Assembly (NCBI GenBank): GCA_016186795.1
Contig: JACPKY010000002.1
Coordinates: 861,892 to 925,891 of the forward strand
Length of the DNA: 64,000 nucleotides
DNA from: Candidatus Gottesmanbacteria bacterium
GTDB lineage: Bacteria; Patescibacteriota; Microgenomatia; 2-02-FULL-39-11
Direction of reading: 5' to 3'
The position numbers were made by a program, and so were the translations under genes. Below the pieces are notes generated by a model. It was given only the letters and a program-made list of their open reading frames with translations, was not told the DNA's origin and searched no databases. This document shows, piece after piece, positions 1 through 64,000 of this stretch (its first letter is position 1; the number at the start of each line of letters is the position of its first letter).

Positions 1-899
1 ATAAGCGCAAGATTGAATTTCTTAAGACCTTCCATTGTTTCGGAGATTATCCTTTCGTTGTTTCCTGCCAGGTGCAACCCTCCGCATATTCCGTATATTG
101 GGATTTCGGGGAAAAGATCACGCGCATGCGTGAGAACATTTACGACGCCTGCGTGGGAGCATCCGGAAAAAACAAAAATCCCTTTATCTTTTATATTCAC
201 TGCCACAAACCGCTCATCCATAATGAGCGGATCCGGCTGCCACGAATCTGTACCAGGCTCTCGTCTCATGTGGCCAGGGAATCCCGTTTCGTATTTGGTC
301 ACGCGGGGGATCTCTCCGCTGATATAAAACATACTGTCAGAAGTCAGCTGCGGATCTCTGGAATTTATGACATTTGTTCCGGCCTTTGTAAGCGCGTTTG
401 GGCTAGGAACTGATTCAAACCTGTCTATCTTCCCATCCGGTTTCATCATCCCCCGTTCAGCAAACATATCAGGATGAACAAAACAATCTACTTGCTCATG
501 CCCACGCTCCTTGACACATGCCTCAATCGCAGGCACAAGGCCGGCACCATGATCCCAGTGACCGTGAGAGAAAACAATAGAGTTGATAGAAGCATGGTCT
601 ATTCCGAGTATCTCGGCATTTCTCAAGTACGTTGATGCATCAGGACCAGTATCAAAAAGCAAAGAATGACCGACGTCACCCTGATGAGTGGTAATCAGTA
701 GAGAAAGCCCATGATGAGCGCAGCATGTGGCTTTACCAGACAGCTCTGTCAATCGGCCTTTCTGTTTAAGATATTTCCATTCAGATGATACGTTGTCTGG
801 ATTTGAGGACAAGCTATCAGTGGTATTGTCTACTAACACTAACACCTCAAGGCGGTCTATCTGTTTGAGATTATGTTTCTTCATGTTCATTTGCTTCAT
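1..899 (-). CDS. MBL-fold metallo-hydrolase, 3' partial (C-terminus runs off window start); not in ORF track because the reading frame has no stop inside the window
   Basis: Hand translation of minus strand from ATG at 899..897 gives MKQMNMKKHN...FSHGHWDHGAGLVPAIE (HxHxDH metallo-beta-lactamase motif) ...HPD...SGCSHAG; open to position 1. Confidence 0.75.
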   Translation of the reverse strand, partial: MKQMNMKKHNLKQIDRLEVLVLVDNTTDSLSSNPDNVSSEWKYLKQKGRLTELSGKATCCAHHGLSLLITTHQGDVGHSLLFDTGPDASTYLRNAEILGIDHASINSIVFSHGHWDHGAGLVPAIEACVKERGHEQVDCFVHPDMFAERGMMKPDGKIDRFESVPSPNALTKAGTNVINSRDPQLTSDSMFYISGEIPRVTKYETGFPGHMRREPGTDSWQPDPLIMDERFVAVNIKDKGIFVFSGCSHAGVVNVLTHARDLFPEIPIYGICGGLHLAGNNERIISETMEGLKKFNLAL

Positions 900-908
900 T
901 TCCCAACT

Positions 909-940
909 GGCGGGAGACCATATACAAAGTTAGAACCTAT
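909..940. repeat. 32-bp intergenic motif copy 1 (ggcgggagaccatatacaaagttagaacctat) upstream of MBL hydrolase gene
   Basis: 31/32 identical to copy at 9110..9141, both just upstream of minus-strand gene starts. Confidence 0.6.
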
Positions 941-971
941 TTTGCCTCCCTTAACTGCAATAACTAAGCCT

Positions 972-1412
972 TTATCCAATATCAAATCTAAAAAACCTTT
1001 CTGTAGTTTTTCCACCACTCTTCTCATAAAAATGATGAGCCCTTACTAGATCATTTCCACTATGTAATTTTATTACCTTAATGTTATTTTTACGGCAATA
1101 ATCTTTTATTGAGGAAAATAAAAATGTTCCAATCCCTTTACCACGAGCTTTTCCTGTAATGAAAAAATCTTCGATATGTCCTCTTTTGAGACCATGTCTT
1201 ATATTTGGTAAAAGATAAAAAGTTGCCAATCCTAACAATTGGCCCTTTTCTTCGACAATAAATATCTTTGTGTCAGTTCTACTGATTATTTCATCAAACA
1301 TATAACTGCCAACTTTTGAAGGTATATCTTTGGCTTTTATCATTAAACTAAATTCATCAAATAATTTAAGAACTTGAGTCTTATCATTCGATGTTGCAAC
1401 TCGAACATTCAT
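972..1412 (-). CDS. GNAT family N-acetyltransferase
   Basis: 146 aa; acetyl-CoA binding motif A-like GKARGKGIG and overall GNAT fold pattern. Confidence 0.8.
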   Translation of the reverse strand: MNVRVATSNDKTQVLKLFDEFSLMIKAKDIPSKVGSYMFDEIISRTDTKIFIVEEKGQLLGLATFYLLPNIRHGLKRGHIEDFFITGKARGKGIGTFLFSSIKDYCRKNNIKVIKLHSGNDLVRAHHFYEKSGGKTTERFFRFDIG

Positions 1413-1449
1413 AGAAGATTTTATTAAAGGTTATAACTTGATATATTTT

Positions 1450-1531
1450 GCGGAGGGTACAGGACTCGAACCTGTAAGGGATTTCTCCCGCTAGTTTTCA
1501 AGACTAGTGCCATACCATTAGGCGAACCCTC
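1450..1531 (-). tRNA. tRNA-Ser (anticodon UGA), type II with long variable arm
   Basis: Minus-strand read GGAGGGT..GCC-TAATGGTAT-GGC..CTAGT-CTTGAAA-ACTAG (loop CUUGAAA, anticodon TGA) long variable arm, T-arm ACAGG-TTCGAGT-CCTGT, acceptor ACCCTCC+G. Confidence 0.75.
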
Positions 1532-1579
1532 CGGAGCCCAATTATAGCAAGTTTGAAGGGAAAAAAATAGAAAAAAGGA

Positions 1580-2203
1580 TTACTTTGTTATTTCGTTTTC
1601 GACTAGACTTTTTAACTCCTCTGGTCCGGCAAGATTGAGTTTCTTGCCATTTAAAAAAAATGTGGGAGTGGCGTTTACTCCAAATCTCCCACCGTCTAAC
1701 ATATCCTGAGAGATTAACTCTTGTGTTTCATTACTTTCGAAATCTTTCGTAAATTGCTCTTTTCCCAAACCAAGGATTTGAATCGCGTCATTGAGAAGAT
1801 CATCAGATAAACCGTCCTGATTGTCAAAAAGGAAGTCATGCATTTCCCAGAATTTCCCTTGTTTGGAAGCTGCTATTGCTGCTTGGGCAGCTTTTTTCCC
1901 AAATGGATGTTGAAGGAGCGGAAAATGACGGTAGACAAAATATATTTTGTCCTGATTTGTTTTGACAATCCTATCTACAATTGGGGAAAATGCTCGACAT
2001 GCAGGACATTGGAAGTCCGAAAATTCAACAAGGTACGTTGTTGCAGTGGCTGAACCTGTTGCAGAGAGAGTAGCTTTTGGAATGAGTTCATCTTTTGAAA
2101 CCGTCGGCTCGGGTAGAGAAGAAAGAAAAAAAGCAACCCCAAAGATTGCCAGAATTGAAATAAAAATACCAATAAATAACTTTGTTTCTGCGGTGATTTT
2201 CAT
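1580..2203 (-). CDS. DsbA-like thioredoxin-fold thiol:disulfide oxidoreductase with N-terminal membrane anchor
   Basis: 207 aa; N-terminal TM; CPAC active site in FSDFQCPACRAF context. Confidence 0.8.
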   Translation of the reverse strand: MKITAETKLFIGIFISILAIFGVAFFLSSLPEPTVSKDELIPKATLSATGSATATTYLVEFSDFQCPACRAFSPIVDRIVKTNQDKIYFVYRHFPLLQHPFGKKAAQAAIAASKQGKFWEMHDFLFDNQDGLSDDLLNDAIQILGLGKEQFTKDFESNETQELISQDMLDGGRFGVNATPTFFLNGKKLNLAGPEELKSLVENEITK

Positions 2204-2637
2204 AGGAGTTTACCTATCGTATTTATGTAGCTTTTGAGGGTAAAGGAAAATATAACCATCATATTTAGAGCAGAAACTGCACACCACGTGCAGATAGCGC
2301 CAATAATGAAAATTTCTGTAAGTGTAAACCAAGAAACAAACAATATACCAAAAGTCGAAACCGCCAGTATTCCCAAAAGGAGTTTTTTATTGGAAGACAT
2401 TGTACGAAGAAACGCTAATAGCGCAATGATTGAATAGCCTACTAGTCCGAATGTCGGCACAGGGATTCCGAAGATATAACTCGATGGACTTTTCCGTACA
2501 ACCTCACATCCCGTATTAATACAAACAATTGACGTTTGCCGAAGAAAACTTTGCAAGACATAAATTGCAATAAGTACTCCAATGACAGAGAGGACAAAAA
2601 TAATTCGATTATCCCTATCGCTTGACGATTTCCTCAT
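2200..2637 (-). CDS. Vitamin K epoxide reductase (VKOR) family membrane protein
   Basis: 145 aa, 4 TM; loop Cys pair CINTGC and TM CxxC (CTWC); 4-bp overlap with adjacent DsbA-like gene (DsbA-VKOR pairing). Confidence 0.7.
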   Translation of the reverse strand: MRKSSSDRDNRIIFVLSVIGVLIAIYVLQSFLRQTSIVCINTGCEVVRKSPSSYIFGIPVPTFGLVGYSIIALLAFLRTMSSNKKLLLGILAVSTFGILFVSWFTLTEIFIIGAICTWCAVSALNMMVIFSFTLKSYINTIGKLL

Positions 2638-2731
2638 AGTATTTTTCTTTGACGCTTATTATAATCGAAGCAGAGCCATATTCTGTGATATACATCACTG
2701 TAGTATATTCATCGTACGCTACAATACCACT

Positions 2732-3163
2732 ATGCCTATACCACTAAATATCCTTGAATATCTCAAAAATAAGAAACAGAAATTTTGTACCCTTGCAACA
2801 GCAACCGCAGATGGAAGACCGCACGCGAGTATGTTGAAATACGCCATCATGGAAGATGGAACTCTTATCCTTGCCACGCACAAAAATACGAAGAAATGGT
2901 ATGACCTAACGGAAAACGGCCATGTAGCACTCGTTATAGGAACATCTTTTGAAGAATTAAACGTCCAAATACATGGCAATGCTACTATTGCAGATGAAAA
3001 TGGCAAGAAACAGATCGAGGCATATACTGCTACCCATCCATATCTTGGGGAAATTAAAGATAATCCAGATGTCGTGTTTATTATTATTCAACCAACATGG
3101 ATACGAACAACTGATTTTTCCAAGCAACCACCGGAGAAAACGGAGGCAACAATTCCTGTCTAA
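2732..3163 (+). CDS. Pyridoxamine 5'-phosphate oxidase family (FMN-binding split barrel) protein
   Basis: ORF 2582..3163; likely start at MPIPLNILEYL (2732); pattern ...ATATADGRPHASMLKY...DGTLILATHKNTKKW... typical of PNPOx-like/general stress protein 26 family. Confidence 0.6.
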   Translation: MPIPLNILEYLKNKKQKFCTLATATADGRPHASMLKYAIMEDGTLILATHKNTKKWYDLTENGHVALVIGTSFEELNVQIHGNATIADENGKKQIEAYTATHPYLGEIKDNPDVVFIIIQPTWIRTTDFSKQPPEKTEATIPV

Positions 3164-3168
3164 ATCGT

Positions 3169-3372
3169 ATGTGCTTTACCATACCGGCACGAGTCCTAAA
3201 ATCGTCTCATAACTTGGTAACTGTTGAAGGAGGAAAAACAGTTCTATTAGGAAATGACCTCACCGTTAAAAAAGGTGAGTATGTCCAAGTTGTAGGCAAT
3301 ATGGCGGTTGGAAAACTCTCGTCACACGAAGGACTACGCATAAGAAAACTTATTCGGTCTCTAAACCAATAA
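3169..3372 (+). CDS. hypC: [NiFe]-hydrogenase maturation chaperone HypC/HybG/HupF family
   Basis: 67 aa beginning MCFTIPARV (MC[LIF]xIP signature with Cys2), OB-fold size. Confidence 0.85.
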   Translation: MCFTIPARVLKSSHNLVTVEGGKTVLLGNDLTVKKGEYVQVVGNMAVGKLSSHEGLRIRKLIRSLNQ

Positions 3373-3373
3373 A

Positions 3374-4291
3374 ATGACAGATACGATAAAGCGGGGTTTA
3401 GTTTTTGCACTTTTTGCGGCGTTCATCTCCGGATTTTCCATTTTTTACAACAAGCTTATTATTGTCAAAGGTATTGATCCACAGATATTCAATATTCTCA
3501 AAAATGGCGGGGCTGCAGTGGTTCTTTTTTCTTATCTTTTGGCGAGTAAAAAAATAATCTCTCTCACCAAACTTTCAACATCCTCTTTCGGGAAACTTCT
3601 TTTTATTGCATTTATCGGCGGAAGTATTCCCTTTATTCTCTACTTTGAGGGACTGAAAACAACTCCGGCGCTGACTGCAAACATTATCCAAAAAAGTATG
3701 TTTCTGTGGGTTGCAATTTTTGCAATTCCAATCTTGAAAGAAACAATCAACCGGTGGCAACTGATTGGATATTTTCTTGTTTTGGGAAGTAATTTTGTAA
3801 TCGGTGGATTCCAAGGATTTGCAGGAAATGTTGGTGAACTTCTTATTTTTGCTGCTACTCTTTTCTGGTCTTTGGAAAATATTATTGCAAAAGATGTACT
3901 GAAAAATGTCGATGCAACTGTCGGAGCGTGGTCGCGAATGTTTCTGGGGGCTCTTATTATTGGAGGATTTGTGGCGTTTCAGGGAAAACTTGGGCTGCTC
4001 TTTTCTCTAACACTATCTCAAATTCTGCCGATTTTCGTAAGTATTATACTCCTCACTTTGTATGTCACAACCTGGTATAAGGCTCTGAAACTTGCTCCAG
4101 CAACAGCTGTAACCGCTATCCTTATCCTTGCAACCCCCATTACGAATATCCTCACAATGATCTTTATCACCCACACACTCAGCGGTGAACAGATGATCCA
4201 AGCAGGAGTCGCTTTCCTTGGAGTTATTTGTATAGCACTTCTTTCATCTCGTGTGATAATACCGATCCCGACTCGTCTTGGACACACATGA
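3374..4291 (+). CDS. EamA/DMT superfamily transporter (10 TM)
   Basis: 305 aa, two repeated 5-TM halves, no soluble domain. Confidence 0.65.
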   Translation: MTDTIKRGLVFALFAAFISGFSIFYNKLIIVKGIDPQIFNILKNGGAAVVLFSYLLASKKIISLTKLSTSSFGKLLFIAFIGGSIPFILYFEGLKTTPALTANIIQKSMFLWVAIFAIPILKETINRWQLIGYFLVLGSNFVIGGFQGFAGNVGELLIFAATLFWSLENIIAKDVLKNVDATVGAWSRMFLGALIIGGFVAFQGKLGLLFSLTLSQILPIFVSIILLTLYVTTWYKALKLAPATAVTAILILATPITNILTMIFITHTLSGEQMIQAGVAFLGVICIALLSSRVIIPIPTRLGHT

Positions 4292-5013
4292 ACTACCAGG
4301 GACTGAAACTTTGTAGCAAATATGCATTCCCCCCTAACTCTCTTTCTCTTTGCGGACCCCAAAAACAATCTGAACTTTCTTGGTATACAAAAATAGGAAA
4401 AGTAGATAGAGGTGTAAAAGAAATTCTAACTCAATTTTCTACTCTCTATCCGTATCTTTGTCTCATCGCCCGCGAAAACAAAATCAAAGACCCTTTTGAC
4501 TCACGTGTCGTTGAAGCGTATTGGCTTGGAAATACACTCCTCCATTCTATTCCAATCTCACATTTTTCAAATCATATAAAAGAAACGCTTGGTCTAAAGA
4601 AAAGGATAAAAAGGGCTGAATTAGAAAAAACGCTGCAAAAACTTCCGCTTGGTGCACTTCCCCACCATGCATTTCACGTCATGAATATTTATATCCGCAC
4701 CGGACATCTGGGTATACCACACACTATTGAGACAATGGATGCATGCCTTATCAACTGGGGGAAAGTTGTCGATGTTCATCCGACCTTTGTAATTGTTAAT
4801 ACACAAGCACTTATTGAATCTCGTGGTAAATTACATTTCCAGAATGGGAAAAGAAGAAAGATCCAAACATATTCCCGTTCTTTTGTAGTTGGTGATTTTA
4901 TCTCGTATCACTGGGGGTGGGCATGCGAAAGACTAACTGCTGCAAAACTTCGTAACCTTATTTTCTACACGAATCGTTCTTTTGGACTAGCCAATATACC
5001 GTCCCTCCAATGA
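4288..5013 (+). CDS. Hypothetical protein embedded in hydrogenase maturation operon (ATGA overlaps on both sides)
   Basis: ORF 4228..5013; likely start MNYQGLKL at 4288 overlapping DMT stop (ATGA); no recognisable motifs; translationally coupled to protease gene at 5010. Confidence 0.5.
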   Translation: MNYQGLKLCSKYAFPPNSLSLCGPQKQSELSWYTKIGKVDRGVKEILTQFSTLYPYLCLIARENKIKDPFDSRVVEAYWLGNTLLHSIPISHFSNHIKETLGLKKRIKRAELEKTLQKLPLGALPHHAFHVMNIYIRTGHLGIPHTIETMDACLINWGKVVDVHPTFVIVNTQALIESRGKLHFQNGKRRKIQTYSRSFVVGDFISYHWGWACERLTAAKLRNLIFYTNRSFGLANIPSLQ

Positions 5014-5399
5014 AAAGAATCATCCTTGTTGTAGGCAACGAATTTCTGCCAATGGATAATAAACCGATAAAACTTTTGCCCTTTTTGGGGAAATTATTTC
5101 CCGAATTTCATTTCCTCCACTTCGATCCTACAGAGGAGCTGCCGGAAAATATCGGAGATTCTCTTGTTTGTATTGATACGGTCTCTGGAACTACAAATGT
5201 GAAATGTATTACTTCGCTTCAAAGTTTTTCTCAACCCCCTCGAAACTCTGTTCACGATTTTGACCTCTATACCCAACTATCACTTTTACAAAAAATGGGG
5301 AAACTAAAAAAACTGTTTATCATTGGAGTTCCTCAAAAGGGAAATTTTGCTCGTATCAAAAAAGAGATAAAAGAAATTTTTACTTCCAGTGGATTTTAA
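5010..5399 (+). CDS. Putative hydrogenase maturation endopeptidase (HycI/HyaD/FrhD-like)
   Basis: 129 aa; N-terminal MKRIILVVGNEFLPMDN (cf. ILVLGxGNxLxxDDG), SVHDF and IIGVPQ blocks matching protease family; sits opposite hydrogenase large subunit. Confidence 0.55.
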   Translation: MKRIILVVGNEFLPMDNKPIKLLPFLGKLFPEFHFLHFDPTEELPENIGDSLVCIDTVSGTTNVKCITSLQSFSQPPRNSVHDFDLYTQLSLLQKMGKLKKLFIIGVPQKGNFARIKKEIKEIFTSSGF

Positions 5400-6672
5400 G
5401 GAAATGAGAGGCGCAACTCATACAAGGATCGTAGGCTCGAACGATACGTTCTACTTCGTATTCTATCTTCTCTTTTGAATCAATATTTGCAATATTTTTT
5501 TCCAGGAACTTTCGAATACTTCCCTCGATGCTTATTTGGTTTTGTCCGGTGGGCACAACAATTCTCCCAGTTTTTATTTTCCCGGATGCATCCACTTCAA
5601 GTTTATAATAGAGTGCACCACGGGGTGCCTCAATAACTCCTATGCCAGTTCCTTCTTGTCGTTTAATTGGAAGTGGTTTTTCGGGTAGTACCCTCAAATT
5701 TTTTAAAATATCAATCGATGAATCAACCGCATGGAGAATCTCAATTGCCTGAGCAAGATTGTTATGAAAGATATTCTTTGACGGAAAAACCTCGAGGTAT
5801 TTCTTTGTGCTCTCCTTCGTTTTCGGATGTAAGTATTGTTTTGCCAGATTGAGCCGTGCCAGGGCACCAACCATATAGACGTTCCCATCGAATCGGTACC
5901 CTGATGCATGCGAGTAAGGAATAACAACGTGTTCAAGATATTCTCCATATTTTTCTGAATCGACACTTTCTCCATCGCTTCGAATAAGATTTCCGTAAAG
6001 GAATGAATACTCACTATCTACAACTGCGGCAAAATCCAGATCGTCAATAATAAGTGTTGTATCTTTTTCAAAAAAAAGTTTAATTAGATCAAGAATACGC
6101 GGACGAGTGGCTTGAAGCTCTGCCAACGACTTTTGCAGTTCTTCATGAAGAGGAAGTCTCGTAAATCCTCCTACTGTAGCAAAAGGAGCATGAACAGATC
6201 TCCCTCCTACAACAATACTTAGGTTATTTCCCGCAGCCTTTACCGCAAATGTATCATCAAGATACTTATGTTCCAGGCTGTTTTGCACGTCAAAATCTAA
6301 GATTGAATCCTTTCCGAAAATATCAGGCAGAACAAACACATACAGGTGAAGCCCATGATCTCGAATGATGAGTCCGAAATTGAGAAGTTTCCGTAGAAGT
6401 ATTGTTTGCAAAGTGGGTTGCAACTTTAACGCATTTTCAACTGCTTTTATCGCACAGAGAAGATGTGCGTTGGAGCACGTACCACAGATTCGTGCAGTAA
6501 GTTGGGGAAGAGCAACAACATCTTTCCCTCGGATCGCCTGGGTATAGAACCGTTTATACTCGGCAATGGTAAACTTCACTTCTTCAACGTTTCCTTCTCG
6601 AACTTTGATATCGCACGATGCTTTCCCCTCTATTTTGGAAATATCAGCAATCGTTAGATCAAGTGTATGCAT
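5380..6672 (-). CDS. [NiFe]-hydrogenase large subunit, group 3 (cytoplasmic, likely 3b-like)
   Basis: N-terminal L1 motif RICGTCSNAH and C-terminal L2 motif DPCMSCASH followed by short tail (protease cleavage site); ORF track start 6714 is TTG, ATG at 6672 (MHTLDL) preferred. Confidence 0.85.
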   Translation of the reverse strand: MHTLDLTIADISKIEGKASCDIKVREGNVEEVKFTIAEYKRFYTQAIRGKDVVALPQLTARICGTCSNAHLLCAIKAVENALKLQPTLQTILLRKLLNFGLIIRDHGLHLYVFVLPDIFGKDSILDFDVQNSLEHKYLDDTFAVKAAGNNLSIVVGGRSVHAPFATVGGFTRLPLHEELQKSLAELQATRPRILDLIKLFFEKDTTLIIDDLDFAAVVDSEYSFLYGNLIRSDGESVDSEKYGEYLEHVVIPYSHASGYRFDGNVYMVGALARLNLAKQYLHPKTKESTKKYLEVFPSKNIFHNNLAQAIEILHAVDSSIDILKNLRVLPEKPLPIKRQEGTGIGVIEAPRGALYYKLEVDASGKIKTGRIVVPTGQNQISIEGSIRKFLEKNIANIDSKEKIEYEVERIVRAYDPCMSCASHFLKIHWK

Positions 6673-6697
6673 AGAGAAAATCCCAAACGAAAAATCT

Positions 6698-7192
6698 TCA
6701 ACCCACAATACCAAATTCTTTTAGATACGTATCCAAAACCGAAACAAAAACTTTCTCATCCATCGGACATCCAGGAACATTCGCATCGACAGGAACAACA
6801 TCACTCACTTTCTTTACTCTTTCAGCATACTGGAAACGAATAATTAACTCTTCTATTTCTTTTTTTAACTCTTCAGGAAAGAGATTTCTCTGCATCGATG
6901 GCATCCCGACACATGCACACGCACCAATAGCGACAAGTTTTTTTGCTTCTTTTCTGATCAAAAGAAGCTGCTCTTCTTGTTTTTTTGATGTTATTGCTCC
7001 TTCGATAAAAGCAACATCGAGATTTTTTATTTCACTTTTTTTCTGCAAAACTATGGCTGAGCAAAATTCTATCCTGGGTAACCACTCTTTGTAATGCTCG
7101 TTGAGAAGTTCTGTAAAGAGAATCGTTGAGTCCTCACAGCATGAAAAGGAAAACCATCCAACTCGGAGTTTCTTTTGAATACTATCCCTCAT
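6698..7192 (-). CDS. [NiFe]-hydrogenase small subunit (short group 3 delta-type, single proximal cluster)
   Basis: 164 aa; SCCEDS, GACACVG, VPGCP cysteine blocks typical of small subunit proximal [4Fe-4S] ligands; immediately upstream of large subunit. Confidence 0.75.
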   Translation of the reverse strand: MRDSIQKKLRVGWFSFSCCEDSTILFTELLNEHYKEWLPRIEFCSAIVLQKKSEIKNLDVAFIEGAITSKKQEEQLLLIRKEAKKLVAIGACACVGMPSMQRNLFPEELKKEIEELIIRFQYAERVKKVSDVVPVDANVPGCPMDEKVFVSVLDTYLKEFGIVG

Positions 7193-7227
7193 ACGTCACA
7201 TTATAGTACAGTATTTCTTTCGGTTTT

Positions 7228-7917
7228 TTGGTGATTTCTCTCACGTTTGCTATACTCTCACCATCTATGGAACAACCTGTTTCAAAAAAGTCACACGATT
7301 TTTTCTCATCATTTCCACAACTTAGTATCAAACGGGGAAGGATACTCATTCATCCATACGACATTTCTAATATCATCTATTTTGTCGAAACTGGATTTAT
7401 ACGCCAGTATATTATCTCAGAATCGGATACGGAAGTAACTGTTAATATCTTTAAACCGTTCTCCTTTTTTCCCATGATGGGAATCATTACCGATTTAAAA
7501 AATAAATACTATTTTGTTGCAGCTTCTGACTGTCGAGTACGACGTGCTCCGGGTAGTCAGGTTCTAGAATTTGTCAAAAAAAATCCGGATGTTTTATTCG
7601 ATCTTTTGAAACGCGTGTATATCGGAGTGGATGGGCTCTTAACACAACTGGAACAGCTTATGTCAGCCGATGCCGAAAAACGCATTACCACGCTTCTTAC
7701 ACTTTTGGGAAAACGCTTTGGAGAAAAGGAAGAAAAAGTTGCTGGAAGACTCAAAATCCGCTTCACACATCAGCAACTTGCATCTCTTACGGGACTTTCT
7801 AGAGAAACAGTTTCCCGACAGATGAAAAAGTTAGAACGCGAAAACTTTTTTAAGATTTCTTCAGGGTATATTTGTCTTCTTCCTCCATCATTTCGGAAGA
7901 AACGTATTCTCTCGTAA
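7228..7917 (+). CDS. Crp/Fnr family transcriptional regulator
   Basis: cNMP-binding beta-roll pattern plus C-terminal HTH QQLASLTGLSRETVSRQMKKLE; start may be 7265 (MEQPV). Confidence 0.75.
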   Translation: MVISLTFAILSPSMEQPVSKKSHDFFSSFPQLSIKRGRILIHPYDISNIIYFVETGFIRQYIISESDTEVTVNIFKPFSFFPMMGIITDLKNKYYFVAASDCRVRRAPGSQVLEFVKKNPDVLFDLLKRVYIGVDGLLTQLEQLMSADAEKRITTLLTLLGKRFGEKEEKVAGRLKIRFTHQQLASLTGLSRETVSRQMKKLERENFFKISSGYICLLPPSFRKKRILS

Positions 7918-9063
7918 GAATTTCGCAACAGACTCTGCAACAATCCTCGTACCCTCCGCATTGAAGTGTGCGTCAATGGGAAAAAAGGAGTAACCATTGT
8001 CTCGATTTTTATCAAACTCGGGAAAAAGATCAAACACCGAGATACCTTCCTGCAAGAGAGTTTCCTTAATCCGCTTTTGGATAAAATCTTCATTTCCTTT
8101 TTGCGGGTACCACTTCATCCCAAACCGTGAATATTTCTGGCCTGACTCTGGATAGAGTTGCACATCAACCGGCATCAAAACAACAATAAACTTGCTGTTA
8201 TGTTGCTCTACTAATTGCTTCATGGCTGTAATAAGCGTATACAACTTCTGTTCTTCAGGGCCGAAGAGATGAATACAGTCTGGGTGCAATACACATCCCA
8301 TCATTAATTCCCCTTTTGTCGACAACTGTTCAGACCGTCTGAAAAAAGGGAAATATTTTCCCAATGTATCAGAGAGAAGAATAAAAAAATGCGATTCCCG
8401 TAAAAGCGGGTACCGGTATTTAAAATCAATGACTTTATTTCGGAAAATCCGCTCGTCAACGACATGGCAACAGGACTCGATGCGTTCCGGAAGACCGGAG
8501 GTATCTACTTTTTCCCAACTATTTTCGGCAATGTCAGATATATCGTTCCAGACGAACAGATTTAGAATTACAATATCCGGCTTCAGCTGGATTCCGCTAT
8601 TTTTAAGATACACATAGAATGTGTCAGGACTAAGTCCTCCGACGTATCCCCCATTTATCACCTCAACATTGGAGTTTCCAGTGCTTTGTAAGAATTTCTC
8701 AAGTAAGTATGGATATGTCTCTTCATCACTTACTCCCCACCCGAATGTCATAGAGTCTCCGATTATTAAAATCCGTGTCGACCCTTCCCTTTTTTCTTTC
8801 GTAAACTCGCTATTACGGTACCCAAGACTATTTAGGGTAGCGTACGTATCGAATTCTCCTTGCGAATTTGTCATGTGACAGTTATAGCTTTTCCCGAGAG
8901 TAAACGGAATATTTGGATCTTCTGCGTAACAGTCGATAGAAAGTTTTACCGCCTGAGAATATGTTATTTGCGGAGAGAACGTGTGAATCAAAAGTTCTAG
9001 AACAAAAAAAGTAAAAAAACAAGTAAAAATCGAGAAGAGGAAAATTTTAAGAGTTTTTTGCAT
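7888..9063 (-). CDS. SGNH/GDSL hydrolase family protein with N-terminal membrane anchor
   Basis: 391 aa; block I ILIIGDSMTFGWG and block V DAHFNAEG (DxxH). Confidence 0.7.
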   Translation of the reverse strand: MQKTLKIFLFSIFTCFFTFFVLELLIHTFSPQITYSQAVKLSIDCYAEDPNIPFTLGKSYNCHMTNSQGEFDTYATLNSLGYRNSEFTKEKREGSTRILIIGDSMTFGWGVSDEETYPYLLEKFLQSTGNSNVEVINGGYVGGLSPDTFYVYLKNSGIQLKPDIVILNLFVWNDISDIAENSWEKVDTSGLPERIESCCHVVDERIFRNKVIDFKYRYPLLRESHFFILLSDTLGKYFPFFRRSEQLSTKGELMMGCVLHPDCIHLFGPEEQKLYTLITAMKQLVEQHNSKFIVVLMPVDVQLYPESGQKYSRFGMKWYPQKGNEDFIQKRIKETLLQEGISVFDLFPEFDKNRDNGYSFFPIDAHFNAEGTRIVAESVAKFLRENTFLPK

Positions 9064-9109
9064 ACTGGCCTTTGCTATTTCTATTATCGATCATAACAGT
9101 ATGCAAAAA

Positions 9110-9141
9110 GGCAGGAGACCATATACAAAGTTAGAACCTAT
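9110..9141. repeat. 32-bp intergenic motif copy 2 (ggcaggagaccatatacaaagttagaacctat) upstream of SGNH hydrolase gene
   Basis: Direct comparison with 909..940. Confidence 0.6.
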
Positions 9142-9238
9142 ATATCCTATTCAATTTCCCCTCAATATATCATCTCATGTTAATCCCGGCGAAGAAATTT
9201 TTTTAAATTTTGTCCCCAGCTGCGAGAGCGTATCCGAG

Positions 9239-9550
9239 CTATTTGCTAGTTAAAGCTTCAATAATCATTTCTTTTGGTGGATAATCATATGTTTTTCCAT
9301 GATAGAAATATGGTCTACAGGAACTGACCGAATACGATTTCACATTTCTTGCCATCGGATCAACATCTATCCCATCAATAAGAATCGATGGAGAACCGTT
9401 GAACTTATACGCTTTTGCCTGGCCTTCTGTATCTATCAATATAACCTCGTACTTAGCCGCCAGTCCCTTCGTTTTCAACGCCTCTTCCAGAATAGAGAGA
9501 CTTTCTTTCCAAGCATGACAATCTGCCGTATGAAGAAGTTGTATTTTCAT
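9239..9550 (-). CDS. DUF2703 family thioredoxin-like small protein
   Basis: 103 aa; pattern MKIxxLxxxDC...FNGSPSILIDGIDVDP...SCRPY matches DUF2703 consensus (FxGSPxIxIxGxDxDP...CRxY). Confidence 0.55.
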   Translation of the reverse strand: MKIQLLHTADCHAWKESLSILEEALKTKGLAAKYEVILIDTEGQAKAYKFNGSPSILIDGIDVDPMARNVKSYSVSSCRPYFYHGKTYDYPPKEMIIEALTSK

Positions 9551-9559
9551 ATGTCTATA

Positions 9560-9811
9560 TTACTTCAATCCTAAAGCCTGATCAATTTTCTCTTTATCAA
9601 ATCCAAGTATTTTTACCTCTACACCATCATCTTTTGTAATATGGGTACAAGGCACACCCATTGAACCGCATGTATCAATAAAAGTCTGCATCTGGTCAGG
9701 ATTTTGATCAATGAGTACATCTTCAAACGGGATGTTTTTTTCCGTAAGATATGACTTAAGCATTTTGCAATACGGACATGTTGTAGTCGAATAGATCTTT
9801 ATTTTTGCCAT
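9560..9811 (-). CDS. Glutaredoxin/NrdH-like redoxin
   Basis: 83 aa; CPYC active site in YSTTTCPYCKMLK. Confidence 0.8.
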   Translation of the reverse strand: MAKIKIYSTTTCPYCKMLKSYLTEKNIPFEDVLIDQNPDQMQTFIDTCGSMGVPCTHITKDDGVEVKILGFDKEKIDQALGLK

Positions 9812-9838
9812 AATATCACCTCCTATCTTAATTTATCA

Positions 9839-11497
9839 TTAATAAATCTCTGTATCCGGATGAAATGCCGCCCAAGCAAACCAGAATAGACGAATAGGAA
9901 TAATCTCCTCTCCTGTTGCTGTGTTGGTCACTGCAATTTCGCCATTTGTTTGTTTTTCCAGCGTGACTGGAGTACCTCTAATCGTGTCAGAGATCCTGTG
10001 ATTTTTTTCAAAAACATCTTCAGGATAAGCCTTGGATGCGTCTCCAAGCTCAACTCCGTAAACCACTGACTTTATATGTAAACTTCTGTTTAAATCTTTG
10101 ACGCCGAAAAGGAGCTTTTCATCCTCTTCATACGCACCATAGGGATACTGGTCGTAATTTCTGGAAAAGCCGGTGTTTCGGGAGAGTACTTGAGTATCAG
10201 GGTATTCTTCCTTCCACTGGCTCCAATCAACGGTAATGATAGGAACTTTGACTAGTTTCTCATTACGCCGTGCCGCAGGTCCCACAATTGCTTCTCCTGT
10301 AATTTGTTGCCAAAGATTTCCTTCATACCGGTCATACATCACTAAATCACTATTATGCAGTTTTCCTGACACACCAAACTCCGTAATGATACCGTCTACT
10401 TTTCGTTCAAAAGCAAGAGCTGACCCGCATAGAGGACAGAAAGTAATCGCTACTGGATTACCATTTATATTGTCATTTACAATTTCGTGCCAATTTAAGA
10501 TTTTTTGAGGATAGGCTCTGATGATTGATTGAAAATTTAAGGCAAAAACCCGATCATCCGGCGCAAGCCACGTATCAGCATCCTGAGCAGTTTCAAATTT
10601 GGGATTGTTTATTGAAGGAATGCAGTCTTTGCCGAAACAACCCTGCAGTAAATCTTCTTTTGCTACTTTGGCTCCGGAAAAATCATCCTGTAAAATGACA
10701 TCTTTGACAACTGTTTGCCCGGGACTTGCTTTTTGCATACTGTTTTTTCCTCTCAATTGCGAAAGCTGTGAGTCGACATTGACAATTTTTTCGAATGTTG
10801 TGGCAATTTGAGTCCAAGACTGCGGCAGATTTGAAAGTGTCCATGCTTGCAAGCTTCGGTCAGCTCCTGTCCAGATAAACAGAGCGGTAGCCATAATCAC
10901 CAGTCCGAAGACTTGACGGATTTTCAGGTTTTCTTTTTTGAAAAAGGTCAATCTCTGCGAAACAGAACTTCCCCCTTTGGCAATAAAATAGAGGGGTACA
11001 CCTGTTCCTAAAGCATAAGCCAGGGTAATAAATACAGTTGATAGTGAAAAGGAACTCACAGCAGCCAACGTTGCCACTGCCGCTACAACCGGTCCAATAC
11101 ACGGAGTCCAGACGATTCCGAGACTTGCTCCGGTAATAACTCCTCCTGCAAATCCATTATTTTTGCCTTGGGAGGGTTGAAAATGCCAGTGTGTTTCTAT
11201 AAAATACTGTATTTTTTCCCAAACTGCCGGGAATACCAGGCTTGCGCCAAATATGATAAGAAGGGCAACAGCAAGAAGTCTCACTGCATCAGCAGACATA
11301 CCCAATACCCGAACAAGAGTAGCAAGCAAAAGTGAGGCTATCGTAAAACTAAGAACCAGTCCTGCGATAAGCCCTTTGATTCTTTTGCCGTTTCCATCGA
11401 TACCGCTTGCTAAAACTATAGGCAAAATAGGCAAAACACAGGGTGAAAAGACGGTCAAAACACCTGATATGAAAGCAATGGGAATAAGCAGTAACAT
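9839..11497 (-). CDS. Fusion protein: CcdA/DsbD-type transmembrane thiol-disulfide transporter domain + C-terminal DUF3179 domain
   Basis: N-terminal 6-TM region with conserved Cys in TM1 (FSPCVLPILP) and TM4 (WTPCIGPV); C-terminal 300 aa with RAYP...HEIVNDNINGNPVAITFCPLCGS...GVSGKLHNSDLVMYDR pattern of DUF3179. Confidence 0.6.
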   Translation of the reverse strand: MLLLIPIAFISGVLTVFSPCVLPILPIVLASGIDGNGKRIKGLIAGLVLSFTIASLLLATLVRVLGMSADAVRLLAVALLIIFGASLVFPAVWEKIQYFIETHWHFQPSQGKNNGFAGGVITGASLGIVWTPCIGPVVAAVATLAAVSSFSLSTVFITLAYALGTGVPLYFIAKGGSSVSQRLTFFKKENLKIRQVFGLVIMATALFIWTGADRSLQAWTLSNLPQSWTQIATTFEKIVNVDSQLSQLRGKNSMQKASPGQTVVKDVILQDDFSGAKVAKEDLLQGCFGKDCIPSINNPKFETAQDADTWLAPDDRVFALNFQSIIRAYPQKILNWHEIVNDNINGNPVAITFCPLCGSALAFERKVDGIITEFGVSGKLHNSDLVMYDRYEGNLWQQITGEAIVGPAARRNEKLVKVPIITVDWSQWKEEYPDTQVLSRNTGFSRNYDQYPYGAYEEDEKLLFGVKDLNRSLHIKSVVYGVELGDASKAYPEDVFEKNHRISDTIRGTPVTLEKQTNGEIAVTNTATGEEIIPIRLFWFAWAAFHPDTEIY

Positions 11498-11500
11498 ATA

Positions 11501-11947
11501 TTATGTTGCCTCCACTTCCTGAAAAAGCAAATCAAGATTACCTCCGATCCACCTTTTTATCTCATTTCCCTTTTTATCCAAAACAATCAGAGTATGTTGC
11601 TGAGTTACTCTATAATTCGACTTCATTTCGCTATCATTGTCATAGTCAACTTTCAAAATAGTCAAATCTGCCGGGATTTCTCCAATACGCTGGCGTATCT
11701 CTTTGTCCAGCTCCGAACAGGTTTGGCACCACGTTGTTGCTGCAAAGAATAAAACAGTTTTTCCGAATTTTTGGGAATGCACTTTGTTTGTGTCTGAATA
11801 ATCCAAATAAGCTATCCTATTTATCAGTTGTTGTCGATCAGACCAAGTCAGGCTGGGATCCGCATTTTTAAGTGCGTCTTTAAGGAAAATAAAGCCAGCA
11901 GATATACCAAGTACTGATAAAATAATAAATATATTGAACGGTTTCAT
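11501..11947 (-). CDS. Membrane-anchored thioredoxin-like protein (WCxxC)
   Basis: 148 aa; N-terminal TM; TWCQTC active site. Confidence 0.7.
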   Translation of the reverse strand: MKPFNIFIILSVLGISAGFIFLKDALKNADPSLTWSDRQQLINRIAYLDYSDTNKVHSQKFGKTVLFFAATTWCQTCSELDKEIRQRIGEIPADLTILKVDYDNDSEMKSNYRVTQQHTLIVLDKKGNEIKRWIGGNLDLLFQEVEAT

Positions 11948-12020
11948 AAATATTATCCGATGCTTACCTCATATTAGGAGCACGAGTTTACTATACCTTG
12001 CTCCTAATAATAGACGAGCA

Positions 12021-12497
12021 TCACTTTAGATTGGCAAGGAGTGTCTTTATACCCTCGCCACCACTATTCCATCTGGTTATTTCTTTTCCATCACTATCAA
12101 CTTGAACAAACGTATCCTGCATAGTGATGGCATACTTTTGTTTTAAGTCTTTTGCAGTATCGTAATCTACCTTAAGTATTGTTGCATCGCTTGGGACTTT
12201 CTCAAAGTTGGCTTGAAAATCTTTATCGGCTTGCTGGCAGGACGGACACCATTTGAGAGCAGCAAAAAAAAGAACTGCTCGACCGTTATTTGCCGTTGCT
12301 TTTGCCAGATTATCAGATGAGTAATCTAGATACCGTGATAAAATATTAGTCGCTTTTGAATCCTTTGTATCGACATTTGTGATACTAACTTCAGATGGTT
12401 GTTGTGAGGTGGATGCAGATTGATTTTTGATATAGAAAAATCCTCCTCCCACAACTAGTACTATGAAAGCACCCAAAATGACGTGTTGAGACTTCAT
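12021..12497 (-). CDS. Membrane-anchored thioredoxin-like protein (paralog of 11501..11947)
   Basis: ORF 12021..12578; preferred start MKSQHV at 12497 preceded by AGGAGGTGAT SD; KWCPSC active site; shared C-terminal ILKVDYD block with neighbour. Confidence 0.7.
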   Translation of the reverse strand: MKSQHVILGAFIVLVVGGGFFYIKNQSASTSQQPSEVSITNVDTKDSKATNILSRYLDYSSDNLAKATANNGRAVLFFAALKWCPSCQQADKDFQANFEKVPSDATILKVDYDTAKDLKQKYAITMQDTFVQVDSDGKEITRWNSGGEGIKTLLANLK

Positions 12498-12611
12498 ATG
12501 ATCACCTCCTTTCAAAGAAGATAAATCAAGACAATCGTTACAAACCCGGATCCCTTTCATAACGCGATAATAGATCAATTAAGAATGTAATTCTGTCGTG
12601 AAGGTGACAAA

Positions 12612-13274
12612 TCAAGAAGTCAAAGATTCAAGTTTTGAGGAAGTAAACTGAAGCGACTTTTGTATCCGGGTGATAAGCCCTTTTTTCTCAAGCTGGTTAA
12701 TAATAGTTGTTACCGTCTGGCGGGATATTCCAAGCATTTGTGCAAGCTCCTCATGGGTAAATTTTTCTGATACTTCCATAGAATCATCTGCTTTCTTTTT
12801 CCCCAAACTTAAGAGCAGTTTTACAAGCCTCTGGAATGCACTATCTGTGGCAACAGATGACATACGCTTTTCTACTTTCAAGAGACGGTAAAACAGTTGT
12901 TTCATAAGTTTCTCTGATAGTTCCGGATACTGACTTATCATCGTAAAAAACCTGTCCTTTTGAAGTGAGCAGACATATGAATTCGTTGTTGCTTCAACAA
13001 ATGTTTCACCTTCACCTTCTGTTCCCAGATCGCCGAATATACTTCCGGGAAGGAGTCGTTCAATGATAACTTTTTTGCCAGAAGGACTCAGCTGATAGAG
13101 CTCCACCTGTCCTGTTTTTACAATAAAAACCTTATCTTTATCTCCTGGTTCAAATATAACCTCACGTCTCCCATATTCTTTCATAAAAATGAGAGATTCT
13201 ATTTGTACTAGTTTCTCTTTTGTAAGTTCCTTGAATAAATCAAGTTGCTGGATATACCAGAGTTTTTTAGTCAT
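12612..13274 (-). CDS. Crp/Fnr family transcriptional regulator
   Basis: 220 aa; cNMP-binding domain and HTH ELAQMLGISRQTVTTIINQLEKKG. Confidence 0.75.
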   Translation of the reverse strand: MTKKLWYIQQLDLFKELTKEKLVQIESLIFMKEYGRREVIFEPGDKDKVFIVKTGQVELYQLSPSGKKVIIERLLPGSIFGDLGTEGEGETFVEATTNSYVCSLQKDRFFTMISQYPELSEKLMKQLFYRLLKVEKRMSSVATDSAFQRLVKLLLSLGKKKADDSMEVSEKFTHEELAQMLGISRQTVTTIINQLEKKGLITRIQKSLQFTSSKLESLTS

Positions 13275-13372
13275 TGGACAATTGTATCATCCAGCTATTA
13301 GTGAAGTTAAGGGTTCTTAAAGTGGTAAAAAGACTTAACAGTCGTGCATTGTTTTTCAACTATAGTATATTT

Positions 13373-13461
13373 GCGGAAGGGGAGGGATTCGAACCCTCGA
13401 GGACGTTTCCGCCCTACTGACTTTCCAGGTCAGCGCCATAAACCAGCTAGGCGACCCTTCC
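13373..13461 (-). tRNA. tRNA-Ser (anticodon GGA), type II
   Basis: Minus read GGAAGGG..anticodon stem CTGAC-CTGGAAA-GTCAG, long variable arm, T-arm GAGGG-TTCGAAT-CCCTC, acceptor CCCTTCC+G. Confidence 0.75.
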
Positions 13462-13462
13462 A

Positions 13463-14053
13463 TCACTCGTTTTTATATTTTCTATGAATTTTCTCCCGCT
13501 CCCTTTTCCACCAATCTTGACTTGAAGTCGTCATTATATCACGATAGAACTTCTTTGAGCTGGCAAGACGCAGTCTTTCACTATTCCCATCCAACCACTC
13601 CTTTGCATGTGTATTTCCTTTTTCCACCAGTGTCTTAAGATACAAACAAAGAGCCAAAACGTCAGCATCGTGGACGACCTTTGATTCAATACTTCCCTTT
13701 TTTTCAAAATCTTTCAAAAGGGTCACTATTGTCTGACGAAACGAAATATTTCCTACTGCATCGGTAAGAGCTTTTTTTGAGTCTGCATGAATATAGAGAT
13801 CTGAAAGTTTATATACATCTCCAATCCTTGTTTCTGAAAAATCATGGAAAAGAGCCAAAAGGAGTACCTTTTCTCTATTAGCACGCTCTTTATCAGCAAG
13901 GACAAGACTTATCATACAGACCATAAATGTATGATCTGCAAGCGATTCTTTCCCGTCTCCGAGAATTTGCCAGCCTGTTCGTTGAAGACGCGTAAGTGAT
14001 AGGGCTTCGAAAAGAAAATTGACATTTTCCTTTATTGACTGTGATTTCTTCAT
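13463..14053 (-). CDS. HD-domain hydrolase, YfbR-like 5'-deoxynucleotidase family
   Basis: 196 aa; H..HD motif (LALFHDFSETRIGD) and upstream His (LADHTFMV) matching YfbR pattern. Confidence 0.65.
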   Translation of the reverse strand: MKKSQSIKENVNFLFEALSLTRLQRTGWQILGDGKESLADHTFMVCMISLVLADKERANREKVLLLALFHDFSETRIGDVYKLSDLYIHADSKKALTDAVGNISFRQTIVTLLKDFEKKGSIESKVVHDADVLALCLYLKTLVEKGNTHAKEWLDGNSERLRLASSKKFYRDIMTTSSQDWWKREREKIHRKYKNE

Positions 14054-14139
14054 AATAAGGTTCTCGAGAGGTATTCCCGCCTTTGGCGGGGAAGCGATTA
14101 AGCGACCTGTAAATTTTCCTCTGAGAAAAATTTATGACT

Positions 14140-14216
14140 GCGGGACGTAAAAAAATTCTGAAGGAATTTTAACGTCCCAGCAACGTTGAAATCGCAAAGC
14201 GATTTCTTACGTTGCG
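14140..14216. repeat. tRNA-trailing hairpin element copy A (gcgggacgtaa...aacgtcccagcaacgttgaaat...atttcttacgttgcg)
   Basis: About 80% identical to 19331..19408; nested inverted repeats gggacgt/acgtccc and gcaacgt/acgttgc; abuts 3' end of tRNA-Arg(CCG). Confidence 0.6.
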
Positions 14217-14288
14217 CGCCCGAGAGGACTTGAACCTCCAACCGCAAGATCCGGAATCTTGTGCTCTATCCAGTTAAGCTACGGGCGC
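14215..14288 (-). tRNA. tRNA-Arg (anticodon CCG)
   Basis: Minus read GCGCCCGTAGCTTAACGGATAGAGCA-CAAGA-TTCCGGA-TCTTG..T-arm GGAGG-TTCAAGT-CCTCT, acceptor CGGGCGC+G. Confidence 0.75.
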
Positions 14289-14716
14289 AAACTGTTAAAT
14301 ATTTTCAGCGCTTCCTTAAAGGCATTTTTGTCTGATTTATACGATAACCTCTTCTCTACCTCCTCTGTAGGTATCCACGACACAGCTGACATCTCATGAT
14401 CATGATCTTTGATATCTCCCGAAACATATTCCATCAGAAAATAATAAACAGTCTTAAATCTTTTATCTCCTTTCCAGACATACCAATAGGTAGCTGGATT
14501 CCCCAATTTGATGATAATTTGCCCTTCAACCCCAGTTTCCTCTTTCACTTCCCGCACTGCTGTCTCCTCACTTTTTTCTCCCTTAATATTGTCGCCTATT
14601 AAACCTTTGGGAAAGACCCAACCTTTGTGCTGAGAATGCTGACAGACGAGCCAAAAAACGTTTTTTGTTTTCTGTTTTTTAAAAACAATTCCACCTGCTG
14701 AAAATTCTCTGGTCAT
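14279..14716 (-). CDS. NUDIX hydrolase
   Basis: 145 aa; Nudix box GWVFPKGLIGDNIKGEKSEETAVREVKEETGVEG (GX5EX7REUXEEXGU). Confidence 0.8.
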   Translation of the reverse strand: MTREFSAGGIVFKKQKTKNVFWLVCQHSQHKGWVFPKGLIGDNIKGEKSEETAVREVKEETGVEGQIIIKLGNPATYWYVWKGDKRFKTVYYFLMEYVSGDIKDHDHEMSAVSWIPTEEVEKRLSYKSDKNAFKEALKIFNSLRP

Positions 14717-14719
14717 ACT

Positions 14720-15763
14720 TTAATGTATGTTCACAATTTCTTTTACATCTTTAATGAATTCTGAAATATCCAGAAAAAAATTTGGATACGCGCGTCTCAA
14801 TATAGCTAGTGGCCCGGCAGATACTAAAACTGGTTCAATTTTTTTACCTTTCACTGCTTCAGCTTCTACATCGCCATAATCTTGGATTGCTTTTTCAAGC
14901 TTCTCTCGATTATATGGTATGATTTGAACCGTTTTCTCAAAGGAATTCAGTATAATTAGATGGTATGACCACCCTTCGCCTTTTTTATTAATTTCTTTTA
15001 CGGCAGTATAGAAACCACCCATTTTTTCCAAAGCACCAATTTTTTTTTCTATTTGAGTTACCAATTGGAAAATTTCATCTTTCTTTTTGCCCTGATGACG
15101 TGGTAAAACATTAGTTTTTTCAATACTTGCAAATGCAGAAGAAACAGTAGCAAAAAAATCCAACCATTCTTTATCTCCCTGGCGCGACTTTAATGCTTGC
15201 CCAAGGAAAGTACCCATTGTTTCAACAGCTGTTGCCCATGTATGTTGTAATTTAGTCCTTACTTGTAGTTCTATCCTTAACCCGTTGTACTCGGGTGCAT
15301 TACGATTGCTATATTTGTACATTAGATGGATACTTCTATACCCATCTATATCTCTTGGTTCTTTAATATAGTCCTTTTGGTTATATAATTCATGTGGAAG
15401 GCGCTTATTATTTTTATAATCCGTGACTAGTTTATAAACATCATCTATTGTTCCTAATACTGCACGGACACCACCTATATCTTGCATCGTTGTTAGTTGC
15501 ATACTAGGTTCTCGCCCCAATTTATCAATTATAGTTGGCATACGTTTGAGTCGTTGCGCAACGATTGGATCATTAGGATACGAACGAACTTTTGTTCTGA
15601 GTGTGGCCTGAAATGTATTAATTGGATAAGAATGACATGCACGCCATTTTTCAGCTATTTTCAGAGCGTTCGCAAATTCGGAAAAATTGGGACCTTTTCG
15701 AAGAACTAGTCCAGCTTTATTGATTTGTGCCTTTGAAATATCAGGTACTTGTGCAAAAGCCAT
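14720..15763 (-). CDS. RelA/SpoT-domain small alarmone synthetase-like nucleotidyl(pyrophospho)transferase with ~150-aa C-terminal extension
   Basis: 347 aa; synthetase blocks MQDIGGVRAV, KDYIKEPRDIDGYRSIHLMY, ELQVRTKLQHTWATAVE align with RelQ/RelP MQDIAGLRI, RDYIAEHKESGYRSYHLVV, EIQIRTLAMNFWATIEH; no hydrolase (HD) domain. Confidence 0.7.
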   Translation of the reverse strand: MAFAQVPDISKAQINKAGLVLRKGPNFSEFANALKIAEKWRACHSYPINTFQATLRTKVRSYPNDPIVAQRLKRMPTIIDKLGREPSMQLTTMQDIGGVRAVLGTIDDVYKLVTDYKNNKRLPHELYNQKDYIKEPRDIDGYRSIHLMYKYSNRNAPEYNGLRIELQVRTKLQHTWATAVETMGTFLGQALKSRQGDKEWLDFFATVSSAFASIEKTNVLPRHQGKKKDEIFQLVTQIEKKIGALEKMGGFYTAVKEINKKGEGWSYHLIILNSFEKTVQIIPYNREKLEKAIQDYGDVEAEAVKGKKIEPVLVSAGPLAILRRAYPNFFLDISEFIKDVKEIVNIH

Positions 15764-15811
15764 ATTAAAGTTTCTATGAAAAAATAAAACACATTAAATA
15801 TTGTTTAAGTG

Positions 15812-15899
15812 CGGAGGGGGCGAGATTCGAACTCGCGTGAGTCTTGCGACTCCCAAGGTTTTCGAGACCTGGCTGATCAACCTCTCCAAGCACCCCTCC
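15812..15899 (-). tRNA. tRNA-Ser (anticodon CGA), type II
   Basis: Minus read GGAGGGG..anticodon stem AGGT-CTCGAAA-ACCT, long variable arm, T-arm GCGAG-TTCGAAT-CTCGC, acceptor CCCCTCC+G. Confidence 0.7.
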
Positions 15900-15905
15900 A
15901 ATTTG

Positions 15906-15977
15906 CGCGCCCACCCAGAATCGAACTGGGATCAGTTGCTCCGCAAGCAACTACTCTATCCGTTAAGCTATGGGCGC
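15906..15977 (-). tRNA. tRNA-Arg (anticodon GCG)
   Basis: Minus read GCGCCCA-TAGCTTAACGGATAGAGTA-GTTGC-TTGCGGA-GCAAC..T-arm CCCAG-TTCGATT-CTGGG, acceptor TGGGCGC+G. Confidence 0.75.
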
Positions 15978-16042
15978 AACGGAATAAATGTCGTAGCTTC
16001 GTATTATAGTATGGAAAATGGGATTTCTCCACTTGGCAGACA

Positions 16043-16576
16043 TTACACTGTTGTCTCAAGAGGGAATTTTTTCGAAAGCCAGTGGGAAAACGAATCTGTC
16101 CAGCTTTTGGGGGGCTTTTCCATATAGAGAAGGTATTTCCCAATCACATCTTTTATTTTCTGTTCGGATACATCACCTAGTACAGCTCTCACTTGTGCAG
16201 GGAAAGCTAACCGAGTCTGGATGACAAGCATCTTCGATCCCCATTTTTCCTCAAACCAGAAAGCATAACATTGACCCCAGTGGATAAGTTTCTCTGCTTG
16301 CTCAAATCCAAGAGGAGTCACCTTATGACTGACCTCAATCGGTTCAACCGTTGATGTAACATAGACAACAAACGCAATCGAGAGAATAACTCCGATAAGC
16401 ATAAACTCATGGAGGAAAAAGACAATAACAACAAGAAGGAATGTAATTGCGGCAACCGTTTGATAAAATACTTTGTTCCTCTTTTTAAACGGATGTGATG
16501 GACTTTTCCAGGAAAGTAGAATCTCGTTAAGATTCTCCGTAGGGATAGGAGATGAAGATTTTGTAGGTGTGGCCAT
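16043..16576 (-). CDS. Hypothetical membrane protein (2 TM)
   Basis: 177 aa ORF with two adjacent hydrophobic helices; no motif recognised. Confidence 0.45.
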   Translation of the reverse strand: MATPTKSSSPIPTENLNEILLSWKSPSHPFKKRNKVFYQTVAAITFLLVVIVFFLHEFMLIGVILSIAFVVYVTSTVEPIEVSHKVTPLGFEQAEKLIHWGQCYAFWFEEKWGSKMLVIQTRLAFPAQVRAVLGDVSEQKIKDVIGKYLLYMEKPPKSWTDSFSHWLSKKFPLETTV

Positions 16577-16733
16577 AGGCAGCTGATACTTCCATTATAT
16601 GAAACAATGAAACGAAAATAAAGAACCGGACTTCTCAAAAAACTCCCTCGAGATTCAACCTTATATTATCACCATGATACAGCCACGTATGCAAGACACC
16701 AAGAAATAAATTCTGTGATGTATACTAAGAAAC

Positions 16734-17720
16734 ATGAACGCCTCTATTATTACAGAACTTGGAAATGCTGCAGCATTTCAATCTCGTTCGGTTGAGACTC
16801 CACAACCGAAAAAAGATGACGTTTTGATAAAAGTTCTCTTCTGCGGAGTGAATCACTTAGACGTCTTAATCCGCCAGGGAAAACGCCCAGGGCCAAAAAT
16901 CTTTCCTCATGTTTTGGGTTCAGAAATTGTAGGAAAAATAGATGGCGAAACTGTCTGTGTATACCCATGGACCTTTTGTGGAAAATGTAAGCAATGTAGA
17001 GAGGGTAATGAAAATATTTGTGACCATGGTGGAACTCTTGGAAGAACTCAATGGGGTGGATACGCAGAATATGTGGCCGTACCTGCAAAAAATATTGTAA
17101 AACTGCCAAAAGGAATTGATCCAATAGAAGCAGCATCGATACTTCTTGCCGGAACAACAGCATATCATCTTATCAAGCGTGCCGGTGTCAAACCAAAAAG
17201 TACCGTCCTTGTAACAGGTGCTACCGGTGGCGTCGGAACAGTCGTTTTGCAACTTTTAAAAAACTTCAAATGCCGTATTATCTGTGCAACATCCCACCCA
17301 GAGAAAAAAGTAAAATTACAATCGATGGGAATAGAAAATGTTGTTTCTACAAAGAGTTTGGTTGAAGACGTTCACTCTCTCTTTCCCCAAGGGATTGAAT
17401 ATGCAATCGATATTGTCGGAGGCACAATATGGTCGAAAGCGCTTGAAGCTCTTGCGAAAAAAGGTACGCTTGTCTTTTGCTCAACATCACGTGATGAACC
17501 GGGGATTGTTCCCATTGCAAAAGCATTCAATAGAGAACTTACTATCTTGGGTTCATACGGCGGAACAATAAAAGACATGGAGTCAATTCTTACGCTTGTA
17601 TCTCAAAAAGTGATCGTGCCAATCGTTGATTCTGTATTCCCATTATCAGAAGCACAAAAAGCACACGAACGAATTGAAAACCAAGCTGTTTTTGGGAAAA
17701 TCCTGTTACAAACTACGTAA
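16734..17720 (+). CDS. Zinc-binding alcohol dehydrogenase / quinone oxidoreductase family (MDR superfamily)
   Basis: 328 aa; GVNHLDV N-terminal motif, GATGGVG Rossmann motif. Confidence 0.75.
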   Translation: MNASIITELGNAAAFQSRSVETPQPKKDDVLIKVLFCGVNHLDVLIRQGKRPGPKIFPHVLGSEIVGKIDGETVCVYPWTFCGKCKQCREGNENICDHGGTLGRTQWGGYAEYVAVPAKNIVKLPKGIDPIEAASILLAGTTAYHLIKRAGVKPKSTVLVTGATGGVGTVVLQLLKNFKCRIICATSHPEKKVKLQSMGIENVVSTKSLVEDVHSLFPQGIEYAIDIVGGTIWSKALEALAKKGTLVFCSTSRDEPGIVPIAKAFNRELTILGSYGGTIKDMESILTLVSQKVIVPIVDSVFPLSEAQKAHERIENQAVFGKILLQTT

Positions 17721-17723
17721 ACA

Positions 17724-18374
17724 TTAACATCCGAGTTCTCCAACACGACACGGGGTCAATGTATCTTTTATTTTCGGCTTACCGGGATCTTTACCAGAAA
17801 CAATGTAATCCTTTCCCTCGGTTAGCGTCTCACTATCATGGTTCCAAAGATTCCAGAAGTAACGCCATTCGTTCCACCCTATATTAAGATGTTTCACAAA
17901 TATTCCGTTTTCGGCAAGAAGCTTTCCAATTTTTCTGCCGGTCATACACGGCATACTATAGCAGTAAACGATAATATCTTTCTCTTTGGAGAGTGCACGA
18001 AACTGTTGGATAATTCGATCCTTCTCTTCACGCTCTGTATCAACAGAAATAGAAGTATTCGGATCTTTGTAAGTTGGAATATTTATTGCGCCGATGACGT
18101 GCTCTTTCTCGTACTCTAGACTACTTCGAAGATCAACAAGAATAAAATCACTCACTCCTTGATCCATCTTCTTACGAACCGTATGGGGGCTTACATGGAC
18201 TGCGTTTTCCGTAAGATAATAATCTCTGATGAGATCTTCCTTTGATGGATTTTGGGATCGCATAAGACTATATGTTGTAACGCTTCCAACAAGCGCGCCG
18301 ATAATTGAACAAAGGATGATTATTACCAGACTACGTGATACAGCTATCTTTAGTATTTTATTAGGTTTTTTCAT
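17724..18374 (-). CDS. Rhodanese-domain sulfurtransferase with N-terminal TM
   Basis: 216 aa; rhodanese pattern ILVDLRSSLEYEKEHVIGAINIP and active-site Cys loop IIVYCYSMPCMTGR. Confidence 0.65.
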   Translation of the reverse strand: MKKPNKILKIAVSRSLVIIILCSIIGALVGSVTTYSLMRSQNPSKEDLIRDYYLTENAVHVSPHTVRKKMDQGVSDFILVDLRSSLEYEKEHVIGAINIPTYKDPNTSISVDTEREEKDRIIQQFRALSKEKDIIVYCYSMPCMTGRKIGKLLAENGIFVKHLNIGWNEWRYFWNLWNHDSETLTEGKDYIVSGKDPGKPKIKDTLTPCRVGELGC

Positions 18375-18449
18375 ATTAGTCTAATACGTAGTGGATGATT
18401 CTACCAGTTATTCCCTGTTATTACAAAATAATACGGGTTATAAGCTGAA

Positions 18450-19016
18450 CTAAATTCTCAACTCTCTCCGTAATACGTCAAGAATAATTACTGCATCTTC
18501 TGGTGCGCTGAAGTGATCTTTCCCGTTATAGGTTATTAACTCCGCACTCAAATCTTTCGCAATTGAGACTCCTTGAGAAAAAGGAATTGAACTATCATCT
18601 TTGGAATGGATAACAATAAACTTTCCACCCAACTGTTTAATTTTTTTCATATCAATACGATGGGTAAAGAAATCGGGATATGCCTCTCCATTATGCCTCT
18701 GGGTGTTTTCAACTGCGTTGGCAAATGCAGCGATGAGAAATACTTTTTCAACGCGTTTTTTATATTTCTCTAGATACAAAAGAGCGGCCCGAGTTCCTAA
18801 ACTATGCCCGACAATAATTAATGGCTTCTTTGTATTATTTATTACAGAATGTAAAACACGCAGCCACTGAGACGCTTTTGGAGATTGTCTTCCAGGAAGA
18901 TCAGGAATTGCAAAATCTACATGTAATTTTTTCAGTTCCTTTGCAATAGCTGGATACCAATCCGATAGTGATGATGCGGTATATCCATGGATGAAAACGA
19001 TTGAGAAGTTTATCAT
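18450..19016 (-). CDS. Alpha/beta hydrolase, RBBP9/YdeN-like serine hydrolase family
   Basis: 188 aa; FIHGY N-terminus, nucleophile elbow GHSLG, C-terminal D..H. Confidence 0.65.
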   Translation of the reverse strand: MINFSIVFIHGYTASSLSDWYPAIAKELKKLHVDFAIPDLPGRQSPKASQWLRVLHSVINNTKKPLIIVGHSLGTRAALLYLEKYKKRVEKVFLIAAFANAVENTQRHNGEAYPDFFTHRIDMKKIKQLGGKFIVIHSKDDSSIPFSQGVSIAKDLSAELITYNGKDHFSAPEDAVIILDVLRRELRI

Positions 19017-19067
19017 TGTATTGTAATAATTTGGTGTCTCCTCATAAATGCTCTCCCTGAACCGGAT

Positions 19068-19328
19068 TTAGGTATTATTCAGAAATTTACTAAGTAGTGT
19101 TTTAATCGTTTTTCTTCCATAACCTCCCTTTAAATACTCTTCCCTGTTTTTCGCATCAATCCTATTTTGGAAGGCTTCGTAAAAGATAAGTTTATAGGGA
19201 ATATATGGTTTTGTGGCGAGATTATTTCCTGAGTTATGTTTTTTAAGTCTTTTTCGAAGATCTGAAGTGTAGCCGATATAGAAACTTTTATCTTTGATAC
19301 TTTGGAGAATATAAACGTAGTAGAACAT
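19068..19328 (-). CDS. GIY-YIG nuclease superfamily small protein
   Basis: 86 aa; YYVYILQS...FYIGYTSDLRKRLKKHN GIY-YIG motif. Confidence 0.8.
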   Translation of the reverse strand: MFYYVYILQSIKDKSFYIGYTSDLRKRLKKHNSGNNLATKPYIPYKLIFYEAFQNRIDAKNREEYLKGGYGRKTIKTLLSKFLNNT

Positions 19329-19330
19329 TG

Positions 19331-19408
19331 GCGGGACGTAAGAAATTTATGAAATAAATTTCAACGTCCCAGCAACGTTGAAATTGCTATGCAATTTCTT
19401 ACGTTGCG
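19331..19408. repeat. tRNA-trailing hairpin element copy B
   Basis: Paralog of 14140..14216; abuts 3' end of Ser-type tRNA at 19407. Confidence 0.6.
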
Positions 19409-19493
19409 GAGAGGGTGGGATTTGAACCCACGGCCCGGTTTCCCGGACGGCGGTTTAGTAAACCGCTGCACTAGGCCACTATGCGACCTCTCC
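19407..19493 (-). tRNA. Type II (Ser-like) tRNA with apparent anticodon ACU (A34), divergent paralog of tRNA-Ser(GCU) at 24107..24197
   Basis: Minus read GGAGAGGTCGCATAGTGGCCTAGTGC-A-GCGGT-TTACTAA-ACCGC-long variable arm-GTGGGTTCAAATCCCAC-CCTCTCC-G; acceptor, D and T arms identical to the GCU tRNA, anticodon stem-loop differs. Confidence 0.55.
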
Positions 19494-19521
19494 TGTTTTT
19501 TGGATTATATCATTTGGAGGA

Positions 19522-21225
19522 CTATTCCAGTACTTTGTACACTTCTACTTCGCTATTTTTAAAAATACTTTTGAGGTATGGATTATTACTGCCGGTAAAA
19601 CCGAGATTTCGTTCTTCCCATCCCACGTATATATAGGAAATGTTATTTTTTGTCAGATACTCATGAGCTTTTTCAAAGGAGAGGTTGTTGGAGAAAAATT
19701 GATGTTTTTGGATATCTCCCTTATCAATAAAGTCTAACTTATTTGCGTTGCCGGATAACGCAGGAATATGAAACGATGCCTCCTTTCCGGCAAGGACAGT
19801 TGTTGCAAATGGCGTATTCCGCTCTAAAAATGCATATGCATTATACTGTTGTTTAGTCGGAAAGTAGAGCGATTGGAAATAGGATAGATTTGAATACGTG
19901 TATAAATTCTGGCCGTATGAAACATAGAGTGTAGGAAGTGTTACGAGGAAAGAAATACCGGTAATGATTCCTACCCAAATGTTTTGAGAGATACGAACAA
20001 AGAGTATCCGAGAAAGAATCTCTAGATGCTTCCCAGAGAAACGAATGCTCTCAACCGCCAAGACTCCCATCGGTATGTAATATAACCCTTGAAGAAACCG
20101 GTACTGTTCAATCCCTAACAAATTACCTCGAAGAAATAAGCCACTTTGAGCAATTACCCACGCAATACACACGATGTACCATTTTCGTTGGACGTCTGAA
20201 TGGATAACCTTCCAGAGACAGATAAAAATTCCAAAGAATGAGAAAAGCGCCAACGGGCCAAGAGCAAGAAAAAGATCAGAAAATGTAATAAGACTATTCC
20301 CGATGAAAAACTTAAAAACGTTCGATATCTCTCCCCAGGGGTATGCTGTAAGGAGTTTTTCATAGTACAAAAGAAGAGGAAGGTTACAAAGAAATAGAAT
20401 AAGAGTCAGAAAAACATCTTTTACAAAATCCATATGTGAAACGGCATAGACAAGTGAACGAAATGAGAATCTTTTCTGCTTAACAGTTTTATGAAGAACC
20501 ATAACTACAGGAGTAAGGAAAAGATAGAGAGAAAGCGTTGCGTAAAAAATGAGGCTGTTGACGGGATTGGCATAAATAAAAACAGACGTAAGGAAAACCA
20601 AATATATTATTTTTTTCATAAATGGCCCTCGAAAGGAAACAAATACCCATACGGCTGGAATGAAAAAGACGAAACTAAAAAGATAATGCGGTAACCCTGT
20701 CGCCCGGGTGAAGATATTGAGTTGTTGGATCCAACTTAAGTAGCGCGAAAAAGATGGACTATCCATCTGGTATGTCGTCGGAAAACCGGAAATCCAGAAA
20801 ACAAAAAGAAGGCCAAGAAATGTCCAAATCTTGCTTTTGAACACCGACTGGTAAAAAAACATCAGAAGAAAAGAAAAAAGTAACCCAAGAACAAACCGGT
20901 CAATATGGTAAATGACAATAGAATTTAATCCTCCAAGAAATCCTAAGATGTATCCAGAGATTGTATATATCCCATGAATCCACGCTGTATATGAGGTAAT
21001 CGAGTTCATCAAAAAGCGTTCATCAAGATGTCCACGCACACCATTTTCAACAAATGAGAGATAGACGAAATAGTCAGAATCCCACCAGTGGATTCCAGAA
21101 AAGATATGGTCGGGAGGAGTCTTAACAAGAAGTATTATCCACGGAGAAAAAGAAAAGAGAAATGTGGCAAGAACAAACAACGGAAGAGCTAAAGTTCTTA
21201 TGAAAATATTGAACTCATTTTTCAT
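19522..21225 (-). CDS. Polytopic membrane protein, GT-C-like (ArnT/PMT-type) putative glycosyltransferase with C-terminal soluble domain
   Basis: 567 aa, more than 10 TM then about 110-aa soluble tail; shares IPALS C-terminal block with 22102..24090. Confidence 0.4.
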   Translation of the reverse strand: MKNEFNIFIRTLALPLFVLATFLFSFSPWIILLVKTPPDHIFSGIHWWDSDYFVYLSFVENGVRGHLDERFLMNSITSYTAWIHGIYTISGYILGFLGGLNSIVIYHIDRFVLGLLFSFLLMFFYQSVFKSKIWTFLGLLFVFWISGFPTTYQMDSPSFSRYLSWIQQLNIFTRATGLPHYLFSFVFFIPAVWVFVSFRGPFMKKIIYLVFLTSVFIYANPVNSLIFYATLSLYLFLTPVVMVLHKTVKQKRFSFRSLVYAVSHMDFVKDVFLTLILFLCNLPLLLYYEKLLTAYPWGEISNVFKFFIGNSLITFSDLFLALGPLALFSFFGIFICLWKVIHSDVQRKWYIVCIAWVIAQSGLFLRGNLLGIEQYRFLQGLYYIPMGVLAVESIRFSGKHLEILSRILFVRISQNIWVGIITGISFLVTLPTLYVSYGQNLYTYSNLSYFQSLYFPTKQQYNAYAFLERNTPFATTVLAGKEASFHIPALSGNANKLDFIDKGDIQKHQFFSNNLSFEKAHEYLTKNNISYIYVGWEERNLGFTGSNNPYLKSIFKNSEVEVYKVLE

Positions 21226-21287
21226 CGTTAATGTTTAACTTAATCATATCATTGAGAAAATGTGGGTAAAATCTCTATAATGGAAAG

Positions 21288-22070
21288 ATGATTTATCCAC
21301 TGTATGTTCTCCTTCTCGGGATGCTTGCCGGTCTACACGCAGCTTGTTACGGCGCATATAAAGATAGCCCATACGAACGCTTTAAATTGAATCGATTCGT
21401 CCGGGAAATAAGTATTGGAGCAATTTCCGCTCTTTTTATTTTCTTCAGTACAGAAACCAGAAATGTACACCCGGCAATTCTTTTTCTTTCATTTGTCGCC
21501 TGTTCACGGATTTTTACAGAATCATACAAATTATTTATTCGTGAAGAATCCCAAAAAAAATATAAAATCCCCTCCATGCTCCATATCTTCAAAAACGTCC
21601 TAACATCCCGACTCCAAAGAATTCTTATTGGTGTTGTTGCGTATGTTATTTTTGCAGGATTTTTCGTGCTTGCATTCAAGATCTCCAGTATTTTCTCCAT
21701 CCCTATAAGCGGCGTACTGATTGGACTCATTACTGGATTAATAACAGGTTTTGGAGGTGCATATAAAGATGGCTTTTTCGAGGGTTTTCAAATTCGAAAG
21801 TTCTTCAGAAGTCCGATTATCGGAGCTCTTTCAGGATATCTCCTATCGTATTTAACAGCAGAACCACTTTTCCTTCTTTTATCATCATGGGGGTTGGAAC
21901 GGATGATCGTAGAATTCTATAAAGGGTTTGTAAAAGCAAAATATGTACCAGGGAAATTTAATTTCATAAAAGCTCGGTACCCAGAGTATTTCCTCAAGCG
22001 AAAACGCATCATACCTGCTTATGTAGCAACATGGTTCACCCTCGTATTTCTCCTTCTTTATAGAATATAA
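21288..22070 (+). CDS. Hypothetical membrane protein (6-7 TM)
   Basis: 260 aa hydrophobic ORF. Confidence 0.45.
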   Translation: MIYPLYVLLLGMLAGLHAACYGAYKDSPYERFKLNRFVREISIGAISALFIFFSTETRNVHPAILFLSFVACSRIFTESYKLFIREESQKKYKIPSMLHIFKNVLTSRLQRILIGVVAYVIFAGFFVLAFKISSIFSIPISGVLIGLITGLITGFGGAYKDGFFEGFQIRKFFRSPIIGALSGYLLSYLTAEPLFLLLSSWGLERMIVEFYKGFVKAKYVPGKFNFIKARYPEYFLKRKRIIPAYVATWFTLVFLLLYRI

Positions 22071-22101
22071 TTTTTTTCCACTCCAATGCCGCCAGGAGAC
22101 T

Positions 22102-24090
22102 TCAGTCGTTTTCGTTCACGTCTTGCAAAATAATTACCGAATCATTTTCAAAAAGTGTCATAAATCCTTCACGCGCGGCCTTTTCCAAAAAATAGTGATT
22201 GTAGGGTTTATGGAGAAAAATAAGAGGTTTATCCCCAAGCGCTCGTCTGTCTTCAAATGCACCTGTTCGTTCATCGAAATACCGATACAGGGTATTAAGT
22301 TGGAATTGAGGGTCTTTGCCGGTTTGTCTGACATACCCAGGACTTGCGATATAGACATGTCTTTCAGATAACGCTGGAATATAAATCGGATCATGTCCGG
22401 ACCTTTGTGGATCAGTATACTGACGCGGATCGATAAGAATGACTGCATTTTTTGGTGTATTCTCTTTGAGAAAGTTAATTGCCTCCATTTCATTCATTCC
22501 AACAGAATCCACCGTTGACACTAATTTTTCATAGAGATACTTCATATTAGTCGGAATAGCCAGAAGAATACTTACAAAAATAATCGCCGGACCAAGAATA
22601 GAGCGGTTTATCCTCCTTGGGAAATAGTAAAACTTCTCAAGAGAGAAAGTGGTTAAAACTCCCAAAAGAACAAGAGCGTATGGAGTGAACTGGACAATAT
22701 TGTAGGATGTAATGTTGAGGTTAAATAAAAGTGGGATAGAAAAACTTACAAAGATACTCCATGCAATATACCAGATCGTCAGTTTCGACAGTCCAGTTTT
22801 TACTTTCCGGTTGACCAATAATAAAGCAAGTACGGCAACACCTGTTATTCTCACACCTAAGTTTCCTACGAGATAAATAGTAAACTCAATACCCTTCAGC
22901 TTTAAAAGTCCAAGGGTATTACCGATACTCTTGTAGTAGCTTTCGATCTCCCCGAACTTAACAAGATGAAGCCCGTCATTTTTCGTCATCATTTCTGTCA
23001 GAACCCACCCGGGGTAGAAGTTGAGCGTGGCCTTTTGGGGCTCGGTAATATAGAAGAAAATGGGGAGGAAAAGCATCCATATCATGGGTATAATCCATAA
23101 TAATTTCCATTTCCTCATACCGATGCCGAAAGAAAGAATACTGAAAGTCAGTGCAGAAACCATCGTAACGGCGGCAAAAGATTTGAACCCATAGGACGAG
23201 CCTGTAAGAAGAACAAGGAGAAGAACCCATCTCCATTGGATCTTTTTTTGTGCATCAATGACCATTGATAGGATATACGTGCTGAAAAGGAGAAAAGAAA
23301 ATGCAAGTACGGAATACGGATTCACAATTTGACTAAGAGGTTGATCTACAAGAAAGGTGTTTCCTTCCCAGTTAAAATTCCAGCCATACCAAAGTACAAG
23401 GAGGTATGATATGCTCCCGCAGAAAAATCCCATGAATATCGTCAACCCTTGGAAAAAATGACTTTTTGTGAAAAGAGTGCTCACTGCATACAAACTTAGT
23501 CCGAAAAGAAGTGATACTAGGATGGGCATGAAATGAAAATAAAGATCGATGAAATTGATATGGGTTATCCGATGAGCTGTTGCGACAAAAAGAGGATAAA
23601 AATAATGATTGTTTTTCAGGGGAAGACCAACCATGGCAGGGTTTTGTGGTGGAAATCTGTCTGATAACTCAACTGAAAGGGCAATTCCCCACATTGTATC
23701 GTGCATAAAAGGGAAGAAGTATCTATCCTTCCCTTTCATACCGCCTGGAAAAAGGATAATAGTCTGGGAAATAACTGCAAGTAAGAGCACCAAGAGAATG
23801 CCTTTATTCGTAATTCGTACTCGCGTAGGTATCTGCCATTTTCTTAAAACCTGAAAAAAGAGAAAGAAAATACTCACAACAGGTAAAATCCACAGAATCC
23901 AAAACTCAAATCCGAAAAATCGGATAAGAAATGTAACAAGCGTTAACTGAACAATACCGATAATAAGCAAAAGACCAGTACGTATGAGTTTATCTTCAGG
24001 AAGTTGTATCTTTACTAGCTTGAAAAGGAAAATCGATGGAAGGATAACAAAAAGAAGGAGGAAGAGAAGAAAAGTTACAATCATTTTCAA
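22102..24090 (-). CDS. Polytopic membrane protein, GT-C-like putative glycosyltransferase (paralog family of 19522..21225)
   Basis: 662 aa, about 13 TM, C-terminal soluble domain with YIPALSERHVY block. Confidence 0.4.
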   Translation of the reverse strand: MKMIVTFLLFLLLFVILPSIFLFKLVKIQLPEDKLIRTGLLLIIGIVQLTLVTFLIRFFGFEFWILWILPVVSIFFLFFQVLRKWQIPTRVRITNKGILLVLLLAVISQTIILFPGGMKGKDRYFFPFMHDTMWGIALSVELSDRFPPQNPAMVGLPLKNNHYFYPLFVATAHRITHINFIDLYFHFMPILVSLLFGLSLYAVSTLFTKSHFFQGLTIFMGFFCGSISYLLVLWYGWNFNWEGNTFLVDQPLSQIVNPYSVLAFSFLLFSTYILSMVIDAQKKIQWRWVLLLVLLTGSSYGFKSFAAVTMVSALTFSILSFGIGMRKWKLLWIIPMIWMLFLPIFFYITEPQKATLNFYPGWVLTEMMTKNDGLHLVKFGEIESYYKSIGNTLGLLKLKGIEFTIYLVGNLGVRITGVAVLALLLVNRKVKTGLSKLTIWYIAWSIFVSFSIPLLFNLNITSYNIVQFTPYALVLLGVLTTFSLEKFYYFPRRINRSILGPAIIFVSILLAIPTNMKYLYEKLVSTVDSVGMNEMEAINFLKENTPKNAVILIDPRQYTDPQRSGHDPIYIPALSERHVYIASPGYVRQTGKDPQFQLNTLYRYFDERTGAFEDRRALGDKPLIFLHKPYNHYFLEKAAREGFMTLFENDSVIILQDVNEND

Positions 24091-24106
24091 CGCAGTCGGG
24101 ACTACA

Positions 24107-24197
24107 TGGCGGAGAGGGTGGGATTTGAACCCACGGTCCCCTTACGAGGACAGCGCATTAGCACTGCGCCGCACTAGACCAACTATGCGACCTCTCC
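24107..24197 (-). tRNA. tRNA-Ser (anticodon GCU), type II, CCA encoded
   Basis: Minus read GGAGAGGTCGCATAGTTGGTCTAGTGC-G-GCGCA-GTGCTAA-TGCGC-long arm-GTGGGTTCAAATCCCAC-CCTCTCC-G-CCA. Confidence 0.75.
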
Positions 24198-24226
24198 AAA
24201 ATCAACATATTATATCAAAGAGCTTC

Positions 24227-24895
24227 TTATCCATGCGCGACAACAATTGCCCATACAATTTTTACACCATTTCTTTTCAACACTTTTGCGCATTCGGAAA
24301 GTGTTGCCCGGGTTGTACCGACATCATCCACTAATCCAAGACACTTTCCTGTCAGTTCCTTCTTAGATCCCACAATAAATGCATTTCTGGTATTTTTCTT
24401 CCTATCTTCAAGCGATAAATCTGCTTGAGATTTCGTATTTTCTACTCGCTCCAAAGAAGTTGGAATAACTGGAACATGAATCCTCTCCCCTAATCCTTGA
24501 GCAAGAAGAAGACTTTGATTGAACCCTCTTTCCTTTTCCCGAGATGGATGAAGCGGAACAGGGGTGAGAAAATCAAATGGAGGAAGAGATGAAAAGAAGG
24601 AAATATCAAACATTTCTATAATTGAGGGAACGATATCATACACATGTTGATACTTCAGAAGATGTATTGCTTTTTTTATAGGACCCCGGAAATACACTGC
24701 CGCATACATACCATCCAAACCATAAGAAGTGAGACATCGTATGTGTGTACGACCATCGAGTGCAGGGCGAGCGCACACGGGACAAATCTGCTGAGAAATA
24801 CGCTCAATATGTGCGACGCATGATTTGCAGAAATAATTCCCAATCTTCCCACATCCGACACATCGAGGAGGAAAGAGAAGATCAAGAATGTGCAT
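24227..24895 (-). CDS. comF: ComF/GntX family phosphoribosyltransferase-domain protein (competence protein F-like)
   Basis: Double zinc-ribbon LLFPPRCVGCG...CKSCV...CPVCARP plus C-terminal PRTase motif LVDDVGTTRATL; ORF track start 24982 overlaps tmRNA, ATG at 24895 (MHILDLLFPPRC) preferred. Confidence 0.7.
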   Translation of the reverse strand: MHILDLLFPPRCVGCGKIGNYFCKSCVAHIERISQQICPVCARPALDGRTHIRCLTSYGLDGMYAAVYFRGPIKKAIHLLKYQHVYDIVPSIIEMFDISFFSSLPPFDFLTPVPLHPSREKERGFNQSLLLAQGLGERIHVPVIPTSLERVENTKSQADLSLEDRKKNTRNAFIVGSKKELTGKCLGLVDDVGTTRATLSECAKVLKRNGVKIVWAIVVAHG

Positions 24896-24916
24896 AAAAT
24901 CCCGAGGGGCGAAGTG

Positions 24917-25311
24917 TGGAGATGTCCGGTATTGAGCCGGAGTCCGAAGTAACAATTCGAAAATGTCTACAAGCGTAGTCAATACTATAAAAGCGTGGTC
25001 TTTATTGACAAAGACGATTCACGACAGTGTTGGTCTAGAATCCTCCGAAATCAACCGACCAGTTGATTTCTGACGTCCTGACTGTGTTTACACCGATACC
25101 TCTCCATCAGGAGAGAGAACTACCGATGCATGCTGAGGCGTAAGATTTACGCGTAGGCATGAGCAAGTTGTCGTCCGCCGGTTAAGGCATCGAGAGCAAC
25201 AAGCTTTTCTGCTGATTCATTAGCAGGTATGTTTGGTAATGTTTTACGGCTTTCTTACCACCGCCGGCTTGCAATTTTCAAAGTGCTCGCTTCGTCGAAC
25301 GAAGCATCCCC
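24917..25311 (-). ncRNA. ssrA: tmRNA (SsrA), one-piece
   Basis: Minus read begins GGGGATGCTTCGTTCGACGAAGCG (cf. GGGGCUGAUUCUGGAUUCGACGGG) and ends ...TCCGG-CTCAATA-CCGGA-CATCTCC-A (T-arm plus acceptor with G3:U wobble typical of Ala identity); immediately downstream of smpB; CCA not encoded. Confidence 0.75.
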
Positions 25312-25315
25312 TATT

Positions 25316-25756
25316 CTAAATTTTCCCTTTTACAATTCTTTGAATATCTCTTTCCATATCCCGTTTTTTCAAGGCTTCCCGCTTTTCGTACTGCCTTTTC
25401 CCCTTCCCAAGACCAATTTTTAGCTTCACAAAGCCATGTTTAGTATAACATTCAAGAGGCACAAGTGTCAAACGACTTGATGCTAATTTTACCTTGAGAG
25501 ATAGGATTTCATTTTTATGCATCAGAAGTTTTCGAGTCCTTTTGGAGTCATACCCTTCGGGACGAGCGTAAGGATACGGAAAAATCTGCGCATTCACCAA
25601 ATATACCTCACTCCCGGTAATTTTTACAAACGATCCTTCAAGAGACATTCTCCCTCCTTTTATGGATTTTACTTCCGCACCCAATAGGTGAATACCTGCT
25701 TCAAACGTATCCAGAATAGTAAAATCGTGGTGAGCCTTTTTGTTTACAATTTTCAT
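25316..25756 (-). CDS. smpB: SsrA-binding protein SmpB
   Basis: 146 aa; KKAHHDFTILDTFEAGIHLLGAEVKSIKGG N-terminal signature of SmpB. Confidence 0.85.
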   Translation of the reverse strand: MKIVNKKAHHDFTILDTFEAGIHLLGAEVKSIKGGRMSLEGSFVKITGSEVYLVNAQIFPYPYARPEGYDSKRTRKLLMHKNEILSLKVKLASSRLTLVPLECYTKHGFVKLKIGLGKGKRQYEKREALKKRDMERDIQRIVKGKI

Positions 25757-25765
25757 GAAGAGAAA

Positions 25766-27535
25766 TTACTTCATATCTATCGCATATATTTTATTGCCGG
25801 AGAGGATGAACATCTTCTTCTCTTCCTCAGATGCGATAAAATCATCCGCACTTTTCAGCCCATCCCACTGATATTGCGAGTGATACAATCCATCTTTATC
25901 AAAGACAATAATTCTACTCGTTTGTTTGTCTAAGAAATAGACGTACGTATCTGTATCACTTGTGGAAATATCTTCAATTCCTGCCATACTCTCAGGAAAA
26001 TCTTTCGGCACAAATGGATTCCCATTTCCTTGAGTCAACCTCACGATATCTCCACCCGTTGAGAAAACCCAGACAGAGCCGTCAATAACCAGCTCTTTTG
26101 CTTGGGAAAAGTTGACTGAAACTCCGCGATTGACATAATTTTGTGCTGGTAAATATCCAACTTCCTGTGATATATATTTCCAAATGCTATTATTTGTCCT
26201 GTCAAGAAGATACAGATTCCCTCCAAATGCCGTAAGAGCTGTAATATCACCCCATTTCTCATCTCGCTTAATAACAATATCTGCTTTTTTTGTATCGATA
26301 TGGACTGAAGAAACCCCTTCATCACTCACTATGTACACGAATTTACCATGAATGGTAATGCCCTTGGCATTTTTTACTGTATCACCTCCTGCTATAACCG
26401 ATGCCTTTTTCGTTTTTGAATCGAAATAGTACACGGTATTATTTTTTGTATCGAGAATTGCTTTACTTGTCTCGAAACTCGCAATTTTATTACCCGTTCC
26501 TTCAGCTTTAATAAAACTTATATCAAAGTAGAGAGGCACTGAGGTAAATGTATAGATTTTATATGCAAGGAGTTCCTGTTCTGATACCTTAGTAAGCCAT
26601 TCGTTTGCTTCCCCGTATTCTTTTGAATCTTTGGGAAACTCTTTCAGAAGCGGTGTTAAAGCTACTTTACTATCGGAAAGAAGAGTTCTAGATCTTGCGG
26701 GATTGAGTTCCAAGAGGCTCACTGCTTCTTCGTATTGATGCGAAACAAGATCAAGCACTCCGGCCAGTTTTTCTCGACGCTTCGTTGATTGCGTTTGACT
26801 AATATTTAAAAAGATACTTGCGATAAGAAGACCGGTCAGTATAACAGCGATTGTCAAAAACATCTTTTTCTTGCGAATAGTCTCTGGATCAAGCTCTTCT
26901 TCTTCAACTTTTTTTAGACGCTTCCAAAACATACGTAATGATTCTTTCACTTTTGCCCTGTCAATCTTTCTTGGTTGTTTACTTTCTTCTCTTTTCACCA
27001 CAAGAAGAGAAAACCCATGAGGAGAAGGAGAGGAAAATTGAATTTCTTCTTCCAATTCTTCTTTTTGAGTCTTCGTTTTTGAAAAAATTTCATATCGCCT
27101 CTCTCTCGAGGTATGTTCAATTCCTGTTCTTCCCATAACAAAAACCCTATCATTTTCTAGCACACCCCCTGAAACGATATCCCCCGATGAGGCAATTTTT
27201 CCAATTTTTCCTTCTCTTTCCAGAAGGACTTCGCCGCCTCCAATATTTTTTACAGAAAGCGAATCTCTCGATAGAAGTCCAATTGTTACTGAAGAAAATT
27301 CCTTTCCGATGGTAATTTTCTTTAATTGGCTCATGTCCTTTTGAGACGCATTCTCTAATTCTGTGACTAATTTTTTGAAAATTTCCTCAAATTCGTTATC
27401 CGACACGTTTGGATCGACTAACTCCGCATAAAGAAACAAGTCCTCACGGATAATACTCTTCGCTTTGGCGGGGACGCTCTTTTTCAATGAGAAGGTGTGC
27501 GTCTCGATAAGGGCGAGCATAGGATAAACTGCCAA
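25766..27535 (-). CDS. Hypothetical bitopic protein: cytoplasmic N-domain, single TM, extracytoplasmic beta-propeller-like C-domain
   Basis: 589 aa; TM near residue 220 (MFLTIAVILTGLLIASIF); repetitive beta-strand-rich C-terminus. Confidence 0.45.
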   Translation of the reverse strand: MAVYPMLALIETHTFSLKKSVPAKAKSIIREDLFLYAELVDPNVSDNEFEEIFKKLVTELENASQKDMSQLKKITIGKEFSSVTIGLLSRDSLSVKNIGGGEVLLEREGKIGKIASSGDIVSGGVLENDRVFVMGRTGIEHTSRERRYEIFSKTKTQKEELEEEIQFSSPSPHGFSLLVVKREESKQPRKIDRAKVKESLRMFWKRLKKVEEEELDPETIRKKKMFLTIAVILTGLLIASIFLNISQTQSTKRREKLAGVLDLVSHQYEEAVSLLELNPARSRTLLSDSKVALTPLLKEFPKDSKEYGEANEWLTKVSEQELLAYKIYTFTSVPLYFDISFIKAEGTGNKIASFETSKAILDTKNNTVYYFDSKTKKASVIAGGDTVKNAKGITIHGKFVYIVSDEGVSSVHIDTKKADIVIKRDEKWGDITALTAFGGNLYLLDRTNNSIWKYISQEVGYLPAQNYVNRGVSVNFSQAKELVIDGSVWVFSTGGDIVRLTQGNGNPFVPKDFPESMAGIEDISTSDTDTYVYFLDKQTSRIIVFDKDGLYHSQYQWDGLKSADDFIASEEEKKMFILSGNKIYAIDMK

Positions 27536-27760
27536 TTAGAGAAAAAGAATAACCCAAGTGAATACAAGGATTGATGACAGAAGATGGATAAGTGAAAGAA
27601 TAATAATGATCGGAGAAATATTTGCGTGGACTACCCGTGTCATTACTTGTGTCTGACGTACGACAATAATGGAGAACAAAAGGTGAAGCACGAGGAAAGA
27701 GAGTGCGATAAACTTGATAAGAATCTGTGGGAAAAAAACCGCCAGATCAGTGAGGTTCAT
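27536..27760 (-). CDS. Small hypothetical membrane protein (2 TM)
   Basis: 74 aa hydrophobic ORF abutting upstream gene stop. Confidence 0.3.
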   Translation of the reverse strand: MNLTDLAVFFPQILIKFIALSFLVLHLLFSIIVVRQTQVMTRVVHANISPIIIILSLIHLLSSILVFTWVILFL

Positions 27761-28397
27761 TCTCTTCCTCCTCTTTCCCCATCAATTGATTAATGATTCG
27801 TACTACCCGATCTGGATGAGGAACAGCAAGAAACTCAAACTCCAACTCAGTCCCAGCTGTTTGTACATAGACATCGCCGTAGTCGAAAAACGAGCGAATA
27901 AATCCCTGCGTACTCATGGTGACATCTTCAATTTTGGCAATTCTTGTTTCTGAGAATCTCTTGTTTAAAAGATTCACAAAATCGATATCCACGACACGCT
28001 CTTCCGTAACAATCGACACAGTAAAATACCAGATTAAAAAATTTCCCAACATGTAACTAAACGTCAGTAAATACCAACTTAAAATGAGGAAAAAGAGAAA
28101 CTGCCCAGTGGTGCCTGTTGGAATTGATCCCGAAAAAAAGAGTGCCGGAAAAAGGATGGGCGGAAGAATGAGAAGAATAAAACTGATAACAATCCAATGG
28201 AGATTCGTAACCCAGTGTTTGCGTAAAAAAAGAATGATTGTTTCATCATCTGACTGTGTTTCAAATGTAATACCGGTGGGACGCACCATGTACGAAGACA
28301 AAACCTGCTTCATACCTTCCATAATTGGCTTCATCGGTGCGGTTGCAGACGGCTTTGGATTCTGGGGAGAAGCTGGTGAAACAAAAATATCCGGCAT
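27747..28397 (-). CDS. Membrane-flanked bacterial PH domain protein (bPH_2/DUF304/YdbT-like)
   Basis: 216 aa; cytoplasmic stretch then TM hairpin then PH-like domain, pattern typical of YdbS/YdbT family. Confidence 0.45.
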   Translation of the reverse strand: MPDIFVSPASPQNPKPSATAPMKPIMEGMKQVLSSYMVRPTGITFETQSDDETIILFLRKHWVTNLHWIVISFILLILPPILFPALFFSGSIPTGTTGQFLFFLILSWYLLTFSYMLGNFLIWYFTVSIVTEERVVDIDFVNLLNKRFSETRIAKIEDVTMSTQGFIRSFFDYGDVYVQTAGTELEFEFLAVPHPDRVVRIINQLMGKEEEENEPH

Positions 28398-30175
28398 TAT
28401 CTTTTCTCAATATTATATAACGGACCTACAATTTGGATGTTTGCTGGAGCACGAAGGTTGAAGAAATTACTAAACTCTGCTCCGTCAAAACTTACGCTTC
28501 CTCCGTCTCCGGAAATATTGACACGTGTCGTTTTCCCAACCCCTTTATCCCACTCGATTGAAACACTGGAAACACTTTGTAAGGGATTCTCACCACGGCT
28601 TTGAAGTTCTTGTCGAACTCGACCTGCATCCCATGTATCAACCCCGTCGGGATTTGGTTTATCTACTTGGGAAAGATGTTTTTGGGTCGATCCATCCTTC
28701 TTTGCAAGCCGTAGGACATTGACTATGTCAGCAAGTTCATCACTTTTAAGCCAGGCACTCTTTCCGTACTGACTTCGAAATCCCTGTGCTGCATAAAAAC
28801 AGGGAGATTCACGATCGTATGAACGATCGGCAAGGTCACCAAAACTCCCAATATCACCAGAAGTATCTCTCATCCGTTTTGTATATGAACGGTTACTTCC
28901 CCACACATCACCTGATGTAAAGGTGTACCCGCCAAAGGTCGATGCGTACCATGCCTTTATCGCCGCTCCATCTCGTACCATCACTTCTCCCTCTGTTTCT
29001 TTCACAGCTTTTTCCCAATTTCCACCTTTATTACCACCTTTGTAAACCTGACAGGCTTGGGTCGTGCAGATTTCACTTGCGCCATTATTGGTATACGCAA
29101 GCGCATATGATCTAGCAGCCACAACTTGTGCTTTCAAAGCTTCCAAAGGCCAACTTTCCGGCATTTCATAGATACCTAAGAGATAATCATCTAAGTCTTT
29201 TTCTCCATGACCCTGAACTTTAATTTTCATATGGGGATCCTTTTTCTCGTAGGAAATACCATCAAAGTATGCACCAAGTATATCTCGGTATGACTGTCCG
29301 GCTTTGGCCCTTCCATATGCTCCATACTGATTCAAACCAACGCGATGAGGAATACCATAAGTAAATGCTGCAAACGCTGGAGAAAATCCAGGGTCAATTT
29401 TCCGATCATCGGTACAATAGAGAGGACCTGCCCCAAGGCTCGTTGGAAGATTTAAACTTCCGAACTTTTCGGCGAGTAACTGCTGTTGTTTGGCAGAAAG
29501 CTGGGCAATTTGTGTCGATAAAGCAGTCTGATACTTCTTTGCTCCGGAAATTTCTTTTTCCAAAAATCCGGCTTGCTTATCCGTTTCCTCTCTAATTTTT
29601 GCAAGTCTTGCCTTCTCATTTTCTAACTGCTGTTTTTTTTCTTCCAGACCTTTGACATACAAAACAATCTGGACAATGGTATCCCGGTCGTTTTGTACCA
29701 CTTTTTTCTGGTATCCTAACACCCGGATAGTCTGTGGTAAATTTTGGCTCATAAGAAGGAAGATGCCCGGAGAGGAAAACGAAGTTTTTGATTTATACAT
29801 TTCCCGTACTTTTTGCCCCAAAAGCTCAGAGGCGGTTACGAGAAGTTGTTCTCCTTCTGCAACGAGTGCTTCTTTCCGCTTCACTTCCTTTTCTATTCCA
29901 TCAGTCCGGCGTTTGATATCCGCAAGAGTATCTTTCAGCTTAGAAAGACTGCCTTCAAGTGGAGTTGTTGCAGCAACAGAAAGTTCAAGAGCATGCTTGA
30001 GATCCGAAAGTTGCTTTTCCACATCGGCGAGTTCATCAGCGTATACCCGGGTCTTGGGTGAAAAGATAGAAGCAATGAAGATGCTTATTAAAACAAAGAA
30101 AATAAAAAGTTTTTTTGCGGACAGTTGGAAATGCATACTGCGACCTAAAAATGGTAATACTTTGAGTCTTTCCAT
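28397..30175 (-). CDS. SpoIID/LytB-domain protein with N-terminal signal/TM and long coiled-coil
   Basis: 592 aa; coiled-coil residues about 40-230; C-terminal SpoIID block DYLLGIYEMPESWPLEALKAQVVAARSYA...ICTTQACQVY. Confidence 0.65.
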   Translation of the reverse strand: MERLKVLPFLGRSMHFQLSAKKLFIFFVLISIFIASIFSPKTRVYADELADVEKQLSDLKHALELSVAATTPLEGSLSKLKDTLADIKRRTDGIEKEVKRKEALVAEGEQLLVTASELLGQKVREMYKSKTSFSSPGIFLLMSQNLPQTIRVLGYQKKVVQNDRDTIVQIVLYVKGLEEKKQQLENEKARLAKIREETDKQAGFLEKEISGAKKYQTALSTQIAQLSAKQQQLLAEKFGSLNLPTSLGAGPLYCTDDRKIDPGFSPAFAAFTYGIPHRVGLNQYGAYGRAKAGQSYRDILGAYFDGISYEKKDPHMKIKVQGHGEKDLDDYLLGIYEMPESWPLEALKAQVVAARSYALAYTNNGASEICTTQACQVYKGGNKGGNWEKAVKETEGEVMVRDGAAIKAWYASTFGGYTFTSGDVWGSNRSYTKRMRDTSGDIGSFGDLADRSYDRESPCFYAAQGFRSQYGKSAWLKSDELADIVNVLRLAKKDGSTQKHLSQVDKPNPDGVDTWDAGRVRQELQSRGENPLQSVSSVSIEWDKGVGKTTRVNISGDGGSVSFDGAEFSNFFNLRAPANIQIVGPLYNIEKR

Positions 30176-30217
30176 TATACAATAGCGAATTGTTTTGATA
30201 CACTTAAAGTACTGCCC

Positions 30218-30694
30218 ATGAGAAAAGTACTCCTATTTGTTTTTTTACTTTCTTTTTTCCTCTCTCCACCTCCAATTTTTTCGGCAGTCACCCCAACAAC
30301 ATCGGCAATTAGCCCGCAGCCATCGTGTGATCTCTGCGGTTGGTGCAATCAAGCAGTAAACCCCAAACCTTCTAATTGGGATGCATGCCAGGCATGCATC
30401 GCACAACCCCGCGGATATTATACGGTTTTTGGCTGTTTCTCAACCGATCCGACAGGTGCTCCATTTGTCCAGGCAATTTTAACGCTTGTAGTGGGAGTTG
30501 CAGGAGGAATTGCTTTCTTGGCATTCTTAGCTGGCGCTGCAACGGTACTTACATCAACCGGAAACCCAGAGAAACTATCTTCGGGAAAAGAAACAATTAT
30601 TTCCTCTCTTATCGGGCTTCTTCTTATACTCTTTTCTATATTTTTACTTCGGGTCGTCGGAGTTGACGTATTACAAATTCCTGGATTTGGGTAA
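30218..30694 (+). CDS. TrbC/VirB2-like (T4SS-pilin-type) small protein with Cys-rich pre-domain
   Basis: 158 aa; signal peptide, CDLCGWC...ACQAC...GCFSTD module, then two hydrophobic helices separated by LTSTGNPEKLSSGKE loop. Confidence 0.55.
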   Translation: MRKVLLFVFLLSFFLSPPPIFSAVTPTTSAISPQPSCDLCGWCNQAVNPKPSNWDACQACIAQPRGYYTVFGCFSTDPTGAPFVQAILTLVVGVAGGIAFLAFLAGAATVLTSTGNPEKLSSGKETIISSLIGLLLILFSIFLLRVVGVDVLQIPGFG

Positions 30695-30699
30695 AAATA
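30663..30699. repeat. 38-bp direct repeat, left copy (3' end of pilin-like gene plus RBS region)
   Basis: gttgacgtattacaaattcctggatttgggtaaaaata vs 31288..31325 (35/38 identical). Confidence 0.7.
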
Positions 30700-30700
30700 C

Positions 30701-31222
30701 ATGAAAAAACCTATATATTATGCATTTATTGACAGTCAGAATTTAAATCTCGGTATTCATGATTGCGGCTGGAAACTCGATTTTGCCAGATTTTACGTTT
30801 ATTTAAAAGATAAATATAAAGTTGCAAAAGCATTTCTTTTCATCGGATACGTCGCTGGAAACGAAGTGTTATACACTTCTTTGCAAAAAGCAGGATATAT
30901 TGTTATCTTCAAACCTACTCTTGAATTTAAAAAAGAAGGAAAAACCTATACTAAAGGAAACGTAGATGCAGAATTGGTGCTGCATACGATGATAGAGTAT
31001 CCAAACTATAACAAGACAATCATCGTATCAGGAGATGGAGATTTCCATTGCCTTATTGAATATCTGGAGAAGAAAAATAAACTGTTTCACATTCTTATTC
31101 CGAACCCCCACAAATACTCAGCACTTCTTAGGAAATTTCATAAATATTTCATTTATATTTATTCGTTAAAAAGAAAACTAAGCATAAAAAAGAGAGGGAG
31201 TAACCTTCGGACGAAACCTTAG
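30701..31222 (+). CDS. NYN-domain (LabA/PIN-like) ribonuclease family protein
   Basis: 173 aa; YAFIDSQNL...GNVDAELVL...VSGDGDF acidic residue blocks typical of NYN domain. Confidence 0.65.
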   Translation: MKKPIYYAFIDSQNLNLGIHDCGWKLDFARFYVYLKDKYKVAKAFLFIGYVAGNEVLYTSLQKAGYIVIFKPTLEFKKEGKTYTKGNVDAELVLHTMIEYPNYNKTIIVSGDGDFHCLIEYLEKKNKLFHILIPNPHKYSALLRKFHKYFIYIYSLKRKLSIKKRGSNLRTKP

Positions 31223-31287
31223 GTGTGCCCTCTCATCGTGATTAAGTTGGTATTATAGTACATAATATGCAAAATATCAACTGCCAA

Positions 31288-31325
31288 GTAGACATATTAC
31301 AAATTCCTGGATTTGGGTAGAAATA
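31288..31325. repeat. 38-bp direct repeat, right copy (remnant pilin C-terminal codons VDILQIPGFG-stop)
   Basis: gtagacatattacaaattcctggatttgggtagaaata. Confidence 0.7.
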
Positions 31326-31330
31326 TTATT

Positions 31331-32896
31331 ATGAATGAGTTTAGGCTAAAATATCAGATAGTTTCTCACGCAGTGAATCTGTCATACCTCGTATGTGGAA
31401 GTCGCATTTTAATTCGCGCATATAAATCCTTTCTAGTCTTGTTGACCTCAGTCTTATTGTTTATTGTTTCCTCTTTTTCCCTCTCCCCTGTTTATGCAGC
31501 AGCAAATTGTGGAGGTTTTACTTTCAATGTAACACCTGCCGAATCTAAAATAGGAGATCATACTATTTATTCTAATACCACTAACATAGAAATTGGTTTT
31601 GGTCTCAATCATCCTCCTGATGCCCCTGATCCTGATCCTGCTAACAACGGATTTGTTGTAGCTGCTGATGGAGGCGGCCAAAACGATTACGTTTCCACAC
31701 CTCAGCTTATTACCGATACGCAACGTAGTGTGGGACATTGGGATATATACGTAAAGATTGACAATAACGATAAGTATTCTGCTCAATTTCAGACCCGTTC
31801 ACACGCTCTAAACCTTTATCGTGTTTCTGATTTGGTTCCATTTGATACTTCAAAGCGGCCTCCGCCGGATGTGCTTGCAGGCGCAATCCCTGTTTGCACA
31901 TATACTTATCAAGTCATCCCACTTCCAACACCTACTCTGGCATATGTTCCATGCAATTTAAATTTTCGTATGCAAGACTCTCGAGGAAACATTTTGGATA
32001 AACCGACACTAGATGCTGTTTATTGGGTAACGGGAACTATCTCAAATATGCCCGATAGTCCAATTACTTACGATTCCTCAGGTAATGCTTGGAGTAGACT
32101 CTATTTTGGAGACCTCACTGTAGGTAATCGATCTACAGAAGAATATACTCCTGCAGACAAACAGACGATTTTCAAGTATATTGGTACATTTCCTCAACCA
32201 GGTTCTTATAGAGTTACATACGACATCAAATCCCAGACAGTCCAATGTATCCCAACGGACGAGTATGGTGTCGGAGGAGGGGTAACCTGTCCCAGAGACA
32301 AAACTGGAAAAGTACCAACGGATATTAACGGGCATTGCGAGGCTACCATAAATGTTGATGAATCCGGAGGATCTATCGACATTCCAAAAGTTCCGCCGCA
32401 ATGCATACGACAGGGTGGTCCTGATACTGACCCAGAATGTACATATCCTTACTGTAATGACAAATGTTCTTCTTGTCCCTGGTGTACAAATGTTGCACCA
32501 GGCATAAAAATTCCTAATTTAAAACCTCTTTGTGACCAATTACCAAGATCACCAGTAGACTACCAATCTGCCTGCAACACTTGTGTAAACAATACAGATG
32601 AAACAAAAAAAGGGATCTGGACCGGAATAGGGTGTATTTCCACAAATATGAATACATTTCTTGAAGAGTATGTTTTTCGTTTCGGTCCGGGAATTGCAGG
32701 CGGAATTGCCTTTCTCTATTTCCTTTATGGCTGTTTCCTCATCCTGACCTCGGCAGGAGACCCGGAAAAAATTGCCCAAGGAAAAGAAATAATCGTCTCT
32801 GCCCTCTCAGGACTTCTCCTTGTCATCTTTTCTGTCTTTCTCCTTCGTACGATCGGTGTTGATATTCTCGGTCTTCCTGAATTTACTAAACCGTAA
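31331..32896 (+). CDS. Large (about 520 aa) secreted Cys-rich protein ending in a TrbC/VirB2-like pilin module (putative pilus tip/adhesin-like paralog)
   Basis: ORF track start 31313 is TTG; ATG at 31331 (MNEFRL); signal/TM, about 400-aa domain with more than 20 Cys incl. CPWC...ACNTC...GCISTN, then GIAGGIAFLYF...LTSAGDPEKIAQGKE...two-helix pilin module nearly identical in pattern to 30218 gene. Confidence 0.55.
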   Translation: MNEFRLKYQIVSHAVNLSYLVCGSRILIRAYKSFLVLLTSVLLFIVSSFSLSPVYAAANCGGFTFNVTPAESKIGDHTIYSNTTNIEIGFGLNHPPDAPDPDPANNGFVVAADGGGQNDYVSTPQLITDTQRSVGHWDIYVKIDNNDKYSAQFQTRSHALNLYRVSDLVPFDTSKRPPPDVLAGAIPVCTYTYQVIPLPTPTLAYVPCNLNFRMQDSRGNILDKPTLDAVYWVTGTISNMPDSPITYDSSGNAWSRLYFGDLTVGNRSTEEYTPADKQTIFKYIGTFPQPGSYRVTYDIKSQTVQCIPTDEYGVGGGVTCPRDKTGKVPTDINGHCEATINVDESGGSIDIPKVPPQCIRQGGPDTDPECTYPYCNDKCSSCPWCTNVAPGIKIPNLKPLCDQLPRSPVDYQSACNTCVNNTDETKKGIWTGIGCISTNMNTFLEEYVFRFGPGIAGGIAFLYFLYGCFLILTSAGDPEKIAQGKEIIVSALSGLLLVIFSVFLLRTIGVDILGLPEFTKP

Positions 32897-32934
32897 CTAT
32901 TCACAAGGAAACTATGGTACCATAAAGAAAATCT

Positions 32935-33261
32935 ATGGAACTTGCACAAATATTAAATATCCCGGGCGGAAAGGTTCAGGGCCCACTGCCTACTATTGAT
33001 GCTACGGGGAACACCCGTTTTACTGACCTTGCCTCTTTTGTCACCAACCTTCTCCCTTACATCTTTCCAATATCCGGAGTATTCTTACTTTTTTATCTTA
33101 TCTGGGGAGGTTTTAGCTACCTCACGTCAATGGGAGACCCGAAGAAAGCCGCAGCAGGACAAGCAAAAATCACTAACGCTATTTTGGGATTCCTCCTTAT
33201 TTTTGTCGCATTTCTCATTGTCCAAATTGTGGATTACCTGTTTGGACTAAACCTCTACTAA
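32935..33261 (+). CDS. TrbC/VirB2-like (T4SS-pilin-type) small protein
   Basis: 108 aa; two TM helices separated by LTSMGDPKKAAAGQAK loop. Confidence 0.5.
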   Translation: MELAQILNIPGGKVQGPLPTIDATGNTRFTDLASFVTNLLPYIFPISGVFLLFYLIWGGFSYLTSMGDPKKAAAGQAKITNAILGFLLIFVAFLIVQIVDYLFGLNLY

Positions 33262-33262
33262 G

Positions 33263-34594
33263 TCATTTCTCAAAAAACGCAGGGGATGATCCGCCGGGAA
33301 TGACGCGGACGACGTTTAACTTGGCATTATTTTCCAATGTATAAAGAGTCAACTGTTGTGTTCCGCTTTGGAGAGGATTTGGCCGAACTCCGAGAAGCCG
33401 AAAGTCGTCAACCATAAAATCATCTTTTTGCAATGCATTTGGACCAATGATCTGCACGGAGTTTTGACCAAGATCGTATATGCCAACGAGTGGAAGGTTC
33501 GCACTATATTGGTATGGGACAAGAAGTTTTTCCGCATTTAGAAACCAGATAGCAAAGGGTAGAAATCCTTTATCGAGCGTAGATTCAGGAAGATTTGTGG
33601 TACCCATATCAACCAGTGTCGGTTTGGAATTTAGTACTCGTTGCCCTGTTCCATCTATTCCCATAATGTAAAGGTCGTTTTTTTGACTCCCGGTAACACT
33701 ATAGAGAATCTTGGTCTTGTCAGGAGATACCGACATTGCCGAAATAGAAGAATTGGCAACAAGAAGTTTTGCTGATGGGCTTGCAGGATTGACACTGCTT
33801 ATCCCATCAGACCCCCGGAAAAGAACAGTTTTTTCATTCACCCACTCAACTTGAGAAATAGAGGGAGACCGCTTCAGAAGTGAAGTTGCAACTGCCGAAA
33901 CTGAAGAAACTTGGTAACTATCCAGATTATATGTGGCACCTTGCGTCAGAAAAACGAAAGAATCGAAGGAGGGAGACCAGGAATAGTCAGCAATTGCTGC
34001 AGAATTACTTTCTGGGTAGTAGTAAAACGTTTTTTTCTCCCGATCGTAGACTGTCAATTGGGTCAAATTCCCTACTTTGGGAAGCCAGGATAAGTATCTT
34101 CCTGAAAAAGACCAGGAAAGATTTCCTCCCGCTGGTGAAGTATTTTTGGCCAAAAGTGTAACAAATGAAAAATCACTATGGTAAATATCACCATCTTTAA
34201 TAAATGCTAACCGTCCTACCTCAACTGGCGTGATAGTTGCCGATACCGATGCAATAGGTGAAAGCGTTGGTTCAATTGTGGCAGTTGGAAGAAGAATTGG
34301 CGTTGCAGAAGGCCTCGGAGGAGGGGTTGGAGTCGCAGATTTTTTAGATGCCCCCCCTACAAAAAGGAGAAATCCTCCAAGAATAATGATAAGAAGAAGT
34401 AAACCCCCTATGATAAACGGAAGAAACTTTTTCAAAGGATTGACACTTTCTGGAAATTGAGGAGGTGGAGTCTCGGGGGGACCATCAGATGGAGGCGCCT
34501 CACCCTGGGGCACGTCTACCGATGGGGTTTCTACTGGAGTTTCGGAGGGTACATCTTGTGGAGGAGCCTCCTGGGATTGGGCAGTTTGATCCAT
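33263..34594 (-). CDS. TolB-like beta-propeller (PD40 repeat) protein with Pro-rich N-terminus and TM anchor
   Basis: 443 aa; Pro/Glu-rich N-term, TM FLPFIIGGLLLLIIILGGFLLF, Pro/Thr linker, C-terminal repeats like KTKILYSVTGSQKNDLYIMGIDG. Confidence 0.5.
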   Translation of the reverse strand: MDQTAQSQEAPPQDVPSETPVETPSVDVPQGEAPPSDGPPETPPPQFPESVNPLKKFLPFIIGGLLLLIIILGGFLLFVGGASKKSATPTPPPRPSATPILLPTATIEPTLSPIASVSATITPVEVGRLAFIKDGDIYHSDFSFVTLLAKNTSPAGGNLSWSFSGRYLSWLPKVGNLTQLTVYDREKKTFYYYPESNSAAIADYSWSPSFDSFVFLTQGATYNLDSYQVSSVSAVATSLLKRSPSISQVEWVNEKTVLFRGSDGISSVNPASPSAKLLVANSSISAMSVSPDKTKILYSVTGSQKNDLYIMGIDGTGQRVLNSKPTLVDMGTTNLPESTLDKGFLPFAIWFLNAEKLLVPYQYSANLPLVGIYDLGQNSVQIIGPNALQKDDFMVDDFRLLGVRPNPLQSGTQQLTLYTLENNAKLNVVRVIPGGSSPAFFEK

Positions 34595-34639
34595 ACATTT
34601 ATTCTACCAGATTAAACGCAGTCGTCTACTTGGCAAATC

Positions 34640-35476
34640 TCACTTTTCTCTCCATTGAGTAATTGCTTGCTCGTACGATTTGGGAGTTCCAATGTCAATC
34701 CACTTTCCCGCAAAGAGAAACCCGGTGAGTTTCCCTTCTTGAGCTAAGGTAGGGAAAATATCTTCAAGATGTGAAACGGTTCCATGTGGAATATGTTCAA
34801 AAATACTTTTTCTTAAAACATACAAACCGCTATTTACCAGTTGTGACGTCTGCTTTCCCTTCTGTGGCTTTTCCCGAAATTGGGTAATTTTTGTCCCGTG
34901 CAGGACGACTTCACCGAAATTTGATGTGTCAACAACAGAGGTGAGCGCAAGGGTGGCAACACTATCCTGTTCATTGTGAAAAGCAACAAGATCAGAAAGA
35001 TTTATATCCGTAAGAATATCTCCGTGAAGAGCCAAAAACGTATCACTGTGAATGTGTTTCTTGGCAAGGAGGAGTGCTCCACCTGTTCCCATTTCTTTTT
35101 CTTCCAGTACGTAGGTGATTTTCACACCAAACTTCTTGCCGTCTCCGAAATACTCACGGATTTTTTCTCCGAGGTGCCCTATGGAAAAAATAATATCGAC
35201 AATGCTATGGTTTCTTAATAGGTCAACAATGTGTTCAAGAATTGGTTTACCGGCAACTGGAAAAAGCCCTTTGGGCATTTCAAACGTGAAAGGCCGCATG
35301 TTAAGTCCTTTCCCACCGGCAAGTATGACGGCCTGACGAACTTGAGGAACAAGGCTCTGGGTTATAAGATATTCAATTGCGTGGGATCTGTTTCTTATAT
35401 TTACCCCATCAATGATACTGTCAATTTTGGAAAGTAAAGATTTTTTGCAGGTAATAGTAATTCGTTCCCGATCCAT
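34640..35476 (-). CDS. Sugar-phosphate nucleotidyltransferase (NTP_transferase family) with N-terminal ribbon-helix-helix-like extension
   Basis: 278 aa; AVILAGGKGLNMRPFTFEMPKGL G-rich motif; first about 45 aa RITITCKKSLLSKIDSIIDG... resembles RHH fold. Confidence 0.7.
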   Translation of the reverse strand: MDRERITITCKKSLLSKIDSIIDGVNIRNRSHAIEYLITQSLVPQVRQAVILAGGKGLNMRPFTFEMPKGLFPVAGKPILEHIVDLLRNHSIVDIIFSIGHLGEKIREYFGDGKKFGVKITYVLEEKEMGTGGALLLAKKHIHSDTFLALHGDILTDINLSDLVAFHNEQDSVATLALTSVVDTSNFGEVVLHGTKITQFREKPQKGKQTSQLVNSGLYVLRKSIFEHIPHGTVSHLEDIFPTLAQEGKLTGFLFAGKWIDIGTPKSYEQAITQWREK

Positions 35477-35515
35477 AGGCTGATTCTATCAGGAATACTC
35501 TGTGATGCAAGAAAC

Positions 35516-36235
35516 TTACGTTCCGAATCGTCTTTTCCGGGTGGAATAATCGGTAATTGCCTCAACGAAACGCTCAGGAGTAAAATCTGGCCAGTACGTT
35601 TTCGTAAAGTAAAGCTCAGTATACTCAAGTTGCCAGAGAAGAAATCCAGATAACCTCATCTCCCCTCCGGTCCGGATAAGAAGATCAGGGTCTGGCTGAC
35701 CTGCCGTATCTAAAAACTTCTGAAATTGTTCCATTGTTACATTGTCATATTGTTGCATTGCATGATTTATGGCTCGTACGATCTCATCACGCCCACCGTA
35801 ACTTAAAGCAAGATTTACCGTCATCCGGGTATTATCTTTTGTCTTTGCCATCCACTCTTGCGTCTTTTTTTGAATATCTTTAGGAAACAGTGAGATATTA
35901 CCCAGAATGTGAATCTTTACGTTCTTTTTATGGAACCTATCTATTTTTTTATCGAGATTTTCCCGATAAAGTTTCAGAAGAAATGAGACCTCGGTTTTGC
36001 TCCGTTTCCAATTCTCTGTAGAAAAAGCCCAAAAGGTCAGATAGGGAATACCAAGTTCCAACGCTTTATCGACAATCGGCTCAATCCTTTCTTCTCCTTT
36101 CTTATGCCCTTCAAACTCAAAGAGTCCTTTTGCTTTGGCCCATCGTCTATTTCCATCCATAATTATGGCTACATGTTTGGGTAGCGATAATTGATTTTTT
36201 TCCATATGAAATATTATGTCACGCACTATTGTCAA
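35516..36235 (-). CDS. uppS: Isoprenyl transferase (undecaprenyl diphosphate synthase, cis-prenyltransferase)
   Basis: 239 aa; HVAIIMDGNRRWAK and downstream RxG/ER motifs of UPPS family. Confidence 0.85.
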   Translation of the reverse strand: MTIVRDIIFHMEKNQLSLPKHVAIIMDGNRRWAKAKGLFEFEGHKKGEERIEPIVDKALELGIPYLTFWAFSTENWKRSKTEVSFLLKLYRENLDKKIDRFHKKNVKIHILGNISLFPKDIQKKTQEWMAKTKDNTRMTVNLALSYGGRDEIVRAINHAMQQYDNVTMEQFQKFLDTAGQPDPDLLIRTGGEMRLSGFLLWQLEYTELYFTKTYWPDFTPERFVEAITDYSTRKRRFGT

Positions 36236-37209
36236 AAAAGATGGTTGTTGGTAAGACGTGCTCCTTTTGCCGGATTATTGACAATTATCCTTTGTACCTC
36301 TTTTTCCGATTTCAAATTCGCAAGTAGCGTTTCTTGATTTTTTTTCTCACAAAAAAGATGAATATCTTGACCGGTATTGAGTGTAAAAAATACTGGCAGT
36401 CCTTCACTTCGCCATATTAATACCCTTTTTAAAAGAGTAATTGTTTCACTTGTAAAGTAAAGAAGTGGCGGTTTCGATGTAAGCATAACCGCATGAAGCT
36501 CGAGCGCCTCCTCTTCCAAAGTTTTCCCAAAGGCGAAAAAATCTTTTTGCTCTATATACGATTTCATCTCCCTAATCTTTTGTCCTATATGAGAAAGTCG
36601 AGTCGGATAAAATACACTCGTACGCGCATACTTCTGACCCTGCGTTGAAGAAACTTCTTTTTTTGTGGTACTGACAACTACCACAATATCGACGATATCC
36701 CAGTGGTCCGGTGGAAATACGGAATATGCATATGATGACTCATGTGAACTTCCGGCAGTCCACTCAACAAATCCGTCAGGAATTGAACGGCAGGCAGATC
36801 CTGACCCGAGTCTGGCAAGGATCGATAGCTCTTTTTCGGAAAGCTCAAGTCCTGCTGCGCTTGATGCAGCAAGCGTTAATGCAGCAAATCCAGATGAAGA
36901 AGAAGAAAGTCCTGTTGACGTTGGAAAAGAATTGTGACTTACAACTCTTGCTTTTGCTTTTATGTTGGCACGTTTTCTTATCCGATCGATTTGTTCAAGC
37001 ACACGACCCACAGCGTGTACATCTTCAATTTCAACAATTGTCACCTGATCTTTCTCGTAGCTATCATGAAATTCAACCGTTGTGGTTGTGGTAAGACTAC
37101 TTAGATTAACTGAAATACTACCATTTTCTGGAATACGAAGAGATTCATCAATTCTTCCCCAGTATTTGATGAGACCTACATTTGCTGGTGCAATTGCAGT
37201 TGCTTTCAT
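36232..37209 (-). CDS. mvaD: Diphosphomevalonate decarboxylase (GHMP family, MVD)
   Basis: 325 aa; N-terminal APANVGLIKYWGRIDESLRIPENGSISVNL matches MVD signature. Confidence 0.75.
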   Translation of the reverse strand: MKATAIAPANVGLIKYWGRIDESLRIPENGSISVNLSSLTTTTTVEFHDSYEKDQVTIVEIEDVHAVGRVLEQIDRIRKRANIKAKARVVSHNSFPTSTGLSSSSSGFAALTLAASSAAGLELSEKELSILARLGSGSACRSIPDGFVEWTAGSSHESSYAYSVFPPDHWDIVDIVVVVSTTKKEVSSTQGQKYARTSVFYPTRLSHIGQKIREMKSYIEQKDFFAFGKTLEEEALELHAVMLTSKPPLLYFTSETITLLKRVLIWRSEGLPVFFTLNTGQDIHLFCEKKNQETLLANLKSEKEVQRIIVNNPAKGARLTNNHLF

Positions 37210-38123
37210 AATTGCCTCACTCCTTTGGAAGAAAAGTTTAACGGTACCATTGGTATTCCCGCTTTTTTTAATGTTTCGTACATAATTTGTTTAGAGTTCT
37301 TCCAGCACAGAACAATTATACAATCTCCTCCACCTGCTCCTGATAACTTTGCACCCAACGCTCCATGATGTTTTGCAACAAAAATCATCTCGTCCAACCG
37401 ATTAGTGCTTACGCCAAGCATGGAAAGCATTCGTTGATTCTCATCCATAATGCCGCCTAAACGTTTCCAATCTCTGTTATTAAAAGCCTGAATCCCTTCC
37501 TTAACTAAATGACCAATCGAAGAAAAAATGGCGTCGATTCTTTGTGATTCTCTTTCTTTTTGCTCAGAAACCTGCTCCACTAATGTCGAAGTATCAGCTT
37601 TCACGGTACTAAACCCAACAAGGAAGGGGAAATCTTTGATATTGATTTTTTTTACTTGTTTTGTTTTCCCATCAAAAAGAATAACTCCACCATAAATCGT
37701 TGTTGCCACATCATATCCTGATGCTTTTGGTTGGATTTTCTTTACCGCCTCATATGAAAGGTCAAATACCTTTTGTTTCGAAAAAGAAATCGCATAAAAC
37801 TGCAAAAGAGCGGTAATTGTTGCTACTGCCACTGCACTTGATGAACCCAAACCATATCCTGAAATTTCACTTTTGATCGTAATGTGCATAGGTACTCTCC
37901 GAACGGCATTTTTTTGAAAAAATACATCCTTTGCTACGCGGATGAATCGATCGTCTGAAACACTAGATGTCACTTTGTCGGCTCTTAAACCTTCCGAAAG
38001 TTCAACGGTTACTCCCCTATCTATGGCAAATGAAATACATGGATACCCATATACCACAGCATGTTCCCCAAGAAGCATGAGTTTTCCTGGAGCAAAAACG
38101 CGTATACTGTTAGTCTTTTTCAT
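37206..38123 (-). CDS. GHMP kinase, putative phosphomevalonate kinase (second kinase of MVA pathway)
   Basis: 305 aa; APGKLMLLGEHAVVYG N-motif and GHMP ATP motif GYGLGSSSAVAVA; position between MVK and MVD. Confidence 0.5.
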   Translation of the reverse strand: MKKTNSIRVFAPGKLMLLGEHAVVYGYPCISFAIDRGVTVELSEGLRADKVTSSVSDDRFIRVAKDVFFQKNAVRRVPMHITIKSEISGYGLGSSSAVAVATITALLQFYAISFSKQKVFDLSYEAVKKIQPKASGYDVATTIYGGVILFDGKTKQVKKINIKDFPFLVGFSTVKADTSTLVEQVSEQKERESQRIDAIFSSIGHLVKEGIQAFNNRDWKRLGGIMDENQRMLSMLGVSTNRLDEMIFVAKHHGALGAKLSGAGGGDCIIVLCWKNSKQIMYETLKKAGIPMVPLNFSSKGVRQL

Positions 38124-39078
38124 CTATTCTTATTCCTTCTTGCCCCAAAACGACTGGATAAAAAGGAATGGAAAAACGCTTACTAATGGTCTCTATTCTA
38201 GAAGGTTTTTCATGAAAACAGAGAATCATTCCACTTCCTTTGGCAATCCCGCCTGCACCGGAAATTTTTCCTACTCCTCCACTCTTTTCAAGTTCCCGAA
38301 TTATGCTTTGGGCTTTTTTTCCTACCACTCCAATTTTTTCTAAATTTTTCTCCCCTGAAAAAAGTGCGCTTTTCATATCTACAATATTGCCTGTCTTCAA
38401 TGATAAAAGAAGCTTTTTCGTCTGATACTCCTGGTCTGCGAATATACTCTCGAACAATTCTTTCTTTTTTTTATAAGATAAAGCAACTTGTTCTACCATC
38501 TCTCGTGTTGGTTCCTTCGGTTTACCGCTGTGGAGAAGGAAAAATTTGGGAAATGTATATGAGGAAATCGGAAGAGACCAGATTGATTTAAGAAATTCAA
38601 ACTCTTTCCGAAACCAAACCAACCCTCCAAAAACAACCGTTGTATTATCAGCTCCTGACGGATTTCCATGGGTTATTTTCTCAATACTATAGGTAAATTC
38701 ATTTATTTTGTTTGGATTCCAGGTATTTTTAACGACGTTGAGATATGCACCGACAAGCGCTGCCGAAACTGCAGCAGATGACCCAAGTCCTGATCCAATT
38801 GGAAGATTTGAACGAACAGAAATATTCAATTCTGTTGCCTGGGGAAGAGGGAATTTCTCTTGAAGAAAAGAGGCTATTTTTTTTATAAATTGTCTATTGT
38901 GAGAGGCATCTATCTGAACAATGCTTTGTTTTTTGGGAGAAGTTTTTCTTTTCACTGTTACATACGTCCGAAGATTTATCGCGGATAACAATGCTGGTTT
39001 TCCATATACAACAGTATGTTCTCCTAAAAGGTGAACTTTCCCGGGAGCTGAAACAGTGATTGACATGCTATGAGTCAA
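38110..39078 (-). CDS. mvk: Mevalonate kinase (GHMP family)
   Basis: 322 aa; SAPGKVHLLGEHTVVYG and PIGSGLGSSAAVSAAL motifs. Confidence 0.65.
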   Translation of the reverse strand: MTHSMSITVSAPGKVHLLGEHTVVYGKPALLSAINLRTYVTVKRKTSPKKQSIVQIDASHNRQFIKKIASFLQEKFPLPQATELNISVRSNLPIGSGLGSSAAVSAALVGAYLNVVKNTWNPNKINEFTYSIEKITHGNPSGADNTTVVFGGLVWFRKEFEFLKSIWSLPISSYTFPKFFLLHSGKPKEPTREMVEQVALSYKKKKELFESIFADQEYQTKKLLLSLKTGNIVDMKSALFSGEKNLEKIGVVGKKAQSIIRELEKSGGVGKISGAGGIAKGSGMILCFHEKPSRIETISKRFSIPFYPVVLGQEGIRIDEKD

Positions 39079-39376
39079 GAGGCTTACATTTCACACCGTA
39101 TGGAATAACGCCTTCAAGTCCCGGATCCCTGGTCTTTCGTAACACTGTCACAACTTTTTGTCCAAGTCGCAGATGTCGTTCCTCCCAATCAACAAGTTGT
39201 GAAGTTAACCTTTTTTTATTTGAAAACTCGGCAATAACAACAATGTAGGGGGCATGGGATTTAAATCCGATTGGTGGAACGTGAATTTTCGTCCAAGAGG
39301 TAATAATTCCGGAAAGTCCCAGCATCGAACGGACATATTTCTGATTTCGCCAAATCTTTACGGGAGAGACGATCAT
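39068..39376 (-). CDS. DUF35 OB-fold protein (thiolase/HMG-CoA synthase complex scaffold type)
   Basis: 102 aa; OB-fold DUF35 pattern ...GIITSWTKIHVPPIGF...APYIVVIAEF...LGQKV; located immediately downstream of thiolase and HMGS as in archaeal complexes. Confidence 0.55.
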   Translation of the reverse strand: MIVSPVKIWRNQKYVRSMLGLSGIITSWTKIHVPPIGFKSHAPYIVVIAEFSNKKRLTSQLVDWEERHLRLGQKVVTVLRKTRDPGLEGVIPYGVKCKPLDS

Positions 39377-39387
39377 AAAGCCTTGTA

Positions 39388-40533
39388 TTACGACTGTAAC
39401 GCGAGAATATGAATAACTGCCGTTGCTCCACTTCCCCCCACATTATGGGTTAATCCAACTCGTGCACCTTGGATCTGCTTTGGTCCGGCAATGCCCAAAA
39501 GCTGCTGATAGGTTTCAACAATCTGTTTCACTCCTGTTGCTCCAACTGGATGACCAGAGGCTTTCAGCCCCCCGGAAATATTCACAACCAGCTTTTTCCC
39601 AATTCGTGTTTCCCCTTCCAGAATGGATTTTCCGGCAATTCCCCGAGGGAAAAATCCTAAATCTTCCATGGCAATAATTTCTGCGATAGTAAAACAATCA
39701 TGAACCTCGGCAACATCAACATCTTTCGGACCAATTCCCGCTATTTCATACGCATTGGATGAGGCGCGGACTGCAGATTGTAATGTTGTCAAGTCATGTC
39801 TCTCAGAAAGACCGAGTGTATCTGTAGAAACAGATGATGCAACGATAGCGACATGTTTTTTTGATTTCGGCTTCACCGTACTTATAACGACAGCTGCCGC
39901 TCCGTCTGAAATTGGTGAACAATCAAGAAGCTTTAAAGGGGATGCAACAACAGGGCTTCGTAATACTTTTTTGATTGTTACCGGTGAGGTAAAATGGGCG
40001 TGCGAGTTTAGTGACGCATGATAATGGTTTTTTACTGATACAGCTGCCATTTCTTCTTCGGTTGTTCCATACTTTTCCATGTGAGCCCGGGCAATGAGTG
40101 CATAGAGAGCAGGAAACGTTGCACCAGCTTCTCGCTCTGCCTCAGATCCGGCACCCATAAGCAGGGACGCTACCTCTTCCGGTTGATAATCTGTCATTTT
40201 TTCAACGCCAACAACCAACACATTCTCATAGCTTCCAGACAATGCGGCAAGGACACCGGCATGCATTGCCAACCCTCCAGACGCACACGCACCTTCTACT
40301 CTCATAGCTGGAACGATCATACCTAATTCTTCAGCAAAAAATGCGCCTAAATGTTCCTGATTCCCAAGCGCTCCCGAGAGCATATTGCCAACAAAAATTG
40401 CTTGAATATCTTTACTATTTAACCCGGATTGTGTGAGCGCGTCATTCACCGCATTCCCTACAAGCGTTCGCGGGGAAATATTCCATAGTTCTCCAAATTT
40501 CGTTGTTGCAGCTCCCCGAAGGTATACCTTCAT
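39388..40533 (-). CDS. Acetyl-CoA acetyltransferase (thiolase, archaeal-type)
   Basis: 381 aa; thiolase fold blocks GACASGG (active Cys), NVGGSGATAV C-terminal motif. Confidence 0.75.
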   Translation of the reverse strand: MKVYLRGAATTKFGELWNISPRTLVGNAVNDALTQSGLNSKDIQAIFVGNMLSGALGNQEHLGAFFAEELGMIVPAMRVEGACASGGLAMHAGVLAALSGSYENVLVVGVEKMTDYQPEEVASLLMGAGSEAEREAGATFPALYALIARAHMEKYGTTEEEMAAVSVKNHYHASLNSHAHFTSPVTIKKVLRSPVVASPLKLLDCSPISDGAAAVVISTVKPKSKKHVAIVASSVSTDTLGLSERHDLTTLQSAVRASSNAYEIAGIGPKDVDVAEVHDCFTIAEIIAMEDLGFFPRGIAGKSILEGETRIGKKLVVNISGGLKASGHPVGATGVKQIVETYQQLLGIAGPKQIQGARVGLTHNVGGSGATAVIHILALQS

Positions 40534-41570
40534 ATTTTCCCTCCCATACGAAGATATTCAACGTACGATATATATCGTTTCTTTTTCATAAAATCAGATA
40601 CATGTGGAACTTTCCCTCTTTTTTTTGTAATTGCGGAAGTTGTCTCAAAAACGAAAGCGTCAGATCCGGCTCCAGATCCATATGACGCCATAAAAATCTT
40701 CTGTTTCGGTTTCGCAATATCCAAAACCGCAGATAAACCTATAAGGGATGATGCAGAATACGGATTTCCGATAAAATCAACTGTTAAAGATGGCGCAAGT
40801 TGCTTCTCACTAAATCCAAGGCGTCTTGCCACATCGCGAGGAAACTTCCCATTCGGCATATGGAATACACAATAATCAAAATCCGAAGCATCAGTTTTTG
40901 TTTTGGAAAAAAGCTGACGTGCTGCCCCTTCCACATGCGCATAATATGAAGGTGTTCCGGTAAATCTCCCTCCGTGCGTTGGGAACTTCACTCCATCTCG
41001 TCTCCAAAAATCTGGAGTATCTGAGGAGTATGAGGTCCAATCAAGAAGTGTGGCAATTGCCTCAGGTGAGTTTCTCCCAATTAGATATGAAGAAGCAGCT
41101 GATGCTGCGGTGTATTCCAAAATATCATGCGGTTTTGCCTGTGCAGTATCTGTACCGATACAAAGACCTACCTCTGCCTTTTTTGATTCAACGAGCGCCG
41201 AGATTGCGATTAACCCTGTTGTTGCTGCTTTACAGGCAAACTCAAGGTCGGAAGCCAAGTAGTTTTTCCCAATACCTAAAAATTCTGCAACAATTGTTGA
41301 AGTAGGATTAACTGCATAGGGATGACTTTCAGAACCTACAAAACATACATCGACCCGTGATGGATTGATATTCGCATATTCAAATGCATATTTTGACGCC
41401 TCGTAGGCAAGAGTAACCGCATCCTCATCATACCCGGCAACAGATTTTTCCCCAACAGAAAGTGAACTCACAAGTTCCCTCGGATTTTTTCCCCAGACTG
41501 AGGCGGTATCGGCCGTTTTCACCCGATACAATGGAATATAGACACCGTAGCCTAAAATACCAACATTCAT
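40530..41570 (-). CDS. mvaS: Hydroxymethylglutaryl-CoA synthase
   Basis: 346 aa; N-terminal MNVGILGYGVYIP, active-site region CFVGSESHPYAVNPTS typical of HMGS. Confidence 0.75.
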   Translation of the reverse strand: MNVGILGYGVYIPLYRVKTADTASVWGKNPRELVSSLSVGEKSVAGYDEDAVTLAYEASKYAFEYANINPSRVDVCFVGSESHPYAVNPTSTIVAEFLGIGKNYLASDLEFACKAATTGLIAISALVESKKAEVGLCIGTDTAQAKPHDILEYTAASAASSYLIGRNSPEAIATLLDWTSYSSDTPDFWRRDGVKFPTHGGRFTGTPSYYAHVEGAARQLFSKTKTDASDFDYCVFHMPNGKFPRDVARRLGFSEKQLAPSLTVDFIGNPYSASSLIGLSAVLDIAKPKQKIFMASYGSGAGSDAFVFETTSAITKKRGKVPHVSDFMKKKRYISYVEYLRMGGKI

Positions 41571-41573
41571 ACC

Positions 41574-42722
41574 TTATTTTCCGCGAGCAAATTTTTGGTG
41601 GGAAGAGGCTAGACTACCAACAGAGAGAGAGGCAAGAAGAGATATTTCTCCTGCCAAAACTGCCCCGCCGACAATTTCAGCAAGGGTAGCTGCGTTTTTT
41701 CCGTTTTTCCCTCCCGCAACTCCTAAGATATCTAACGCTTCATTTTGTGCAGGAAGGGATGTTCCTCCTCCAACAGTTCCAATAACCAGGCTTGGCAAAT
41801 AGACAGATAGATATAATCCTTGTTTCGTCATTTGAGTCGTAGTAATTCCTAAACTTCCTTCAACAACATGAGCTACATCTTGACCTGTTGCAATAAACAG
41901 CGCCGCGACAACATTGGCAAAGTGCGCATTAAAACCCAATGACCCACTCATCATGGATCCATAGACGCATTTGGCTAACCAAGTTTCATAGAGTTTTTGG
42001 GCTGTCGTTTTCAGTACGGAGGAAAGTACCTTCTCGGAAAGAATGACTTCTGCCCAAACTTTCCATCCACGATTCTCGATAAAATTAAGCCATGCCGCTT
42101 TTTTATCTATATCGAAATTGCCTGCAAGCGATAGGCATTTAAATCCTGTTTCGTGTTCAAGAAACTCAGCCATTTTTTGTGTGGCAATCGTGGCCATATT
42201 CATTCCCATCGCATCCTGAGTATCGAAGGAAAAGCGGACAAAAACGTGTTGGCTAAGGGTGTTCACTTTTATTTTGTCCAATTTCAGATGATTCGACGTC
42301 TCTTGAGCTTCCTTTCGTAATCTATCCCCATGAGTTTTAATCCAGCGATAGAGCTTCTCACTATTTTCTATTGAACCGGTATAGAAAACTGGGCCACGAG
42401 TTATTCCAACACGGTGACAATTAACAATTCCTCCTCCGCTTTGAGAAATCGCTTTGCAACCACGGTTTATCGAAGCAACAAGGGCTCCCTCTGTCGTTGC
42501 CAATGGGAGATAAAACGTTCCTTTGGCAACAGATCCTCTAATGTGAATCGGTCCGGCAATACCCAGAGGAATTGATGTTGCACCCACCATGTTTTCACAG
42601 TTATGGGACGACGCCACTTCTAAACTCTCTGGGTAGGTTGAGACAGAAGAAAAACTCTTTTTTGTTATCGTCTCCAACAGCTTCCGACGTACTCTCACAG
42701 TCTTTGCATCTTGCAGTTTCAT
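41574..42722 (-). CDS. mvaA: 3-hydroxy-3-methylglutaryl-CoA reductase
   Basis: 382 aa; ENMVGATSIPLGIAGP, DAMGMNMAT and GTVGGGT motifs of HMGR catalytic domain. Confidence 0.8.
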   Translation of the reverse strand: MKLQDAKTVRVRRKLLETITKKSFSSVSTYPESLEVASSHNCENMVGATSIPLGIAGPIHIRGSVAKGTFYLPLATTEGALVASINRGCKAISQSGGGIVNCHRVGITRGPVFYTGSIENSEKLYRWIKTHGDRLRKEAQETSNHLKLDKIKVNTLSQHVFVRFSFDTQDAMGMNMATIATQKMAEFLEHETGFKCLSLAGNFDIDKKAAWLNFIENRGWKVWAEVILSEKVLSSVLKTTAQKLYETWLAKCVYGSMMSGSLGFNAHFANVVAALFIATGQDVAHVVEGSLGITTTQMTKQGLYLSVYLPSLVIGTVGGGTSLPAQNEALDILGVAGGKNGKNAATLAEIVGGAVLAGEISLLASLSVGSLASSHQKFARGK

Positions 42723-42725
42723 ACG

Positions 42726-43469
42726 TTAAAGAAACGGTACACGAAAGATTCGCAGCATATAAAATACTGTCGATAATCCAACAATGAGAGGAACAACAAG
42801 AAGCGTAATGAGTCCGATTTTTAACAGATCCAAGCGGAGAGCAAATCTGAGAGTCAAATAATACAAAATTATTTTCCAAAAGAAAAGGGAGAGGGTGAGA
42901 GTGAGAAAAATAACACTAAAAAGTTTCCCTAAAAACGCTTCGGTTCTTGGGGGTGGAAGAAAAATATAAAGAAGCGAGGTAAGAAAAAACCAGATCGTTG
43001 TAGGAAGAAGGCTATATGTCCAAAGAATTGTTAACGTTTTTACTGATCCTTTCCCTCCTAAGAGTTTTCCAAGTGTTATAAAAAAAACGATCATGGTAGT
43101 AAATCCAAAAATAAACGCCGCAAAAAGGACGTTGAAATGAACTGAAAGCAAGAATGGGTACGACTTCCCGATACGAATAAAACTAGCAAAGATAAAATAG
43201 GCAATAACAAGAAGGAATACGAAAAGAAAATGACGGTGATCAGTTTTTTCAACAGAAAGCCTCCGATAGGTAACATACGGGTTATGGAATGTTCCAACAG
43301 CATTTGTTACAAAAAGGAGAGAAAGTTTCACGAGGGTGGTTACACGTATCATGGAATTTTCCCTTAGAACCCAAACTGTAGAAGAGATGCAATTTTCACG
43401 ACCGTTGAACCAAGGAGGAAATATAAAAATACACTCAAGAGAAAAGAGAAGGTTACAGTACTTCTCCAC
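42726..43469 (-). CDS. Hypothetical membrane protein (5-6 TM)
   Basis: 247 aa hydrophobic ORF following HMGR (3-nt gap). Confidence 0.45.
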   Translation of the reverse strand: MEKYCNLLFSLECIFIFPPWFNGRENCISSTVWVLRENSMIRVTTLVKLSLLFVTNAVGTFHNPYVTYRRLSVEKTDHRHFLFVFLLVIAYFIFASFIRIGKSYPFLLSVHFNVLFAAFIFGFTTMIVFFITLGKLLGGKGSVKTLTILWTYSLLPTTIWFFLTSLLYIFLPPPRTEAFLGKLFSVIFLTLTLSLFFWKIILYYLTLRFALRLDLLKIGLITLLVVPLIVGLSTVFYMLRIFRVPFL

Positions 43470-43593
43470 GGGGCAAATTTCAAATACGGAACTATCCGTT
43501 TGTACGCAAACGTCAACGGCCCTAGTGTCTGAGGGGGAACAACTGTCATCTCCTGCATCTTGGCAACTAAAAGCTCATACACTCTATCGTTTT

Positions 43594-44217
43594 TCATACA
43601 GAATATGCAAGAACGAATGCTCTCCGTGCCCGGAAAAGCAAACTTTCCGCACTTTTAAATGAAATAGCTAACTTTTTAGCAATTTCTTCAACAGAGTAGC
43701 CGTAAATATACTTCAACCGGAGTATCTTACTCTGGTTTGGTGCAAGCTTTCCGAAGGTTTTTCGAATTTTCTCCCGAAGCAACACTTCATCAAGAGTACT
43801 TTCGGGTCCAAGAAGCGTTGAGAGAATCGGTTCGATCTCGACAAACTTGGAAAATACTACCTGTTTGATCTTTTTTTTCCTGTAATAATCAATGATTTTA
43901 TGGACTGCAATACTACATATAAATGTATAGAGAGAACTCCGAAACGAAAAATCACGAAGCGCTTCTAGCGTTGCCAGAAAAACATCCTGAAGAATTTCCT
44001 CAGCGTCATGCTCATTTCCAACTTTTGCTCGTATAAAGGAAAAAAGACGTGGCTGATATATATGGTAAAATTTCCGAAGAGAAGGCTCATCTCCTGAAAG
44101 GATGTGTGTTACGATCTGTTTTTCGTCCATATTTATACCTATCTTAGTCGAAAAATCCAGATCTTTCATGTAATTTAGAACTCGTTTCAAAACCTCATTT
44201 CTACTGCAAACGCCCAT
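43594..44217 (-). CDS. RNA polymerase sigma-70 family factor (ECF-like, regions 2 and 4)
   Basis: 207 aa; region 2 ILQDVFLATLEAL...YRKKK and region 4 HTH LRLKYIYGYSVEEIAKKLAISFKSAESLLFRARRA; start may be internal (MKDLDF or MDEKQ). Confidence 0.7.
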   Translation of the reverse strand: MGVCSRNEVLKRVLNYMKDLDFSTKIGINMDEKQIVTHILSGDEPSLRKFYHIYQPRLFSFIRAKVGNEHDAEEILQDVFLATLEALRDFSFRSSLYTFICSIAVHKIIDYYRKKKIKQVVFSKFVEIEPILSTLLGPESTLDEVLLREKIRKTFGKLAPNQSKILRLKYIYGYSVEEIAKKLAISFKSAESLLFRARRAFVLAYSV

Positions 44218-44367
44218 ATTCAGCTACACACGGTTCAAAGCTCCTAGAAGTATCACTTCGTGTATACTCCGTCGTCACTTTTCACCGTGTTCGCATGAAT
44301 ATGAACATTTTCGCGACGAAAGCAGGTTTTGAAATGAGTTCTAGTATTGTACCCCTCCTTCCCTCGT

Positions 44368-44397
44368 TTGACAAATACTCAAAAACTCCCCTACACT
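44368..44397 (+). promoter_or_regulatory. Candidate sigma-70-type promoter (TTGACA-18 nt-TACACT) for pilin-like gene array; near-leaderless
   Basis: TTGACA at 44368..44373, TACACT at 44392..44397, ATG of first pilin-like gene at 44407. Confidence 0.4.
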
Positions 44398-44406
44398 ACA
44401 AGTAGT

Positions 44407-44730
44407 ATGTTTGCAAAACCAGTGTATGCGGTGAATGTCTGCGATGTTTGGACCTTTTGTAATAATAAGAATTTTGCTTCGCTTGGAAGCATTGTCTCGT
44501 TCTTCCTTCCCAAACTTATCCTGGCTGGGGCTGTCATCTTTTTTATCCTGATTATCGTTGCCGGAGTTGGAGTTATTTCCGGAGCAGGTGGTGATGATGC
44601 CAACGCCAAAGAACAATCCAAGATGTTTTTGACATACGCTGTCATTGGACTTCTTCTTATTTTTGGGGCATACTGGATACTGCAGATTCTCAATTTTATC
44701 TTAGGTGGATCGCTTGGCGGATTATTATAG
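44407..44730 (+). CDS. TrbC/VirB2-like (T4SS-pilin-type) small protein, array member 1
   Basis: ORF 44347..44730; preferred start MFAKPV at 44407; two TM helices around ISGAGGDDANAKEQSK loop. Confidence 0.5.
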   Translation: MFAKPVYAVNVCDVWTFCNNKNFASLGSIVSFFLPKLILAGAVIFFILIIVAGVGVISGAGGDDANAKEQSKMFLTYAVIGLLLIFGAYWILQILNFILGGSLGGLL

Positions 44731-44735
44731 TACCA

Positions 44736-45164
44736 ATGAAAAACTTCAACTTTTTGTTAACTATGGCTTTCCTTTTGGCTTTTGGTGTTACTATCCTTTT
44801 ACCAGTTCAAGAAGTCTTTGCACAAACGAATCCTATTGGCGTCATTATTGCACCAACTGGAGGACTGCTTGCAACACCTGCAATTGATGCGTCAGGAAAG
44901 CTTACCGGGGTTATTGCTCTTTTAAATTCCATCCTGAGACTTATATTTATCACTGCAGGGCTCTGGGGATTTATTAATCTCCTTATTTCGGGATTTCAAT
45001 TTATGACTGCAGGAGGCGACCCAAAAGCAATTTCGAAAGCTTGGGAAAAAATTTGGCAATCATTCTTGGGGCTTCTGATTATTGTCACGTCATTTTTACT
45101 GGCAGCAATTATCGGTATCCTCTTATTTAGAGATCCTGTTGCCATTCTTCAGCCTTCACTATGA
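44736..45164 (+). CDS. TrbC/VirB2-like pilin-type small protein, array member 2
   Basis: 142 aa; signal peptide; FQFMTAGGDPKAISKAWEK loop between two TM helices. Confidence 0.55.
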   Translation: MKNFNFLLTMAFLLAFGVTILLPVQEVFAQTNPIGVIIAPTGGLLATPAIDASGKLTGVIALLNSILRLIFITAGLWGFINLLISGFQFMTAGGDPKAISKAWEKIWQSFLGLLIIVTSFLLAAIIGILLFRDPVAILQPSL

Positions 45165-45616
45165 TGAAACAATTGTTCATTATCCTAATTACTGGTATTT
45201 TTTTCTTTTCAACACCTGTGCTTTCCGTCGATTCTTCAACGGGATTAGGATGCAGCGGTACAGGGAACCCTTTTGGGCCGCTTGCGAGCTTCCTTTGTGA
45301 ATTTAGTCCTGGTGCTAGTGAAGAAAACACAGCAGCTGTGGGAAATAAATTAAATTTCACCTTAAGTAGAATCATAGGCTTTTTAACAATTGTTGCAGCA
45401 CTGTGGTTTATCATCCAAATTATCACCGGCGGCTACCAATGGATTTCATCAGGAGGAGATAAACATGGAGTGGAAACGGCACGCGATAAAATGACGTGGG
45501 CATTTATTGGCCTTCTTGTTGTCGTTTTGGGATGGGTCATTGCTGGAGTTGTAGGAAGAATGCTCGGACTTGATATACTAAATCCGGGAAGTCTCCTGCC
45601 AACACTTGGGCTGTAA
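45161..45616 (+). CDS. TrbC/VirB2-like pilin-type small protein, array member 3
   Basis: 151 aa; signal peptide; YQWISSGGDKHGVETARDK loop between TM helices; ATGA overlap with member 2. Confidence 0.55.
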   Translation: MMKQLFIILITGIFFFSTPVLSVDSSTGLGCSGTGNPFGPLASFLCEFSPGASEENTAAVGNKLNFTLSRIIGFLTIVAALWFIIQIITGGYQWISSGGDKHGVETARDKMTWAFIGLLVVVLGWVIAGVVGRMLGLDILNPGSLLPTLGL

Positions 45617-45622
45617 AAAACT

Positions 45623-45994
45623 ATGAATCACCCGATACTTCTTGCACAAATATCGCCAATAACAAATCCGGTTATAACCAACATTGCGCAACGAACTCCG
45701 GATGAGGCGCCTGTTGTCTTTGCGAAATTTTTTGCAGCTTTGGTTGGCCTTCTCCTTACCGGGGCAACGCTTTTTGCGTTGATACAACTTTTTATCGGAG
45801 CTCTCCAATGGATAGCATCCAGTGGAGATAAAACAGCACTAGAAAATGCCCGTGAACGGATTATCCAAGCAATTGTCGGTCTTGTCATTACTTTTGCCGT
45901 ATGGTCAATTTATCTTATTATCCTTCAATTTTTGGGGATATCACCGATTGGAACAGGAGGATCATTTAATATCGTCATTCCCTCTCTTTTATAA
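45623..45994 (+). CDS. TrbC/VirB2-like pilin-type small protein, array member 4
   Basis: 123 aa; LQWIASSGDKTALENARER loop between TM helices. Confidence 0.55.
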   Translation: MNHPILLAQISPITNPVITNIAQRTPDEAPVVFAKFFAALVGLLLTGATLFALIQLFIGALQWIASSGDKTALENARERIIQAIVGLVITFAVWSIYLIILQFLGISPIGTGGSFNIVIPSLL

Positions 45995-46000
45995 AGATAT

Positions 46001-46462
46001 TTGCTGTTTCCCGAATTCATGGATACTCTTGACAAGATGAAAAGTACATTCCATACTAGGAGTATGAAGAGACTTGTATCTTTTGGCGGCGGTGTAGCTA
46101 CGGTTCTTCTTGCCTCATCGTACACATTTGCAGCCGAGACAAAAATAGTCGTCTCGCAACCTCCAAATCTGAAGATTACTAATTTCGGCAAACTCATTGG
46201 AGCTGCGATTGGGGTTGCTCTCGTCCTTGCAACCCTTGCTGCATTCTTCTTCCTTCTCTGGGGTGGTATCCAATGGATCACCTCAGGAGGAGACAAAGCG
46301 GGGGTTGAATCGGCACAACATAGAATCCAGGCAGCACTTCTTGGTCTTCTTATCGTCTTTTCTAACATCTTCCAGTTTACGATACCCAGTGCTGCAACGA
46401 TTACTAATCCTGCTCCCTTTCTTCCTCCTGGTAACCCTGTTGACAACTATCCTAACGAGTAG
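46001..46462 (+). CDS. TrbC/VirB2-like pilin-type small protein, array member 5
   Basis: 153 aa (start may be MKRLVSF signal at about 46064); IQWITSGGDKAGVESAQHR loop. Confidence 0.55.
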   Translation: MLFPEFMDTLDKMKSTFHTRSMKRLVSFGGGVATVLLASSYTFAAETKIVVSQPPNLKITNFGKLIGAAIGVALVLATLAAFFFLLWGGIQWITSGGDKAGVESAQHRIQAALLGLLIVFSNIFQFTIPSAATITNPAPFLPPGNPVDNYPNE

Positions 46463-46548
46463 AAACAGGAATCTCGACGACTAGTGGAATAGAGGGTAAA
46501 AACTCTACCCTTGACAAGTGAAAAAGAACATACCATACTATCTATATT

Positions 46549-46899
46549 ATGAAAAAGTTATTTGCTACTTTAACCGGTTTCACCTCAGTTTTACTCGCAT
46601 CTTCTCCCGCATTTGCCCAAGATACAACAATTACTATTTCAAGACCCGCAAATTTAAACATTACTGAATTTGGCAAGCTCATCGGGGCAATTATCGGCGC
46701 TGCCCTTGTCCTTGCAACCCTTGCTGCATTCTTCTTCCTTCTCTGGGGTGGTATCCAATGGATCACCTCAGGAGGAGACAAAGCGGGGGTTGAATCGGCA
46801 CAACATAGAATCCAGGCAGCACTTCTTGGTCTTCTTATCGTCTTTTCTATTCCTTTCTATGGAAAATTGGCCAGGCACGAATATCCCCTGTATTCTTAA
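46549..46899 (+). CDS. TrbC/VirB2-like pilin-type small protein, array member 6 (carries 150-bp tract identical to member 5; divergent C-tail)
   Basis: 116 aa; identical LVLATLAAFFFLLWGGIQWITSGGDKAGVESAQHRIQAALLGLLIVFS segment; overlaps next gene start by 41 nt. Confidence 0.45.
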   Translation: MKKLFATLTGFTSVLLASSPAFAQDTTITISRPANLNITEFGKLIGAIIGAALVLATLAAFFFLLWGGIQWITSGGDKAGVESAQHRIQAALLGLLIVFSIPFYGKLARHEYPLYS

Positions 46900-47212
46900 G
46901 ATAGACGTAGGAGGAGGGAAAACCGTCGATGTCCCCACCTTTAAATGCTTAGAAGCAATATTTTCAAGAATTCTCCTCGTTGCCATGTCCCTTGCTCTTC
47001 TTGCTCTTTTTGTCATGCTCGTTATTGGAGGATTTAAATTCCTCACTTCGGGTGGCGACCCAAAAGCAACGGCATCTGCCCAGCAAACAATGACGTTTTC
47101 CTTTGCCGGTATTATTCTTATGGCCGTTGCCTACGTCATCTTTCTAATCATCAAAGCATTTACAGGGATTGATGTCCTTAATTTCACCGTACCAACAGTC
47201 ATCGGCCCCTAA
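46859..47212 (+). CDS. TrbC/VirB2-like pilin-type small protein, array member 7
   Basis: From ORF 46670..47212, start MENWPG at 46859; FKFLTSGGDPKATASAQQT loop between TM helices. Confidence 0.5.
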   Translation: MENWPGTNIPCILKIDVGGGKTVDVPTFKCLEAIFSRILLVAMSLALLALFVMLVIGGFKFLTSGGDPKATASAQQTMTFSFAGIILMAVAYVIFLIIKAFTGIDVLNFTVPTVIGP

Positions 47213-47258
47213 TCCAAAAGCTTGACTTTTCCTTTCCTGAAACGAATAATAAAAGAGT

Positions 47259-48827
47259 ATGCACTTTTCTGCCCGGCTATTTTGTTTCGTTTTTGTTTTT
47301 CTTGCTCTTACCCTCTTTTCCTTTTCCAAAGCCGTACCAATTCATGCTGGACTTTTCGGTGCATTTGAAACGAGCGCAACGGATTGTGATAAAAAGATTG
47401 GAGATGATTGGCAAGAAACTCAGACAAACCCGAGTGGACCAACTAAACTTTATGATTGCAAATCGGGCTATAAGGAAGTAAGTAATGCTCTCCAAGCATT
47501 CAACTGGCAAATTCTGGGATCGACAGATCAACGCTTGTACGAGGCCGGAGAAAAGGGAGCAGTTTTTGCATTTGCTCAACTTAACGACTCAATGATTGAT
47601 ACTCCTCCAGCAAGCGGTCTTGCATACACCGGATATGTCCTTGCAAATATAGGGATTTTCCCAAAAGCCTACGCTCAGGGTATTGGGTTTGTCGGGCTTC
47701 TTCCCCTTTTCCCTCTCTGGGCGGCATTTCGAAACATTGCCTACTCTATTCTTATTATCGTCATGGTCGTTATTGGCTTTATGGTAATCTTTCGTATGAA
47801 AATTGACCCAAAAACGGTTATCTCAATTCAAGCTGCGATACCAAAAATAATTGTTGCACTCCTTCTTATCACCTTCTCCTATCCAATTGCAGGATTTCTT
47901 ATTGACCTTATGTATCTTGCCATGGCTATTGCCATCAACATTATTGCAACATCTCTTCCTGAAGCGACATTTCCTGACTATATGAGAGACTCAGCAGATC
48001 TCCAAAATCTCTTTATAACAGGCGGCTGGGGAGCGCTCTGGGGTTCTGTCTTTAACTTTAGACTCATTGGAGATTTCTTTAAACAAATATTTCTCGGGTC
48101 CTCACTCAATACCGGAGTTGGGATAACAACTGAGCTCCTTAGCGCAATCATTTCAGTGGGATTCGGCGGCGTAGCAGGTGCTGCAGCTATTCCATGGGCT
48201 ATCGGAGGACTTATCGCACCAGTTGCTATCCTTCTTCTTATCATTGGACTCGGACTCCTTTTTACCGTTATCCGCATCACCTTCTTACTTTTGAATGCCT
48301 ATATTCAAATTATTCTTGCGCTTATTTTTAGCCCTATTCTTCTTCTTCAGGAAGCAATTCCCGGACGTTCTGCATTTGGTCAATGGATACAGAATTTAAT
48401 TGCCAACCTTATTGTCTTTCCGGCAACTGTTCTTGTCATCTATGGAAGTTGGATTCTGACAACATTTGCATGGAAATCAAACCTGTGGTCTCCGCCTCTC
48501 ACCCCCGTCGGCGGTGGAGGAGACCTTGGCGGGTCTGGAAATCCAATTGCTGTACTTTTAGGGCTTGGAATGATTTTTATGACGCCAAATCTTATCGCAT
48601 CCATCAAAAAAGCTTTCCACCCAACATCTCCATTGCCTATTTCTGCCGGATCTGCCTTCTCGCCTTTGACCGGTGGAATTTCAACAGGGATGGGGGCAAT
48701 GAGCCAGTTCTACTATATGCAACAACTATGGGGAGCACATGGCCAACCAGGACCGTTACAGGCACTTGTTGGGAAAGTTGCTCCATTCTTACGAGGAGGT
48801 CGTGGGGACCATAACAACCCAAGTTAA
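47259..48827 (+). CDS. Polytopic membrane protein, possibly VirB6/TrbL-like (follows pilin array)
   Basis: 522 aa; signal peptide, about 170-aa extracytoplasmic domain, then 6 or more TM helices and Gly-rich C-tail; placement after VirB2-like genes. Confidence 0.35.
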   Translation: MHFSARLFCFVFVFLALTLFSFSKAVPIHAGLFGAFETSATDCDKKIGDDWQETQTNPSGPTKLYDCKSGYKEVSNALQAFNWQILGSTDQRLYEAGEKGAVFAFAQLNDSMIDTPPASGLAYTGYVLANIGIFPKAYAQGIGFVGLLPLFPLWAAFRNIAYSILIIVMVVIGFMVIFRMKIDPKTVISIQAAIPKIIVALLLITFSYPIAGFLIDLMYLAMAIAINIIATSLPEATFPDYMRDSADLQNLFITGGWGALWGSVFNFRLIGDFFKQIFLGSSLNTGVGITTELLSAIISVGFGGVAGAAAIPWAIGGLIAPVAILLLIIGLGLLFTVIRITFLLLNAYIQIILALIFSPILLLQEAIPGRSAFGQWIQNLIANLIVFPATVLVIYGSWILTTFAWKSNLWSPPLTPVGGGGDLGGSGNPIAVLLGLGMIFMTPNLIASIKKAFHPTSPLPISAGSAFSPLTGGISTGMGAMSQFYYMQQLWGAHGQPGPLQALVGKVAPFLRGGRGDHNNPS

Positions 48828-48850
48828 TTTACTCTTTCACATCCCTCTTA

Positions 48851-49807
48851 TTGACAGACTACTCCTATTTCCCTACTATTACCCCTATGACAGATATTGT
48901 TGTGGGGGTAGATAGCGGAGGGAGTAAAACCGTGGCAATTGCAGGAACTAAAGATGGAAAAATTCTTGGCCGGGGAACAGCAGGCGCAGCCAACCCGCTC
49001 TCGGTGGGAATTGAAAGAGCTCTTGAAAATATTGTCACGGCAATAAAAAACGCCACATCAGATATTTCCGCCCCAACAATTGTCAGTCTATACGTAGGAA
49101 CAGCGGGAGGAAAACCGAAAGCCCTCAAAGACATGCACAAAGCAATACGGCTCACCTCTCTTCTGAAAATCACAGGAACTATTACGGTTGATCATGACCT
49201 TCGTACAGCGCTTTACTCAGGACTTCCCAATGGTGATGGTATTGTTCTTATTGTTGGAACTGGATCTGCTGCCTTTGGAATTGACAGGAATAAGAATGAA
49301 GTGATTGTTAGCGGCTGGAACCACTGGTTGGGAGAAACGGGTGGGTACGAACTTGGGATAAAAGCAATTATTGCTGCAACAAGAAGCTATGATGGCCGAG
49401 GACCTAAAACTATCCTTGAAAAAGTCGTCGCGGAAAAATTTGCCCTGAAACAGTTTGAGGATATTTCATCACTTATCAAAGCGCCCTTTGTTGATAGCCC
49501 AAAAATTGCATCACTTGCGCCTTTTGTTGCGGATGCTGCAAGAAATGGTGACAAAATCGCCATGAAAATTATCGATGAGATGGTAGAAGAGATGAACTGC
49601 ACAATTTCCGCCGCCGCAAAAAGAGTAGGTATCAAAAAGAATCTCAAAGTGGTACTGGTAGGAGGAATGTTTCGGATGAAAATAAATATTGTGGAAAAAC
49701 TCAAGATGAAACTCTCAAAATGGGCAAAAAATGCCAAGCTTATCTTTCCCAAGGAGGAACCTGGAATAACCGCTTTCAAATTTGCCCTGAAAAATATTAG
49801 TGGGTAA
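48851..49807 (+). CDS. BadF/BadG/BcrA/BcrD-type ATPase (N-acetylglucosamine kinase-like, ASKHA superfamily)
   Basis: 318 aa; phosphate-1 motif DIVVGVDSGGSKT (likely true start MTDIVV at 48887), LIVGTGSAAFG phosphate-2-like motif. Confidence 0.65.
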   Translation: MTDYSYFPTITPMTDIVVGVDSGGSKTVAIAGTKDGKILGRGTAGAANPLSVGIERALENIVTAIKNATSDISAPTIVSLYVGTAGGKPKALKDMHKAIRLTSLLKITGTITVDHDLRTALYSGLPNGDGIVLIVGTGSAAFGIDRNKNEVIVSGWNHWLGETGGYELGIKAIIAATRSYDGRGPKTILEKVVAEKFALKQFEDISSLIKAPFVDSPKIASLAPFVADAARNGDKIAMKIIDEMVEEMNCTISAAAKRVGIKKNLKVVLVGGMFRMKINIVEKLKMKLSKWAKNAKLIFPKEEPGITAFKFALKNISG

Positions 49808-51197
49808 ATAAAAGTTTTGCTGAAGTTTTTCTACCATCCATCTCAACTGCATATTTCCCTTTGTTATTCAGCCATTCCTGCATATGAGTTGCCGCCTCGT
49901 TTAGAGAGACTCTCTTGTATGGATAAGTAATAAGCGCTTCAAGTCTTTTGGAAGATGTTTGTGCAAGCCCGTCACATAAAAGGAGTGCTGATATTTCCAT
50001 TTTATTTTTTCCTCCGTATGAATGATGTAATTTCTTTTCATTCCCTACCCCTTTGAATGGATCTTTCTGTCCTACTTGCCCTGCTGCCCAAACAATTACT
50101 CTACCACTCTTTTCCACAACGTCACCATAATCTCGAAGTGTTGGAACTTCAAATGTAGGAATAAGAATGTCAAATTTCTTCATCCTAGTAATTACTTTTC
50201 TCAAAAGCTCATGTCCGTTTTGATCGTCTCGTTTCCCCTCCTTCAGACAGATTATTTTTCCTGGGTTAAGCGCATGAATTGCTGTTAGTTTCTTGTCGGT
50301 TCTGCCAAGAATAACAATTGTAGCATTGGGGAAAGCAGTGGTGGAAGTCAAGGCAAGAAGCGCCGCATTTGGACCATCTCCAAGGATTGCAATTCGATCC
50401 ACTCTCTCTCTACTCATAAATACCGGATGAAATGCCTCAATACAGCAACTGAGTGGCTCCATCGCCACAAGAAGTGATTCTCGCTTTTTTGGGTCTTTAG
50501 CAATCCAGGTATTTAATGTTTTGGGGACAGGTGAGAGCATATGGTTGGGATATGGAAGACCAAAAGGAGCATGATAAGAAAATCCTGGTAATTCCATGTG
50601 TCCTGGTACTCTTTTGCGTGTATGACGTCCGGCAATATCTCGGTGGCACTCAAGTGCAAAGCCGTTTTTGGAAATTTGCCAATGGTTGTCACAGCGAAGC
50701 GAAGCGTCAATAACGACTCGATCTCCTTTTTTTATCTTCTGAAAATCAATCTCTAAAACGTCATACTTTAGTCCGGTAATACTTTTTTTATCTTTCGAAA
50801 AAACGGGAACAAAGGCAGCAATTTTTCGGGGTTTATCTGAAGAATTCGGAGTTACCGAAACAATAACTCCGCTCCCTTCATGGTTTGGTATCTGTAAAAT
50901 TTTCAGTAACGTTTTTTTATCTCCCCCTATACCATGCGTTTGCAAAAGAGCGAGATTTTCCTCCAATTTTTGTTTTTCCTCAAAGAGATCTTTGTGAAAT
51001 CTTCCCCCCCAATAATATCCATGAGGGCCACCATCACTTCCACAGGGAGCAGAGTACGTGATTTTAATATTGGCAAAGCCGGAATGCGGGATATTTGCCA
51101 TATTCAGAGACGACTTAACGTATTTAACCGCAAAACCATCCTGAGGAAGGATTCCTTTCGGAGAAACAGAAAGATGAGAAATTATTTGTTTTTCCAC
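49797..51197 (-). CDS. Atypically long zinc-dependent dehydrogenase-like protein (MDR superfamily), paralog B
   Basis: 466 aa; CGSDGG and NHEGSGVI catalytic-zinc region blocks, Rossmann IAILGDGPNAALLALTSTTAFPNATIVILG; large insertions relative to canonical about 340-aa MDRs. Confidence 0.55.
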   Translation of the reverse strand: MEKQIISHLSVSPKGILPQDGFAVKYVKSSLNMANIPHSGFANIKITYSAPCGSDGGPHGYYWGGRFHKDLFEEKQKLEENLALLQTHGIGGDKKTLLKILQIPNHEGSGVIVSVTPNSSDKPRKIAAFVPVFSKDKKSITGLKYDVLEIDFQKIKKGDRVVIDASLRCDNHWQISKNGFALECHRDIAGRHTRKRVPGHMELPGFSYHAPFGLPYPNHMLSPVPKTLNTWIAKDPKKRESLLVAMEPLSCCIEAFHPVFMSRERVDRIAILGDGPNAALLALTSTTAFPNATIVILGRTDKKLTAIHALNPGKIICLKEGKRDDQNGHELLRKVITRMKKFDILIPTFEVPTLRDYGDVVEKSGRVIVWAAGQVGQKDPFKGVGNEKKLHHSYGGKNKMEISALLLCDGLAQTSSKRLEALITYPYKRVSLNEAATHMQEWLNNKGKYAVEMDGRKTSAKLLFTH

Positions 51198-51217
51198 TAT
51201 TCGTTCTATTGAGATAC

Positions 51218-52795
51218 CTATTGTTGGGTCGCCAACGCCTGCGAGGAACCTGTATGTGAAAATAGTACACCTCTATTACCGTGGTCAATAATGATCTTTC
51301 CTGATGTTGACCTATCCATTTCTACCGGATAGCTTCCCCGTCTATCTATCCATTGCTGCATTGCAGCAGCTCCTCCTTCCATACTCATATAAAAATAGGG
51401 GTAGTTCAAAACCGCCTCCAATCGTTTTGGATGTAATTGCGAAAGAGTCTTCATAAATTCAAGCGCTGTCCATTCTGCCTGATTCCATCCTCCATATGAA
51501 TGGTGAATTTTATCTGGATCACCCACACCTTCAAAAGGATCTTCCTTCCCTACCTGGTCAGCATTCCAAACAATGACCCGACCTTTTTTTTTGACAAGCT
51601 CTCTATAGTTCTTCAGAGAACCGACATGAAAGGTTGGAATAAGAACATCAAGTTTCCTCCCATCAAGCCTTTCCCGTATCTCTGAATGTGCATGGCGTCC
51701 TCCTTCCTTGTCCACATAAACTCCATGGATCTTCTTGGGATTTATAGCCTCAATTGCATTCACTTTCCTTCGCGTATGTCCGGTGACATAAATCTCTGCT
51801 TTGGGGAAAACAGTTGTGGAAGTCAAGGCAAGAAGCGCAGCATTTGGACCATCTCCCAAAATTGCAATTCGTTTCGGAATAGATTCAGTTTTCATTTCAC
51901 CCTGAATACCCATCAGAATCGGTTGAAGCGCTTCAAAACAACAGCTGAACGGTTCTGTGGATATAAGAATAGGAAGCCGTCTCTCGGGGTCTTCCTCAAT
52001 CCATTTCCGCAACTCAACTGGAACTTTGGTTAACATATGACTCTTGTACGGAAGTCCGTACTCTGCAACACTTGAATCTCCAATCATTTCGCTATGCCCT
52101 GGTACCCGTTTCCTATCATGGCCATCATCAGTTTTTCGATCGCATTTATCCGGAAATCCTGTTTTGGGATTGATTTGCCAGTGCTGATCACACCGAAGAG
52201 CAGCATTAGTAACAACCAAGTCTCCGGGCTGGAAATCCTGAAAATCTACATAAACCACCTCATACCTTGCGCCGATAACCCTTTTTTTATCACCAGAAAG
52301 TACAGGAAGAAAAGCGGCAACCGGACGCAGTCCATCTTCTTTATTTGCCTTTGTTGCCATCACAACTCCAAATCCTTCATGATTTGGAGTATTGAGTAAT
52401 GCTAATGCCTGAGCTTCCTCTACTCTCAACCCTTCCTCTTCCATAATAAAGGTATTTACCATCCGCTTTACCATTCCCTCTGCAGCTGCGACTAATGCTT
52501 GATATTCTTCTGCTTGATATTCTTCCTTATCAGAGGGTGTATCCGATGGGAAAACCGGATGTCCCAAATCTGCATGAGCCCGCCCTCCAAGATAATATCC
52601 ACCTCTTCCCCCATCACTCCCACATGGAGATGACATTAAATTTTGAACGTAAGAAATCCCTGGAGGAGGAACACGCAACATTTCAACAGAAGTATGTGCT
52701 AAAGATACCTTAAATCCCTGTTCAGGAGAAGGTCCATTTGGAACAACCTGTAAGTGGTCAACCGTTTGCTGAATATACTGTTCAGATTCAACCAT
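51218..52795 (-). CDS. Atypically long zinc-dependent dehydrogenase-like protein (MDR superfamily), paralog A
   Basis: 525 aa; shares CGSDGGRGGYY, NHEGFGVV, IAILGDGPNAALLALTSTT, RVIVWNADQVG, HHSYGG blocks with 49797..51197. Confidence 0.55.
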   Translation of the reverse strand: MVESEQYIQQTVDHLQVVPNGPSPEQGFKVSLAHTSVEMLRVPPPGISYVQNLMSSPCGSDGGRGGYYLGGRAHADLGHPVFPSDTPSDKEEYQAEEYQALVAAAEGMVKRMVNTFIMEEEGLRVEEAQALALLNTPNHEGFGVVMATKANKEDGLRPVAAFLPVLSGDKKRVIGARYEVVYVDFQDFQPGDLVVTNAALRCDQHWQINPKTGFPDKCDRKTDDGHDRKRVPGHSEMIGDSSVAEYGLPYKSHMLTKVPVELRKWIEEDPERRLPILISTEPFSCCFEALQPILMGIQGEMKTESIPKRIAILGDGPNAALLALTSTTVFPKAEIYVTGHTRRKVNAIEAINPKKIHGVYVDKEGGRHAHSEIRERLDGRKLDVLIPTFHVGSLKNYRELVKKKGRVIVWNADQVGKEDPFEGVGDPDKIHHSYGGWNQAEWTALEFMKTLSQLHPKRLEAVLNYPYFYMSMEGGAAAMQQWIDRRGSYPVEMDRSTSGKIIIDHGNRGVLFSHTGSSQALATQQ

Positions 52796-52867
52796 AAGCG
52801 ATTATTTTTCTTCAAATGATAGTTTCCAGTAGTTTTTCGGATTTACCAGGCAATCTATTTGAACCAT

Positions 52868-53641
52868 TTACATTCTCTCTAATCCACCGTGCTGTAGGGA
52901 CGGTAAAAATCCATACTGGGTAAGAGGTACCCCTTCAGGATGGAGGCCGTTATTAAAAGGGTAGCCATCAAACGTACCTCCGGAATGAGGATCTATCTCA
53001 AGTAAATTTCCAACCACAAGATGAGCCCCTGCATTATAAAGTTCTTCTCGTGAAGCATGACCCGTCTCCAAACCTATTGTCCAAAATCCCGCATTTCTTC
53101 CTCCTTGAATATCCGATCTAGGAGAATCACCTACCATTACAACTTGGCTCGGTTGTAACCCAGGGATATCTCCTCTTACCATGTTGTATGCAAAATCAAA
53201 AGGCGCACGATCCGGCTTGGATCTCTCTGTTAAACCGGCTGTCACAACATAATCAACGAGAGGTCTCAGATCAAAACGGTTTACCAATGCAGCTATATAG
53301 CCAAGATGGCCGGAGGTAAGTAAAATTGTTCGCATGCCCTCTTCTCGAGCTCCTTCCAACAATTCCCGTGCGCCAGGATTTAAATTTAAATTTGAATTAG
53401 GACTTCGCACGATTCCTTCTACAATCTCTCGACGTTGCCTTTCGAGGGTATAAATATCTTCGGGCAACCCTAAATAATCTTTTGCCAGCTGAATAACATC
53501 TAATGGTCTTAATCCGACACGAACATCAGGAATTTCAGTAACTGGAGTGCCGAACAGCTGTTGCCACGTCGGTCGATGGACCGTTTCTTCTGAATCTCTC
53601 ACTAGCAAATCATCAACGTCTTTTATGAGAACTCGTATCAT
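52868..53641 (-). CDS. HAD superfamily hydrolase (phosphatase)
   Basis: 257 aa; motif I VLIKDVDDLLV (DxD), motif II LLTSG, motif IV VMVGDSPRSD. Confidence 0.65.
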   Translation of the reverse strand: MIRVLIKDVDDLLVRDSEETVHRPTWQQLFGTPVTEIPDVRVGLRPLDVIQLAKDYLGLPEDIYTLERQRREIVEGIVRSPNSNLNLNPGARELLEGAREEGMRTILLTSGHLGYIAALVNRFDLRPLVDYVVTAGLTERSKPDRAPFDFAYNMVRGDIPGLQPSQVVMVGDSPRSDIQGGRNAGFWTIGLETGHASREELYNAGAHLVVGNLLEIDPHSGGTFDGYPFNNGLHPEGVPLTQYGFLPSLQHGGLERM

Positions 53642-53812
53642 AATACCGATAAAAAACCACGGATGCTACCGTGGTGTATTTTGTAAAAATCTTCTCATGG
53701 AAGCTTACGTTTATGGATAAAAGCCATATAGATCAGCCTCATATTCATACTTTATCATACTATTAGGATAAAAATCAAGTCGGGGATAATTATAGGAAGC
53801 TTTTAAAGCAAC

Positions 53813-54364
53813 TTATAGTGATTGAGGCTCATTCGTTCCAACAATACTCTGAAATTGGGCATACTGAGGCTCTAAATCTTTTGATGTATCAATCGAAAAA
53901 CTCACATTGGGGTATTCCTCAAAAATCTTCTCCTTCACCTCAACATGGTGTTTATAATCGACAATGCTATCAGATTTTCGAAGCCGAACTCGTTCGTCCA
54001 TACGCTTTTTACATTCGTCTTCATCGCACACTACCTTCACAACGTAAACCGGGACTCCCATCTTTTGAGCAACTTCTTTTGCCATTTCAATATATTGAAT
54101 CTTCTGAAATGTCGCATCCAAAATCACATTTTTTCCCTGCTGGAGCATCAGTTCAGCGCAATAGAGCATAATCCTATAGGAAAGGAGAATTTCGTCTTTT
54201 GAAAACGGCATGAGAGGAACATTAGCACACTGATACGCATTGCATCCTAGAATATTTCGTCGGATATGGTTTGTCCCCAACACAAGTGCACCGGTTATTT
54301 CTGAAAGCTTCTGTGCCAATGTCGATTTTCCTACTCCTGGAAGACCATGAAGAATAATAAGCAT
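53813..54364 (-). CDS. Small P-loop kinase (AAA_33/gluconokinase-like NMP-kinase fold)
   Basis: 183 aa; Walker A ILHGLPGVGKSTLA at N-terminus, size and lid region typical of small-molecule P-loop kinases. Confidence 0.55.
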   Translation of the reverse strand: MLIILHGLPGVGKSTLAQKLSEITGALVLGTNHIRRNILGCNAYQCANVPLMPFSKDEILLSYRIMLYCAELMLQQGKNVILDATFQKIQYIEMAKEVAQKMGVPVYVVKVVCDEDECKKRMDERVRLRKSDSIVDYKHHVEVKEKIFEEYPNVSFSIDTSKDLEPQYAQFQSIVGTNEPQSL

Positions 54365-54370
54365 AATAAA

Positions 54371-55759
54371 TTAGTATACTATTTTTGGTTCCATCCCCCA
54401 AAGTTGAATTGCTGCGGCAAGCGCACTCTTTGGGTTTTTCTCTGCATACTCTTTCACGGTCATACCCGAAGATACTGCTTTTCGAGCCTCAATTGCCGCC
54501 TCCACTCCCCGCTCCACTCCCTGTGGATGACCCAAAACTCCCCCTCCCATTTGGATATAACAGTCTTTTCCAAGAGTTGCCACCACTTGGTCAAGAACTC
54601 CTGGATGAAGACCACCTGAGGCAACCGGCCAAACCGTTTTCATCCCAAACCAATTCTGACCTAAAGTGCTGAATTTTTCATTCGGAGGTGTTTGATCTGT
54701 TGTTAAAACCCGCATCACCTCTGCACTTTCCCCATAATCCTCCATTTTTGCTTTCGGTGATCCTGAGTGAATACTATCAACTCCCAAAAGTCGAAAAATT
54801 TTAGCAAGAGCAACCATAGAAATACTAAATCCTTGTATTTCACCAACTCCTTCAATTCCATCTCCACTTTCTCTTGTTATAAATGCATGCATCGCCCGAT
54901 GCGCATGAATAACAAGGCCCGGATTTTTGAGACGCATGGTGTGCACTGCGGCAAATCCGGTCGTCACAACATCAATCATCATACACCGACCACCTGTCTC
55001 TTTGATCCAATTTGCTCTATCGATCATTGTATCAATATTTGAATGGGTAAGATTGCACAGGTAAAGTTTCTTTTTTCCTGTTTTTGTTTCCACTTCTTTT
55101 TGAACCTCATGAACCAGTTTTGCCCGTTCCTTAAAATCGTTGAAAAAAAGGCTTGTCAGATTCTCGTCATCCTTGAGAAAATCATATGTTCCATCTCCTG
55201 CTGTCCAAAGTCTTCTTGCAAGGATTGCCTGTTCCTTTGCAGTTCGTCCAACCTTCGGTTTTGGTACCGTTCCAATAATTGGCATCGTGCGTTGGCTTTC
55301 GTCTTGATCCAAAAGGTCCCGTACACCTTCAATTCCGTATCTGGGACCGGGGAAACTTTCTACCATTTTACGGGGAAATCGCATATCAAAAACACGAACT
55401 CCGCAAACCATCTTCATGCCACCGATATTTCCAACAGGACCTGCTAAAAATCCTGACATATTATCCACTTCAAACAAGTCTGTTTTATACGCAACCTTAA
55501 ACATCCGGTTTTCCTCATCGAGATCATAGGCCATTGCTTTGTAGTCATCGGCCATTTTAATCCCTGAGTCTTGTCCTTCATCAACCTTTGTCCACGTTCC
55601 AGTTGATGATTCAGCAGCAACGGAAGCAGCTGCCTCAGGAAATACACTTTTATCTATACCACCTGCTAGCTCTATCTTAAATTGCAACAGTACATAATTT
55701 TCGTCGGGATTTTCTGGTTTCCAAGAAGGAGGCGCAATGTAGTTAAGTTGTACTGCCAT
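54371..55759 (-). CDS. rbcL: Ribulose-1,5-bisphosphate carboxylase/oxygenase large subunit, form II/III-like
   Basis: 462 aa; GTYDFLKDDENL (carbamylated Lys block GxDFxKDDE), HAHRAMHAFITR, GGGVLGHPQG blocks. Confidence 0.8.
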   Translation of the reverse strand: MAVQLNYIAPPSWKPENPDENYVLLQFKIELAGGIDKSVFPEAAASVAAESSTGTWTKVDEGQDSGIKMADDYKAMAYDLDEENRMFKVAYKTDLFEVDNMSGFLAGPVGNIGGMKMVCGVRVFDMRFPRKMVESFPGPRYGIEGVRDLLDQDESQRTMPIIGTVPKPKVGRTAKEQAILARRLWTAGDGTYDFLKDDENLTSLFFNDFKERAKLVHEVQKEVETKTGKKKLYLCNLTHSNIDTMIDRANWIKETGGRCMMIDVVTTGFAAVHTMRLKNPGLVIHAHRAMHAFITRESGDGIEGVGEIQGFSISMVALAKIFRLLGVDSIHSGSPKAKMEDYGESAEVMRVLTTDQTPPNEKFSTLGQNWFGMKTVWPVASGGLHPGVLDQVVATLGKDCYIQMGGGVLGHPQGVERGVEAAIEARKAVSSGMTVKEYAEKNPKSALAAAIQLWGMEPKIVY

Positions 55760-55855
55760 ATCGTATGTGGAATCTAAAAAGAGGGACTAATCACTTGTGA
55801 TATATATTAGTTGTATATAACACCATAAATCCTTCAATCTGTCAATAAACCATTT

Positions 55856-58800
55856 TTAATGGTGACCCCCTCCCCCACCACCTTCTTCCTCTTCATCTTT
55901 TGCTGTCAATGCCTGATACATCATCAGAACCCATGCCATCATAATTCCAAGCGTTATCGCCTCATAAAGAGCATGGAATTTGGTTCCTCCTATCTCTTCC
56001 TCAAGCTGATGAACTGAGTAAGCTAGTTCCGCACCCCCAATATAATCCGCATGCTTCCAGGGAAGAAGATTTTCTGCTCCAAGTCGGTGTGCAAATTCAT
56101 ATAATTTATTTGCATCCCAAGCAGCCCCTGCTTGACGACTGCTTACTTTCTGGGCAATTGAGCTATCGACACCCAAAGCCACAAGTTTACCAAATATGCC
56201 AGTTTTACTCGCCCACCAAGCTTGTTTAAAAAACTTAGCTGTTGCCTCTGCATGGAGGGCAATTTTTTTCTCGGAAAACCATTTATCATCTTCCTCATAT
56301 GCTTCAGACATCTCATGGAAACTTTCAAAAATGGCTTTCATATCTCCACTCGTACTTAAATTTCTTGTTACATACTTCATCTCTGCTTTAAGTCCCTTTG
56401 CGTGTCCTTCAAAATCACCACCACGCCTTGCCCATTGTCTATACCCGAGATTAATAAGTTCCATTTTGTCCCATACGACGTCTTCGGTACTAAGAAGATA
56501 CGGGTTCTTTTTATGTAATAGTTCTTCTGTGAGTTGAAAATAGGGGGCAGAAGTGGGATCTCGTCTGGCAGCCTCATGAGCCCGCTCCAAGATGGCATTT
56601 ATATGCTTTTTCGGATGTCGATGATGTGCATCCCACACATTGTCCCAATTTAATATAAGGTTTTTTCCTTGACCATTCTCGCTATAATGAAGTCCTAATG
56701 CTTCCATCCATTCCCGTTCTGACCATGTACCTAAAATTGCCTTTTTTGATTTCCGAAAATATTCCCGTGCACGAGTTTGTCGAAGAATTGTCTCAGCCCG
56801 ATCCTCCACCCAATTCCCTTGGGCATCTTGCCGGACTGCCTTAATTTTGTCAAAGTCACTCTCATACCAAACGCCATTTACTTGTTCACGAACTTCACGA
56901 ATCGCTCTTGGACCCTTTTCATCGTACAACGAGGCATGGGCAACAATATCAATGTCTCCTTCTAACACTCCGATCTGCTCTCGAAGCCACCTTTTGTGCG
57001 TATTGGTAATGTTACCACCAACATCAAAAATATGCTCGAAATCAAGCCCTGGGAACATTTCCTCAATAATCTTATCTCGAAGTGATTTTTTCCGCAGTTT
57101 CCCGTGATACTGTTCCATAACGTATGTGTTCCTCGCCACAATATGCGGACTTCGAGTGGCCATCTGCACCCAGGTAAACGTATTATAGATATCATTTACT
57201 TCTTGAGTCAGTTCTTCAATGGCATGAACCATGGGTTTCCCGTGCTCTGTAAGTTCTTTCCACTCTCTACGTACATCTGCGGTATAAATTCCAAGAAGCG
57301 GCTCCTCGTTTTTCCCAGCTTTCCGCCACTCTCTTTCAAACCACTCCATATCAACTGCCTGACCATTTGGTAATAAATAATCTCCTTCCCGTACGTCTCC
57401 CATTCTCCGAAGCTTTATTTTCCCGGTTGAAATAAGTTCATATAAAAATCTCTCTTTGAAATGTCTCTCGACTAAAAATTCTTTCACGTCTTCAGTTGCC
57501 CATTTCTTGTTCATAAAAGATAGCCGTATCGAACCGCCAAGGTACTCTCTCTCACGATCAAGCATGCCTATTATCGCATCGTGCACTCCCCATGTACTCC
57601 ATGGACCAAATCTGCCGGAAAACATCCCGTAGGCATACTTTTGCATGAAAGACTCAGCCTTATCACCGAATTCTTCTTCAAAAGTACCATTCACTATCGC
57701 ATCAAATACTCTCTGCGGTTCATTAATATCAAACACTTTTCCTTTCTCGCCTTCTCCTGCACCAATAATAATATTCCAGTACGCTCTAAATTTATCATCG
57801 GCAACACGCCATTTCATAAATAAGTGAAGGGGGTTTATAAAGCGGGACATTCCTTCATAGGGAACGCTGGAAAATACTTTATCCTTATCACTCCAATCAG
57901 GCATATCCTGAGGTATCCATGCAGGAACTCGCTGGAGTGCAAATATCTCAAGAAGTCGGGCGCTTAATAGTCCAAACCCTTTTGCCTGCTGGAGAGCGGC
58001 GTTTAGTCGCCACTTCCCTTCTCCGTCAAACTGGGAACGGCGGACAGGATTTTCTCTATCCCAAATAACTCGTCTTCCATCTCTATCTTTCATCACTGTC
58101 CCATCGGGATTTCGCATTGCATCATGAATAACTCCTGCGTCAACCATCTGCATAAATCTGTCATAAACCATCTCATCCCAGAGCGAATCTCCGGCAAACC
58201 GACCGTCAGCCGTTGGCTCAACAAACTGGGGAGGAATTCTCCCGTTGAAGGTTTTTAATACGTCCCACAAGACTCTTTCGTATAAATTGATGAGCTGCTC
58301 AACAATTGGATCTTCCATCATATCCATGGTGAAAGAGTTGCGTGAGAATGTTGTTAGAACCTTCCAACTCTCTTCATTTCCTTCGGGGTGAAGAGCAATA
58401 ACAACCGCATCGTGTGCCGCAAAGATTCCATACATTCTATTCGTTAACCTGCTTGAGAGTTTGTATCCCCCTTCATACTCTTGAATCATCTCCATCAGTT
58501 CATTCATTGCTTCGGCTTCGTACAAACCCCAAGCGTCACGATGTTGTTCTGTGGCTTTGGCAAGAACACGCCTGAGAATTTTATAAAACGTTTGCTCAAA
58601 GATGACTGCTCGTTTTTTCCCTTCATCAACTTGACCGGTAACCGAATCAAGAAGTGACCGTAACTGGACCTCATCAATATCAAACATTGCAAGCGTTCGG
58701 GATTCCTGATACCGCTCACCTCTTTCCTGAGCAGCTCTTGCTTGCATTTTCCGTTTGTGCTTCAAGATATGCTGAGTGAACTGCCACGAGTTTTCCATTG

Positions 58801-59677
58801 TTAAACGATCTCTTTCTGGTAATGCCGCTGTATCTCTCATAACATCAAGTATTTTCCGATTAAATTCTTCAAGAGCTACTTCGTACTTTTTCTTGTAAAC
58901 GATATGCCCTAGCCTTGATAGATTTGTGTCTTCTTCAGCAGAATCAGACGTATCTGTAAACTCATTGGGGTTTGCAGCTATTCGTTCTTTGAGATACTGG
59001 TAGACTCGCTTTTCTCCAACTGATGCATTTGGATCAATTGATCCATACCGGCCGGTAAAATCAAGCGGAGTCACTGGCGTTCTTGGCCTTCCGATTTCTG
59101 CTCCTCCTCTTTCTGGTGGAACGTTTGCCTCATACGCAGTCCGTGCATTTGTCAAATCCGCATTGTAGTCGGCATTTCGGATGTCCGGTAAACTCAAATT
59201 ATGAATTTGCTGCAATCGAAACTCGATCCGCTGTCCAAGTTGTTCTAAACTTCGTAAATCCCTGTCGTTTTGAGGAAGCGGTGCAATCTCCTGCTGCAAG
59301 AAACTGACATCTCTTAACTTCTTAAGAAGAATATCGTATGTTGCCGCATCTTGAGCAAGGTGAGGAGTCACACTTCTAAGTTCAACGATGAGATTGACAA
59401 CACCCGGATTATTCGATAATGTCTGCGGGGTAAAGGCAAGACCTTGGAGAAGATGCCCAGCTGGAAGATTTCTGAGCATTTCCAAAACTTCTTGTGCCCG
59501 CGCTTCGCTATATTTCGGATAATGCTTCTTTGATTTGAGTCTTCCCTCAACCTCTGCACGCTGTAGAATTCTTTCTGCTGCTAGTCGTGCTTCCAAAACC
59601 GGATCACGAACTTCGGGAGTTCCCCCTCGTCCCAATGCTCCTTGAACAAGTCTCGTCAAGGTCTCTAAAAACGCCAT
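55856..59677 (-). CDS. Giant (1273 aa) hypothetical protein, soluble with single C-terminal TM and Glu/Gly/His tail
   Basis: Uninterrupted ORF; no signal peptide; C-terminal LYEAITLGIMMAWVLMMYQAL TM then KDEEEEGGGGGGHH; Trp/Arg/Glu-rich; no recognised catalytic motif. Confidence 0.6.
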   Translation of the reverse strand: MAFLETLTRLVQGALGRGGTPEVRDPVLEARLAAERILQRAEVEGRLKSKKHYPKYSEARAQEVLEMLRNLPAGHLLQGLAFTPQTLSNNPGVVNLIVELRSVTPHLAQDAATYDILLKKLRDVSFLQQEIAPLPQNDRDLRSLEQLGQRIEFRLQQIHNLSLPDIRNADYNADLTNARTAYEANVPPERGGAEIGRPRTPVTPLDFTGRYGSIDPNASVGEKRVYQYLKERIAANPNEFTDTSDSAEEDTNLSRLGHIVYKKKYEVALEEFNRKILDVMRDTAALPERDRLTMENSWQFTQHILKHKRKMQARAAQERGERYQESRTLAMFDIDEVQLRSLLDSVTGQVDEGKKRAVIFEQTFYKILRRVLAKATEQHRDAWGLYEAEAMNELMEMIQEYEGGYKLSSRLTNRMYGIFAAHDAVVIALHPEGNEESWKVLTTFSRNSFTMDMMEDPIVEQLINLYERVLWDVLKTFNGRIPPQFVEPTADGRFAGDSLWDEMVYDRFMQMVDAGVIHDAMRNPDGTVMKDRDGRRVIWDRENPVRRSQFDGEGKWRLNAALQQAKGFGLLSARLLEIFALQRVPAWIPQDMPDWSDKDKVFSSVPYEGMSRFINPLHLFMKWRVADDKFRAYWNIIIGAGEGEKGKVFDINEPQRVFDAIVNGTFEEEFGDKAESFMQKYAYGMFSGRFGPWSTWGVHDAIIGMLDREREYLGGSIRLSFMNKKWATEDVKEFLVERHFKERFLYELISTGKIKLRRMGDVREGDYLLPNGQAVDMEWFEREWRKAGKNEEPLLGIYTADVRREWKELTEHGKPMVHAIEELTQEVNDIYNTFTWVQMATRSPHIVARNTYVMEQYHGKLRKKSLRDKIIEEMFPGLDFEHIFDVGGNITNTHKRWLREQIGVLEGDIDIVAHASLYDEKGPRAIREVREQVNGVWYESDFDKIKAVRQDAQGNWVEDRAETILRQTRAREYFRKSKKAILGTWSEREWMEALGLHYSENGQGKNLILNWDNVWDAHHRHPKKHINAILERAHEAARRDPTSAPYFQLTEELLHKKNPYLLSTEDVVWDKMELINLGYRQWARRGGDFEGHAKGLKAEMKYVTRNLSTSGDMKAIFESFHEMSEAYEEDDKWFSEKKIALHAEATAKFFKQAWWASKTGIFGKLVALGVDSSIAQKVSSRQAGAAWDANKLYEFAHRLGAENLLPWKHADYIGGAELAYSVHQLEEEIGGTKFHALYEAITLGIMMAWVLMMYQALTAKDEEEEGGGGGGHH

Positions 59678-59752
59678 ACTTTTACTATCTCATACCCTCT
59701 TTTGAGACGCAATAAAAATGCACGAAAAAAGAATCGTCGACAAAAGAATAAC

Positions 59753-60541
59753 TTAAGAGGAGGGAACAAATGTATAAGGAGTCAGATGTTTGAATTGATT
59801 CGCTTTATAGCGAAGAAGAACTTTTTTGACAATATCAGGAGAAAACCCGCTTGGAATAATTTCTTTCTCTGTTTTCTTCTTATCATGGAGTTGGAATAAA
59901 ATTCTATCAGCATCTTCATACGAAAAACCAAATTCGGTCTCGTCAGTTTGCCCCTCCCAAAGACCCGCGGTTGGATGGATTGCAATAATTGCAGAGGGAA
60001 TACCTAAATACTGGGCAAGTTTTTGTATCTGCGTCTTGTAAAAGTTCAAAAGCAACTCTACATCCGACGCTTCATCTCCAAACCTTGTAAAGTATCCAAG
60101 AAGATGTTCTGTTTTATTTTCTGTCCCTAAAACAAGTGCATTACGCATCTTTGCTTGATCAAAAAGACACATCATACGAACTCTCGCCATCACGTTTCCT
60201 TTCCGTACACGATCTACCGAGGGATCAGTTGAAACGTACTCATCGACGATTGGCTGAATATCGATGCGACAGACATTTTCGTAGGGAATGTGCAACCAAG
60301 AAATTACTTCGCTTGCGTATTTTTCCCCGGACTGATTAAACGCACCATAAGGTAAAAGGTGTGGAAAAACATTTTTCTCTCCAATTGCCTGGACTGCAAG
60401 GGTAGCGGCTACTGTCGAGTCAACTCCCCCTGATAAACCGATAACAAATCTGGGTCTATCAGTCTCTTGAACTATTTTCTTTATAAAAAGTTTGATTTCT
60501 TCAAGAGTTTTTCCCCAATCGAGTGGTCCCAAATCATTCAT
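59753..60541 (-). CDS. nadE: NH3-dependent NAD+ synthetase
   Basis: 262 aa; PP-loop VIGLSGGVDSTVAATLA. Confidence 0.8.
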   Translation of the reverse strand: MNDLGPLDWGKTLEEIKLFIKKIVQETDRPRFVIGLSGGVDSTVAATLAVQAIGEKNVFPHLLPYGAFNQSGEKYASEVISWLHIPYENVCRIDIQPIVDEYVSTDPSVDRVRKGNVMARVRMMCLFDQAKMRNALVLGTENKTEHLLGYFTRFGDEASDVELLLNFYKTQIQKLAQYLGIPSAIIAIHPTAGLWEGQTDETEFGFSYEDADRILFQLHDKKKTEKEIIPSGFSPDIVKKVLLRYKANQFKHLTPYTFVPSS

Positions 60542-60547
60542 AAGGTA

Positions 60548-61108
60548 TTAGCGGTAAAGGTTGCGCATTCTGATGTAATTTTCCACCTCCGGGAAAACTA
60601 ATCCAGAAATTGTTCTTGCGGTGCCAACTCGTTCTCTTATCATCGAAGAAGAAATATTACTCAAAAGAAGACTTCCTTCTATCCGATGAAAGCCTTGCGG
60701 AAGCGATTTAATGGGATAATCTTTCCTGGGGAAAACAAGAAACTCAATCATTCGTGAAAGTTTTTTATAGTCTCGCCAGCGGGAAAATTCACCCATCACA
60801 TCAGATCCCACAATCCAGAAATATCTATTTGAAGCATCTCTAACTAATTCTTTCACCACATCAATTGTGTAGGTTATAGATTCTCGACTTATGGCAATTG
60901 TTGAAAGTTTAATTCTTCCAGTTTCAAGATAATGGAGCATCTCGATTCTGTCAGAAGGAGAAGCAACAATTGATTTAAAAGCATTGGAATAATCCGGAAG
61001 AAGCCACACTTGATCAAGTCCTTTCACATTTTCCAGTACCTGCTGAGACGTCCAGAAATGCCAGATGTGGGGAGGATCAAATCTCCCTCCTAAGATTGCT
61101 ACATTCAT
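60548..61108 (-). CDS. nadD: Nicotinate-nucleotide adenylyltransferase
   Basis: 186 aa; ILGGRFDPPHIWH (GGxFDPxHxxH) motif. Confidence 0.75.
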   Translation of the reverse strand: MNVAILGGRFDPPHIWHFWTSQQVLENVKGLDQVWLLPDYSNAFKSIVASPSDRIEMLHYLETGRIKLSTIAISRESITYTIDVVKELVRDASNRYFWIVGSDVMGEFSRWRDYKKLSRMIEFLVFPRKDYPIKSLPQGFHRIEGSLLLSNISSSMIRERVGTARTISGLVFPEVENYIRMRNLYR

Positions 61109-61320
61109 GTCTTTCTATCCTTGTGAAATTGTGCAATTGACACTTCAACAAACTTTGTAAAACCTAGAATTGCCGGAAATGAAAATGCTCCCTCGGTTTT
61201 TATCCACTGACTAAAACTTGCACATGATGGACAACTATGGAAAGCTGCGTAGAGAATTAAATCGAGAAGAAGTGTCAATGGTAATAGTAGCAAGGCAAAC
61301 GTAAGATTTCTTTTATTCAT
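61105..61320 (-). CDS. Small hypothetical membrane protein (CPSC motif)
   Basis: 71 aa; one TM; 4-bp overlap with nadD. Confidence 0.35.
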   Translation of the reverse strand: MNKRNLTFALLLLPLTLLLDLILYAAFHSCPSCASFSQWIKTEGAFSFPAILGFTKFVEVSIAQFHKDRKT

Positions 61321-61365
61321 CGTATTTAGAATTTTACCACGATTGACGTACTTTTGGGGAAATAC

Positions 61366-62655
61366 TTACGTTTTTTTGATGTAGGTAAGTGAGGCAATCA
61401 GAACAAAAAGGAGTTGTCCCTGTTGAAGAGTGATAAGATAATGATCAAAAAGTCCTAGAAAAAGAAGAAGGAACAAAAGGAGTGGACCAAAAATAGATCG
61501 ATTACTTTTTTGGTATAAACCGTAAAGTGCAATAAGGAAAAAACAAAACCCAATAAACCCAGTCTCAGAAAGAATGAGCATGTAAATATTATGAACTGGC
61601 TGAAAAATAGAATAGGAGGAAATATTTGTAAGAAGTGATGGTAAATTCACTAGGAAGTTATTGAGTCCTACACCAATAAATGGAGAGAGTGATACCATCT
61701 GCGTTGCTGCCCAAAGTAGTGTTCCTCGCTCCATCCAATGATTACCTCCCATGGTTAAAAGTTGGGGGAAAAAAAGAGGAATCAGAATTGAGGAAAGAAA
61801 AGACATTCCCAGAATCCAGAGAGAAACTGAAATAAATACTGGCGGCAGACGCCTTTTCATGCTCTCGACTCCCAAAAGAAAAATGCCCAGAATAAATACA
61901 ATCCATGCGGCACGGCTTACTGTAAGAAGAAGTGCAACCATTCCGATAACGCACGAAAGCGTGAGAAATATCTGTTCGTTTTTTTCAAATAATTTCTTAA
62001 GGTAAGTAAGTCCCCACAGAAGCGCTACAATTGAAAGAGCCAAAAAACCACCAAGCACATTTGGGTGGGGGAACGTCGCGTAAGGCCGAAGATATAATGC
62101 TCCATCGTATGAAAATGTTGTGATCCCTGGAGTAGAAGCATAGAATGATCTTTCTCCCAACCACCAAAGACCAAATCCAATTGAACGACCAAGATAAAAC
62201 TGGCCAAAGGCGATGAGTGACTCAAAAAATACCCCTACTCCCAAAAGGAGAAGAACAGTTTTTATATTCGGTCGAATCTGTACGATTGCCCATCCCAGTA
62301 ACAAAAATTCAATAATTTTCACCCATTTATACACTGCGGCGCCAACATTAACAGACATAAGACTCGTTGCCAGAACGTACGTAACTCCTACTAAGAGAAA
62401 TACAAAACTTTTTGACTGTATAAAGCTCGTAAGGAATTTTTTTTGCGTACAAAATTTGTGGTATAAAACTCCCACAACAATACAAATAACAAGTAAATCG
62501 GTAAAATAAAGCGTTGGAATAAGATAATCAATTGGAACTCCCTCGATCTGAGAAAAAGGGAGGAAAAAATGTAACCCTAACTGTGTTGGGAGGAAAAGGA
62601 CCAACAGATAAAAAAGAGAGGCAGCCATCCTCATGACAACTCCATTGTATACCAT
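61366..62655 (-). CDS. O-antigen ligase/polymerase (Wzy_C)-like polytopic membrane protein
   Basis: 429 aa; about 12 TM with one larger extracytoplasmic loop, typical architecture. Confidence 0.5.
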   Translation of the reverse strand: MVYNGVVMRMAASLFYLLVLFLPTQLGLHFFLPFSQIEGVPIDYLIPTLYFTDLLVICIVVGVLYHKFCTQKKFLTSFIQSKSFVFLLVGVTYVLATSLMSVNVGAAVYKWVKIIEFLLLGWAIVQIRPNIKTVLLLLGVGVFFESLIAFGQFYLGRSIGFGLWWLGERSFYASTPGITTFSYDGALYLRPYATFPHPNVLGGFLALSIVALLWGLTYLKKLFEKNEQIFLTLSCVIGMVALLLTVSRAAWIVFILGIFLLGVESMKRRLPPVFISVSLWILGMSFLSSILIPLFFPQLLTMGGNHWMERGTLLWAATQMVSLSPFIGVGLNNFLVNLPSLLTNISSYSIFQPVHNIYMLILSETGFIGFCFFLIALYGLYQKSNRSIFGPLLLFLLLFLGLFDHYLITLQQGQLLFVLIASLTYIKKT

Positions 62656-62681
62656 ACCAAGGAAAGAAGAAAAGAGGGTAT

Positions 62682-63152
62682 TTACCGAGGCTTAATGGTA
62701 ACTCGCCGTTCTTTCCCTTCACCTGTAGATTCGGACGTCACTTTGGCGTTTTCTGTAAGAAGAAGGTGAACAAAACGCCGTTCAAGCGGCGAAAGATATG
62801 GAAGCACAACCGGTACACCCGTTCCCTCCACTTCTCCTGCAATCCGCTCCACCATCTCTTTCAAACTATCCTCTCGCATTTTTCGATAATCACCAACATC
62901 CAATATAACTCGAACCCATTTCCCGAATTTTTTATACAACATTACACCCAGAAGCAACTGGAGACTATTAATACATTCCCCATGTCTCCCTATAAGTAAC
63001 CCTGTTTCCTCCGTTTCAATTCGCACTGCAAACTGATCTTCCTCCTGTTTTTCAATAGTTGTTGCTGCTTTAATCTCTAGAAGAGTAAATATCTGACTTA
63101 AAAGAGAGGAAATTTCTTTCTCAACATTCTTTTTTTCTTCTTTTTTTTTCAT
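62682..63152 (-). CDS. jag: Jag-like KH/R3H RNA-binding protein
   Basis: 156 aa; KH-like LLIGRHGECINSLQ and R3H SPLERRFVHLLL; immediately downstream of yidC. Confidence 0.75.
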   Translation of the reverse strand: MKKKEEKKNVEKEISSLLSQIFTLLEIKAATTIEKQEEDQFAVRIETEETGLLIGRHGECINSLQLLLGVMLYKKFGKWVRVILDVGDYRKMREDSLKEMVERIAGEVEGTGVPVVLPYLSPLERRFVHLLLTENAKVTSESTGEGKERRVTIKPR

Positions 63153-63155
63153 ACA

Positions 63156-63959
63156 TTACTTTAATTTGTTGGCTATTTGACGCTGTTGGATTATACCAAA
63201 GACCGTAAACGTATTCCAGTAAAGTGAAAGGCCAATCGGGAACGTGTAGGCAAAAAATCCGATCATGAGAGGCATCATAATTGACATTTGTTTCTGCATG
63301 GTGGTACTCATATCCTCTTCTTTTTTTTCACCTGTCTTCTCAAGAGATTTTCCCTCCATAGGTGGAGAAACGGTTGGTGTCATTGTTTTTGTCTGCCAGT
63401 ACTGCAAAAGTGCAGTCAAAAGAGGAATCGTGAGAAGAAAGATACCAGCAGTTTGCCAATCGGAAGGCTTTTGCGCAAGATTAACTCCAAAAAACGAGAG
63501 ATCAAGAGATTGAATGGTAAGAAACGGTGCATAAACAACCCTATTTATTCCGTCAACGACAGAAGAAATATCAGCACCGTTTAAAAGTTTGAAAAACAAG
63601 TTATAGAGGCCAAGAAGAATTGGCATTTGCAATAAAAGAGGCAAGCATCCTGCTGCAGGATTAACACCTGCCTCTTGATAAAGCCTGAGTTGTTCTTGGC
63701 TCAGGCGCTTTTTATCATCTTTGTGCTCACGACTTAGCCTATCAAGTTCTGGTTTCAGCTTTGCTAGTTTATGGGTATTTTTAAGTTGTGTTGCCATGAG
63801 AGGATTGAGAAGAATACGAATCACGATTGTAAGGAGAATAAGAGAAAAACCAAAAGCGCCAGGCAAATGCAAGAAAAGAAGCGCTTTATAGATCCCGATA
63901 AGAAGATTCAAAATTGGGATAAGAAGAAGAGTGTCAAAAATTGATTGAGTTTCAAACAT
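63156..63959 (-). CDS. yidC: Membrane protein insertase YidC (short form)
   Basis: 267 aa; 5 TM, conserved TM blocks and the yidD-yidC-jag gene order. Confidence 0.75.
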   Translation of the reverse strand: MFETQSIFDTLLLIPILNLLIGIYKALLFLHLPGAFGFSLILLTIVIRILLNPLMATQLKNTHKLAKLKPELDRLSREHKDDKKRLSQEQLRLYQEAGVNPAAGCLPLLLQMPILLGLYNLFFKLLNGADISSVVDGINRVVYAPFLTIQSLDLSFFGVNLAQKPSDWQTAGIFLLTIPLLTALLQYWQTKTMTPTVSPPMEGKSLEKTGEKKEEDMSTTMQKQMSIMMPLMIGFFAYTFPIGLSLYWNTFTVFGIIQQRQIANKLK

Positions 63960-63962
63960 AGA

Positions 63963-64000
63963 TTACGTCACCGGATCATACCCTTTTCCACCCCAGGGAT
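63963..64000 (-). CDS. yidD: Membrane protein insertion efficiency factor YidD, 5' partial (only C-terminal 11 codons in window)
   Basis: Minus frame reads ...PWGGKGYDPVT-stop, the conserved YidD C-terminus (GGYDPVP). Confidence 0.5.
   Translation of the reverse strand, partial: PWGGKGYDPVT

Follow-up and report, generated by a model that had tools for sequence, protein, structure and literature searches.

The locus lies within the window, i.e., the whole stretch of 64,000 nucleotides of Candidatus Gottesmanbacteria DNA that was analyzed, and all its features are encoded on the minus strand (Table 1). A gene for a protein of 347 aa with a RelA/SpoT synthetase domain is followed by a Nudix hydrolase ORF, which starts 3 bp beyond its stop codon on the same strand, and then by an HD_3 hydrolase gene, with tRNA genes for arginine and serine around and between them. 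The ORF and tRNA positions given in a first-pass annotation of this DNA, made from the letters alone, were all recovered on the minus strand, and the coordinates confirm the 3-bp gap that it had reported between the synthetase and Nudix genes. The synthetase motifs that it quoted are present in the 347-aa protein, in which there is indeed no hydrolase domain. The tRNA-Ser(CGA) gene scores 41.7 bits with the class II tRNA-Sec model of Rfam, which is below the gathering score. A promoter-like site precedes the string formed by tRNA-Arg, tRNA-Ser, the CapRel-like gene, and the Nudix gene, and a scan of positions 13300-16700 revealed no terminator-like site on the minus strand. Taken together, these two observations suggest that the string is probably co-transcribed. 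No Shine-Dalgarno sequence could be recognised in the 47-bp leader of the CapRel-like ORF.

Table 1. Features of the locus, in coordinates of the window (coordinates of the CapRel-type gene include the stop codon).
Feature	Position	Strand	Remarks
tRNA-Ser(GGA)	13373..13461	(-)	end of the conserved tRNA frame
HD_3 hydrolase, YfbR/HDDC2-like	13463..14053	(-)	196 aa; Pfam HD_3, E 7.5e-21; resident gene, context
tRNA-Arg(CCG)	14214..14288	(-)	overlaps the final 10 nt of the Nudix ORF; Rfam
Nudix hydrolase ORF, Ap4A-hydrolase-like	14279..14716	(-)	145 aa; Pfam NUDIX, E 1.9e-18; resident gene, context and not module
Insertion	14717..15810	(-)	1094 bp relative to empty-site relatives; leader, CapRel-like ORF, and 3-bp spacer
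CapRel-type fused toxSAS gene	14720..15763	(-)	347 aa
C-terminal linker helices, pseudo-ZFD-like beta/alpha domain, and anchor helix	14723..15178	(-)	residues 196-347; predicted cis antitoxin/sensor
Y326-P-N-F329	14777..14788	(-)	counterpart of the CapRel YXXY neutralisation motif; alignment to CapRel-SJ46
N-terminal toxSYNTH domain (RelA/SpoT synthetase fold)	15179..15763	(-)	residues 1-195; Pfam RelA_SpoT
Leader of the CapRel-like ORF	15764-15810	(-)	47 bp
tRNA-Ser(CGA)	15811..15899	(-)	3' flank is the insertion point; ARAGORN
tRNA-Arg(GCG)	15905..15977	(-)	part of the conserved frame; Rfam
Promoter-like site TGGAGA-17-TATAAT	16003..16031	(-)	upstream of the tRNA-Arg/tRNA-Ser/CapRel/Nudix string; consensus scan, 10/12 matches

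The 347-aa protein resembles, over nearly its entire length, CapRel-SJ46, a single-protein anti-phage toxin-antitoxin fusion from the Salmonella phage SJ46 (Zhang et al. 2022, PMC9712102). The Pfam profile RelA_SpoT matches residues 70-178 (E 1.7e-15). A phmmer comparison with the CapRel structures in the PDB (7ztb/9erv) aligned residues 9-337 with residues 15-363 of CapRel (E 1.7e-32), and hhalign against CapRel-SJ46 gave a probability of 99.9 over 330 columns (E 1.5e-35), with around 30 % identity overall, 36 % in the N-terminal part and 19 % in the C-terminal part. The PADLOC family PDC-S33, which also matches CapRel-SJ46 with 290 bits, covers residues 5-344 of our protein with 398 bits (E 9.9e-120), and PHROG 4773 matches it with E 4.7e-100. 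When we searched with the AF2 model of the protein (pLDDT 83.6), the top Foldseek hits were again 7ztb and 9erv (TM 0.68-0.70, 356-360 columns), and CapRel was the sole full-length match. These results indicate that the protein is related over its full length to fused CapRel, a family that is itself known. The CapRel-type identity, one of the ideas of the first-pass annotation, thus emerges more strongly than it was proposed, in the form of a full-length fused homolog with its own predicted cis antitoxin domain. Conversely, the last 150 aa or so, described there as unrecognised, align end to end with the antitoxin/sensor region of CapRel-SJ46 (residues ~214-370) in both phmmer and hhalign.

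In the AF2 model, the secondary structure of this C-terminal region consists of helices at residues 198-215, 228-259, 286-304, 319-325, and 334-346 and of strands at 265-273, 278-285, and 309-315. The domain is carried by 1234 representative clusters. Among the best 150 listed matches, most are proteins of ~345-365 aa where it occupies residues ~195-345. We considered whether it also exists as a stand-alone protein, and the four short matches that we read, of many among these 150, turned out to be truncated fragments starting inside the toxin domain. A comparison with the stand-alone antitoxin Phrann gp30 gave a weak alignment on the expected segment that is not significant (hhalign E 0.21). 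Over 76 sequences, the mean identity to the 347-aa protein is 0.58 in the N-terminal part and 0.43 in the C-terminal part. Within the close clade, the C-terminal half is 65-88 % conserved, depending on the block, and the conservation is 71 % between the window protein and a protein from Kerfeldbacteria. This is much less variability than was reported for enterobacterial CapRels, whose C-terminal region is variable (PMC9712102). Such conservation across phyla is far above what one would expect of a sensor engaged in an arms race, and it counts against reading the gene as a CapRel defence system.

To compare the functional residues, we mapped them onto R79, R116, and Y155 of CapRel by alignment to CapRel-SJ46 and with the published description (PMC9712102), and scored their conservation in 77 aligned sequences. 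Ten positions, i.e., R71, D95, R100, Y142, E165, Q167, R169, A69, V312, and A325, are identical in all 77. Y142 is the tyrosine of the G-loop, encoded at 15338-15340 (-). In CapRel, the neutralisation motif YXXY corresponds to Y352/Y355 and the docking interface is made of A77, V338, L339, A341, and A351 (PMC9712102). The first tyrosine of the motif, Y326 in the 347-aa protein, is kept in 76 of the 77 sequences; the second aromatic position, 329, is occupied by F in 40 of them, by Y in 30, and by L in six. Position 313 is L or M among the aligned sequences and L in the 347-aa protein, where S315 takes the place of the CapRel A341. In summary, the alignment indicates that the arginines of the ATP site, the tyrosine of the G-loop, the catalytic acidic residues, and the autoinhibitory interface are conserved. 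The acidic residues are therefore intact, the first-pass annotation having named their loss as an argument against its proposal.

The genomic setting of the gene becomes clear when the locus is compared with that of related genomes. These have in common a frame made of tRNA-Arg(GCG), tRNA-Ser(CGA), a variable slot, the Nudix gene, and tRNA-Arg(CCG), and the orthologous tRNA-Ser(CGA) is found at the same position in five of them (L086, L088, L089, L093, and L094). L093 and L094 are empty sites, in which the ATG of the Nudix gene begins 1 nt past the 3' end of tRNA-Ser(CGA). The slot of the window has 1094 bp and the CapRel-like gene as its sole ORF. The other slots measure 578 bp in L086, 2.2 kb in L089, where they include HNH, RibD_C, and ParE/Phd genes, and 4.8 kb in L088, including a Gp49/HTH_3 pair resembling HigBA. 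The overlap of 10 nt between tRNA-Arg(CCG) and the Nudix gene is also present in L088 and L094. Hence, the pair of synthetase and Nudix genes is not universally conserved, as revealed by the survey of orthologs that the first-pass annotation had called for, and the relatives lack the CapRel-like gene at the corresponding locus. That annotation had also taken the clustering of tRNA genes as a sign of an integration hotspot, an idea borne out by the relatives with empty sites and by the different toxin-antitoxin (TA) cargo of others in the same slot. The comparison indicates that the slot 3' of tRNA-Ser(CGA) is a tRNA-flank hotspot carrying varied TA cargo.

The CapRel-like gene has a GC3 of 0.241, the lowest of the 28 genes of the window (0.295-0.416 in the other 27), and its nearest homologs, with at most 70 % identity, are found in Kerfeldbacteria and many other phyla. 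Because of this composition and of these relatives in other phyla, the gene looks acquired, as a single-ORF insertion. At the DNA level, similarity to the nearest homolog does not extend past the ORF. Apart from the paralogy of the tRNAs, we found no att-like direct repeats flanking the insertion, and the insert has no recombinase, integrase, phage, or mobile-element gene. A mobile unit defined by att-like repeats or shared flanks was consequently rejected, as neither was found. The lack of phage, integrase, or repeat marking the insertion itself counts against the reading as a CapRel defence gene.

The first-pass annotation had suggested that the Nudix protein could be the antitoxin. Its best PDB match is the Ap4A hydrolase 3i7u (E 6.8e-26, full length), and it has orthologs with 60-83 % identity across Gottesmanbacteria and Microgenomates, including in the same tRNA frame of the five relatives mentioned above, which lack the synthetase. 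We found a Nudix neighbour at only one of 80 loci with CapRel-like homologs, directly upstream of the homolog in the Saccharibacteria locus L060, and it does not resemble that of the window. More broadly, when 121 neighbours from 65 loci were classified by Pfam, no partner family recurred. The HD_3 protein matches 2cqz, AF1432, HDDC2, and YfbR in the PDB, and the order Nudix-tRNA-HD_3 is also that of L093 and L094. We had considered that it might be a detoxifier similar to the SAH enzymes and co-acquired with the synthetase; this was rejected, since it is YfbR/HDDC2-like and at the same place in relatives without the synthetase. Synteny thus indicates that the Nudix and HD_3 genes predate the insertion and are outside the CapRel-type module. 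One might still envisage a two-gene module where the Nudix enzyme hydrolyses the product of the toxin, be it an alarmone or a tRNA 3'-pyrophosphate, and thereby neutralises it. The ORFs are 3 bp apart on the same strand and probably co-transcribed, the Nudix box is intact (G41x5E47x7R55E56..E59E60xG62), the L060 homolog also has its adjacent Nudix gene, and detoxifying enzymes (SAH) have been described for toxSAS (bioRxiv 10.1101/2021.04.30.441581). Yet, the Nudix gene abuts the tRNA in the empty sites, and the tight spacing is therefore the result of insertion into a gap-free locus. Together with the orthologs in the five relatives, the rarity of Nudix neighbours, the match to Ap4A hydrolases, and the predicted cis antitoxin domain of the 347-aa protein, this makes such a module very improbable, and synteny already largely refutes it.

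Small alarmone synthetases of the RelQ/RelP/YjbM type are housekeeping makers of (p)ppGpp. They share with the window protein a common synthetase fold and catalytic core, and differ by having no C-terminal regulatory domain. The gene might encode such an enzyme and, along with the Nudix or HD hydrolase, sustain a minimal stringent response; the first-pass annotation had offered a minimal housekeeping alarmone cycle of the synthetase-Nudix pair as its second reading. All catalytic residues are present in the RelA_SpoT domain, the N-terminal part has weak matches to RelQ, RelP, and YjbM (E ~1e-10), and there is no other RSH within the 64-kb window. Against this, the NCBIfam model GTPPhKinYjbM gives 54.5 bits for a cut-off of 320, RelP and RelQ cover only the N-terminal half of the model in Foldseek (TMq 0.35-0.44) whereas CapRel covers the whole protein, and the additional 150-aa CapRel-type domain departs from a single-domain architecture. 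Furthermore, the HD protein is YfbR/HDDC2-like and no RSH hydrolase, the gene is absent from the locus of relatives, its GC3 is deviant, its nearest homologs are in other phyla, and enzymes of the CapRel subfamily were reported to modify tRNA instead of making (p)ppGpp (Kurata et al., bioRxiv 10.1101/2021.04.30.441581). The housekeeping cycle was for these reasons set aside, as a most unlikely reading. Literature searches on alarmone or toxSAS genes in Patescibacteria returned nothing relevant.

Among known systems, the window protein shares with CapRel-SJ46 (PDB 7ZTB, 9ERV; PMC9712102) its length class and the succession of N-terminal toxSYNTH domain, linker helices, pseudo-ZFD-like domain, and anchor helix, and both are single ORFs with no separate antitoxin. 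They differ in the motif, which is YPNY in CapRel-SJ46 and YPNF in the window protein, and in their setting, since the former is from a P1-like prophage and the latter is chromosomal, at a tRNA flank and in a CPR host. The clade of the window protein also shows high conservation between phyla, which extends to much of the C-terminal half. Within PDC-S33 and PHROG 4773, which are computational family definitions without described function, it is a top-scoring full-length member; we found no mention of PDC-S33 in the literature searched. The toxSAS TA systems include bicistronic ones, such as CapRel/ATcapRel of Mycobacterium and PhRel/ATphRel, i.e., Phrann gp29/gp30 (Jimmy et al. 2020, PMC7229694). 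In the toxin domain, our protein is homologous to Phrann gp29, which aligns with its N-terminal part (E 9e-8) and also matches PDC-S33 (E 1e-23), and the same tRNA-targeting chemistry would be expected for the window protein (bioRxiv 10.1101/2021.04.30.441581), although its gene has no separate antitoxin gene.

We consider it likely that the gene is a homolog of the fused CapRel-type toxSAS, which combines toxin and antitoxin in a single polypeptide, i.e., a defence gene for a cis-autoinhibited tRNA pyrophosphokinase, inserted as a single ORF and with neither the Nudix nor the HD_3 gene in the module. Its homology, residue conservation, insertion, and lack of a conserved partner are shown by the results above; by analogy with the family, the substrate would be tRNA, the protein would be autoinhibited, its trigger would come from a phage, and its role would be in defence. 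The gene arrived as an insertion of 1094 bp with a single ORF directly 3' of tRNA-Ser(CGA). At rest, the protein would have its pseudo-ZFD-like domain folded back, and the turn Y326-P-N-F329, placed between R71 and R100, would obstruct the site for ATP. A trigger, most probably a structural protein of a phage, would bind and keep the C-terminal domain in an open position. [quoted passage not shown] The placement of the protein in PDC-S33, which PADLOC lists as a phage-defence candidate, and in a PHROG lends indirect support to such an activation by a phage protein. Homologs are carried by 111 plasmids and by phage SJ46, and others lie, according to the neighbour census, beside R-M methylases, ResIII and PIN genes, and integrases. 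[quoted passage not shown] So do the many homologs of small genomes that lie inside translation-gene loci and not in defence islands. One could also take the gene for a hitch-hiker that is decaying or inactive and currently serves no function, which would fit the absence of a recognisable Shine-Dalgarno sequence and the isolation of the gene, with no mobile-element genes alongside. This seems hardly plausible, given that the ORF is intact at 347 aa, that all catalytic and interface residues are conserved, and that an identical protein was assembled from several runs.

The translation-gene neighbourhoods raise another interpretation, in which the gene is a domesticated CapRel-type tRNA pyrophosphokinase acting as an endogenous translation brake or guard, with a cellular or translation-related trigger and no phage capsid. 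The gene is found in the order LysRS-SerRS-[gene]-Pth in nine species of Dehalococcoidia, 16 nt downstream of LysRS in Saccharibacteria, 3 nt downstream of a release factor in L045, upstream of ThrRS in L044, L060, and L077, and between EF-G and EF-Tu in Kerfeld- and Daviesbacteria. The window gene is itself embedded in a string of tRNA genes, and the unusual conservation of the C-terminal domain across phyla points in the same direction. However, in Dehalococcoidia the gene has a mean identity of 0.67 when its neighbours have 0.76-0.86, i.e., it evolves faster, which fits an immune gene better, and its divergence is not significantly correlated with theirs. Housekeeping constraint in this group is hence unsupported: the synteny is fixed, yet the gene outpaces its neighbours. 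In addition, the insertion in the Gottesmanbacteria lineage is clearly recent and absent from relatives, other homologs lie next to R-M methylases, ResIII, PIN genes, and integrases, and dense small genomes raise the chance of having translation genes as neighbours. Domestication of the window gene is in our view unlikely. Slightly less likely still is its broader version, in which a conserved CapRel clade would have been recruited in ultra-small genomes (CPR phyla and Dehalococcoidia) as a built-in translation regulator or guard, a pyrophosphokinase of the tRNA CCA end integrated into loci for tRNAs, aminoacyl-tRNA synthetases, elongation factors, release factors, and Pth. The signal sensed by its conserved C-terminal domain would be related to translation or widely shared, and not a lineage-specific phage capsid. 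The copy in Gottesmanbacteria, transcribed together with tRNA-Arg and tRNA-Ser, would then be an example of this recruitment. As a separate observation on the clade, its members lie near an SAH-type hydrolase in two Saccharibacteria.

If the preferred reading of a fused, self-inhibited CapRel-type defence gene is correct, it would extend the single-protein immunity of fused CapRel to a bacterium of the Candidate Phyla Radiation with a genome of ~1.1 Mb. The locus would also provide an unusually clean natural case of before and after, in which a one-gene defence cassette was dropped at the 3' flank of a tRNA gene. The apparent operon of a toxin and a Nudix gene illustrates how a hydrolase gene at very short distance can be mistaken for a partner. 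Finally, the frequent translation-gene neighbours in small genomes might hint that tRNA pyrophosphorylation has uses other than phage defence.

The 347-aa protein, whose C-terminal extension the first-pass annotation had called unrecognised, is matched along its whole length by the PADLOC model PDC-S33 (E 9.9e-120, residues 5-344) and also matches PHROG 4773 (E 4.7e-100). Its residues 9-337 align to residues 15-363 of CapRel-SJ46, the fused toxSAS toxin-antitoxin of Salmonella phage SJ46 (PDB 7ztb/9erv, E 1.7e-32), and a profile built from 23 homologs matches CapRel-SJ46 along 330 columns (probability 99.9, E 1.5e-35). Since CapRel-SJ46 itself matches PDC-S33 at full length (290 bits), this model represents the fused CapRel family. 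When we compared an AlphaFold2 model of the protein (pLDDT 83.6, pTM 0.79) with the PDB using Foldseek, CapRel was the sole full-length match (356-360 columns, TM 0.68-0.70, E ~1e-20); RelP, RelQ and long Rel matched the N-terminal half only. The rmsd to the open CapRel crystal form is 8-9 Å, which could reflect a differing domain arrangement. Hence, the extension is covered by known models and structures, and the earlier idea of a CapRel-type module is borne out. The C-terminal domain is carried by 1234 representative clusters; among the best 150 listed, most show the fused architecture of ~350 aa, and the four short matches inspected were truncated fragments. By sequence, the protein can be classed as a divergent, fresh member of the fused CapRel family, ~30 % identical to SJ46. 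Two computational family definitions, PDC-S33 and PHROG 4773, already include its clade, and our literature search found no paper on PDC-S33 or on toxSAS in Patescibacteria.

We assigned residue roles by aligning the protein to CapRel-SJ46 and using the functions given by Zhang et al. 2022 (PMC9712102). The ATP-site arginines R79 and R116 of CapRel-SJ46 correspond to R71 and R100, and its G-loop tyrosine Y155 to Y142. The docking interface (A77, V338, L339, A341, A351) corresponds to A69, V312, L313, S315 and A325, and the YXXY neutralisation motif (Y352, Y355) to Y326 and F329. Across 77 aligned sequences (75 full-length genomic homologs, the window protein and SJ46), R71, D95, R100, Y142, E165, Q167, R169, A69, V312 and A325 never vary; 76 sequences keep Y326, and at position 329 we find F (40), Y (30) and L (6). 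The objection that catalytic acidic residues might be lost fails because the catalytic residues, D95 and E165 included, are invariant. Judging from these positions, the autoinhibitory interface known from CapRel is kept.

The homology, the kept residues, the insertion and the absence of a partner are direct results of this analysis; from the homology with CapRel-SJ46 we infer the substrate, autoinhibition, trigger and defence role. We would expect a tRNA 3'-CCA pyrophosphokinase that is autoinhibited in cis, with the C-terminal domain blocking the ATP site pending the binding of a phage protein; once activated, it would arrest translation and lead to abortive infection (mechanism as in PMC9712102 and bioRxiv 10.1101/2021.04.30.441581). 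It differs from CapRel-SJ46 in its host, a CPR bacterium, in its motif, YPNF, in the C-terminal half of its clade, unusually conserved across phyla, and in its insertion next to a tRNA gene as one ORF with nothing else.

The ORFs and tRNAs of the locus lie where the first-pass annotation had placed them, all on the minus strand, and the Nudix ORF begins 3 bp past the stop of the CapRel-like ORF. No further RSH was found within the window. In a consensus scan, tRNA-Arg(GCG) is preceded by a promoter-like site, and the minus strand showed no terminator-like site (13300-16700), which suggests that the CapRel-like gene may be co-transcribed with the tRNAs and the Nudix gene.

Features of the locus and of the surrounding window
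Feature	Position	Strand	Evidence
DsbD_TM-DUF3179 fusion protein, two secreted thioredoxin-like proteins, Crp-family regulator	9839-12578	-	
tRNA-Ser(GGA)	13373-13461	-	tRNA call, Rfam-confirmed
HD protein, 196 aa	13463-14053	-	Pfam HD_3 E 7.5e-21
tRNA-Arg(CCG)	14214-14288	-	tRNA call, Rfam-confirmed
Nudix ORF, 145 aa	14279-14716	-	Pfam NUDIX E 1.9e-18
CapRel-like ORF, 347 aa	14720-15763	-	Pfam RelA_SpoT E 1.7e-15, residues 70-178
tRNA-Ser(CGA)	15811-15899	-	Rfam class II tRNA-Sec model, just under gathering score
tRNA-Arg(GCG)	15905-15977	-	tRNA call, Rfam-confirmed
Conserved 177-aa protein preceding the tRNA pair	16043-16576		no Pfam match at thresholds used
tRNA-Ser(ACU), class II	19406-19493	-	ARAGORN, loop TTACTAA; Rfam tRNA 54 bits
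ORF, 567 aa	19522-21225		no Pfam match at thresholds used
ORF, 260 aa	21288-22070		no Pfam match at thresholds used
ORF, 662 aa	22102-24090		no Pfam match at thresholds used
tRNA-Ser(GCU), ordinary	24107-24197	-	
tmRNA	24914-25311	-	Rfam 89.9 bits, full model; not reported by ARAGORN

All serine isoacceptor tRNA genes detected (UGA, GGA, CGA, ACU, GCU) and two arginine tRNAs are scattered on the same strand over 23 kb (1450-24197) amid protein genes, an arrangement partly kept in the related contigs L086 and L093. An ACU anticodon in tRNA-Ser is unusual for bacteria. The three large ORFs without Pfam match are consecutive, and the DsbD_TM-DUF3179 genes look like an ordinary redox/maturation cluster.

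The frame tRNA-Arg(GCG)-tRNA-Ser(CGA)-slot-Nudix-tRNA-Arg(CCG)-...-tRNA-Ser(GGA), with a variable slot, is common to five related contigs. The slot is empty in L093 and L094, which share with the window the HD_3 gene and the gene for the 177-aa upstream protein: there the Nudix ATG lies 1 nt after the 3' end of tRNA-Ser(CGA) (5377-5379 and 5440-5442). It measures 1094 bp in the window (14717-15810: 47-bp leader, CapRel-like ORF and 3 bp) and 578 bp in L086 (4424-5000, without called gene); in L089 (1575-3780) it is filled by HNH, RibD_C and a ParE/Phd pair, and in L088 it spans 4.8 kb (236-5000) including a Gp49/HTH_3 (HigBA-like) pair. As the Nudix ATG abuts the tRNA in empty sites, the 3-bp "coupling" of synthetase and Nudix gene results from insertion into a locus free of intergenic space. 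Both the Nudix and the HD gene were resident before the synthetase gene was inserted. Low GC3 (0.241, the lowest of 28 window genes sampled; others 0.295-0.416), nearest relatives in other phyla, and homologs on 111 plasmids and phage SJ46 are signs of acquisition. The nearest relative is from a Kerfeldbacteria genome (70 % identity); one of the sequencing runs behind the window protein (SRR12113422) also gave an assembly of this relative; the next matches (~60-68 %) are from Omnitrophota, Pseudomonadota, Nitrospirota, Chloroflexota, Planctomycetota and one archaeon. We found no repeats, recombinase or shared flanks indicating an insertion mechanism at the CapRel-like insertion. The segment past tRNA-Arg(CCG) is likewise variable among related Gottesmanbacteria (Inositol_P with or without glycosyltransferase or FAD oxidase, versus HD_3).

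Orthologs of the Nudix protein (60-83 % identity) are named in Gottesmanbacteria, Microgenomates and Levybacteria, and its top structural-database match is to Ap4A hydrolases (3i7u, E 6.8e-26). The HD protein has homologs at 50-70 % identity, the few source-named ones being Gottesmanbacteria; by its matches it is YfbR/HDDC2-like rather than an RSH hydrolase. The Nudix ORF is wedged spacer-free between tRNA genes (14279-14288, 14716-15811), its last 10 nt, stop codon included, overlapping the 5' end of tRNA-Arg(CCG) in the window (14279-14288), L088 (5447-5456) and L094 (5885-5894). If a co-transcript were processed at the 5' and 3' ends of the tRNAs, the Nudix mRNA would be near-leaderless and could lose its stop codon.

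The proposal that the adjacent Nudix enzyme neutralises the synthetase is very unlikely, being contradicted by the synteny of the related contigs. A Nudix gene adjoins the CapRel-like homolog in only one of 80 genomic loci (L060, Saccharibacteria, where it overlaps the start of the CapRel-like gene), and relatives of the window's own Nudix or HD protein stand beside homologs in none. We assigned Pfam families to 121 proteins that flank homologs at 65 de-duplicated loci, and no partner family recurred; the most frequent are class II aminoacyl-tRNA synthetases (4), EF-Tu/EF-G (3) and ThrRS domains (3), then R-M methylases, ResIII, Eco57I, PIN and integrases with 2 each. In two Saccharibacteria, a SAH-like HD hydrolase lies ~0.6 kb upstream of the CapRel-like gene (L077 4589-5320, L060 4625-5371) and matches SpoT/Rel hydrolase domains (E 3e-9), a (p)ppApp hydrolase and MESH1. 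Because SAH enzymes are known toxSAS detoxifiers (bioRxiv 10.1101/2021.04.30.441581), a toxSAS and hydrolase pairing may be real in this lineage; neither the window nor any of the other loci yielded an SAH. The housekeeping alarmone cycle suggested earlier is hardly credible, since the protein falls under the YjbM cut-off (54.5 vs 320 bits) and both architecture and lineage conservation are contrary.

Homologs are apparently enriched in translation loci (L072-L084 (Dehalococcoidia), L056-L062, L045, L060, L077 (Saccharibacteria), L044, L007, L040), as if the gene had been domesticated as a translation-linked regulator. In nine Dehalococcoidia species (L072-L084) the order is LysRS-SerRS-gene-Pth-LigA; elsewhere the gene lies 16 nt past LysRS in Saccharibacteria, 3 nt past a release factor (PCRF/RF-1) in L045, upstream of ThrRS in L044, L060 and L077, and between EF-G and EF-Tu (str operon) in Kerfeld- and Daviesbacteria. 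But small genomes raise the chance of such neighbours, and among the Dehalococcoidia its divergence outpaces that of the adjoining genes (mean identity 0.67 vs 0.76-0.86) and does not correlate significantly with it; we consider domestication unlikely. GlyRS-beta and TGT are neighbours in single cases each. The closest homolog, from Kerfeldbacteria (L003/L007 6562-7824 and 8001-9056), stands alone beside an AAA_14/DUF4143 ATPase gene; together the two interrupt the ribosomal str operon between EF-G and EF-Tu. For the CapRel-like gene of the window, the main worth of the analysis is a corrected annotation with clean empty-site evidence; the association with translation loci is the sole lead of higher potential.

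What the first reader, a model, noticed from the sequence alone, without database searches (positions are those of the whole stretch)
30218..33261. Second pilin-like locus containing a 520-aa Cys-rich giant paralog
The ORFs at 30218, 31331 and 32935 all end in the same two-helix pilin module. The conserved segment reads GIAGGIAFL...LTS(T/A)G(N/D)PEK...GKE...LLRxxGVD(V/I)L. The 31331..32896 protein places a roughly 400-aa extracytoplasmic domain with more than 20 cysteines (CPWC, ACNTC, GCISTN motifs) in front of this module. The short 30218 paralog carries a miniature version of the same Cys module (CDLCGWC...ACQAC...GCFSTD). This resembles a major-pilin plus tip-adhesin pairing, but built on a VirB2-like scaffold rather than a type IV pilin. 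A TolB-like beta-propeller protein with a Pro-rich stalk (33263..34594) is adjacent.
Basis: seen in the sequence. Interest (0 to 1): 0.7.

Follow-up and report, generated by a model that had tools for sequence, protein, structure and literature searches.

The report
VirB2-like pilin trio with giant paralog
An uncultured ultra-small (CPR) bacterium has three neighbouring genes for conjugation-type (VirB2-like) pilin proteins, and one of them carries a large, fast-evolving, cysteine-rich outer domain that may be displayed on the cell surface to recognise a host.

Summary
The window comes from Candidatus Gottesmanbacteria (Microgenomates, CPR). ORFs 30218-30694 (158 aa), 31331-32896 (521 aa) and 32935-33261 (108 aa) all pass Pfam's threshold for PF18895 T4SS_pilin, the VirB2-like pilin family already known to form arrays in Patescibacteria. 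The 158-aa and 521-aa proteins are true paralogs: 39% identity over a Cys module plus a helical hairpin. The giant has 18 cysteines, not more than 20.

Four cysteines just before the first membrane helix are at least 90% conserved in 104 relatives. The roughly 300-aa N-terminal ectodomain is an orphan. It cannot be aligned even in the closest relative, whose neighbouring genes are 54-84% identical.

A Cys-pilin plus a small pilin is a conserved pair, divergent from a SpoIID operon in 47 loci. The giant is an added paralog in about 17 of them. Elsewhere Cys-pilins sit beside homologs of the 522-aa membrane protein that ends the window's second pilin array.

Best reading: a modular VirB2-like pilin that displays a variable recognition domain. 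Pilus assembly and a tip-adhesin role are untested. I rate it a new variant of a known kind, of moderate interest.

The parts
30218..30694 (+). p158, a short Cys-capped VirB2-like pilin. It has a Sec-type leader (aa 1-~23), a 6-Cys module (aa 37-73: CDLCGWC, CQAC, GC) and a helical hairpin (aa ~80-152), and it ends ...GVDVLQIPGFG.
   Evidence: PF18895 at 30.1 bits. About 35 orthologs at 50-81% identity keep all six cysteines of (T/S)CD(L/M)CG(W/Q)C...C..C...GC.
30661..30699 (+). Direct repeat, copy 1. This is the 3' end of p158, including its stop codon.
   Evidence: A 39-nt repeat at 92% identity with 626-nt spacing. The sequence was read.
30701..31222 (+). NYN-domain gene (173 aa), an inserted cassette between two pilin genes. 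It is not a pilin.
   Evidence: PF01936, E 9e-13. The gene is absent at this position in L002, L006 and L009-L012. It is present in L001 (two copies), L005, L015 and L018.
31287..31325 (+). Direct repeat, copy 2. It lies just upstream of the giant gene's ATG and contains the spurious TTG at 31313.
31331..32896 (+). p521, the giant modular VirB2-like pilin, encoded as a single gene.
   Evidence: Identical to NCBI HYW55_05785. PF18895 at 27.2 bits.
31331..31498 (+). Long leader of the giant (aa 1-56). A hydrophobic core is followed by VYA|AA.
   Evidence: Hydropathy profile and inspection of the sequence. The cleavage site is inferred.
31499..32395 (+). Hypervariable, beta-rich ectodomain of the giant (aa 57-355). 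It probably forms two sandwich domains, each bracketed by a cysteine pair (C60/C189 and C208/C306).
   Evidence: phmmer against 1.84 billion representatives found only the protein itself plus one weak match (E 4.4e-5) to a 688-aa internally repetitive, non-pilin protein, judged spurious. Only 5 of 57 family members are detectably similar. It cannot be aligned in the closest relative, L001. AF2 predicts beta strands with pLDDT about 40-84. Foldseek gave only weak Ig-like, C2 or Asf1 matches.
32402..32641 (+). Cys-rich linker (C358, C370, C375, C379, C382, C385) followed by the conserved 4-Cys cap (C401, C415, C418, C435: LCDQ...CNTC...WTGIGC).
   Evidence: The four cap cysteines are invariant or at least 90% conserved in 104 sequences. 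AF2 pLDDT is 88-94; the predicted elements are a short helix, a CxxC helix and a beta hairpin. An HMM of this module hits only hairpin-bearing ORFs: 98 of 98 in 88 loci.
32648..32866 (+). Two-helix pilin hairpin of the giant (aa 440-512). It includes the LTSAGDPEK...GKE loop and the external GVDILGLPEF tail.
32935..33261 (+). p108, a small Cys-free VirB2-like pilin without a signal peptide. It is the conserved partner of the Cys-pilin.
   Evidence: PF18895 at 40.1 bits. Orthologs follow the Cys-pilin in all 47 context-A loci. It is 37% identical to the giant's C-terminus.
28397..30175 (-). SpoIID/LytB-domain protein (592 aa), the first gene of the conserved divergent operon (SpoIID, 216 aa, DUF5657, 589 aa, SmpB, tmRNA). 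It is a conserved neighbour. A functional link to the pilins is not shown.
   Evidence: PF08486 and TIGR02669. The synteny is seen.
44347..47212 (+). Second array of seven PF18895-type pilin ORFs. Two of them are a recent 275-nt duplication.
47259..48827 (+). 522-aa polytopic membrane protein of unknown family. It is the recurrent genomic partner of Cys-pilins in other genomes and is a candidate assembly platform.
   Evidence: phmmer E 1e-44 to 1e-61 to ORFs lying convergent to Cys-pilins in about 39 loci, and to an ORF that follows the merged array in L083. No Pfam, NCBIfam or PDB match.

Best explanation
The locus encodes three paralogous members of the Patescibacterial VirB2-like pilin family (Pfam PF18895).

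Each protein is a membrane hairpin of two long helices joined by a short basic loop. The loop is expected to face the cytoplasm, or the lumen if the subunits polymerise. Both termini are expected to lie outside the cell. p158 and p108 are the ancestral, conserved pair. p158 carries a small, membrane-proximal, cysteine-stabilised cap just outside TM1.

The 521-aa protein is a Gottesmanbacteria-lineage duplicate of the Cys-capped pilin. In front of the same cap and hairpin it has gained a Cys-rich linker and a roughly 300-aa beta-rich ectodomain. That ectodomain is replaced or diverges so fast that it is unrecognisable between close relatives.

I infer that the giant is a modular pilin. The hairpin anchors it in the membrane and may insert it, as a minor subunit, into a VirB2-type filament made of the small pilins. 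The variable ectodomain is displayed outward as a recognition or adhesion module, plausibly for the host cell of this presumed episymbiont. Assembly probably involves the conserved 522-aa polytopic membrane protein of the second array.

Shown here: family membership, paralogy, domain layout, conservation of the cap, hypervariability of the ectodomain, and the synteny.

Inferred: membrane topology, disulfide bonding, surface display, filament incorporation, the adhesin role, and the role of the 522-aa protein.
For: - All three proteins pass PF18895, as do 104 of 104 relatives.
- p158 and the giant align with E 3e-27; p108 and the giant align with E 2e-9.
- AF2 models the cap and hairpin with pLDDT 88-95.
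- The four cap cysteines are at least 90% conserved.
- The window encodes a DsbD/CcdA-type membrane protein and two thioredoxin-fold proteins. These are compatible with managed extracytoplasmic thiols.
- The ectodomain has no homolog among 1.84 billion representatives. It cannot be aligned in L001, where neighbouring genes are 54-84% identical.
- Some relatives carry extra Cys-rich domains after the C-terminal PGF tail. This fits both termini being external.
- The Cys-pilin plus small-pilin pair is conserved in 47 loci, and the giant is an added copy in about 17 of them.
- Cys-pilins are adjacent to homologs of the 522-aa protein in about 39 loci, and L083 merges Cys-pilins, seven small pilins and that protein.
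- Literature: VirB2-like pilin arrays are widespread in Patescibacteria and essential in Southlakia epibionticum. No adhesin has been detected for these systems (PMC12102498, PMC10633639, PMC12857230).
Against: - No ORF scanned in the 64-kb window matches VirB4 or another recognised T4SS component.
- The locus sits in a housekeeping-like syntenic block (SpoIID operon, uppS, mevalonate genes). That context does not argue for a secretion machine.
- The PF04956 TrbC/VirB2 model is not matched by the window proteins; only 2 of 104 relatives match it weakly.
- The ectodomain model has low confidence and no fold match with E below 1e-3.
- No filament of this pilin family has been observed in any Patescibacterium, according to the reviews read.
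- A 40-kDa domain on every subunit would not fit the surface of a VirB2-type pilus. This is my estimate from published F-pilus geometry. Incorporation could therefore be only sparse or terminal.
Confidence: 0.55

Rival explanations
1. These are envelope proteins, not pilus subunits. The PF18895 hairpin serves only as a two-helix membrane anchor. p158 and p108 would be housekeeping envelope components that work with the divergently transcribed SpoIID operon in cell-wall remodelling or division. The giant would be a membrane-anchored surface protein.
For: The pair lies next to the SpoIID operon in 47 loci, with a 42-bp divergent intergenic region in the window. No VirB4 or other T4SS gene was found in the window. 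No filament has been shown for this family in the literature read (PMC12857230).
Against: The synteny block also contains functionally unrelated genes (smpB, uppS, mevalonate pathway). Adjacency may therefore reflect only conserved gene order. In Roizmanbacteria-type genomes the Cys-pilin is not near SpoIID but beside the 522-aa protein, and L083 joins it to a seven-pilin array. Multi-copy divergent arrays are typical of polymerising pilins (PMC12102498).
Confidence: 0.27
2. The Cys module is a metal or redox centre. CxxCxxC plus CxxC plus C would bind zinc or an iron-sulfur cluster, or act as a thiol-disulfide relay, giving the proteins a redox or electron-transfer role at the cell surface.
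For: The motif (T/S)CDLCGWCN is almost invariant in p158 orthologs, non-cysteine residues included. The CxxC motif lies in a predicted helix that spans mature residues 355-363. A thiol-redox gene cluster lies in the window.
Against: The leaders are Sec-type, not twin-arginine, so a folded cofactor-bearing domain is unlikely to be exported (sequence). Only four cysteines are conserved family-wide, and distant members lack CxxCxxC. No match to any metal-binding family was found.
Confidence: 0.08
3. The giant is an artefact or a decaying gene: two genes fused by a sequencing error, or a pseudogenised pilin with a meaningless N-terminal extension.
For: The ectodomain has no homologs. Assemblies from other samples break just upstream of the gene.
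Against: The ORF is uninterrupted over 521 codons and is identical to an independent NCBI gene call. Fifty-seven relatives share the same architecture, and five are alignable over 79-93% of the length. The paired cysteines and beta-strand pattern are those of a folded domain. The assembly breaks coincide with the 39-nt direct repeat, which is longer than a typical assembly k-mer.
Confidence: 0.03

Closest known systems
VirB2-like pilin arrays of Patescibacteria (Pfam PF18895 T4SS_pilin); Quinonero-Coronel et al. 2025, PMC12102498; Wang et al. 2023, PMC10633639
   Same: Same Pfam family and the same phylum-level host. The genes are in tandem with one non-pilin gene allowed between them. The paralogs are highly divergent. 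Such arrays are especially abundant in Microgenomatia.
   Different: The published arrays are described as small pilins, often near virB4. Here two members carry a conserved 4-6-Cys cap and one carries a roughly 390-aa ectodomain. The locus is not near any recognised T4SS gene and occupies a fixed position next to SpoIID. I found no mention of these features in the papers read.
Classical conjugative pilins VirB2/TrbC/TraA (PF04956) and the archaeal conjugation pilin of Aeropyrum pernix (PDB 8dfu)
   Different: The window proteins do not match PF04956. There are no VirB4, VirB5 or VirB6 family hits nearby. There is no evidence of cyclisation or lipid binding. Classical pilins carry no large appended domain.
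Modular type IV pilins (for example Streptococcus sanguinis PilB and PilC, or minor pilins with grafted domains); analogy from my own knowledge
   Same: The same design principle: a polymerisation module fused to a functional or adhesive module, encoded beside plain pilins.
   Different: The fold and machinery are unrelated. There is no class III signal peptide and no prepilin-peptidase motif. In type IV pilins the extra domain follows the pilin module; here it precedes the hairpin.
VirB5-type pilus-tip adhesins and the multi-copy TrwL/TrwJ variants of Bartonella (cited in PMC12102498)
   Same: The proposed role is the same: a variable host-contact component of a VirB2-based appendage. Both involve paralog amplification.
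   Different: VirB5 is a separate, mainly helical protein without a pilin hairpin (from my own knowledge of that family). The giant is beta-rich and is itself a pilin paralog. It has no VirB5 family hit.

Membership tests
Pfam PF18895 T4SS_pilin (Patescibacterial VirB2-like pilins) | HMM score above the curated gathering threshold (26.6 bits) | tested here: met
   p158 scores 30.1 bits, the giant 27.2 bits and p108 40.1 bits. All 104 of 104 aligned relatives match.
Pfam PF18895 T4SS_pilin (Patescibacterial VirB2-like pilins) | Two long hydrophobic helices separated by a short polar, basic loop | tested here: met
   Hydropathy profile, alignment of the ten pilins in the window, and AF2 helices with pLDDT 91-95.
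Patescibacterial VirB2 array as defined in PMC12102498 | Two to eleven pilin genes in tandem, or separated by a single non-pilin gene | tested here: met
   Three PF18895 genes lie at 30218-33261 with one NYN gene between the first two.
Classical VirB2/TrbC conjugative pilin (PF04956) | Match to the TrbC/VirB2 HMM | tested here: not met
   The three window proteins give no PF04956 hit at E of 0.1 or below. Only 2 of 104 relatives match, at E about 1e-3. The PDB profile search found nothing.
Classical VirB2/TrbC conjugative pilin (PF04956) | Three-dimensional similarity to a solved conjugative pilin | tested here: inconclusive
Classical VirB2/TrbC conjugative pilin (PF04956) | Encoded together with VirB4 and other T4SS genes | tested here: not met
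   No VirB4-type or other T4SS family was found among the ORFs scanned in the window. Not every ORF was scanned, and the rest of the 1.1-Mb genome was not searched.
Classical VirB2/TrbC conjugative pilin (PF04956) | Polymerises into an extracellular pilus | not testable with these tools
   This needs microscopy or biochemistry. No multimer modelling was available.
VirB5-type tip adhesin | VirB5/TrbJ family match or a helical-bundle fold | tested here: not met
   No such Pfam or NCBIfam hit. The ectodomain is predicted to be beta-rich. That the VirB5 fold is helical is from my own knowledge.
Type IV (class III signal) pilin | N-terminal prepilin-peptidase motif followed by a single hydrophobic helix | tested here: not met
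   The N-termini are Sec-type leaders or absent, and the hydrophobic module is a C-terminal hairpin (sequences).
TolB / PD40 beta-propeller (the neighbour at 33263-34594) | Match to the TolB or PD40 family, or to a solved TolB | tested here: not met
   Only a sub-threshold WD40_CDC20-Fz hit: E 0.0045, 16.8 bits against a cutoff of 200. No NCBIfam hit. No PDB hit at E of 1 or below. The fold was not predicted.

The most novel reading that the evidence does not exclude
Microgenomates may build a VirB2-type surface filament or conduit without a nearby VirB4. It would be assembled by a new 520-570-aa polytopic membrane protein from a Cys-capped pilin and a leaderless small pilin. Gottesmanbacteria would then arm this filament with modular pilins whose swappable, disulfide-rich ectodomains set host specificity. 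This would be the 'missing adhesin' of Patescibacterial T4SS-like systems. A second possibility is that the NYN and toxin-antitoxin cassettes, flanked by duplicated pilin-gene ends, are a new kind of small mobile cassette that targets pilin gene termini.
Probability: 0.2. Interest if true: 0.75.

Novelty: new variant of a known kind. Interest (0 to 1): 0.55.

Why it matters
Patescibacteria make up a large share of bacterial diversity, and the cultivated members live attached to host cells. How they recognise hosts is largely unknown. Their T4SS-like pilin arrays are essential in the one species tested, yet no pilus has been seen and no adhesin has been found for them.

A pilin-family protein carrying a large, hypervariable, cysteine-stabilised outer domain is a concrete, testable candidate for that host-contact element. 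It sits in a fixed locus next to two conserved small pilins.

The recurrent link to a 522-aa membrane protein of unknown family also points to a candidate assembly factor. This matters in a class (Microgenomatia) where VirB6 homologs have been reported as scarce.

Tried and rejected
Searches and analyses that led nowhere:
- AF2 of p158 from a single sequence gave a poor model, mean pLDDT 58.6. Only the hairpin was credible.
- A word-index search with the Cys module alone (giant aa 355-440) returned no candidates at all. The question of Cys modules outside pilins could therefore be answered only locally: 98 of 98 module-bearing ORFs in 88 loci also carry the hairpin.
- The afdb50 fold library was unavailable.
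- Foldseek against the PDB gave no hit with E below 1e-3.
- A profile search of the PDB with the family alignment gave nothing.
- Pfam, NCBIfam and PDB searches with the 522-aa protein and 25 homologs gave no VirB6/TrbL or other family.
- The 443-aa neighbour, the 589-aa protein and the 216-aa protein gave no informative hits beyond a weak bPH_2 match.
- Rfam found no RNA family in 30.0-33.4 kb. The promoter and terminator scan was at or below shuffle expectation.
- I looked for strain-level variation of the giant through contigs that carry an identical p158. All of them end at the 39-nt repeat, so they say nothing about the giant.
- The single weak hit to the ectodomain (P0059) is a 688-aa internally repetitive protein without a hairpin. 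I judged it spurious.

Ideas considered and rejected:
- Sortase or PGF-CTERM sorting signal: the PGF motif follows the last helix rather than preceding it.
- Holin-endolysin pair with SpoIID: these proteins have leaders and belong to a pilin family.
- DGR-driven variation: no reverse transcriptase was seen among the window or locus genes scanned. I did not test this further.
Full report
**What is at the coordinates**

The + strand carries ORFs at 30218-30694 (158 aa, 'p158'), 30701-31222 (173 aa), 31313/31331-32896 (527/521 aa, 'the giant') and 32935-33261 (108 aa, 'p108'). p158, the giant and p108 each match Pfam PF18895 T4SS_pilin above its 26.6-bit gathering score, at 30.1, 27.2 and 40.1 bits. 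The 173-aa ORF is an NYN-domain protein, not a pilin.

p158 and the giant align at 39% identity over 142 residues, E 3e-27 with composition-based statistics. The alignment runs through the CxxCxxC, CxxC and GC motifs and both hydrophobic helices. p108 aligns with the giant's C-terminus at 37% identity over 93 residues, E 2e-9. The shared module is therefore homologous, not a hydrophobic coincidence.

- The giant has 18 cysteines, not more than 20.
- The quoted consensus fits p158 and the giant but not p108, which has no cysteine.
- The 'TolB-like' label of the minus-strand neighbour has no sequence support.

The ATG at 31331 is the better start. The TTG at 31313 lies inside a duplicated copy of the end of p158, and NCBI calls the same 521-aa protein.

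**Source and family**

The giant is identical to the hypothetical protein HYW55_05785 of a Candidatus Gottesmanbacteria MAG, on a 1.118-Mb contig. p158 is HYW55_05775.

PF18895 is the family used to define 'VirB2-like pilins' of Patescibacteria. Arrays of 2-11 such genes occur in 383 assemblies, especially in Microgenomatia and Saccharimonadia. They include an essential array in Southlakia epibionticum. No pilus has been seen and no adhesin has been detected (PMC12102498, PMC10633639, PMC12857230). The window holds ten hairpin-bearing ORFs: three here and seven at 44.3-47.2 kb.

**Anatomy of the giant**

The giant has five parts:
- A 56-aa leader.
- A beta-rich region, aa 57-355. Cysteine pairs (C60/C189 and C208/C306) bracket two probable sandwich domains.
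- A Cys-rich linker (C358-C385, including CSSCPWC).
- A cap with C401, C415, C418 and C435.
- A hairpin, aa 440-512, ending GVDILGLPEF.

AF2 was run with a 104-sequence alignment. It models the cap and hairpin with pLDDT 88-95: a short helix, a helix carrying CxxC, a beta hairpin and two long helices. The ectodomain is strand-rich, but its pLDDT is only about 40-84.

**Family-wide pattern**

Fifty-seven relatives of 286-724 aa share the C-terminal 120-130 residues at 45-58% identity. Their consensus is LCxQ...CxxC...WTAIGC[IL]PT[DN]...GIAGGIAFLYFLYG...LTSAGN[AP]EK...GKEII.SALSGLLLIIFS.FLL..IGVDIL.[IL]PGF. Their N-terminal parts are unrelated to each other: only five are detectably similar to the window protein.

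In the 104-sequence alignment the four cap cysteines are invariant or at least 90% conserved. p158 orthologs, about 35 of them at 50-81% identity, keep six cysteines and an almost invariant (T/S)CDLCGWCN motif. More distant short members keep only the four-Cys core.

The ectodomain is an orphan. phmmer against 1.84 billion cluster representatives found only the protein itself and one weak hit (E 4.4e-5) to an internally repetitive, non-pilin protein, which I judged spurious. In the closest relative, L001, the neighbouring genes are 54-84% identical and p158 and p108 are 77-78% identical. The first ~290 residues of that relative's giant cannot be aligned at all.

Several relatives add Cys-rich domains after the C-terminal PGF tail. 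This is consistent with both termini being outside the cell.

**Genomic context**

A scan of one genome per species found the Cys-module pilin in at least 183 genomes. By their record titles these are Gottesmanbacteria, Roizmanbacteria, Microgenomates and 'Patescibacteria group'. Many titles are generic and unreliable. Two contexts recur.

- Context A (47 loci). The minus strand carries smpB, a ~600-aa protein, DUF5657, a ~215-aa protein and SpoIID. Divergent from these on the plus strand are one to three Cys-pilins (125-665 aa) followed by a p108-type small pilin, usually with uppS and mevalonate genes after it. The ancestral unit is one Cys-pilin plus one small pilin. The short-plus-giant pair seen in the window occurs in about 17 loci.
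- Context B (about 39 loci, many with Roizmanbacteria titles). A 245-290-aa Cys-pilin lies convergent to a homolog (E 1e-44 to 1e-61) of the window's 522-aa polytopic membrane protein (47259-48827). In the window that protein closes the seven-pilin array. In L056 the neighbourhood is yidC, jag, a 1283-aa protein, the Cys-pilin, then the 522-aa homolog.

L083 merges everything: SpoIID, three Cys-pilins, seven small pilins and a 522-aa homolog. This links the two loci of the window.

The 522-aa family has no Pfam, NCBIfam or PDB match. VirB6 homologs have been reported as scarce in Microgenomatia (PMC12102498). It is a candidate assembly platform, but this is inference only.

No ORF scanned in the window matches VirB4 or another recognised T4SS component. 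The 443-aa neighbour accompanies the locus in only five loci.

**Most likely mechanism**

Shown: three paralogous VirB2-like hairpin proteins, a conserved cysteine cap, a hypervariable ectodomain in the giant, and fixed partners.

Inferred from the family and the positive-inside distribution: the basic loop faces the cytoplasm (or the lumen of a filament), and both termini and the whole N-terminal domain are outside. The cap cysteines are probably disulfide-bonded. This fits the Sec-type leaders and the thiol-redox genes in the window (a DsbD_TM-DUF3179 fusion and two thioredoxin-fold proteins).

I therefore read the giant as a modular pilin. The hairpin anchors it and may polymerise. The variable ectodomain is displayed as a recognition or adhesion module.

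From published F-pilus geometry (my own knowledge) a 40-kDa domain per subunit would not fit a VirB2-type lattice. If the giant enters a filament, it must do so as a sparse or terminal subunit, with the small pilins forming the shaft. It remains untested, and the giant is not a VirB5 relative.

The main rival is that the hairpin is only a membrane anchor and the pair belongs functionally with the SpoIID operon. A metal or redox role for the Cys motifs is a weaker rival. An assembly artefact is excluded.

**Novelty**

The family and its arrays are known. I did not find the following described in the papers read:
- The Cys-capped subfamily.
- Its fixed pairing with a leaderless small pilin beside SpoIID.
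- The modular giants with orphan ectodomains.
- The association with the 522-aa membrane protein.

This is a new variant of a known kind. All of the evidence is computational.

**Side observation: inserted cassettes**

The NYN gene is flanked by a 39-nt direct repeat at 92% identity. One copy is the 3' end of p158 and the other lies just upstream of the giant.

In L001 the same pilin 3' end occurs four times, once after each of three tandem cassettes (NYN, a 156-aa gene, NYN). A PhdYeFM/ParE cassette there is flanked by a 28-nt repeat of the start of the small-pilin gene.

NYN genes sit at this exact position in five other cases, and other loci have none. Contigs from other samples break at the repeat. 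Small cassettes therefore seem to target the ends of these pilin genes. The mechanism is unknown.

Noticed in passing
window 30661-31325: The NYN-domain gene (30701-31222) is flanked by a 39-nt direct repeat at 92% identity. One copy is the 3' end of p158 with its stop codon and the other lies just upstream of the giant's ATG. It looks like an inserted cassette with a long duplicated target.
   Followed up: partly
L001 5322-7395 and 9134-9796; also L005, L015, L018: In the closest relative the pilin 3' end is repeated four times, once after each of three tandem cassettes (NYN, a 156-aa unknown gene, NYN; unit 661-689 nt). A PhdYeFM/ParE toxin-antitoxin cassette is flanked by a 28-nt repeat of the start of the small-pilin gene. 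NYN genes of only 31-57% identity occupy the same slot in other loci, while many loci have none.
   Followed up: partly
window 47259-48827; L020-L088 (about 39 loci); L083 9959-11617: A 522-aa polytopic membrane protein with no Pfam, NCBIfam or PDB match is the recurrent neighbour of Cys-pilins in many genomes with Roizmanbacteria titles, and it ends the window's seven-pilin array. It is a candidate divergent VirB6 analogue or a new assembly factor.
   Followed up: partly
window 9839-12578 (minus strand): A thiol-disulfide redox cluster: a DsbD_TM-DUF3179 fusion (552 aa) followed by two thioredoxin-fold proteins with N-terminal extensions (148 and 185 aa). It may be relevant to the many extracytoplasmic cysteines of the pilin-like proteins.
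   Followed up: no
window 46090-46364 and 46575-46849: A 275-nt tandem duplication (82% gapless identity, with a near-identical core) inside the second pilin array. Both copies (ORFs 46001-46462 and 46549-46899) lose the normal second helix after ...GLLIVFS. They may be frameshifted or recombined pilin genes. ORF 46670-47212 overlaps the second copy.
   Followed up: no
window 32935-32975 compared with 30664-30694: The leaderless small pilin begins MELAQILNIPGG, and its orthologs begin L..LPG[GTA]. This resembles the external C-terminal tail ...DVLQIPGFG of the Cys-pilins. Both ends are predicted to be outside the cell. This could be a shared processing or docking motif, or a by-product of recombination at gene ends.
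   Followed up: no
P0017, P0023, P0025, P0029, P0042, P0046 (relatives of the giant): Some family members carry a further 80-240-aa extension after the C-terminal PGF tail, Cys-rich in most of them (up to 41 cysteines in the whole protein). In these proteins both ends of the hairpin are decorated.
   Followed up: no
window 24914-30175 (minus strand): A conserved operon-like block across Microgenomates: SpoIID/LytB protein with a coiled-coil N-terminus, a 216-aa bPH_2-like membrane protein, DUF5657 (74 aa), a 589-aa unknown protein, SmpB and tmRNA. Only 42 bp separate the SpoIID start from the p158 start.
   Followed up: partly
window 54371-55759 and 5380-6714: A RuBisCO large-subunit homolog (462 aa) and a NiFe-hydrogenase large-subunit-like protein (444 aa) lie in the window. 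Neither is related to the finding.
   Followed up: no
window 55856-59677 (minus strand); L056 1785-5636: Two proteins of about 1,280 aa with no family match lie near yidC and jag. In L056 the protein sits directly upstream of the Cys-pilin. The two share only a weak C-terminal similarity (24% identity, pairwise E 0.004).
   Followed up: no

Follow-up and report, generated by a model that had tools for sequence, protein, structure and literature searches.

A probable acquired cassette of a NYN nuclease gene and a predicted convergent small RNA between VirB2-like pilin genes of a Gottesmanbacteria genome

In several type I toxin-antitoxin systems, such as txpA/RatA and bsrG/SR4, an antisense RNA lies over the 3' end of the toxin mRNA, and in others (SymE/SymR and RalR/RalA) the toxin is a nuclease. 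Type III systems (ToxIN, CptIN and TenpIN) pair an endoribonuclease-type protein with a structured non-coding RNA that lies upstream and is co-transcribed. The LabA-like NYN proteins (PF01936) carry four acidic residues that are predicted to bind a metal ion; they have been associated with regulation and with tRNA/rRNA processing neighbourhoods, while no member had been studied as a nuclease as of the 2017 review, which lists the function of the NYN.COG1432 cluster as unknown (PMC5499597). As for the pilins, passages of PMC12102498 describe the VirB2 pilin genes of Microgenomatia as tandem arrays, at times split by non-pilin genes, and report that one VirB2-like pilin array is essential to a relative that has been cultivated.

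We analyzed a 64-kb stretch of the genome of Candidatus Gottesmanbacteria, an ultrasmall CPR bacterium (the stretch is here referred to as the window), in which a module of about 590 bp (30700-31287), consisting of a NYN gene and a predicted convergent small-RNA gene, lies between two pilin genes and is bordered by two copies of a direct repeat (Table 1). The module as a whole is probably best explained as an acquired cassette of NYN gene and antisense RNA that duplicated its target and encodes an RNA-controlled nuclease. The host locus is a VirB2-like pilin array of the kind described for Patescibacteria in PMC12102498; it belongs to a Microgenomatia member and has three PF18895 genes, whose T4SS_pilin domains score 30.1 bits (158-aa protein), 27.2 bits (C terminus of the 521-aa protein) and 40.1 bits (108-aa protein) with a Pfam cut-off of 26.6. 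The non-pilin genes, duplicated pilin 3' ends and RNA that are characterized here are, in contrast, not characterized in those passages. The genes within about 6 kb encode SpoIID, bPH_2, DUF5657, SmpB, NTP_transferase, prenyltransferase and MVD, and neither in the strain of the window nor in the syntenic loci was a recombinase gene found in the roughly 6 kb to each side.

Table 1. Features of the pilin locus and of the module in the window (positions counted from the first letter of the window).
Feature	Position	Strand	Basis
Host gene, 158-aa VirB2-like T4SS pilin (PF18895)	30218..30694	+	Pfam, orthologues, synteny
Direct repeat, copy 1 (39 nt)	30661..30699	+	Pilin 3' end, stop codon, 5-nt spacer
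Promoterless gene for a NYN (LabA-like, PF01936) predicted nuclease, 173 aa	30701..31222	+	Pfam, homologues
Predicted cis-antisense small RNA, ~57 nt	31187..31244	-	Ends inferred from promoter and terminator
Sigma-70-type promoter of the small RNA, TTGATA-17 nt-TATAAT	31252..31280	-	11/12 consensus positions
Mini-ORF MQNINCQVDILQIPGFG with its stop codon, ending in repeat copy 2	31267..31320	+	Sequence and translation
Direct repeat, copy 2 (36/39 identical)	31287..31325	+	Repeat and pattern search, 3'-end comparison
Displaced host gene, 521 aa, C-terminal T4SS_pilin domain	31331..32896	+	Pfam
108-aa pilin gene (PF18895), third in the host array	32935..33261	+	Pfam

A repeat search of the window gave the 39-nt direct repeat, with 92% identity between its copies and a longest common exact run of 25 nt. 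In copy 1, the final 10 codons of the 158-aa pilin gene (VDVLQIPGFG) and its stop codon are followed by 5 nt of downstream sequence; 1 nt then separates this copy from the start codon of the NYN gene, which lies 6 nt past the pilin stop. Copy 2 begins 4 nt past the -35 box of the small-RNA promoter, the last functional element of the cassette, and 5 nt separate the end of this copy from the start codon of the 521-aa gene. Because the target 39 bp are present on both sides, the NYN gene and the displaced pilin gene share the same upstream sequence. The three mismatches between the copies suggest that the event was not recent, or alternatively that one copy came from a close relative via recombination. 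When a 38-nt pattern was searched with at most three mismatches, exactly two matches were found in the 64 kb (30662-30699 and 31288-31325), and two matches were reached in 0 of 100 shuffled sequences; beyond these two, no further repeat copy was found within the window. The mini-ORF that ends in copy 2 may keep the following gene translationally coupled, and an analogous mini-ORF is present in a related locus that lacks the cassette (L036). An earlier note on this DNA had reported a 38-bp repeat, and its copies were found where they had been placed, with the 35/38 identity and the 588-bp gap both correct; copy 2 stands exactly as given, and only the start of copy 1 (30663) was one base off (30662). 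The same note had placed a single gene in these 588 bp (30700-31287), which accounts for the NYN gene and misses the convergent small-RNA gene, and it had called the neighbouring genes pilin genes, which they are, all of them being PF18895 members of the VirB2-like T4SS class and not type IV pilins.

The 173-aa protein matches the NYN domain of PF01936 over residues 9-152 with 49.4 bits (Pfam cut-off 24.2), and NCBI annotates it as NYN domain-containing. Among 120 homologues, three acidic residues (D11, D89 and D112) are conserved in at least 99% and a further one (D114) in at least 97%. The protein has its Pfam family and these conserved acidic residues in common with the LabA-like NYN proteins (NYN.COG1432) and with PDB 2qip, which is the only solved relative by sequence (E = 1e-6). 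The PADLOC models NYN and HEC-09 match it weakly, NCBIfam gave no informative match, and a look-up of the exact protein returned no match. The protein search yielded at least 8000 scored relatives, and the family to which the cassette belongs is very large and extends across phyla. In the literature and Rfam we found neither an RNA partner nor mobility described for the NYN.COG1432 cluster, whereas both are proposed for the present cassette; nor did a literature search for NYN or COG1432 with antisense RNA, antitoxin or Patescibacteria find a prior description.

The window's NYN protein is 56% identical to the one at the same site in the closest relative (NYN1 of L035), and the host genes of these two loci are 77% (pilin) and 84% (SpoIID) identical. 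The window's NYN shares 82-85% identity with copies on two other contigs, one assigned to Scalindua (L066) and one to a TonB-bearing bacterium (L068), and these two loci, from unrelated phyla, have no flanking repeat and no pilin flanks. Moreover, a flanking repeat above the cross-locus null was found at only 3 of 24 testable other NYN loci. Since the remaining 21 as well as L066 and L068 are without one, target duplication is not obligatory for the module. At two unrelated non-pilin sites (L008 and L030) the module has different flanking repeats, and the duplications across loci range from 17 to at least 95 nt in length, a range that no known transposition chemistry matches. As to a general link between NYN genes and pilins, a pilin-domain ORF was present within 3 kb of 0 of 29 reference-genome NYN loci, searched with a profile built from Gottesmanbacteria-type pilin C-termini, so the pilin site is a lineage-specific hotspot and not a property of the module. 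A phage or plasmid vehicle was rejected, because no relatives were found in IMG/VR, either by protein or by the RNA core 20-mer, no NYN relatives were found in GenBank phages and PHROGs, and the NYN genes on plasmids are only 26-29% identical. The NYN genes are disrupted with the RNA unit kept in two loci (L032 and L025), and two others (L066 and L006) lie within a restriction-modification/helicase island.

The predicted small RNA runs from a 5' tail (AUCACGAU) through a hairpin (GAGAGGG...CCCUCUC, with loop region GGUUUCGUCC) to a U6 tail, and overlaps the last 11 codons and the stop codon of the NYN gene. The unit of promoter plus RNA is found beside NYN homologues in about 30 other loci, once each and always convergent, and the genomes and operons that carry the NYN-RNA pair are many and unrelated to one another. 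Across 29 loci the -35 TTG and the -10 TA...T are invariant or nearly so at a fixed spacing, and the sequence of the spacer is variable. Compensatory changes are seen in 14 of the 18 base pairs, with 85 such cells versus 32 expected; this score was reached by 0 of 500 shuffles, and slid controls were lower. The folding energy is -19.5 kcal/mol (z = -3.3). In every cassette of L035 and in two of the three in L052, the top-scoring promoter match is likewise the convergent one at the right end of the cassette. None of the 4227 Rfam covariance models reached its gathering score at this site in the window, and a permissive search of 31100-31400 returned chance-level snoRNA and RUF1 matches only. 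Further copies of the RNA were not found in the window, and the empty-site loci held no orphan RNA units. A small peptide encoded in the RNA was also considered and rejected, as the window's 5-codon ORF is not conserved in the other sequences. We take it as highly likely that this is a genuine antisense RNA gene, predicted as it is from promoter, terminator and covariation.

The earlier note had proposed a comparison of orthologous loci, and most relatives proved to be without the NYN gene. In the syntenic loci of related Gottesmanbacteria the cassette is mostly absent, and a single pilin 3' end stands directly before the next pilin gene (L037, L038, L040-L044 and L053), and L036 is a further empty site; in L037, the pilin stop codon, 5 nt and the ATG of the next pilin gene follow each other. 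At the position of the cassette these empty sites have no extra pilin paralog. In a minority of lineages the same site is occupied, and judging from the sequences these occupations were acquired independently. In L035, four copies of the pilin 3' end bound NYN1, a 156-aa gene and NYN2, and the relics keep up to 18 pilin codons; in L052, four copies bound three different NYN genes, and the right ends of cassettes A and C are near-identical; in L051, a direct repeat of at least 95 nt surrounds an NYN2-like cassette. Each copy of the pilin 3' end has its closest relatives among the other copies of its own genome. The cassette genes in the window, L035 and L052 start 2-6 nt past the stop codon of a pilin or relic pilin. 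The repeat length differs from cassette to cassette (28, 39, about 58, 86 and at least 95 nt), and so does the left boundary. The array of L035 also holds ParE/Phd and CopG modules, and its RNase H-like 156-aa cassette would be an example of a similar nuclease-plus-antisense-RNA unit. The empty syntenic loci and the independent occupations support the cassette insertion with target duplication that the earlier note had preferred, and we consider it very probable that the cassette is a horizontally acquired insertion with in-situ target duplication and not the relic of a pilin paralog.

The same note had offered a second reading, by which copy 2 is the relic C terminus of a deleted pilin paralog; the paralog would have been a tandem one, and the NYN gene would fill the vacated space. 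The tandem arrays with non-pilin genes between them, as described in passages of PMC12102498, and the relic codons of L035 would agree with such a history. However, copy 2 agrees best with the 3' end of the pilin gene next to it (30/33), better than with other paralogs or with the 3' end of any ortholog, its homology begins only 4 nt past the cassette promoter, and the duplication extends beyond the stop codon into the non-coding spacer. A deleted paralog also has no counterpart at the empty orthologous sites, and the arrays would require the same improbable deletion three times, all of which makes this origin highly improbable. It could also be asked whether the assembly, by a chimeric join at a repeat, brought in the NYN gene from elsewhere, for in the same strain some short-read contigs end within this gene (at 31058 and 31194) and one of them (L001) runs into a different NYN 3' end. 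Such an artefact is extremely improbable: the junction from pilin to NYN recurs at 100% identity in other samples that were assembled independently (L001-L003), and so does that from the RNA through copy 2 to the large pilin gene (L004/L005), the 25-nt exact run is shorter than the usual assembly k-mers, and L035, L052 and L051, which also come from independent assemblies, have equivalent occupied sites. With respect to the RNA, the hairpin could instead belong to the NYN mRNA, as a structure in its 3'-UTR or as its terminator, or it could be a site in DNA or RNA to which a protein binds, the minus-strand promoter being fortuitous and NYN an ordinary RNA-processing or regulatory enzyme. The covariation of the hairpin is largely symmetric between the strands, in some members the hairpin partly encodes the C-terminal tail of NYN, and the neighbourhoods of LabA-like proteins named above (PMC5499597) fit an enzyme of this kind. 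But 45 G-U pairs versus 20 A-C pairs in the hairpin favour a minus-strand RNA, the stem is followed by a U-run on the minus strand only, and the two promoter hexamers are conserved at a constant distance although the sequence between them varies; the conservation cannot stem from coding constraint, since the NYN stop codon precedes the hairpin in many members, and a patchy distribution with near-identity across phyla is unlike a housekeeping role. We thus judge this alternative to the RNA gene to be improbable.

With regard to how the cassette arrived, the pilin 3' end may be the attachment site of a site-specific recombination platform, where promoterless cassettes are integrated and excised in trans by a recombinase encoded elsewhere and the repeats are hybrid att sites, in the manner of an integron, of XerCD/IMEX or pdif, or of tandem accretion of integrative elements. 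The three-cassette arrays of L035 and L052, the short distance from pilin stop to cassette gene, the independent occupation of one site in 3-4 lineages and the repeat core TTACAAATTCC-T-GGATTTGGGTAA, which reads as an imperfect inverted repeat, are what such a platform would produce. Yet it would leave the absence of a recombinase gene and the variable repeat length and left boundary to be accounted for, together with modules at unrelated sites that have other repeats (L008 and L030) or none, and a common att-like motif was not found across these sites; we regard it as quite unlikely. Recurrent insertion right after this pilin gene in 3-4 lineages could by itself be site preference and not selection. 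A somewhat different route is Campbell-type homologous integration, in which a cassette loops out between its repeats, the resulting circle with one repeat is taken up by a related cell and a crossover at the pilin 3' end regenerates the duplication, the repeats being homology arms. Duplications of variable length (28-95 nt) are expected from single crossovers with variable homology, and near-identical copies within a genome, mosaic NYN alleles in one population (L001 versus the window) and the shared right ends of two L052 cassettes also speak for it. This route does not explain the first arrival at a new site (L008, L030 and L051), homology of 25-39 nt with mismatches is marginal for RecA-dependent recombination, and the nearest matches to the NYN of the window lie in unrelated phyla and have no pilin flanks, so this route is unlikely as well.

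For the acquired insertion with target duplication, our confidence in any insertion mechanism is low. The insertion would be an illegitimate, non-site-specific event, and its survival may be owed to the duplication, which left both the pilin ORF and the start region of the next, essential gene undamaged. The NYN gene would then be co-transcribed and translated with the pilin operon, and since the hairpin has no U-run in the sense direction, transcription could continue into the next pilin gene. The small RNA may control the nuclease by annealing to the NYN mRNA at its 3' end, as in a type I-like system, or else by direct binding of the protein, as in a type III-like one, and under either mode the module would be a selfish, addictive or defence-type nuclease cassette. 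The 5' tail and the loop of the RNA show a sequence conservation beyond the need of simple cis-antisense pairing, which suggests a different or additional role, for example protein binding. A toxin-antitoxin-like or defence role for the NYN gene and its RNA unit is a serious possibility, though a tentative one; indirect hints of a toxin are the disrupted NYN genes of L032 and L025 beside a kept RNA unit, the ParE/Phd and CopG modules in the L035 array and the restriction-modification/helicase island of L066 and L006. A far more speculative proposal, which we think rather doubtful, is that units of NYN or another nuclease with an antisense RNA are unrecognized, recombinase-free, tiny mobile cassettes that cross phyla and land immediately upstream of start codons inside operons, with target duplications of 17 to at least 95 nt made by a mechanism unlike known transposition and possibly nuclease- or RNA-driven, the conserved 3' end of the VirB2-like pilin genes of CPR bacteria serving as an integron-like collecting platform.

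Among the known systems, type I toxin-antitoxin loci have a layout in common with the module: a protein gene faces a convergent small RNA over its 3' end, the unit is small with a patchy distribution, and a predicted nuclease is the candidate for the toxin. The RNA's own promoter and intrinsic terminator, predicted from 11/12 consensus positions, 29 loci and a covarying hairpin, agree with a cis-antisense RNA of this type. However, classical type I toxins are small membrane peptides, whereas the candidate here is a soluble NYN-domain protein of 173 aa that is not small and hydrophobic and whose gene has no promoter of its own. The present family is also cross-phylum, while passages of PMC5367252 consider type I systems narrowly distributed, and the RNA differs in its sequence-conserved tail and loop motifs. 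Type III systems are alike in combining an endoribonuclease-type protein with a structured non-coding RNA, and the conserved motifs are compatible with direct recognition; the module is unlike them in having a single hairpin unit, no tandem RNA repeats and no ToxN-fold protein, and its RNA is convergent rather than upstream and co-transcribed. Integron cassettes, pdif modules and tandem accretion share with it the promoterless single-gene cassettes, the upstream host promoter and the repeat-cassette-repeat arrays, and in tandem accretion and tRNA-gene islands the repeat is, as here, the 3' end of the target gene. In contrast to integrons, no IntI is encoded within about 6 kb, attI and attC are absent, the repeats duplicate the end of the host gene itself and vary in length, and the cassettes carry their own antisense RNA gene and also occur singly at unrelated sites. 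The features of insertion sequences and transposons are likewise lacking, with no transposase, no inverted repeats at the cassette ends and duplications that are either absent or of no fixed length.

LabA-like NYN proteins are among the largest nuclease families still listed as "function unknown", and a tail-to-tail, conserved and structured antisense RNA gives them a testable hypothesis, namely that of an RNA-controlled nuclease that is toxin-antitoxin-like or acts in defence. Should the module prove to be a toxin-antitoxin system, it would combine antisense-RNA control with an enzymatic toxin and with wide transfer between phyla, which would contradict the view of antisense-regulated systems as narrowly distributed. 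The small RNA is a candidate for a new RNA family in Rfam, and the repeat-bounded arrays are natural "before and after" alleles for studying cassette insertion. For the biology of CPR bacteria, the VirB2-like pilin arrays are hotspots that accumulate putatively selfish nuclease cassettes, embedded in such a way that expression of the operon would stay preserved.

The repeat search recovered a 39-nt direct repeat (92% identical) around the NYN gene, at the place where the earlier note had put it. A search of the 64 kb with up to 3 mismatches returned exactly two copies and no third, while two matches appeared in 0 of 100 shuffles. Copy 1 comprises the last 10 codons (VDVLQIPGFG) and stop of the 158-aa pilin gene together with 5 bases beyond, and 5 nt separate the end of copy 2 from the ATG of the 521-aa large pilin gene. 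The pilin domains of the three neighboring proteins all scored above the Pfam threshold. The host, Candidatus Gottesmanbacteria, belongs to the CPR/Patescibacteria lineage. Both outer junctions are 100% identical in independent short-read assemblies of other samples (contigs L001–L003 and L004/L005), and an assembly artefact was therefore rejected. Upstream of the locus lies a tmRNA/tRNA region, which smpB adjoins, judging from same-strain contigs.

Features of the window and of the middle cassette of L035, the closest relative
Feature	Position	Description
158-aa pilin gene	30218-30694	stop 30692-30694; PF18895 (T4SS_pilin, VirB2-like)
Direct repeat, copy 1	30661-30699	
173-aa ORF	30701-31222	PF01936 (NYN); within the 588 bp separating the copies
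Predicted small RNA	~31244 to 31187	minus strand
Promoter-like site	31280 to 31252	minus strand; TTGATA-17-TATAAT
17-codon mini-ORF	31267-31320	
Direct repeat, copy 2	31287-31325	
521-aa protein	ATG 31331	C-terminus PF18895
108-aa protein	32935-33261	PF18895
tmRNA gene; seven tRNA genes (five tRNA-Ser, two tRNA-Arg)	24914-25311; 1450-24197	all minus strand
Middle L035 cassette	L035:6037-6610	156-aa protein
156-aa cassette promoter	L035:6603 to 6575	convergent
156-aa cassette hairpin	over stop codon	terminator-like

A single gene had been noted between the copies. Its NYN assignment stands (Pfam), but a predicted convergent small-RNA gene is also present. We compared the 3' flanks of NYN homologues at 29 reference-genome loci and found a conserved block that overlaps the NYN stop codon or comes after it. 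Read on the minus strand, it has TTGACA and TATAAT 17 nt apart; ATCACGAT comes about 7 nt later, and then a long hairpin with a T-run behind it. The promoter scan of the window gave a corresponding site with 11 of 12 consensus positions, the best promoter-like site within 30000-33400. Across the 29 aligned units, the -35 TTG and the -10 TA...T are invariant or nearly so and the spacer is unconserved. In the transcribed part (27-sequence alignment), 14 of the 18 pairs of a two-helix hairpin show compensatory changes, with 85 compensatory cells observed against 32 expected, a value matched in 0 of 500 shuffles and clearly lower in slid controls; RNAalifold independently found 8 of 11 hairpin pairs compensated. 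G-U pairs outnumber A-C pairs (45 vs 20), which indicates that the folded species is the minus-strand RNA. The predicted window RNA folds at -19.5 kcal/mol (z = -3.3). On the sense strand an A-run precedes the stem and no U-run follows it, so the stem should not terminate transcription of the operon.

A profile of the RNA unit gave one match per NYN locus, convergent in every case, including loci outside its training set (L066–L070, L052, L035, L025, L032, L009 and others), with no further match in the window and none in empty-site loci. No Rfam family matches this RNA. Divergent NYN subfamilies (25-35% identity) keep the layout of gene plus convergent promoter and hairpin. For the second NYN cassette (NYN2) of L035 and two of the three L052 cassettes, the minus-strand sites are the top promoter-like matches of their regions, and in L051, L059 and NYN-B of L052 the promoter and hairpin were recognised by eye in the sequence. 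The hairpin DNA at 31190-31246 is 100% identical to L066:5487-5545, on a contig assigned to Scalindua rubra, whereas the NYN proteins are only 82% identical; between these two loci the RNA is better conserved than the protein.

We then traced orthologues of the 158-aa pilin to their contigs and searched for them in metagenomes. Synteny at the pilin locus extends across relatives: L038 shows, in order, SpoIID (minus strand), pilin, second pilin-domain gene, small pilin, 430-aa gene, NTP-transferase, prenyltransferase and MVD, and the second pilin-domain gene is 142 aa long there and 462-521 aa in other loci. NYN is missing from this position in most relatives. Only 5 nt separate the pilin stop from the large-pilin ATG in L037, and further empty sites are found in L038, L040/41, L042/43, L044 and L053. 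The comparison of orthologous loci proposed in the earlier note thus favors insertion, and its contrary case, a NYN gene always present in relatives, does not hold. The L036 locus (1190-1300) is also empty, yet about 40 nt past the real pilin stop it carries a relic ILRIPGFG-stop (mini-ORF MKQFNNEAMSLTILRIPGFG, then a stop). No cassette separates the relic from the pilin stop, and the relic may be the scar of a lost cassette.

Occupied sites are a minority. In L035 (pilin 77%, SpoIID 84% identical), four copies of the pilin 3' end bound three cassettes. The outer two hold NYN1 and NYN2, each with its RNA; the middle one holds a 156-aa gene and, convergent with it, a promoter and a terminator. 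Four such copies bound three NYN genes from three subfamilies in L052, and in L051 an NYN2-like cassette lies inside a repeat of at least 95 nt derived from the post-pilin spacer. The third L052 cassette (6430-6620) seems to be a composite. Its NYN ORF has a C-terminal extension that contains a promoter and terminator on the minus strand (6504 to 6440); beyond these lies another small-RNA unit, of the window type (6610-6516), and the ORF shares a terminal KKRGSNLRTKP tail with the window NYN. The 156-aa protein of L035 has no Pfam family, and all the relatives found come from assemblies of the CPR/Microgenomatia type, most of them on contigs of 1-2 kb. Its structure model is confident (pLDDT 94) and best matches RNase H domains, weakly (E ~5e-3, TM 0.4-0.5); this cassette appears to fit the theme of nuclease plus antisense RNA.

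The window NYN is only 56% identical to NYN1 of L035 but 82-85% identical to the copies on L066 and L068, which indicates that the pilin site was hit independently and that the module moves between distant lineages. The L066 copy lies within a SNF2-PLD helicase, MmeI-type restriction-modification and AAA_13 island, and that of L068, a TonB/CobN-bearing contig, within an ABC-transporter operon. The protein search scored at least 8000 NYN relatives, many on ~1-kb contigs. In L066 (1753-10525) and L006, from MAGs assigned to different phyla, the module sits between the SNF2/PLD helicase and MmeI-type genes, followed by AAA_13; the flanks are homologous in the two, which suggests transfer of the defence island as a whole. 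L001, of the same strain background as the window, is identical from upstream of SpoIID through the first 365 nt of NYN, and differs in the NYN 3' third and small-RNA unit (L001:6900-7123 vs 31065-31290, switch at ~31065); breaks at 31058 and 31194 occur in other contigs of the strain. The pattern points to one community in which NYN alleles are mosaic or recombinant, or in which several near-identical NYN modules coexist.

The repeat copies of the window are each other's closest relatives (30 of 33 positions identical), as are those of L035 (30-32 of 33), whereas orthologous pilin ends in other empty-site genomes match at just 18-24 of 33. This favors duplication in place or concerted evolution over a relic from a distant donor or different paralog. 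The alternative that copy 2 is left from a deleted pilin paralog was accordingly rejected, and cassette insertion with target duplication is supported by this similarity and by the empty sites. A single nt separates copy 1 from the NYN ATG, and copy 2 begins 4 nt past the -35 box, so that the copies fit closely around the two-gene module. NYN therefore inherits sequence that once preceded the large pilin gene, and copy 2 restores upstream sequence to that displaced gene. The mini-ORF ending in copy 2 stops 10 nt before the large-pilin ATG, has an analogue in L036, and may preserve translational coupling to the large pilin gene.

Of 24 testable reference-genome NYN loci, only 3 score above the highest value of the cross-locus null, which is 14. 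They are the window (39 nt, score 30), L030 (28 nt, score 22) and L008, whose repeat is an exact 17 nt. No flanking repeat was found in the remaining 21, nor in L066 and L068. The duplications, ranging from 17 to at least 95 nt when L051 is included, are thus long, variable and not obligatory. In L008 (879-3500) the module lies directly 3' of a DGR-type reverse transcriptase/bAvd pair, and its 17-nt repeat TCGGGTAAAAATAGTAA has GGGTAAAAATA in common with the window repeat, equally placed in both with respect to the NYN ATG. A site-specific recombinase acting in trans is possible, but neither a transposase nor a recombinase gene was found within ~6 kb in the window's strain and relatives' loci; the repeat search found no terminal inverted repeats at the cassette ends. 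We tentatively prefer an illegitimate insertion of low frequency, with template switching as one possible route. Selection would then retain insertions in which the module is complete, the promoterless NYN borrows a start region and that of the downstream pilin gene stays intact, and recombination between repeats would later allow spread and array growth.

The four acidic residues defining NYN nucleases are conserved family-wide. By sequence, 2qip, a protein listed without function, is the sole relative with a solved structure; the PADLOC NYN and HEC-09 models match weakly, and NCBIfam and PHROGs gave nothing informative. The LabA-like NYN.COG1432 cluster is listed as function unknown in PMC5499597. 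Judged from sequence, the cassette is a candidate toxin-antitoxin-like or defence-type selfish module. Features that fit are a predicted nuclease gene with a convergent small RNA, predicted to be strongly promoted, over its 3' end, the patchy, phylum-crossing distribution, the accumulation of cassettes beside ParE/Phd and CopG modules in L035, and their location in restriction-modification islands in L066 and L006. A further such feature is a disrupted NYN with the RNA unit intact in L032 (nonsense) and L025 (frameshift). A PhdYeFM/ParE pair and a CopG-type antitoxin gene lie between pilin genes in the same L035 array (9221-10702), and this operon collects several kinds of toxin-antitoxin modules.

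In its predicted working the module resembles toxin-antitoxin systems of type I or type III, although the small hydrophobic toxin of the former and the RNA repeat array and ToxN-type protein of the latter are absent; it sits like an integron cassette, yet integrase and attC are absent. The small RNA could pair with the 3' end of NYN mRNA, as in type I. Its 5' tail AUCACGA and loop GGUUUCGUCC are conserved beyond the needs of cis-antisense pairing, so that direct recognition by the NYN protein, as in type III, would be equally live. Non-pilin genes in VirB2-like pilin arrays appear without analysis in the available part of PMC12102498. In the literature, of which our coverage is incomplete, neither an antisense RNA associated with NYN nor arrays of such cassettes turned up; an earlier description is possible. 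What lifts this case above a routine insertion is the predicted, conserved gene for an antisense RNA, together with mobility across phyla and the arrays bounded by repeats at the pilin 3' end.
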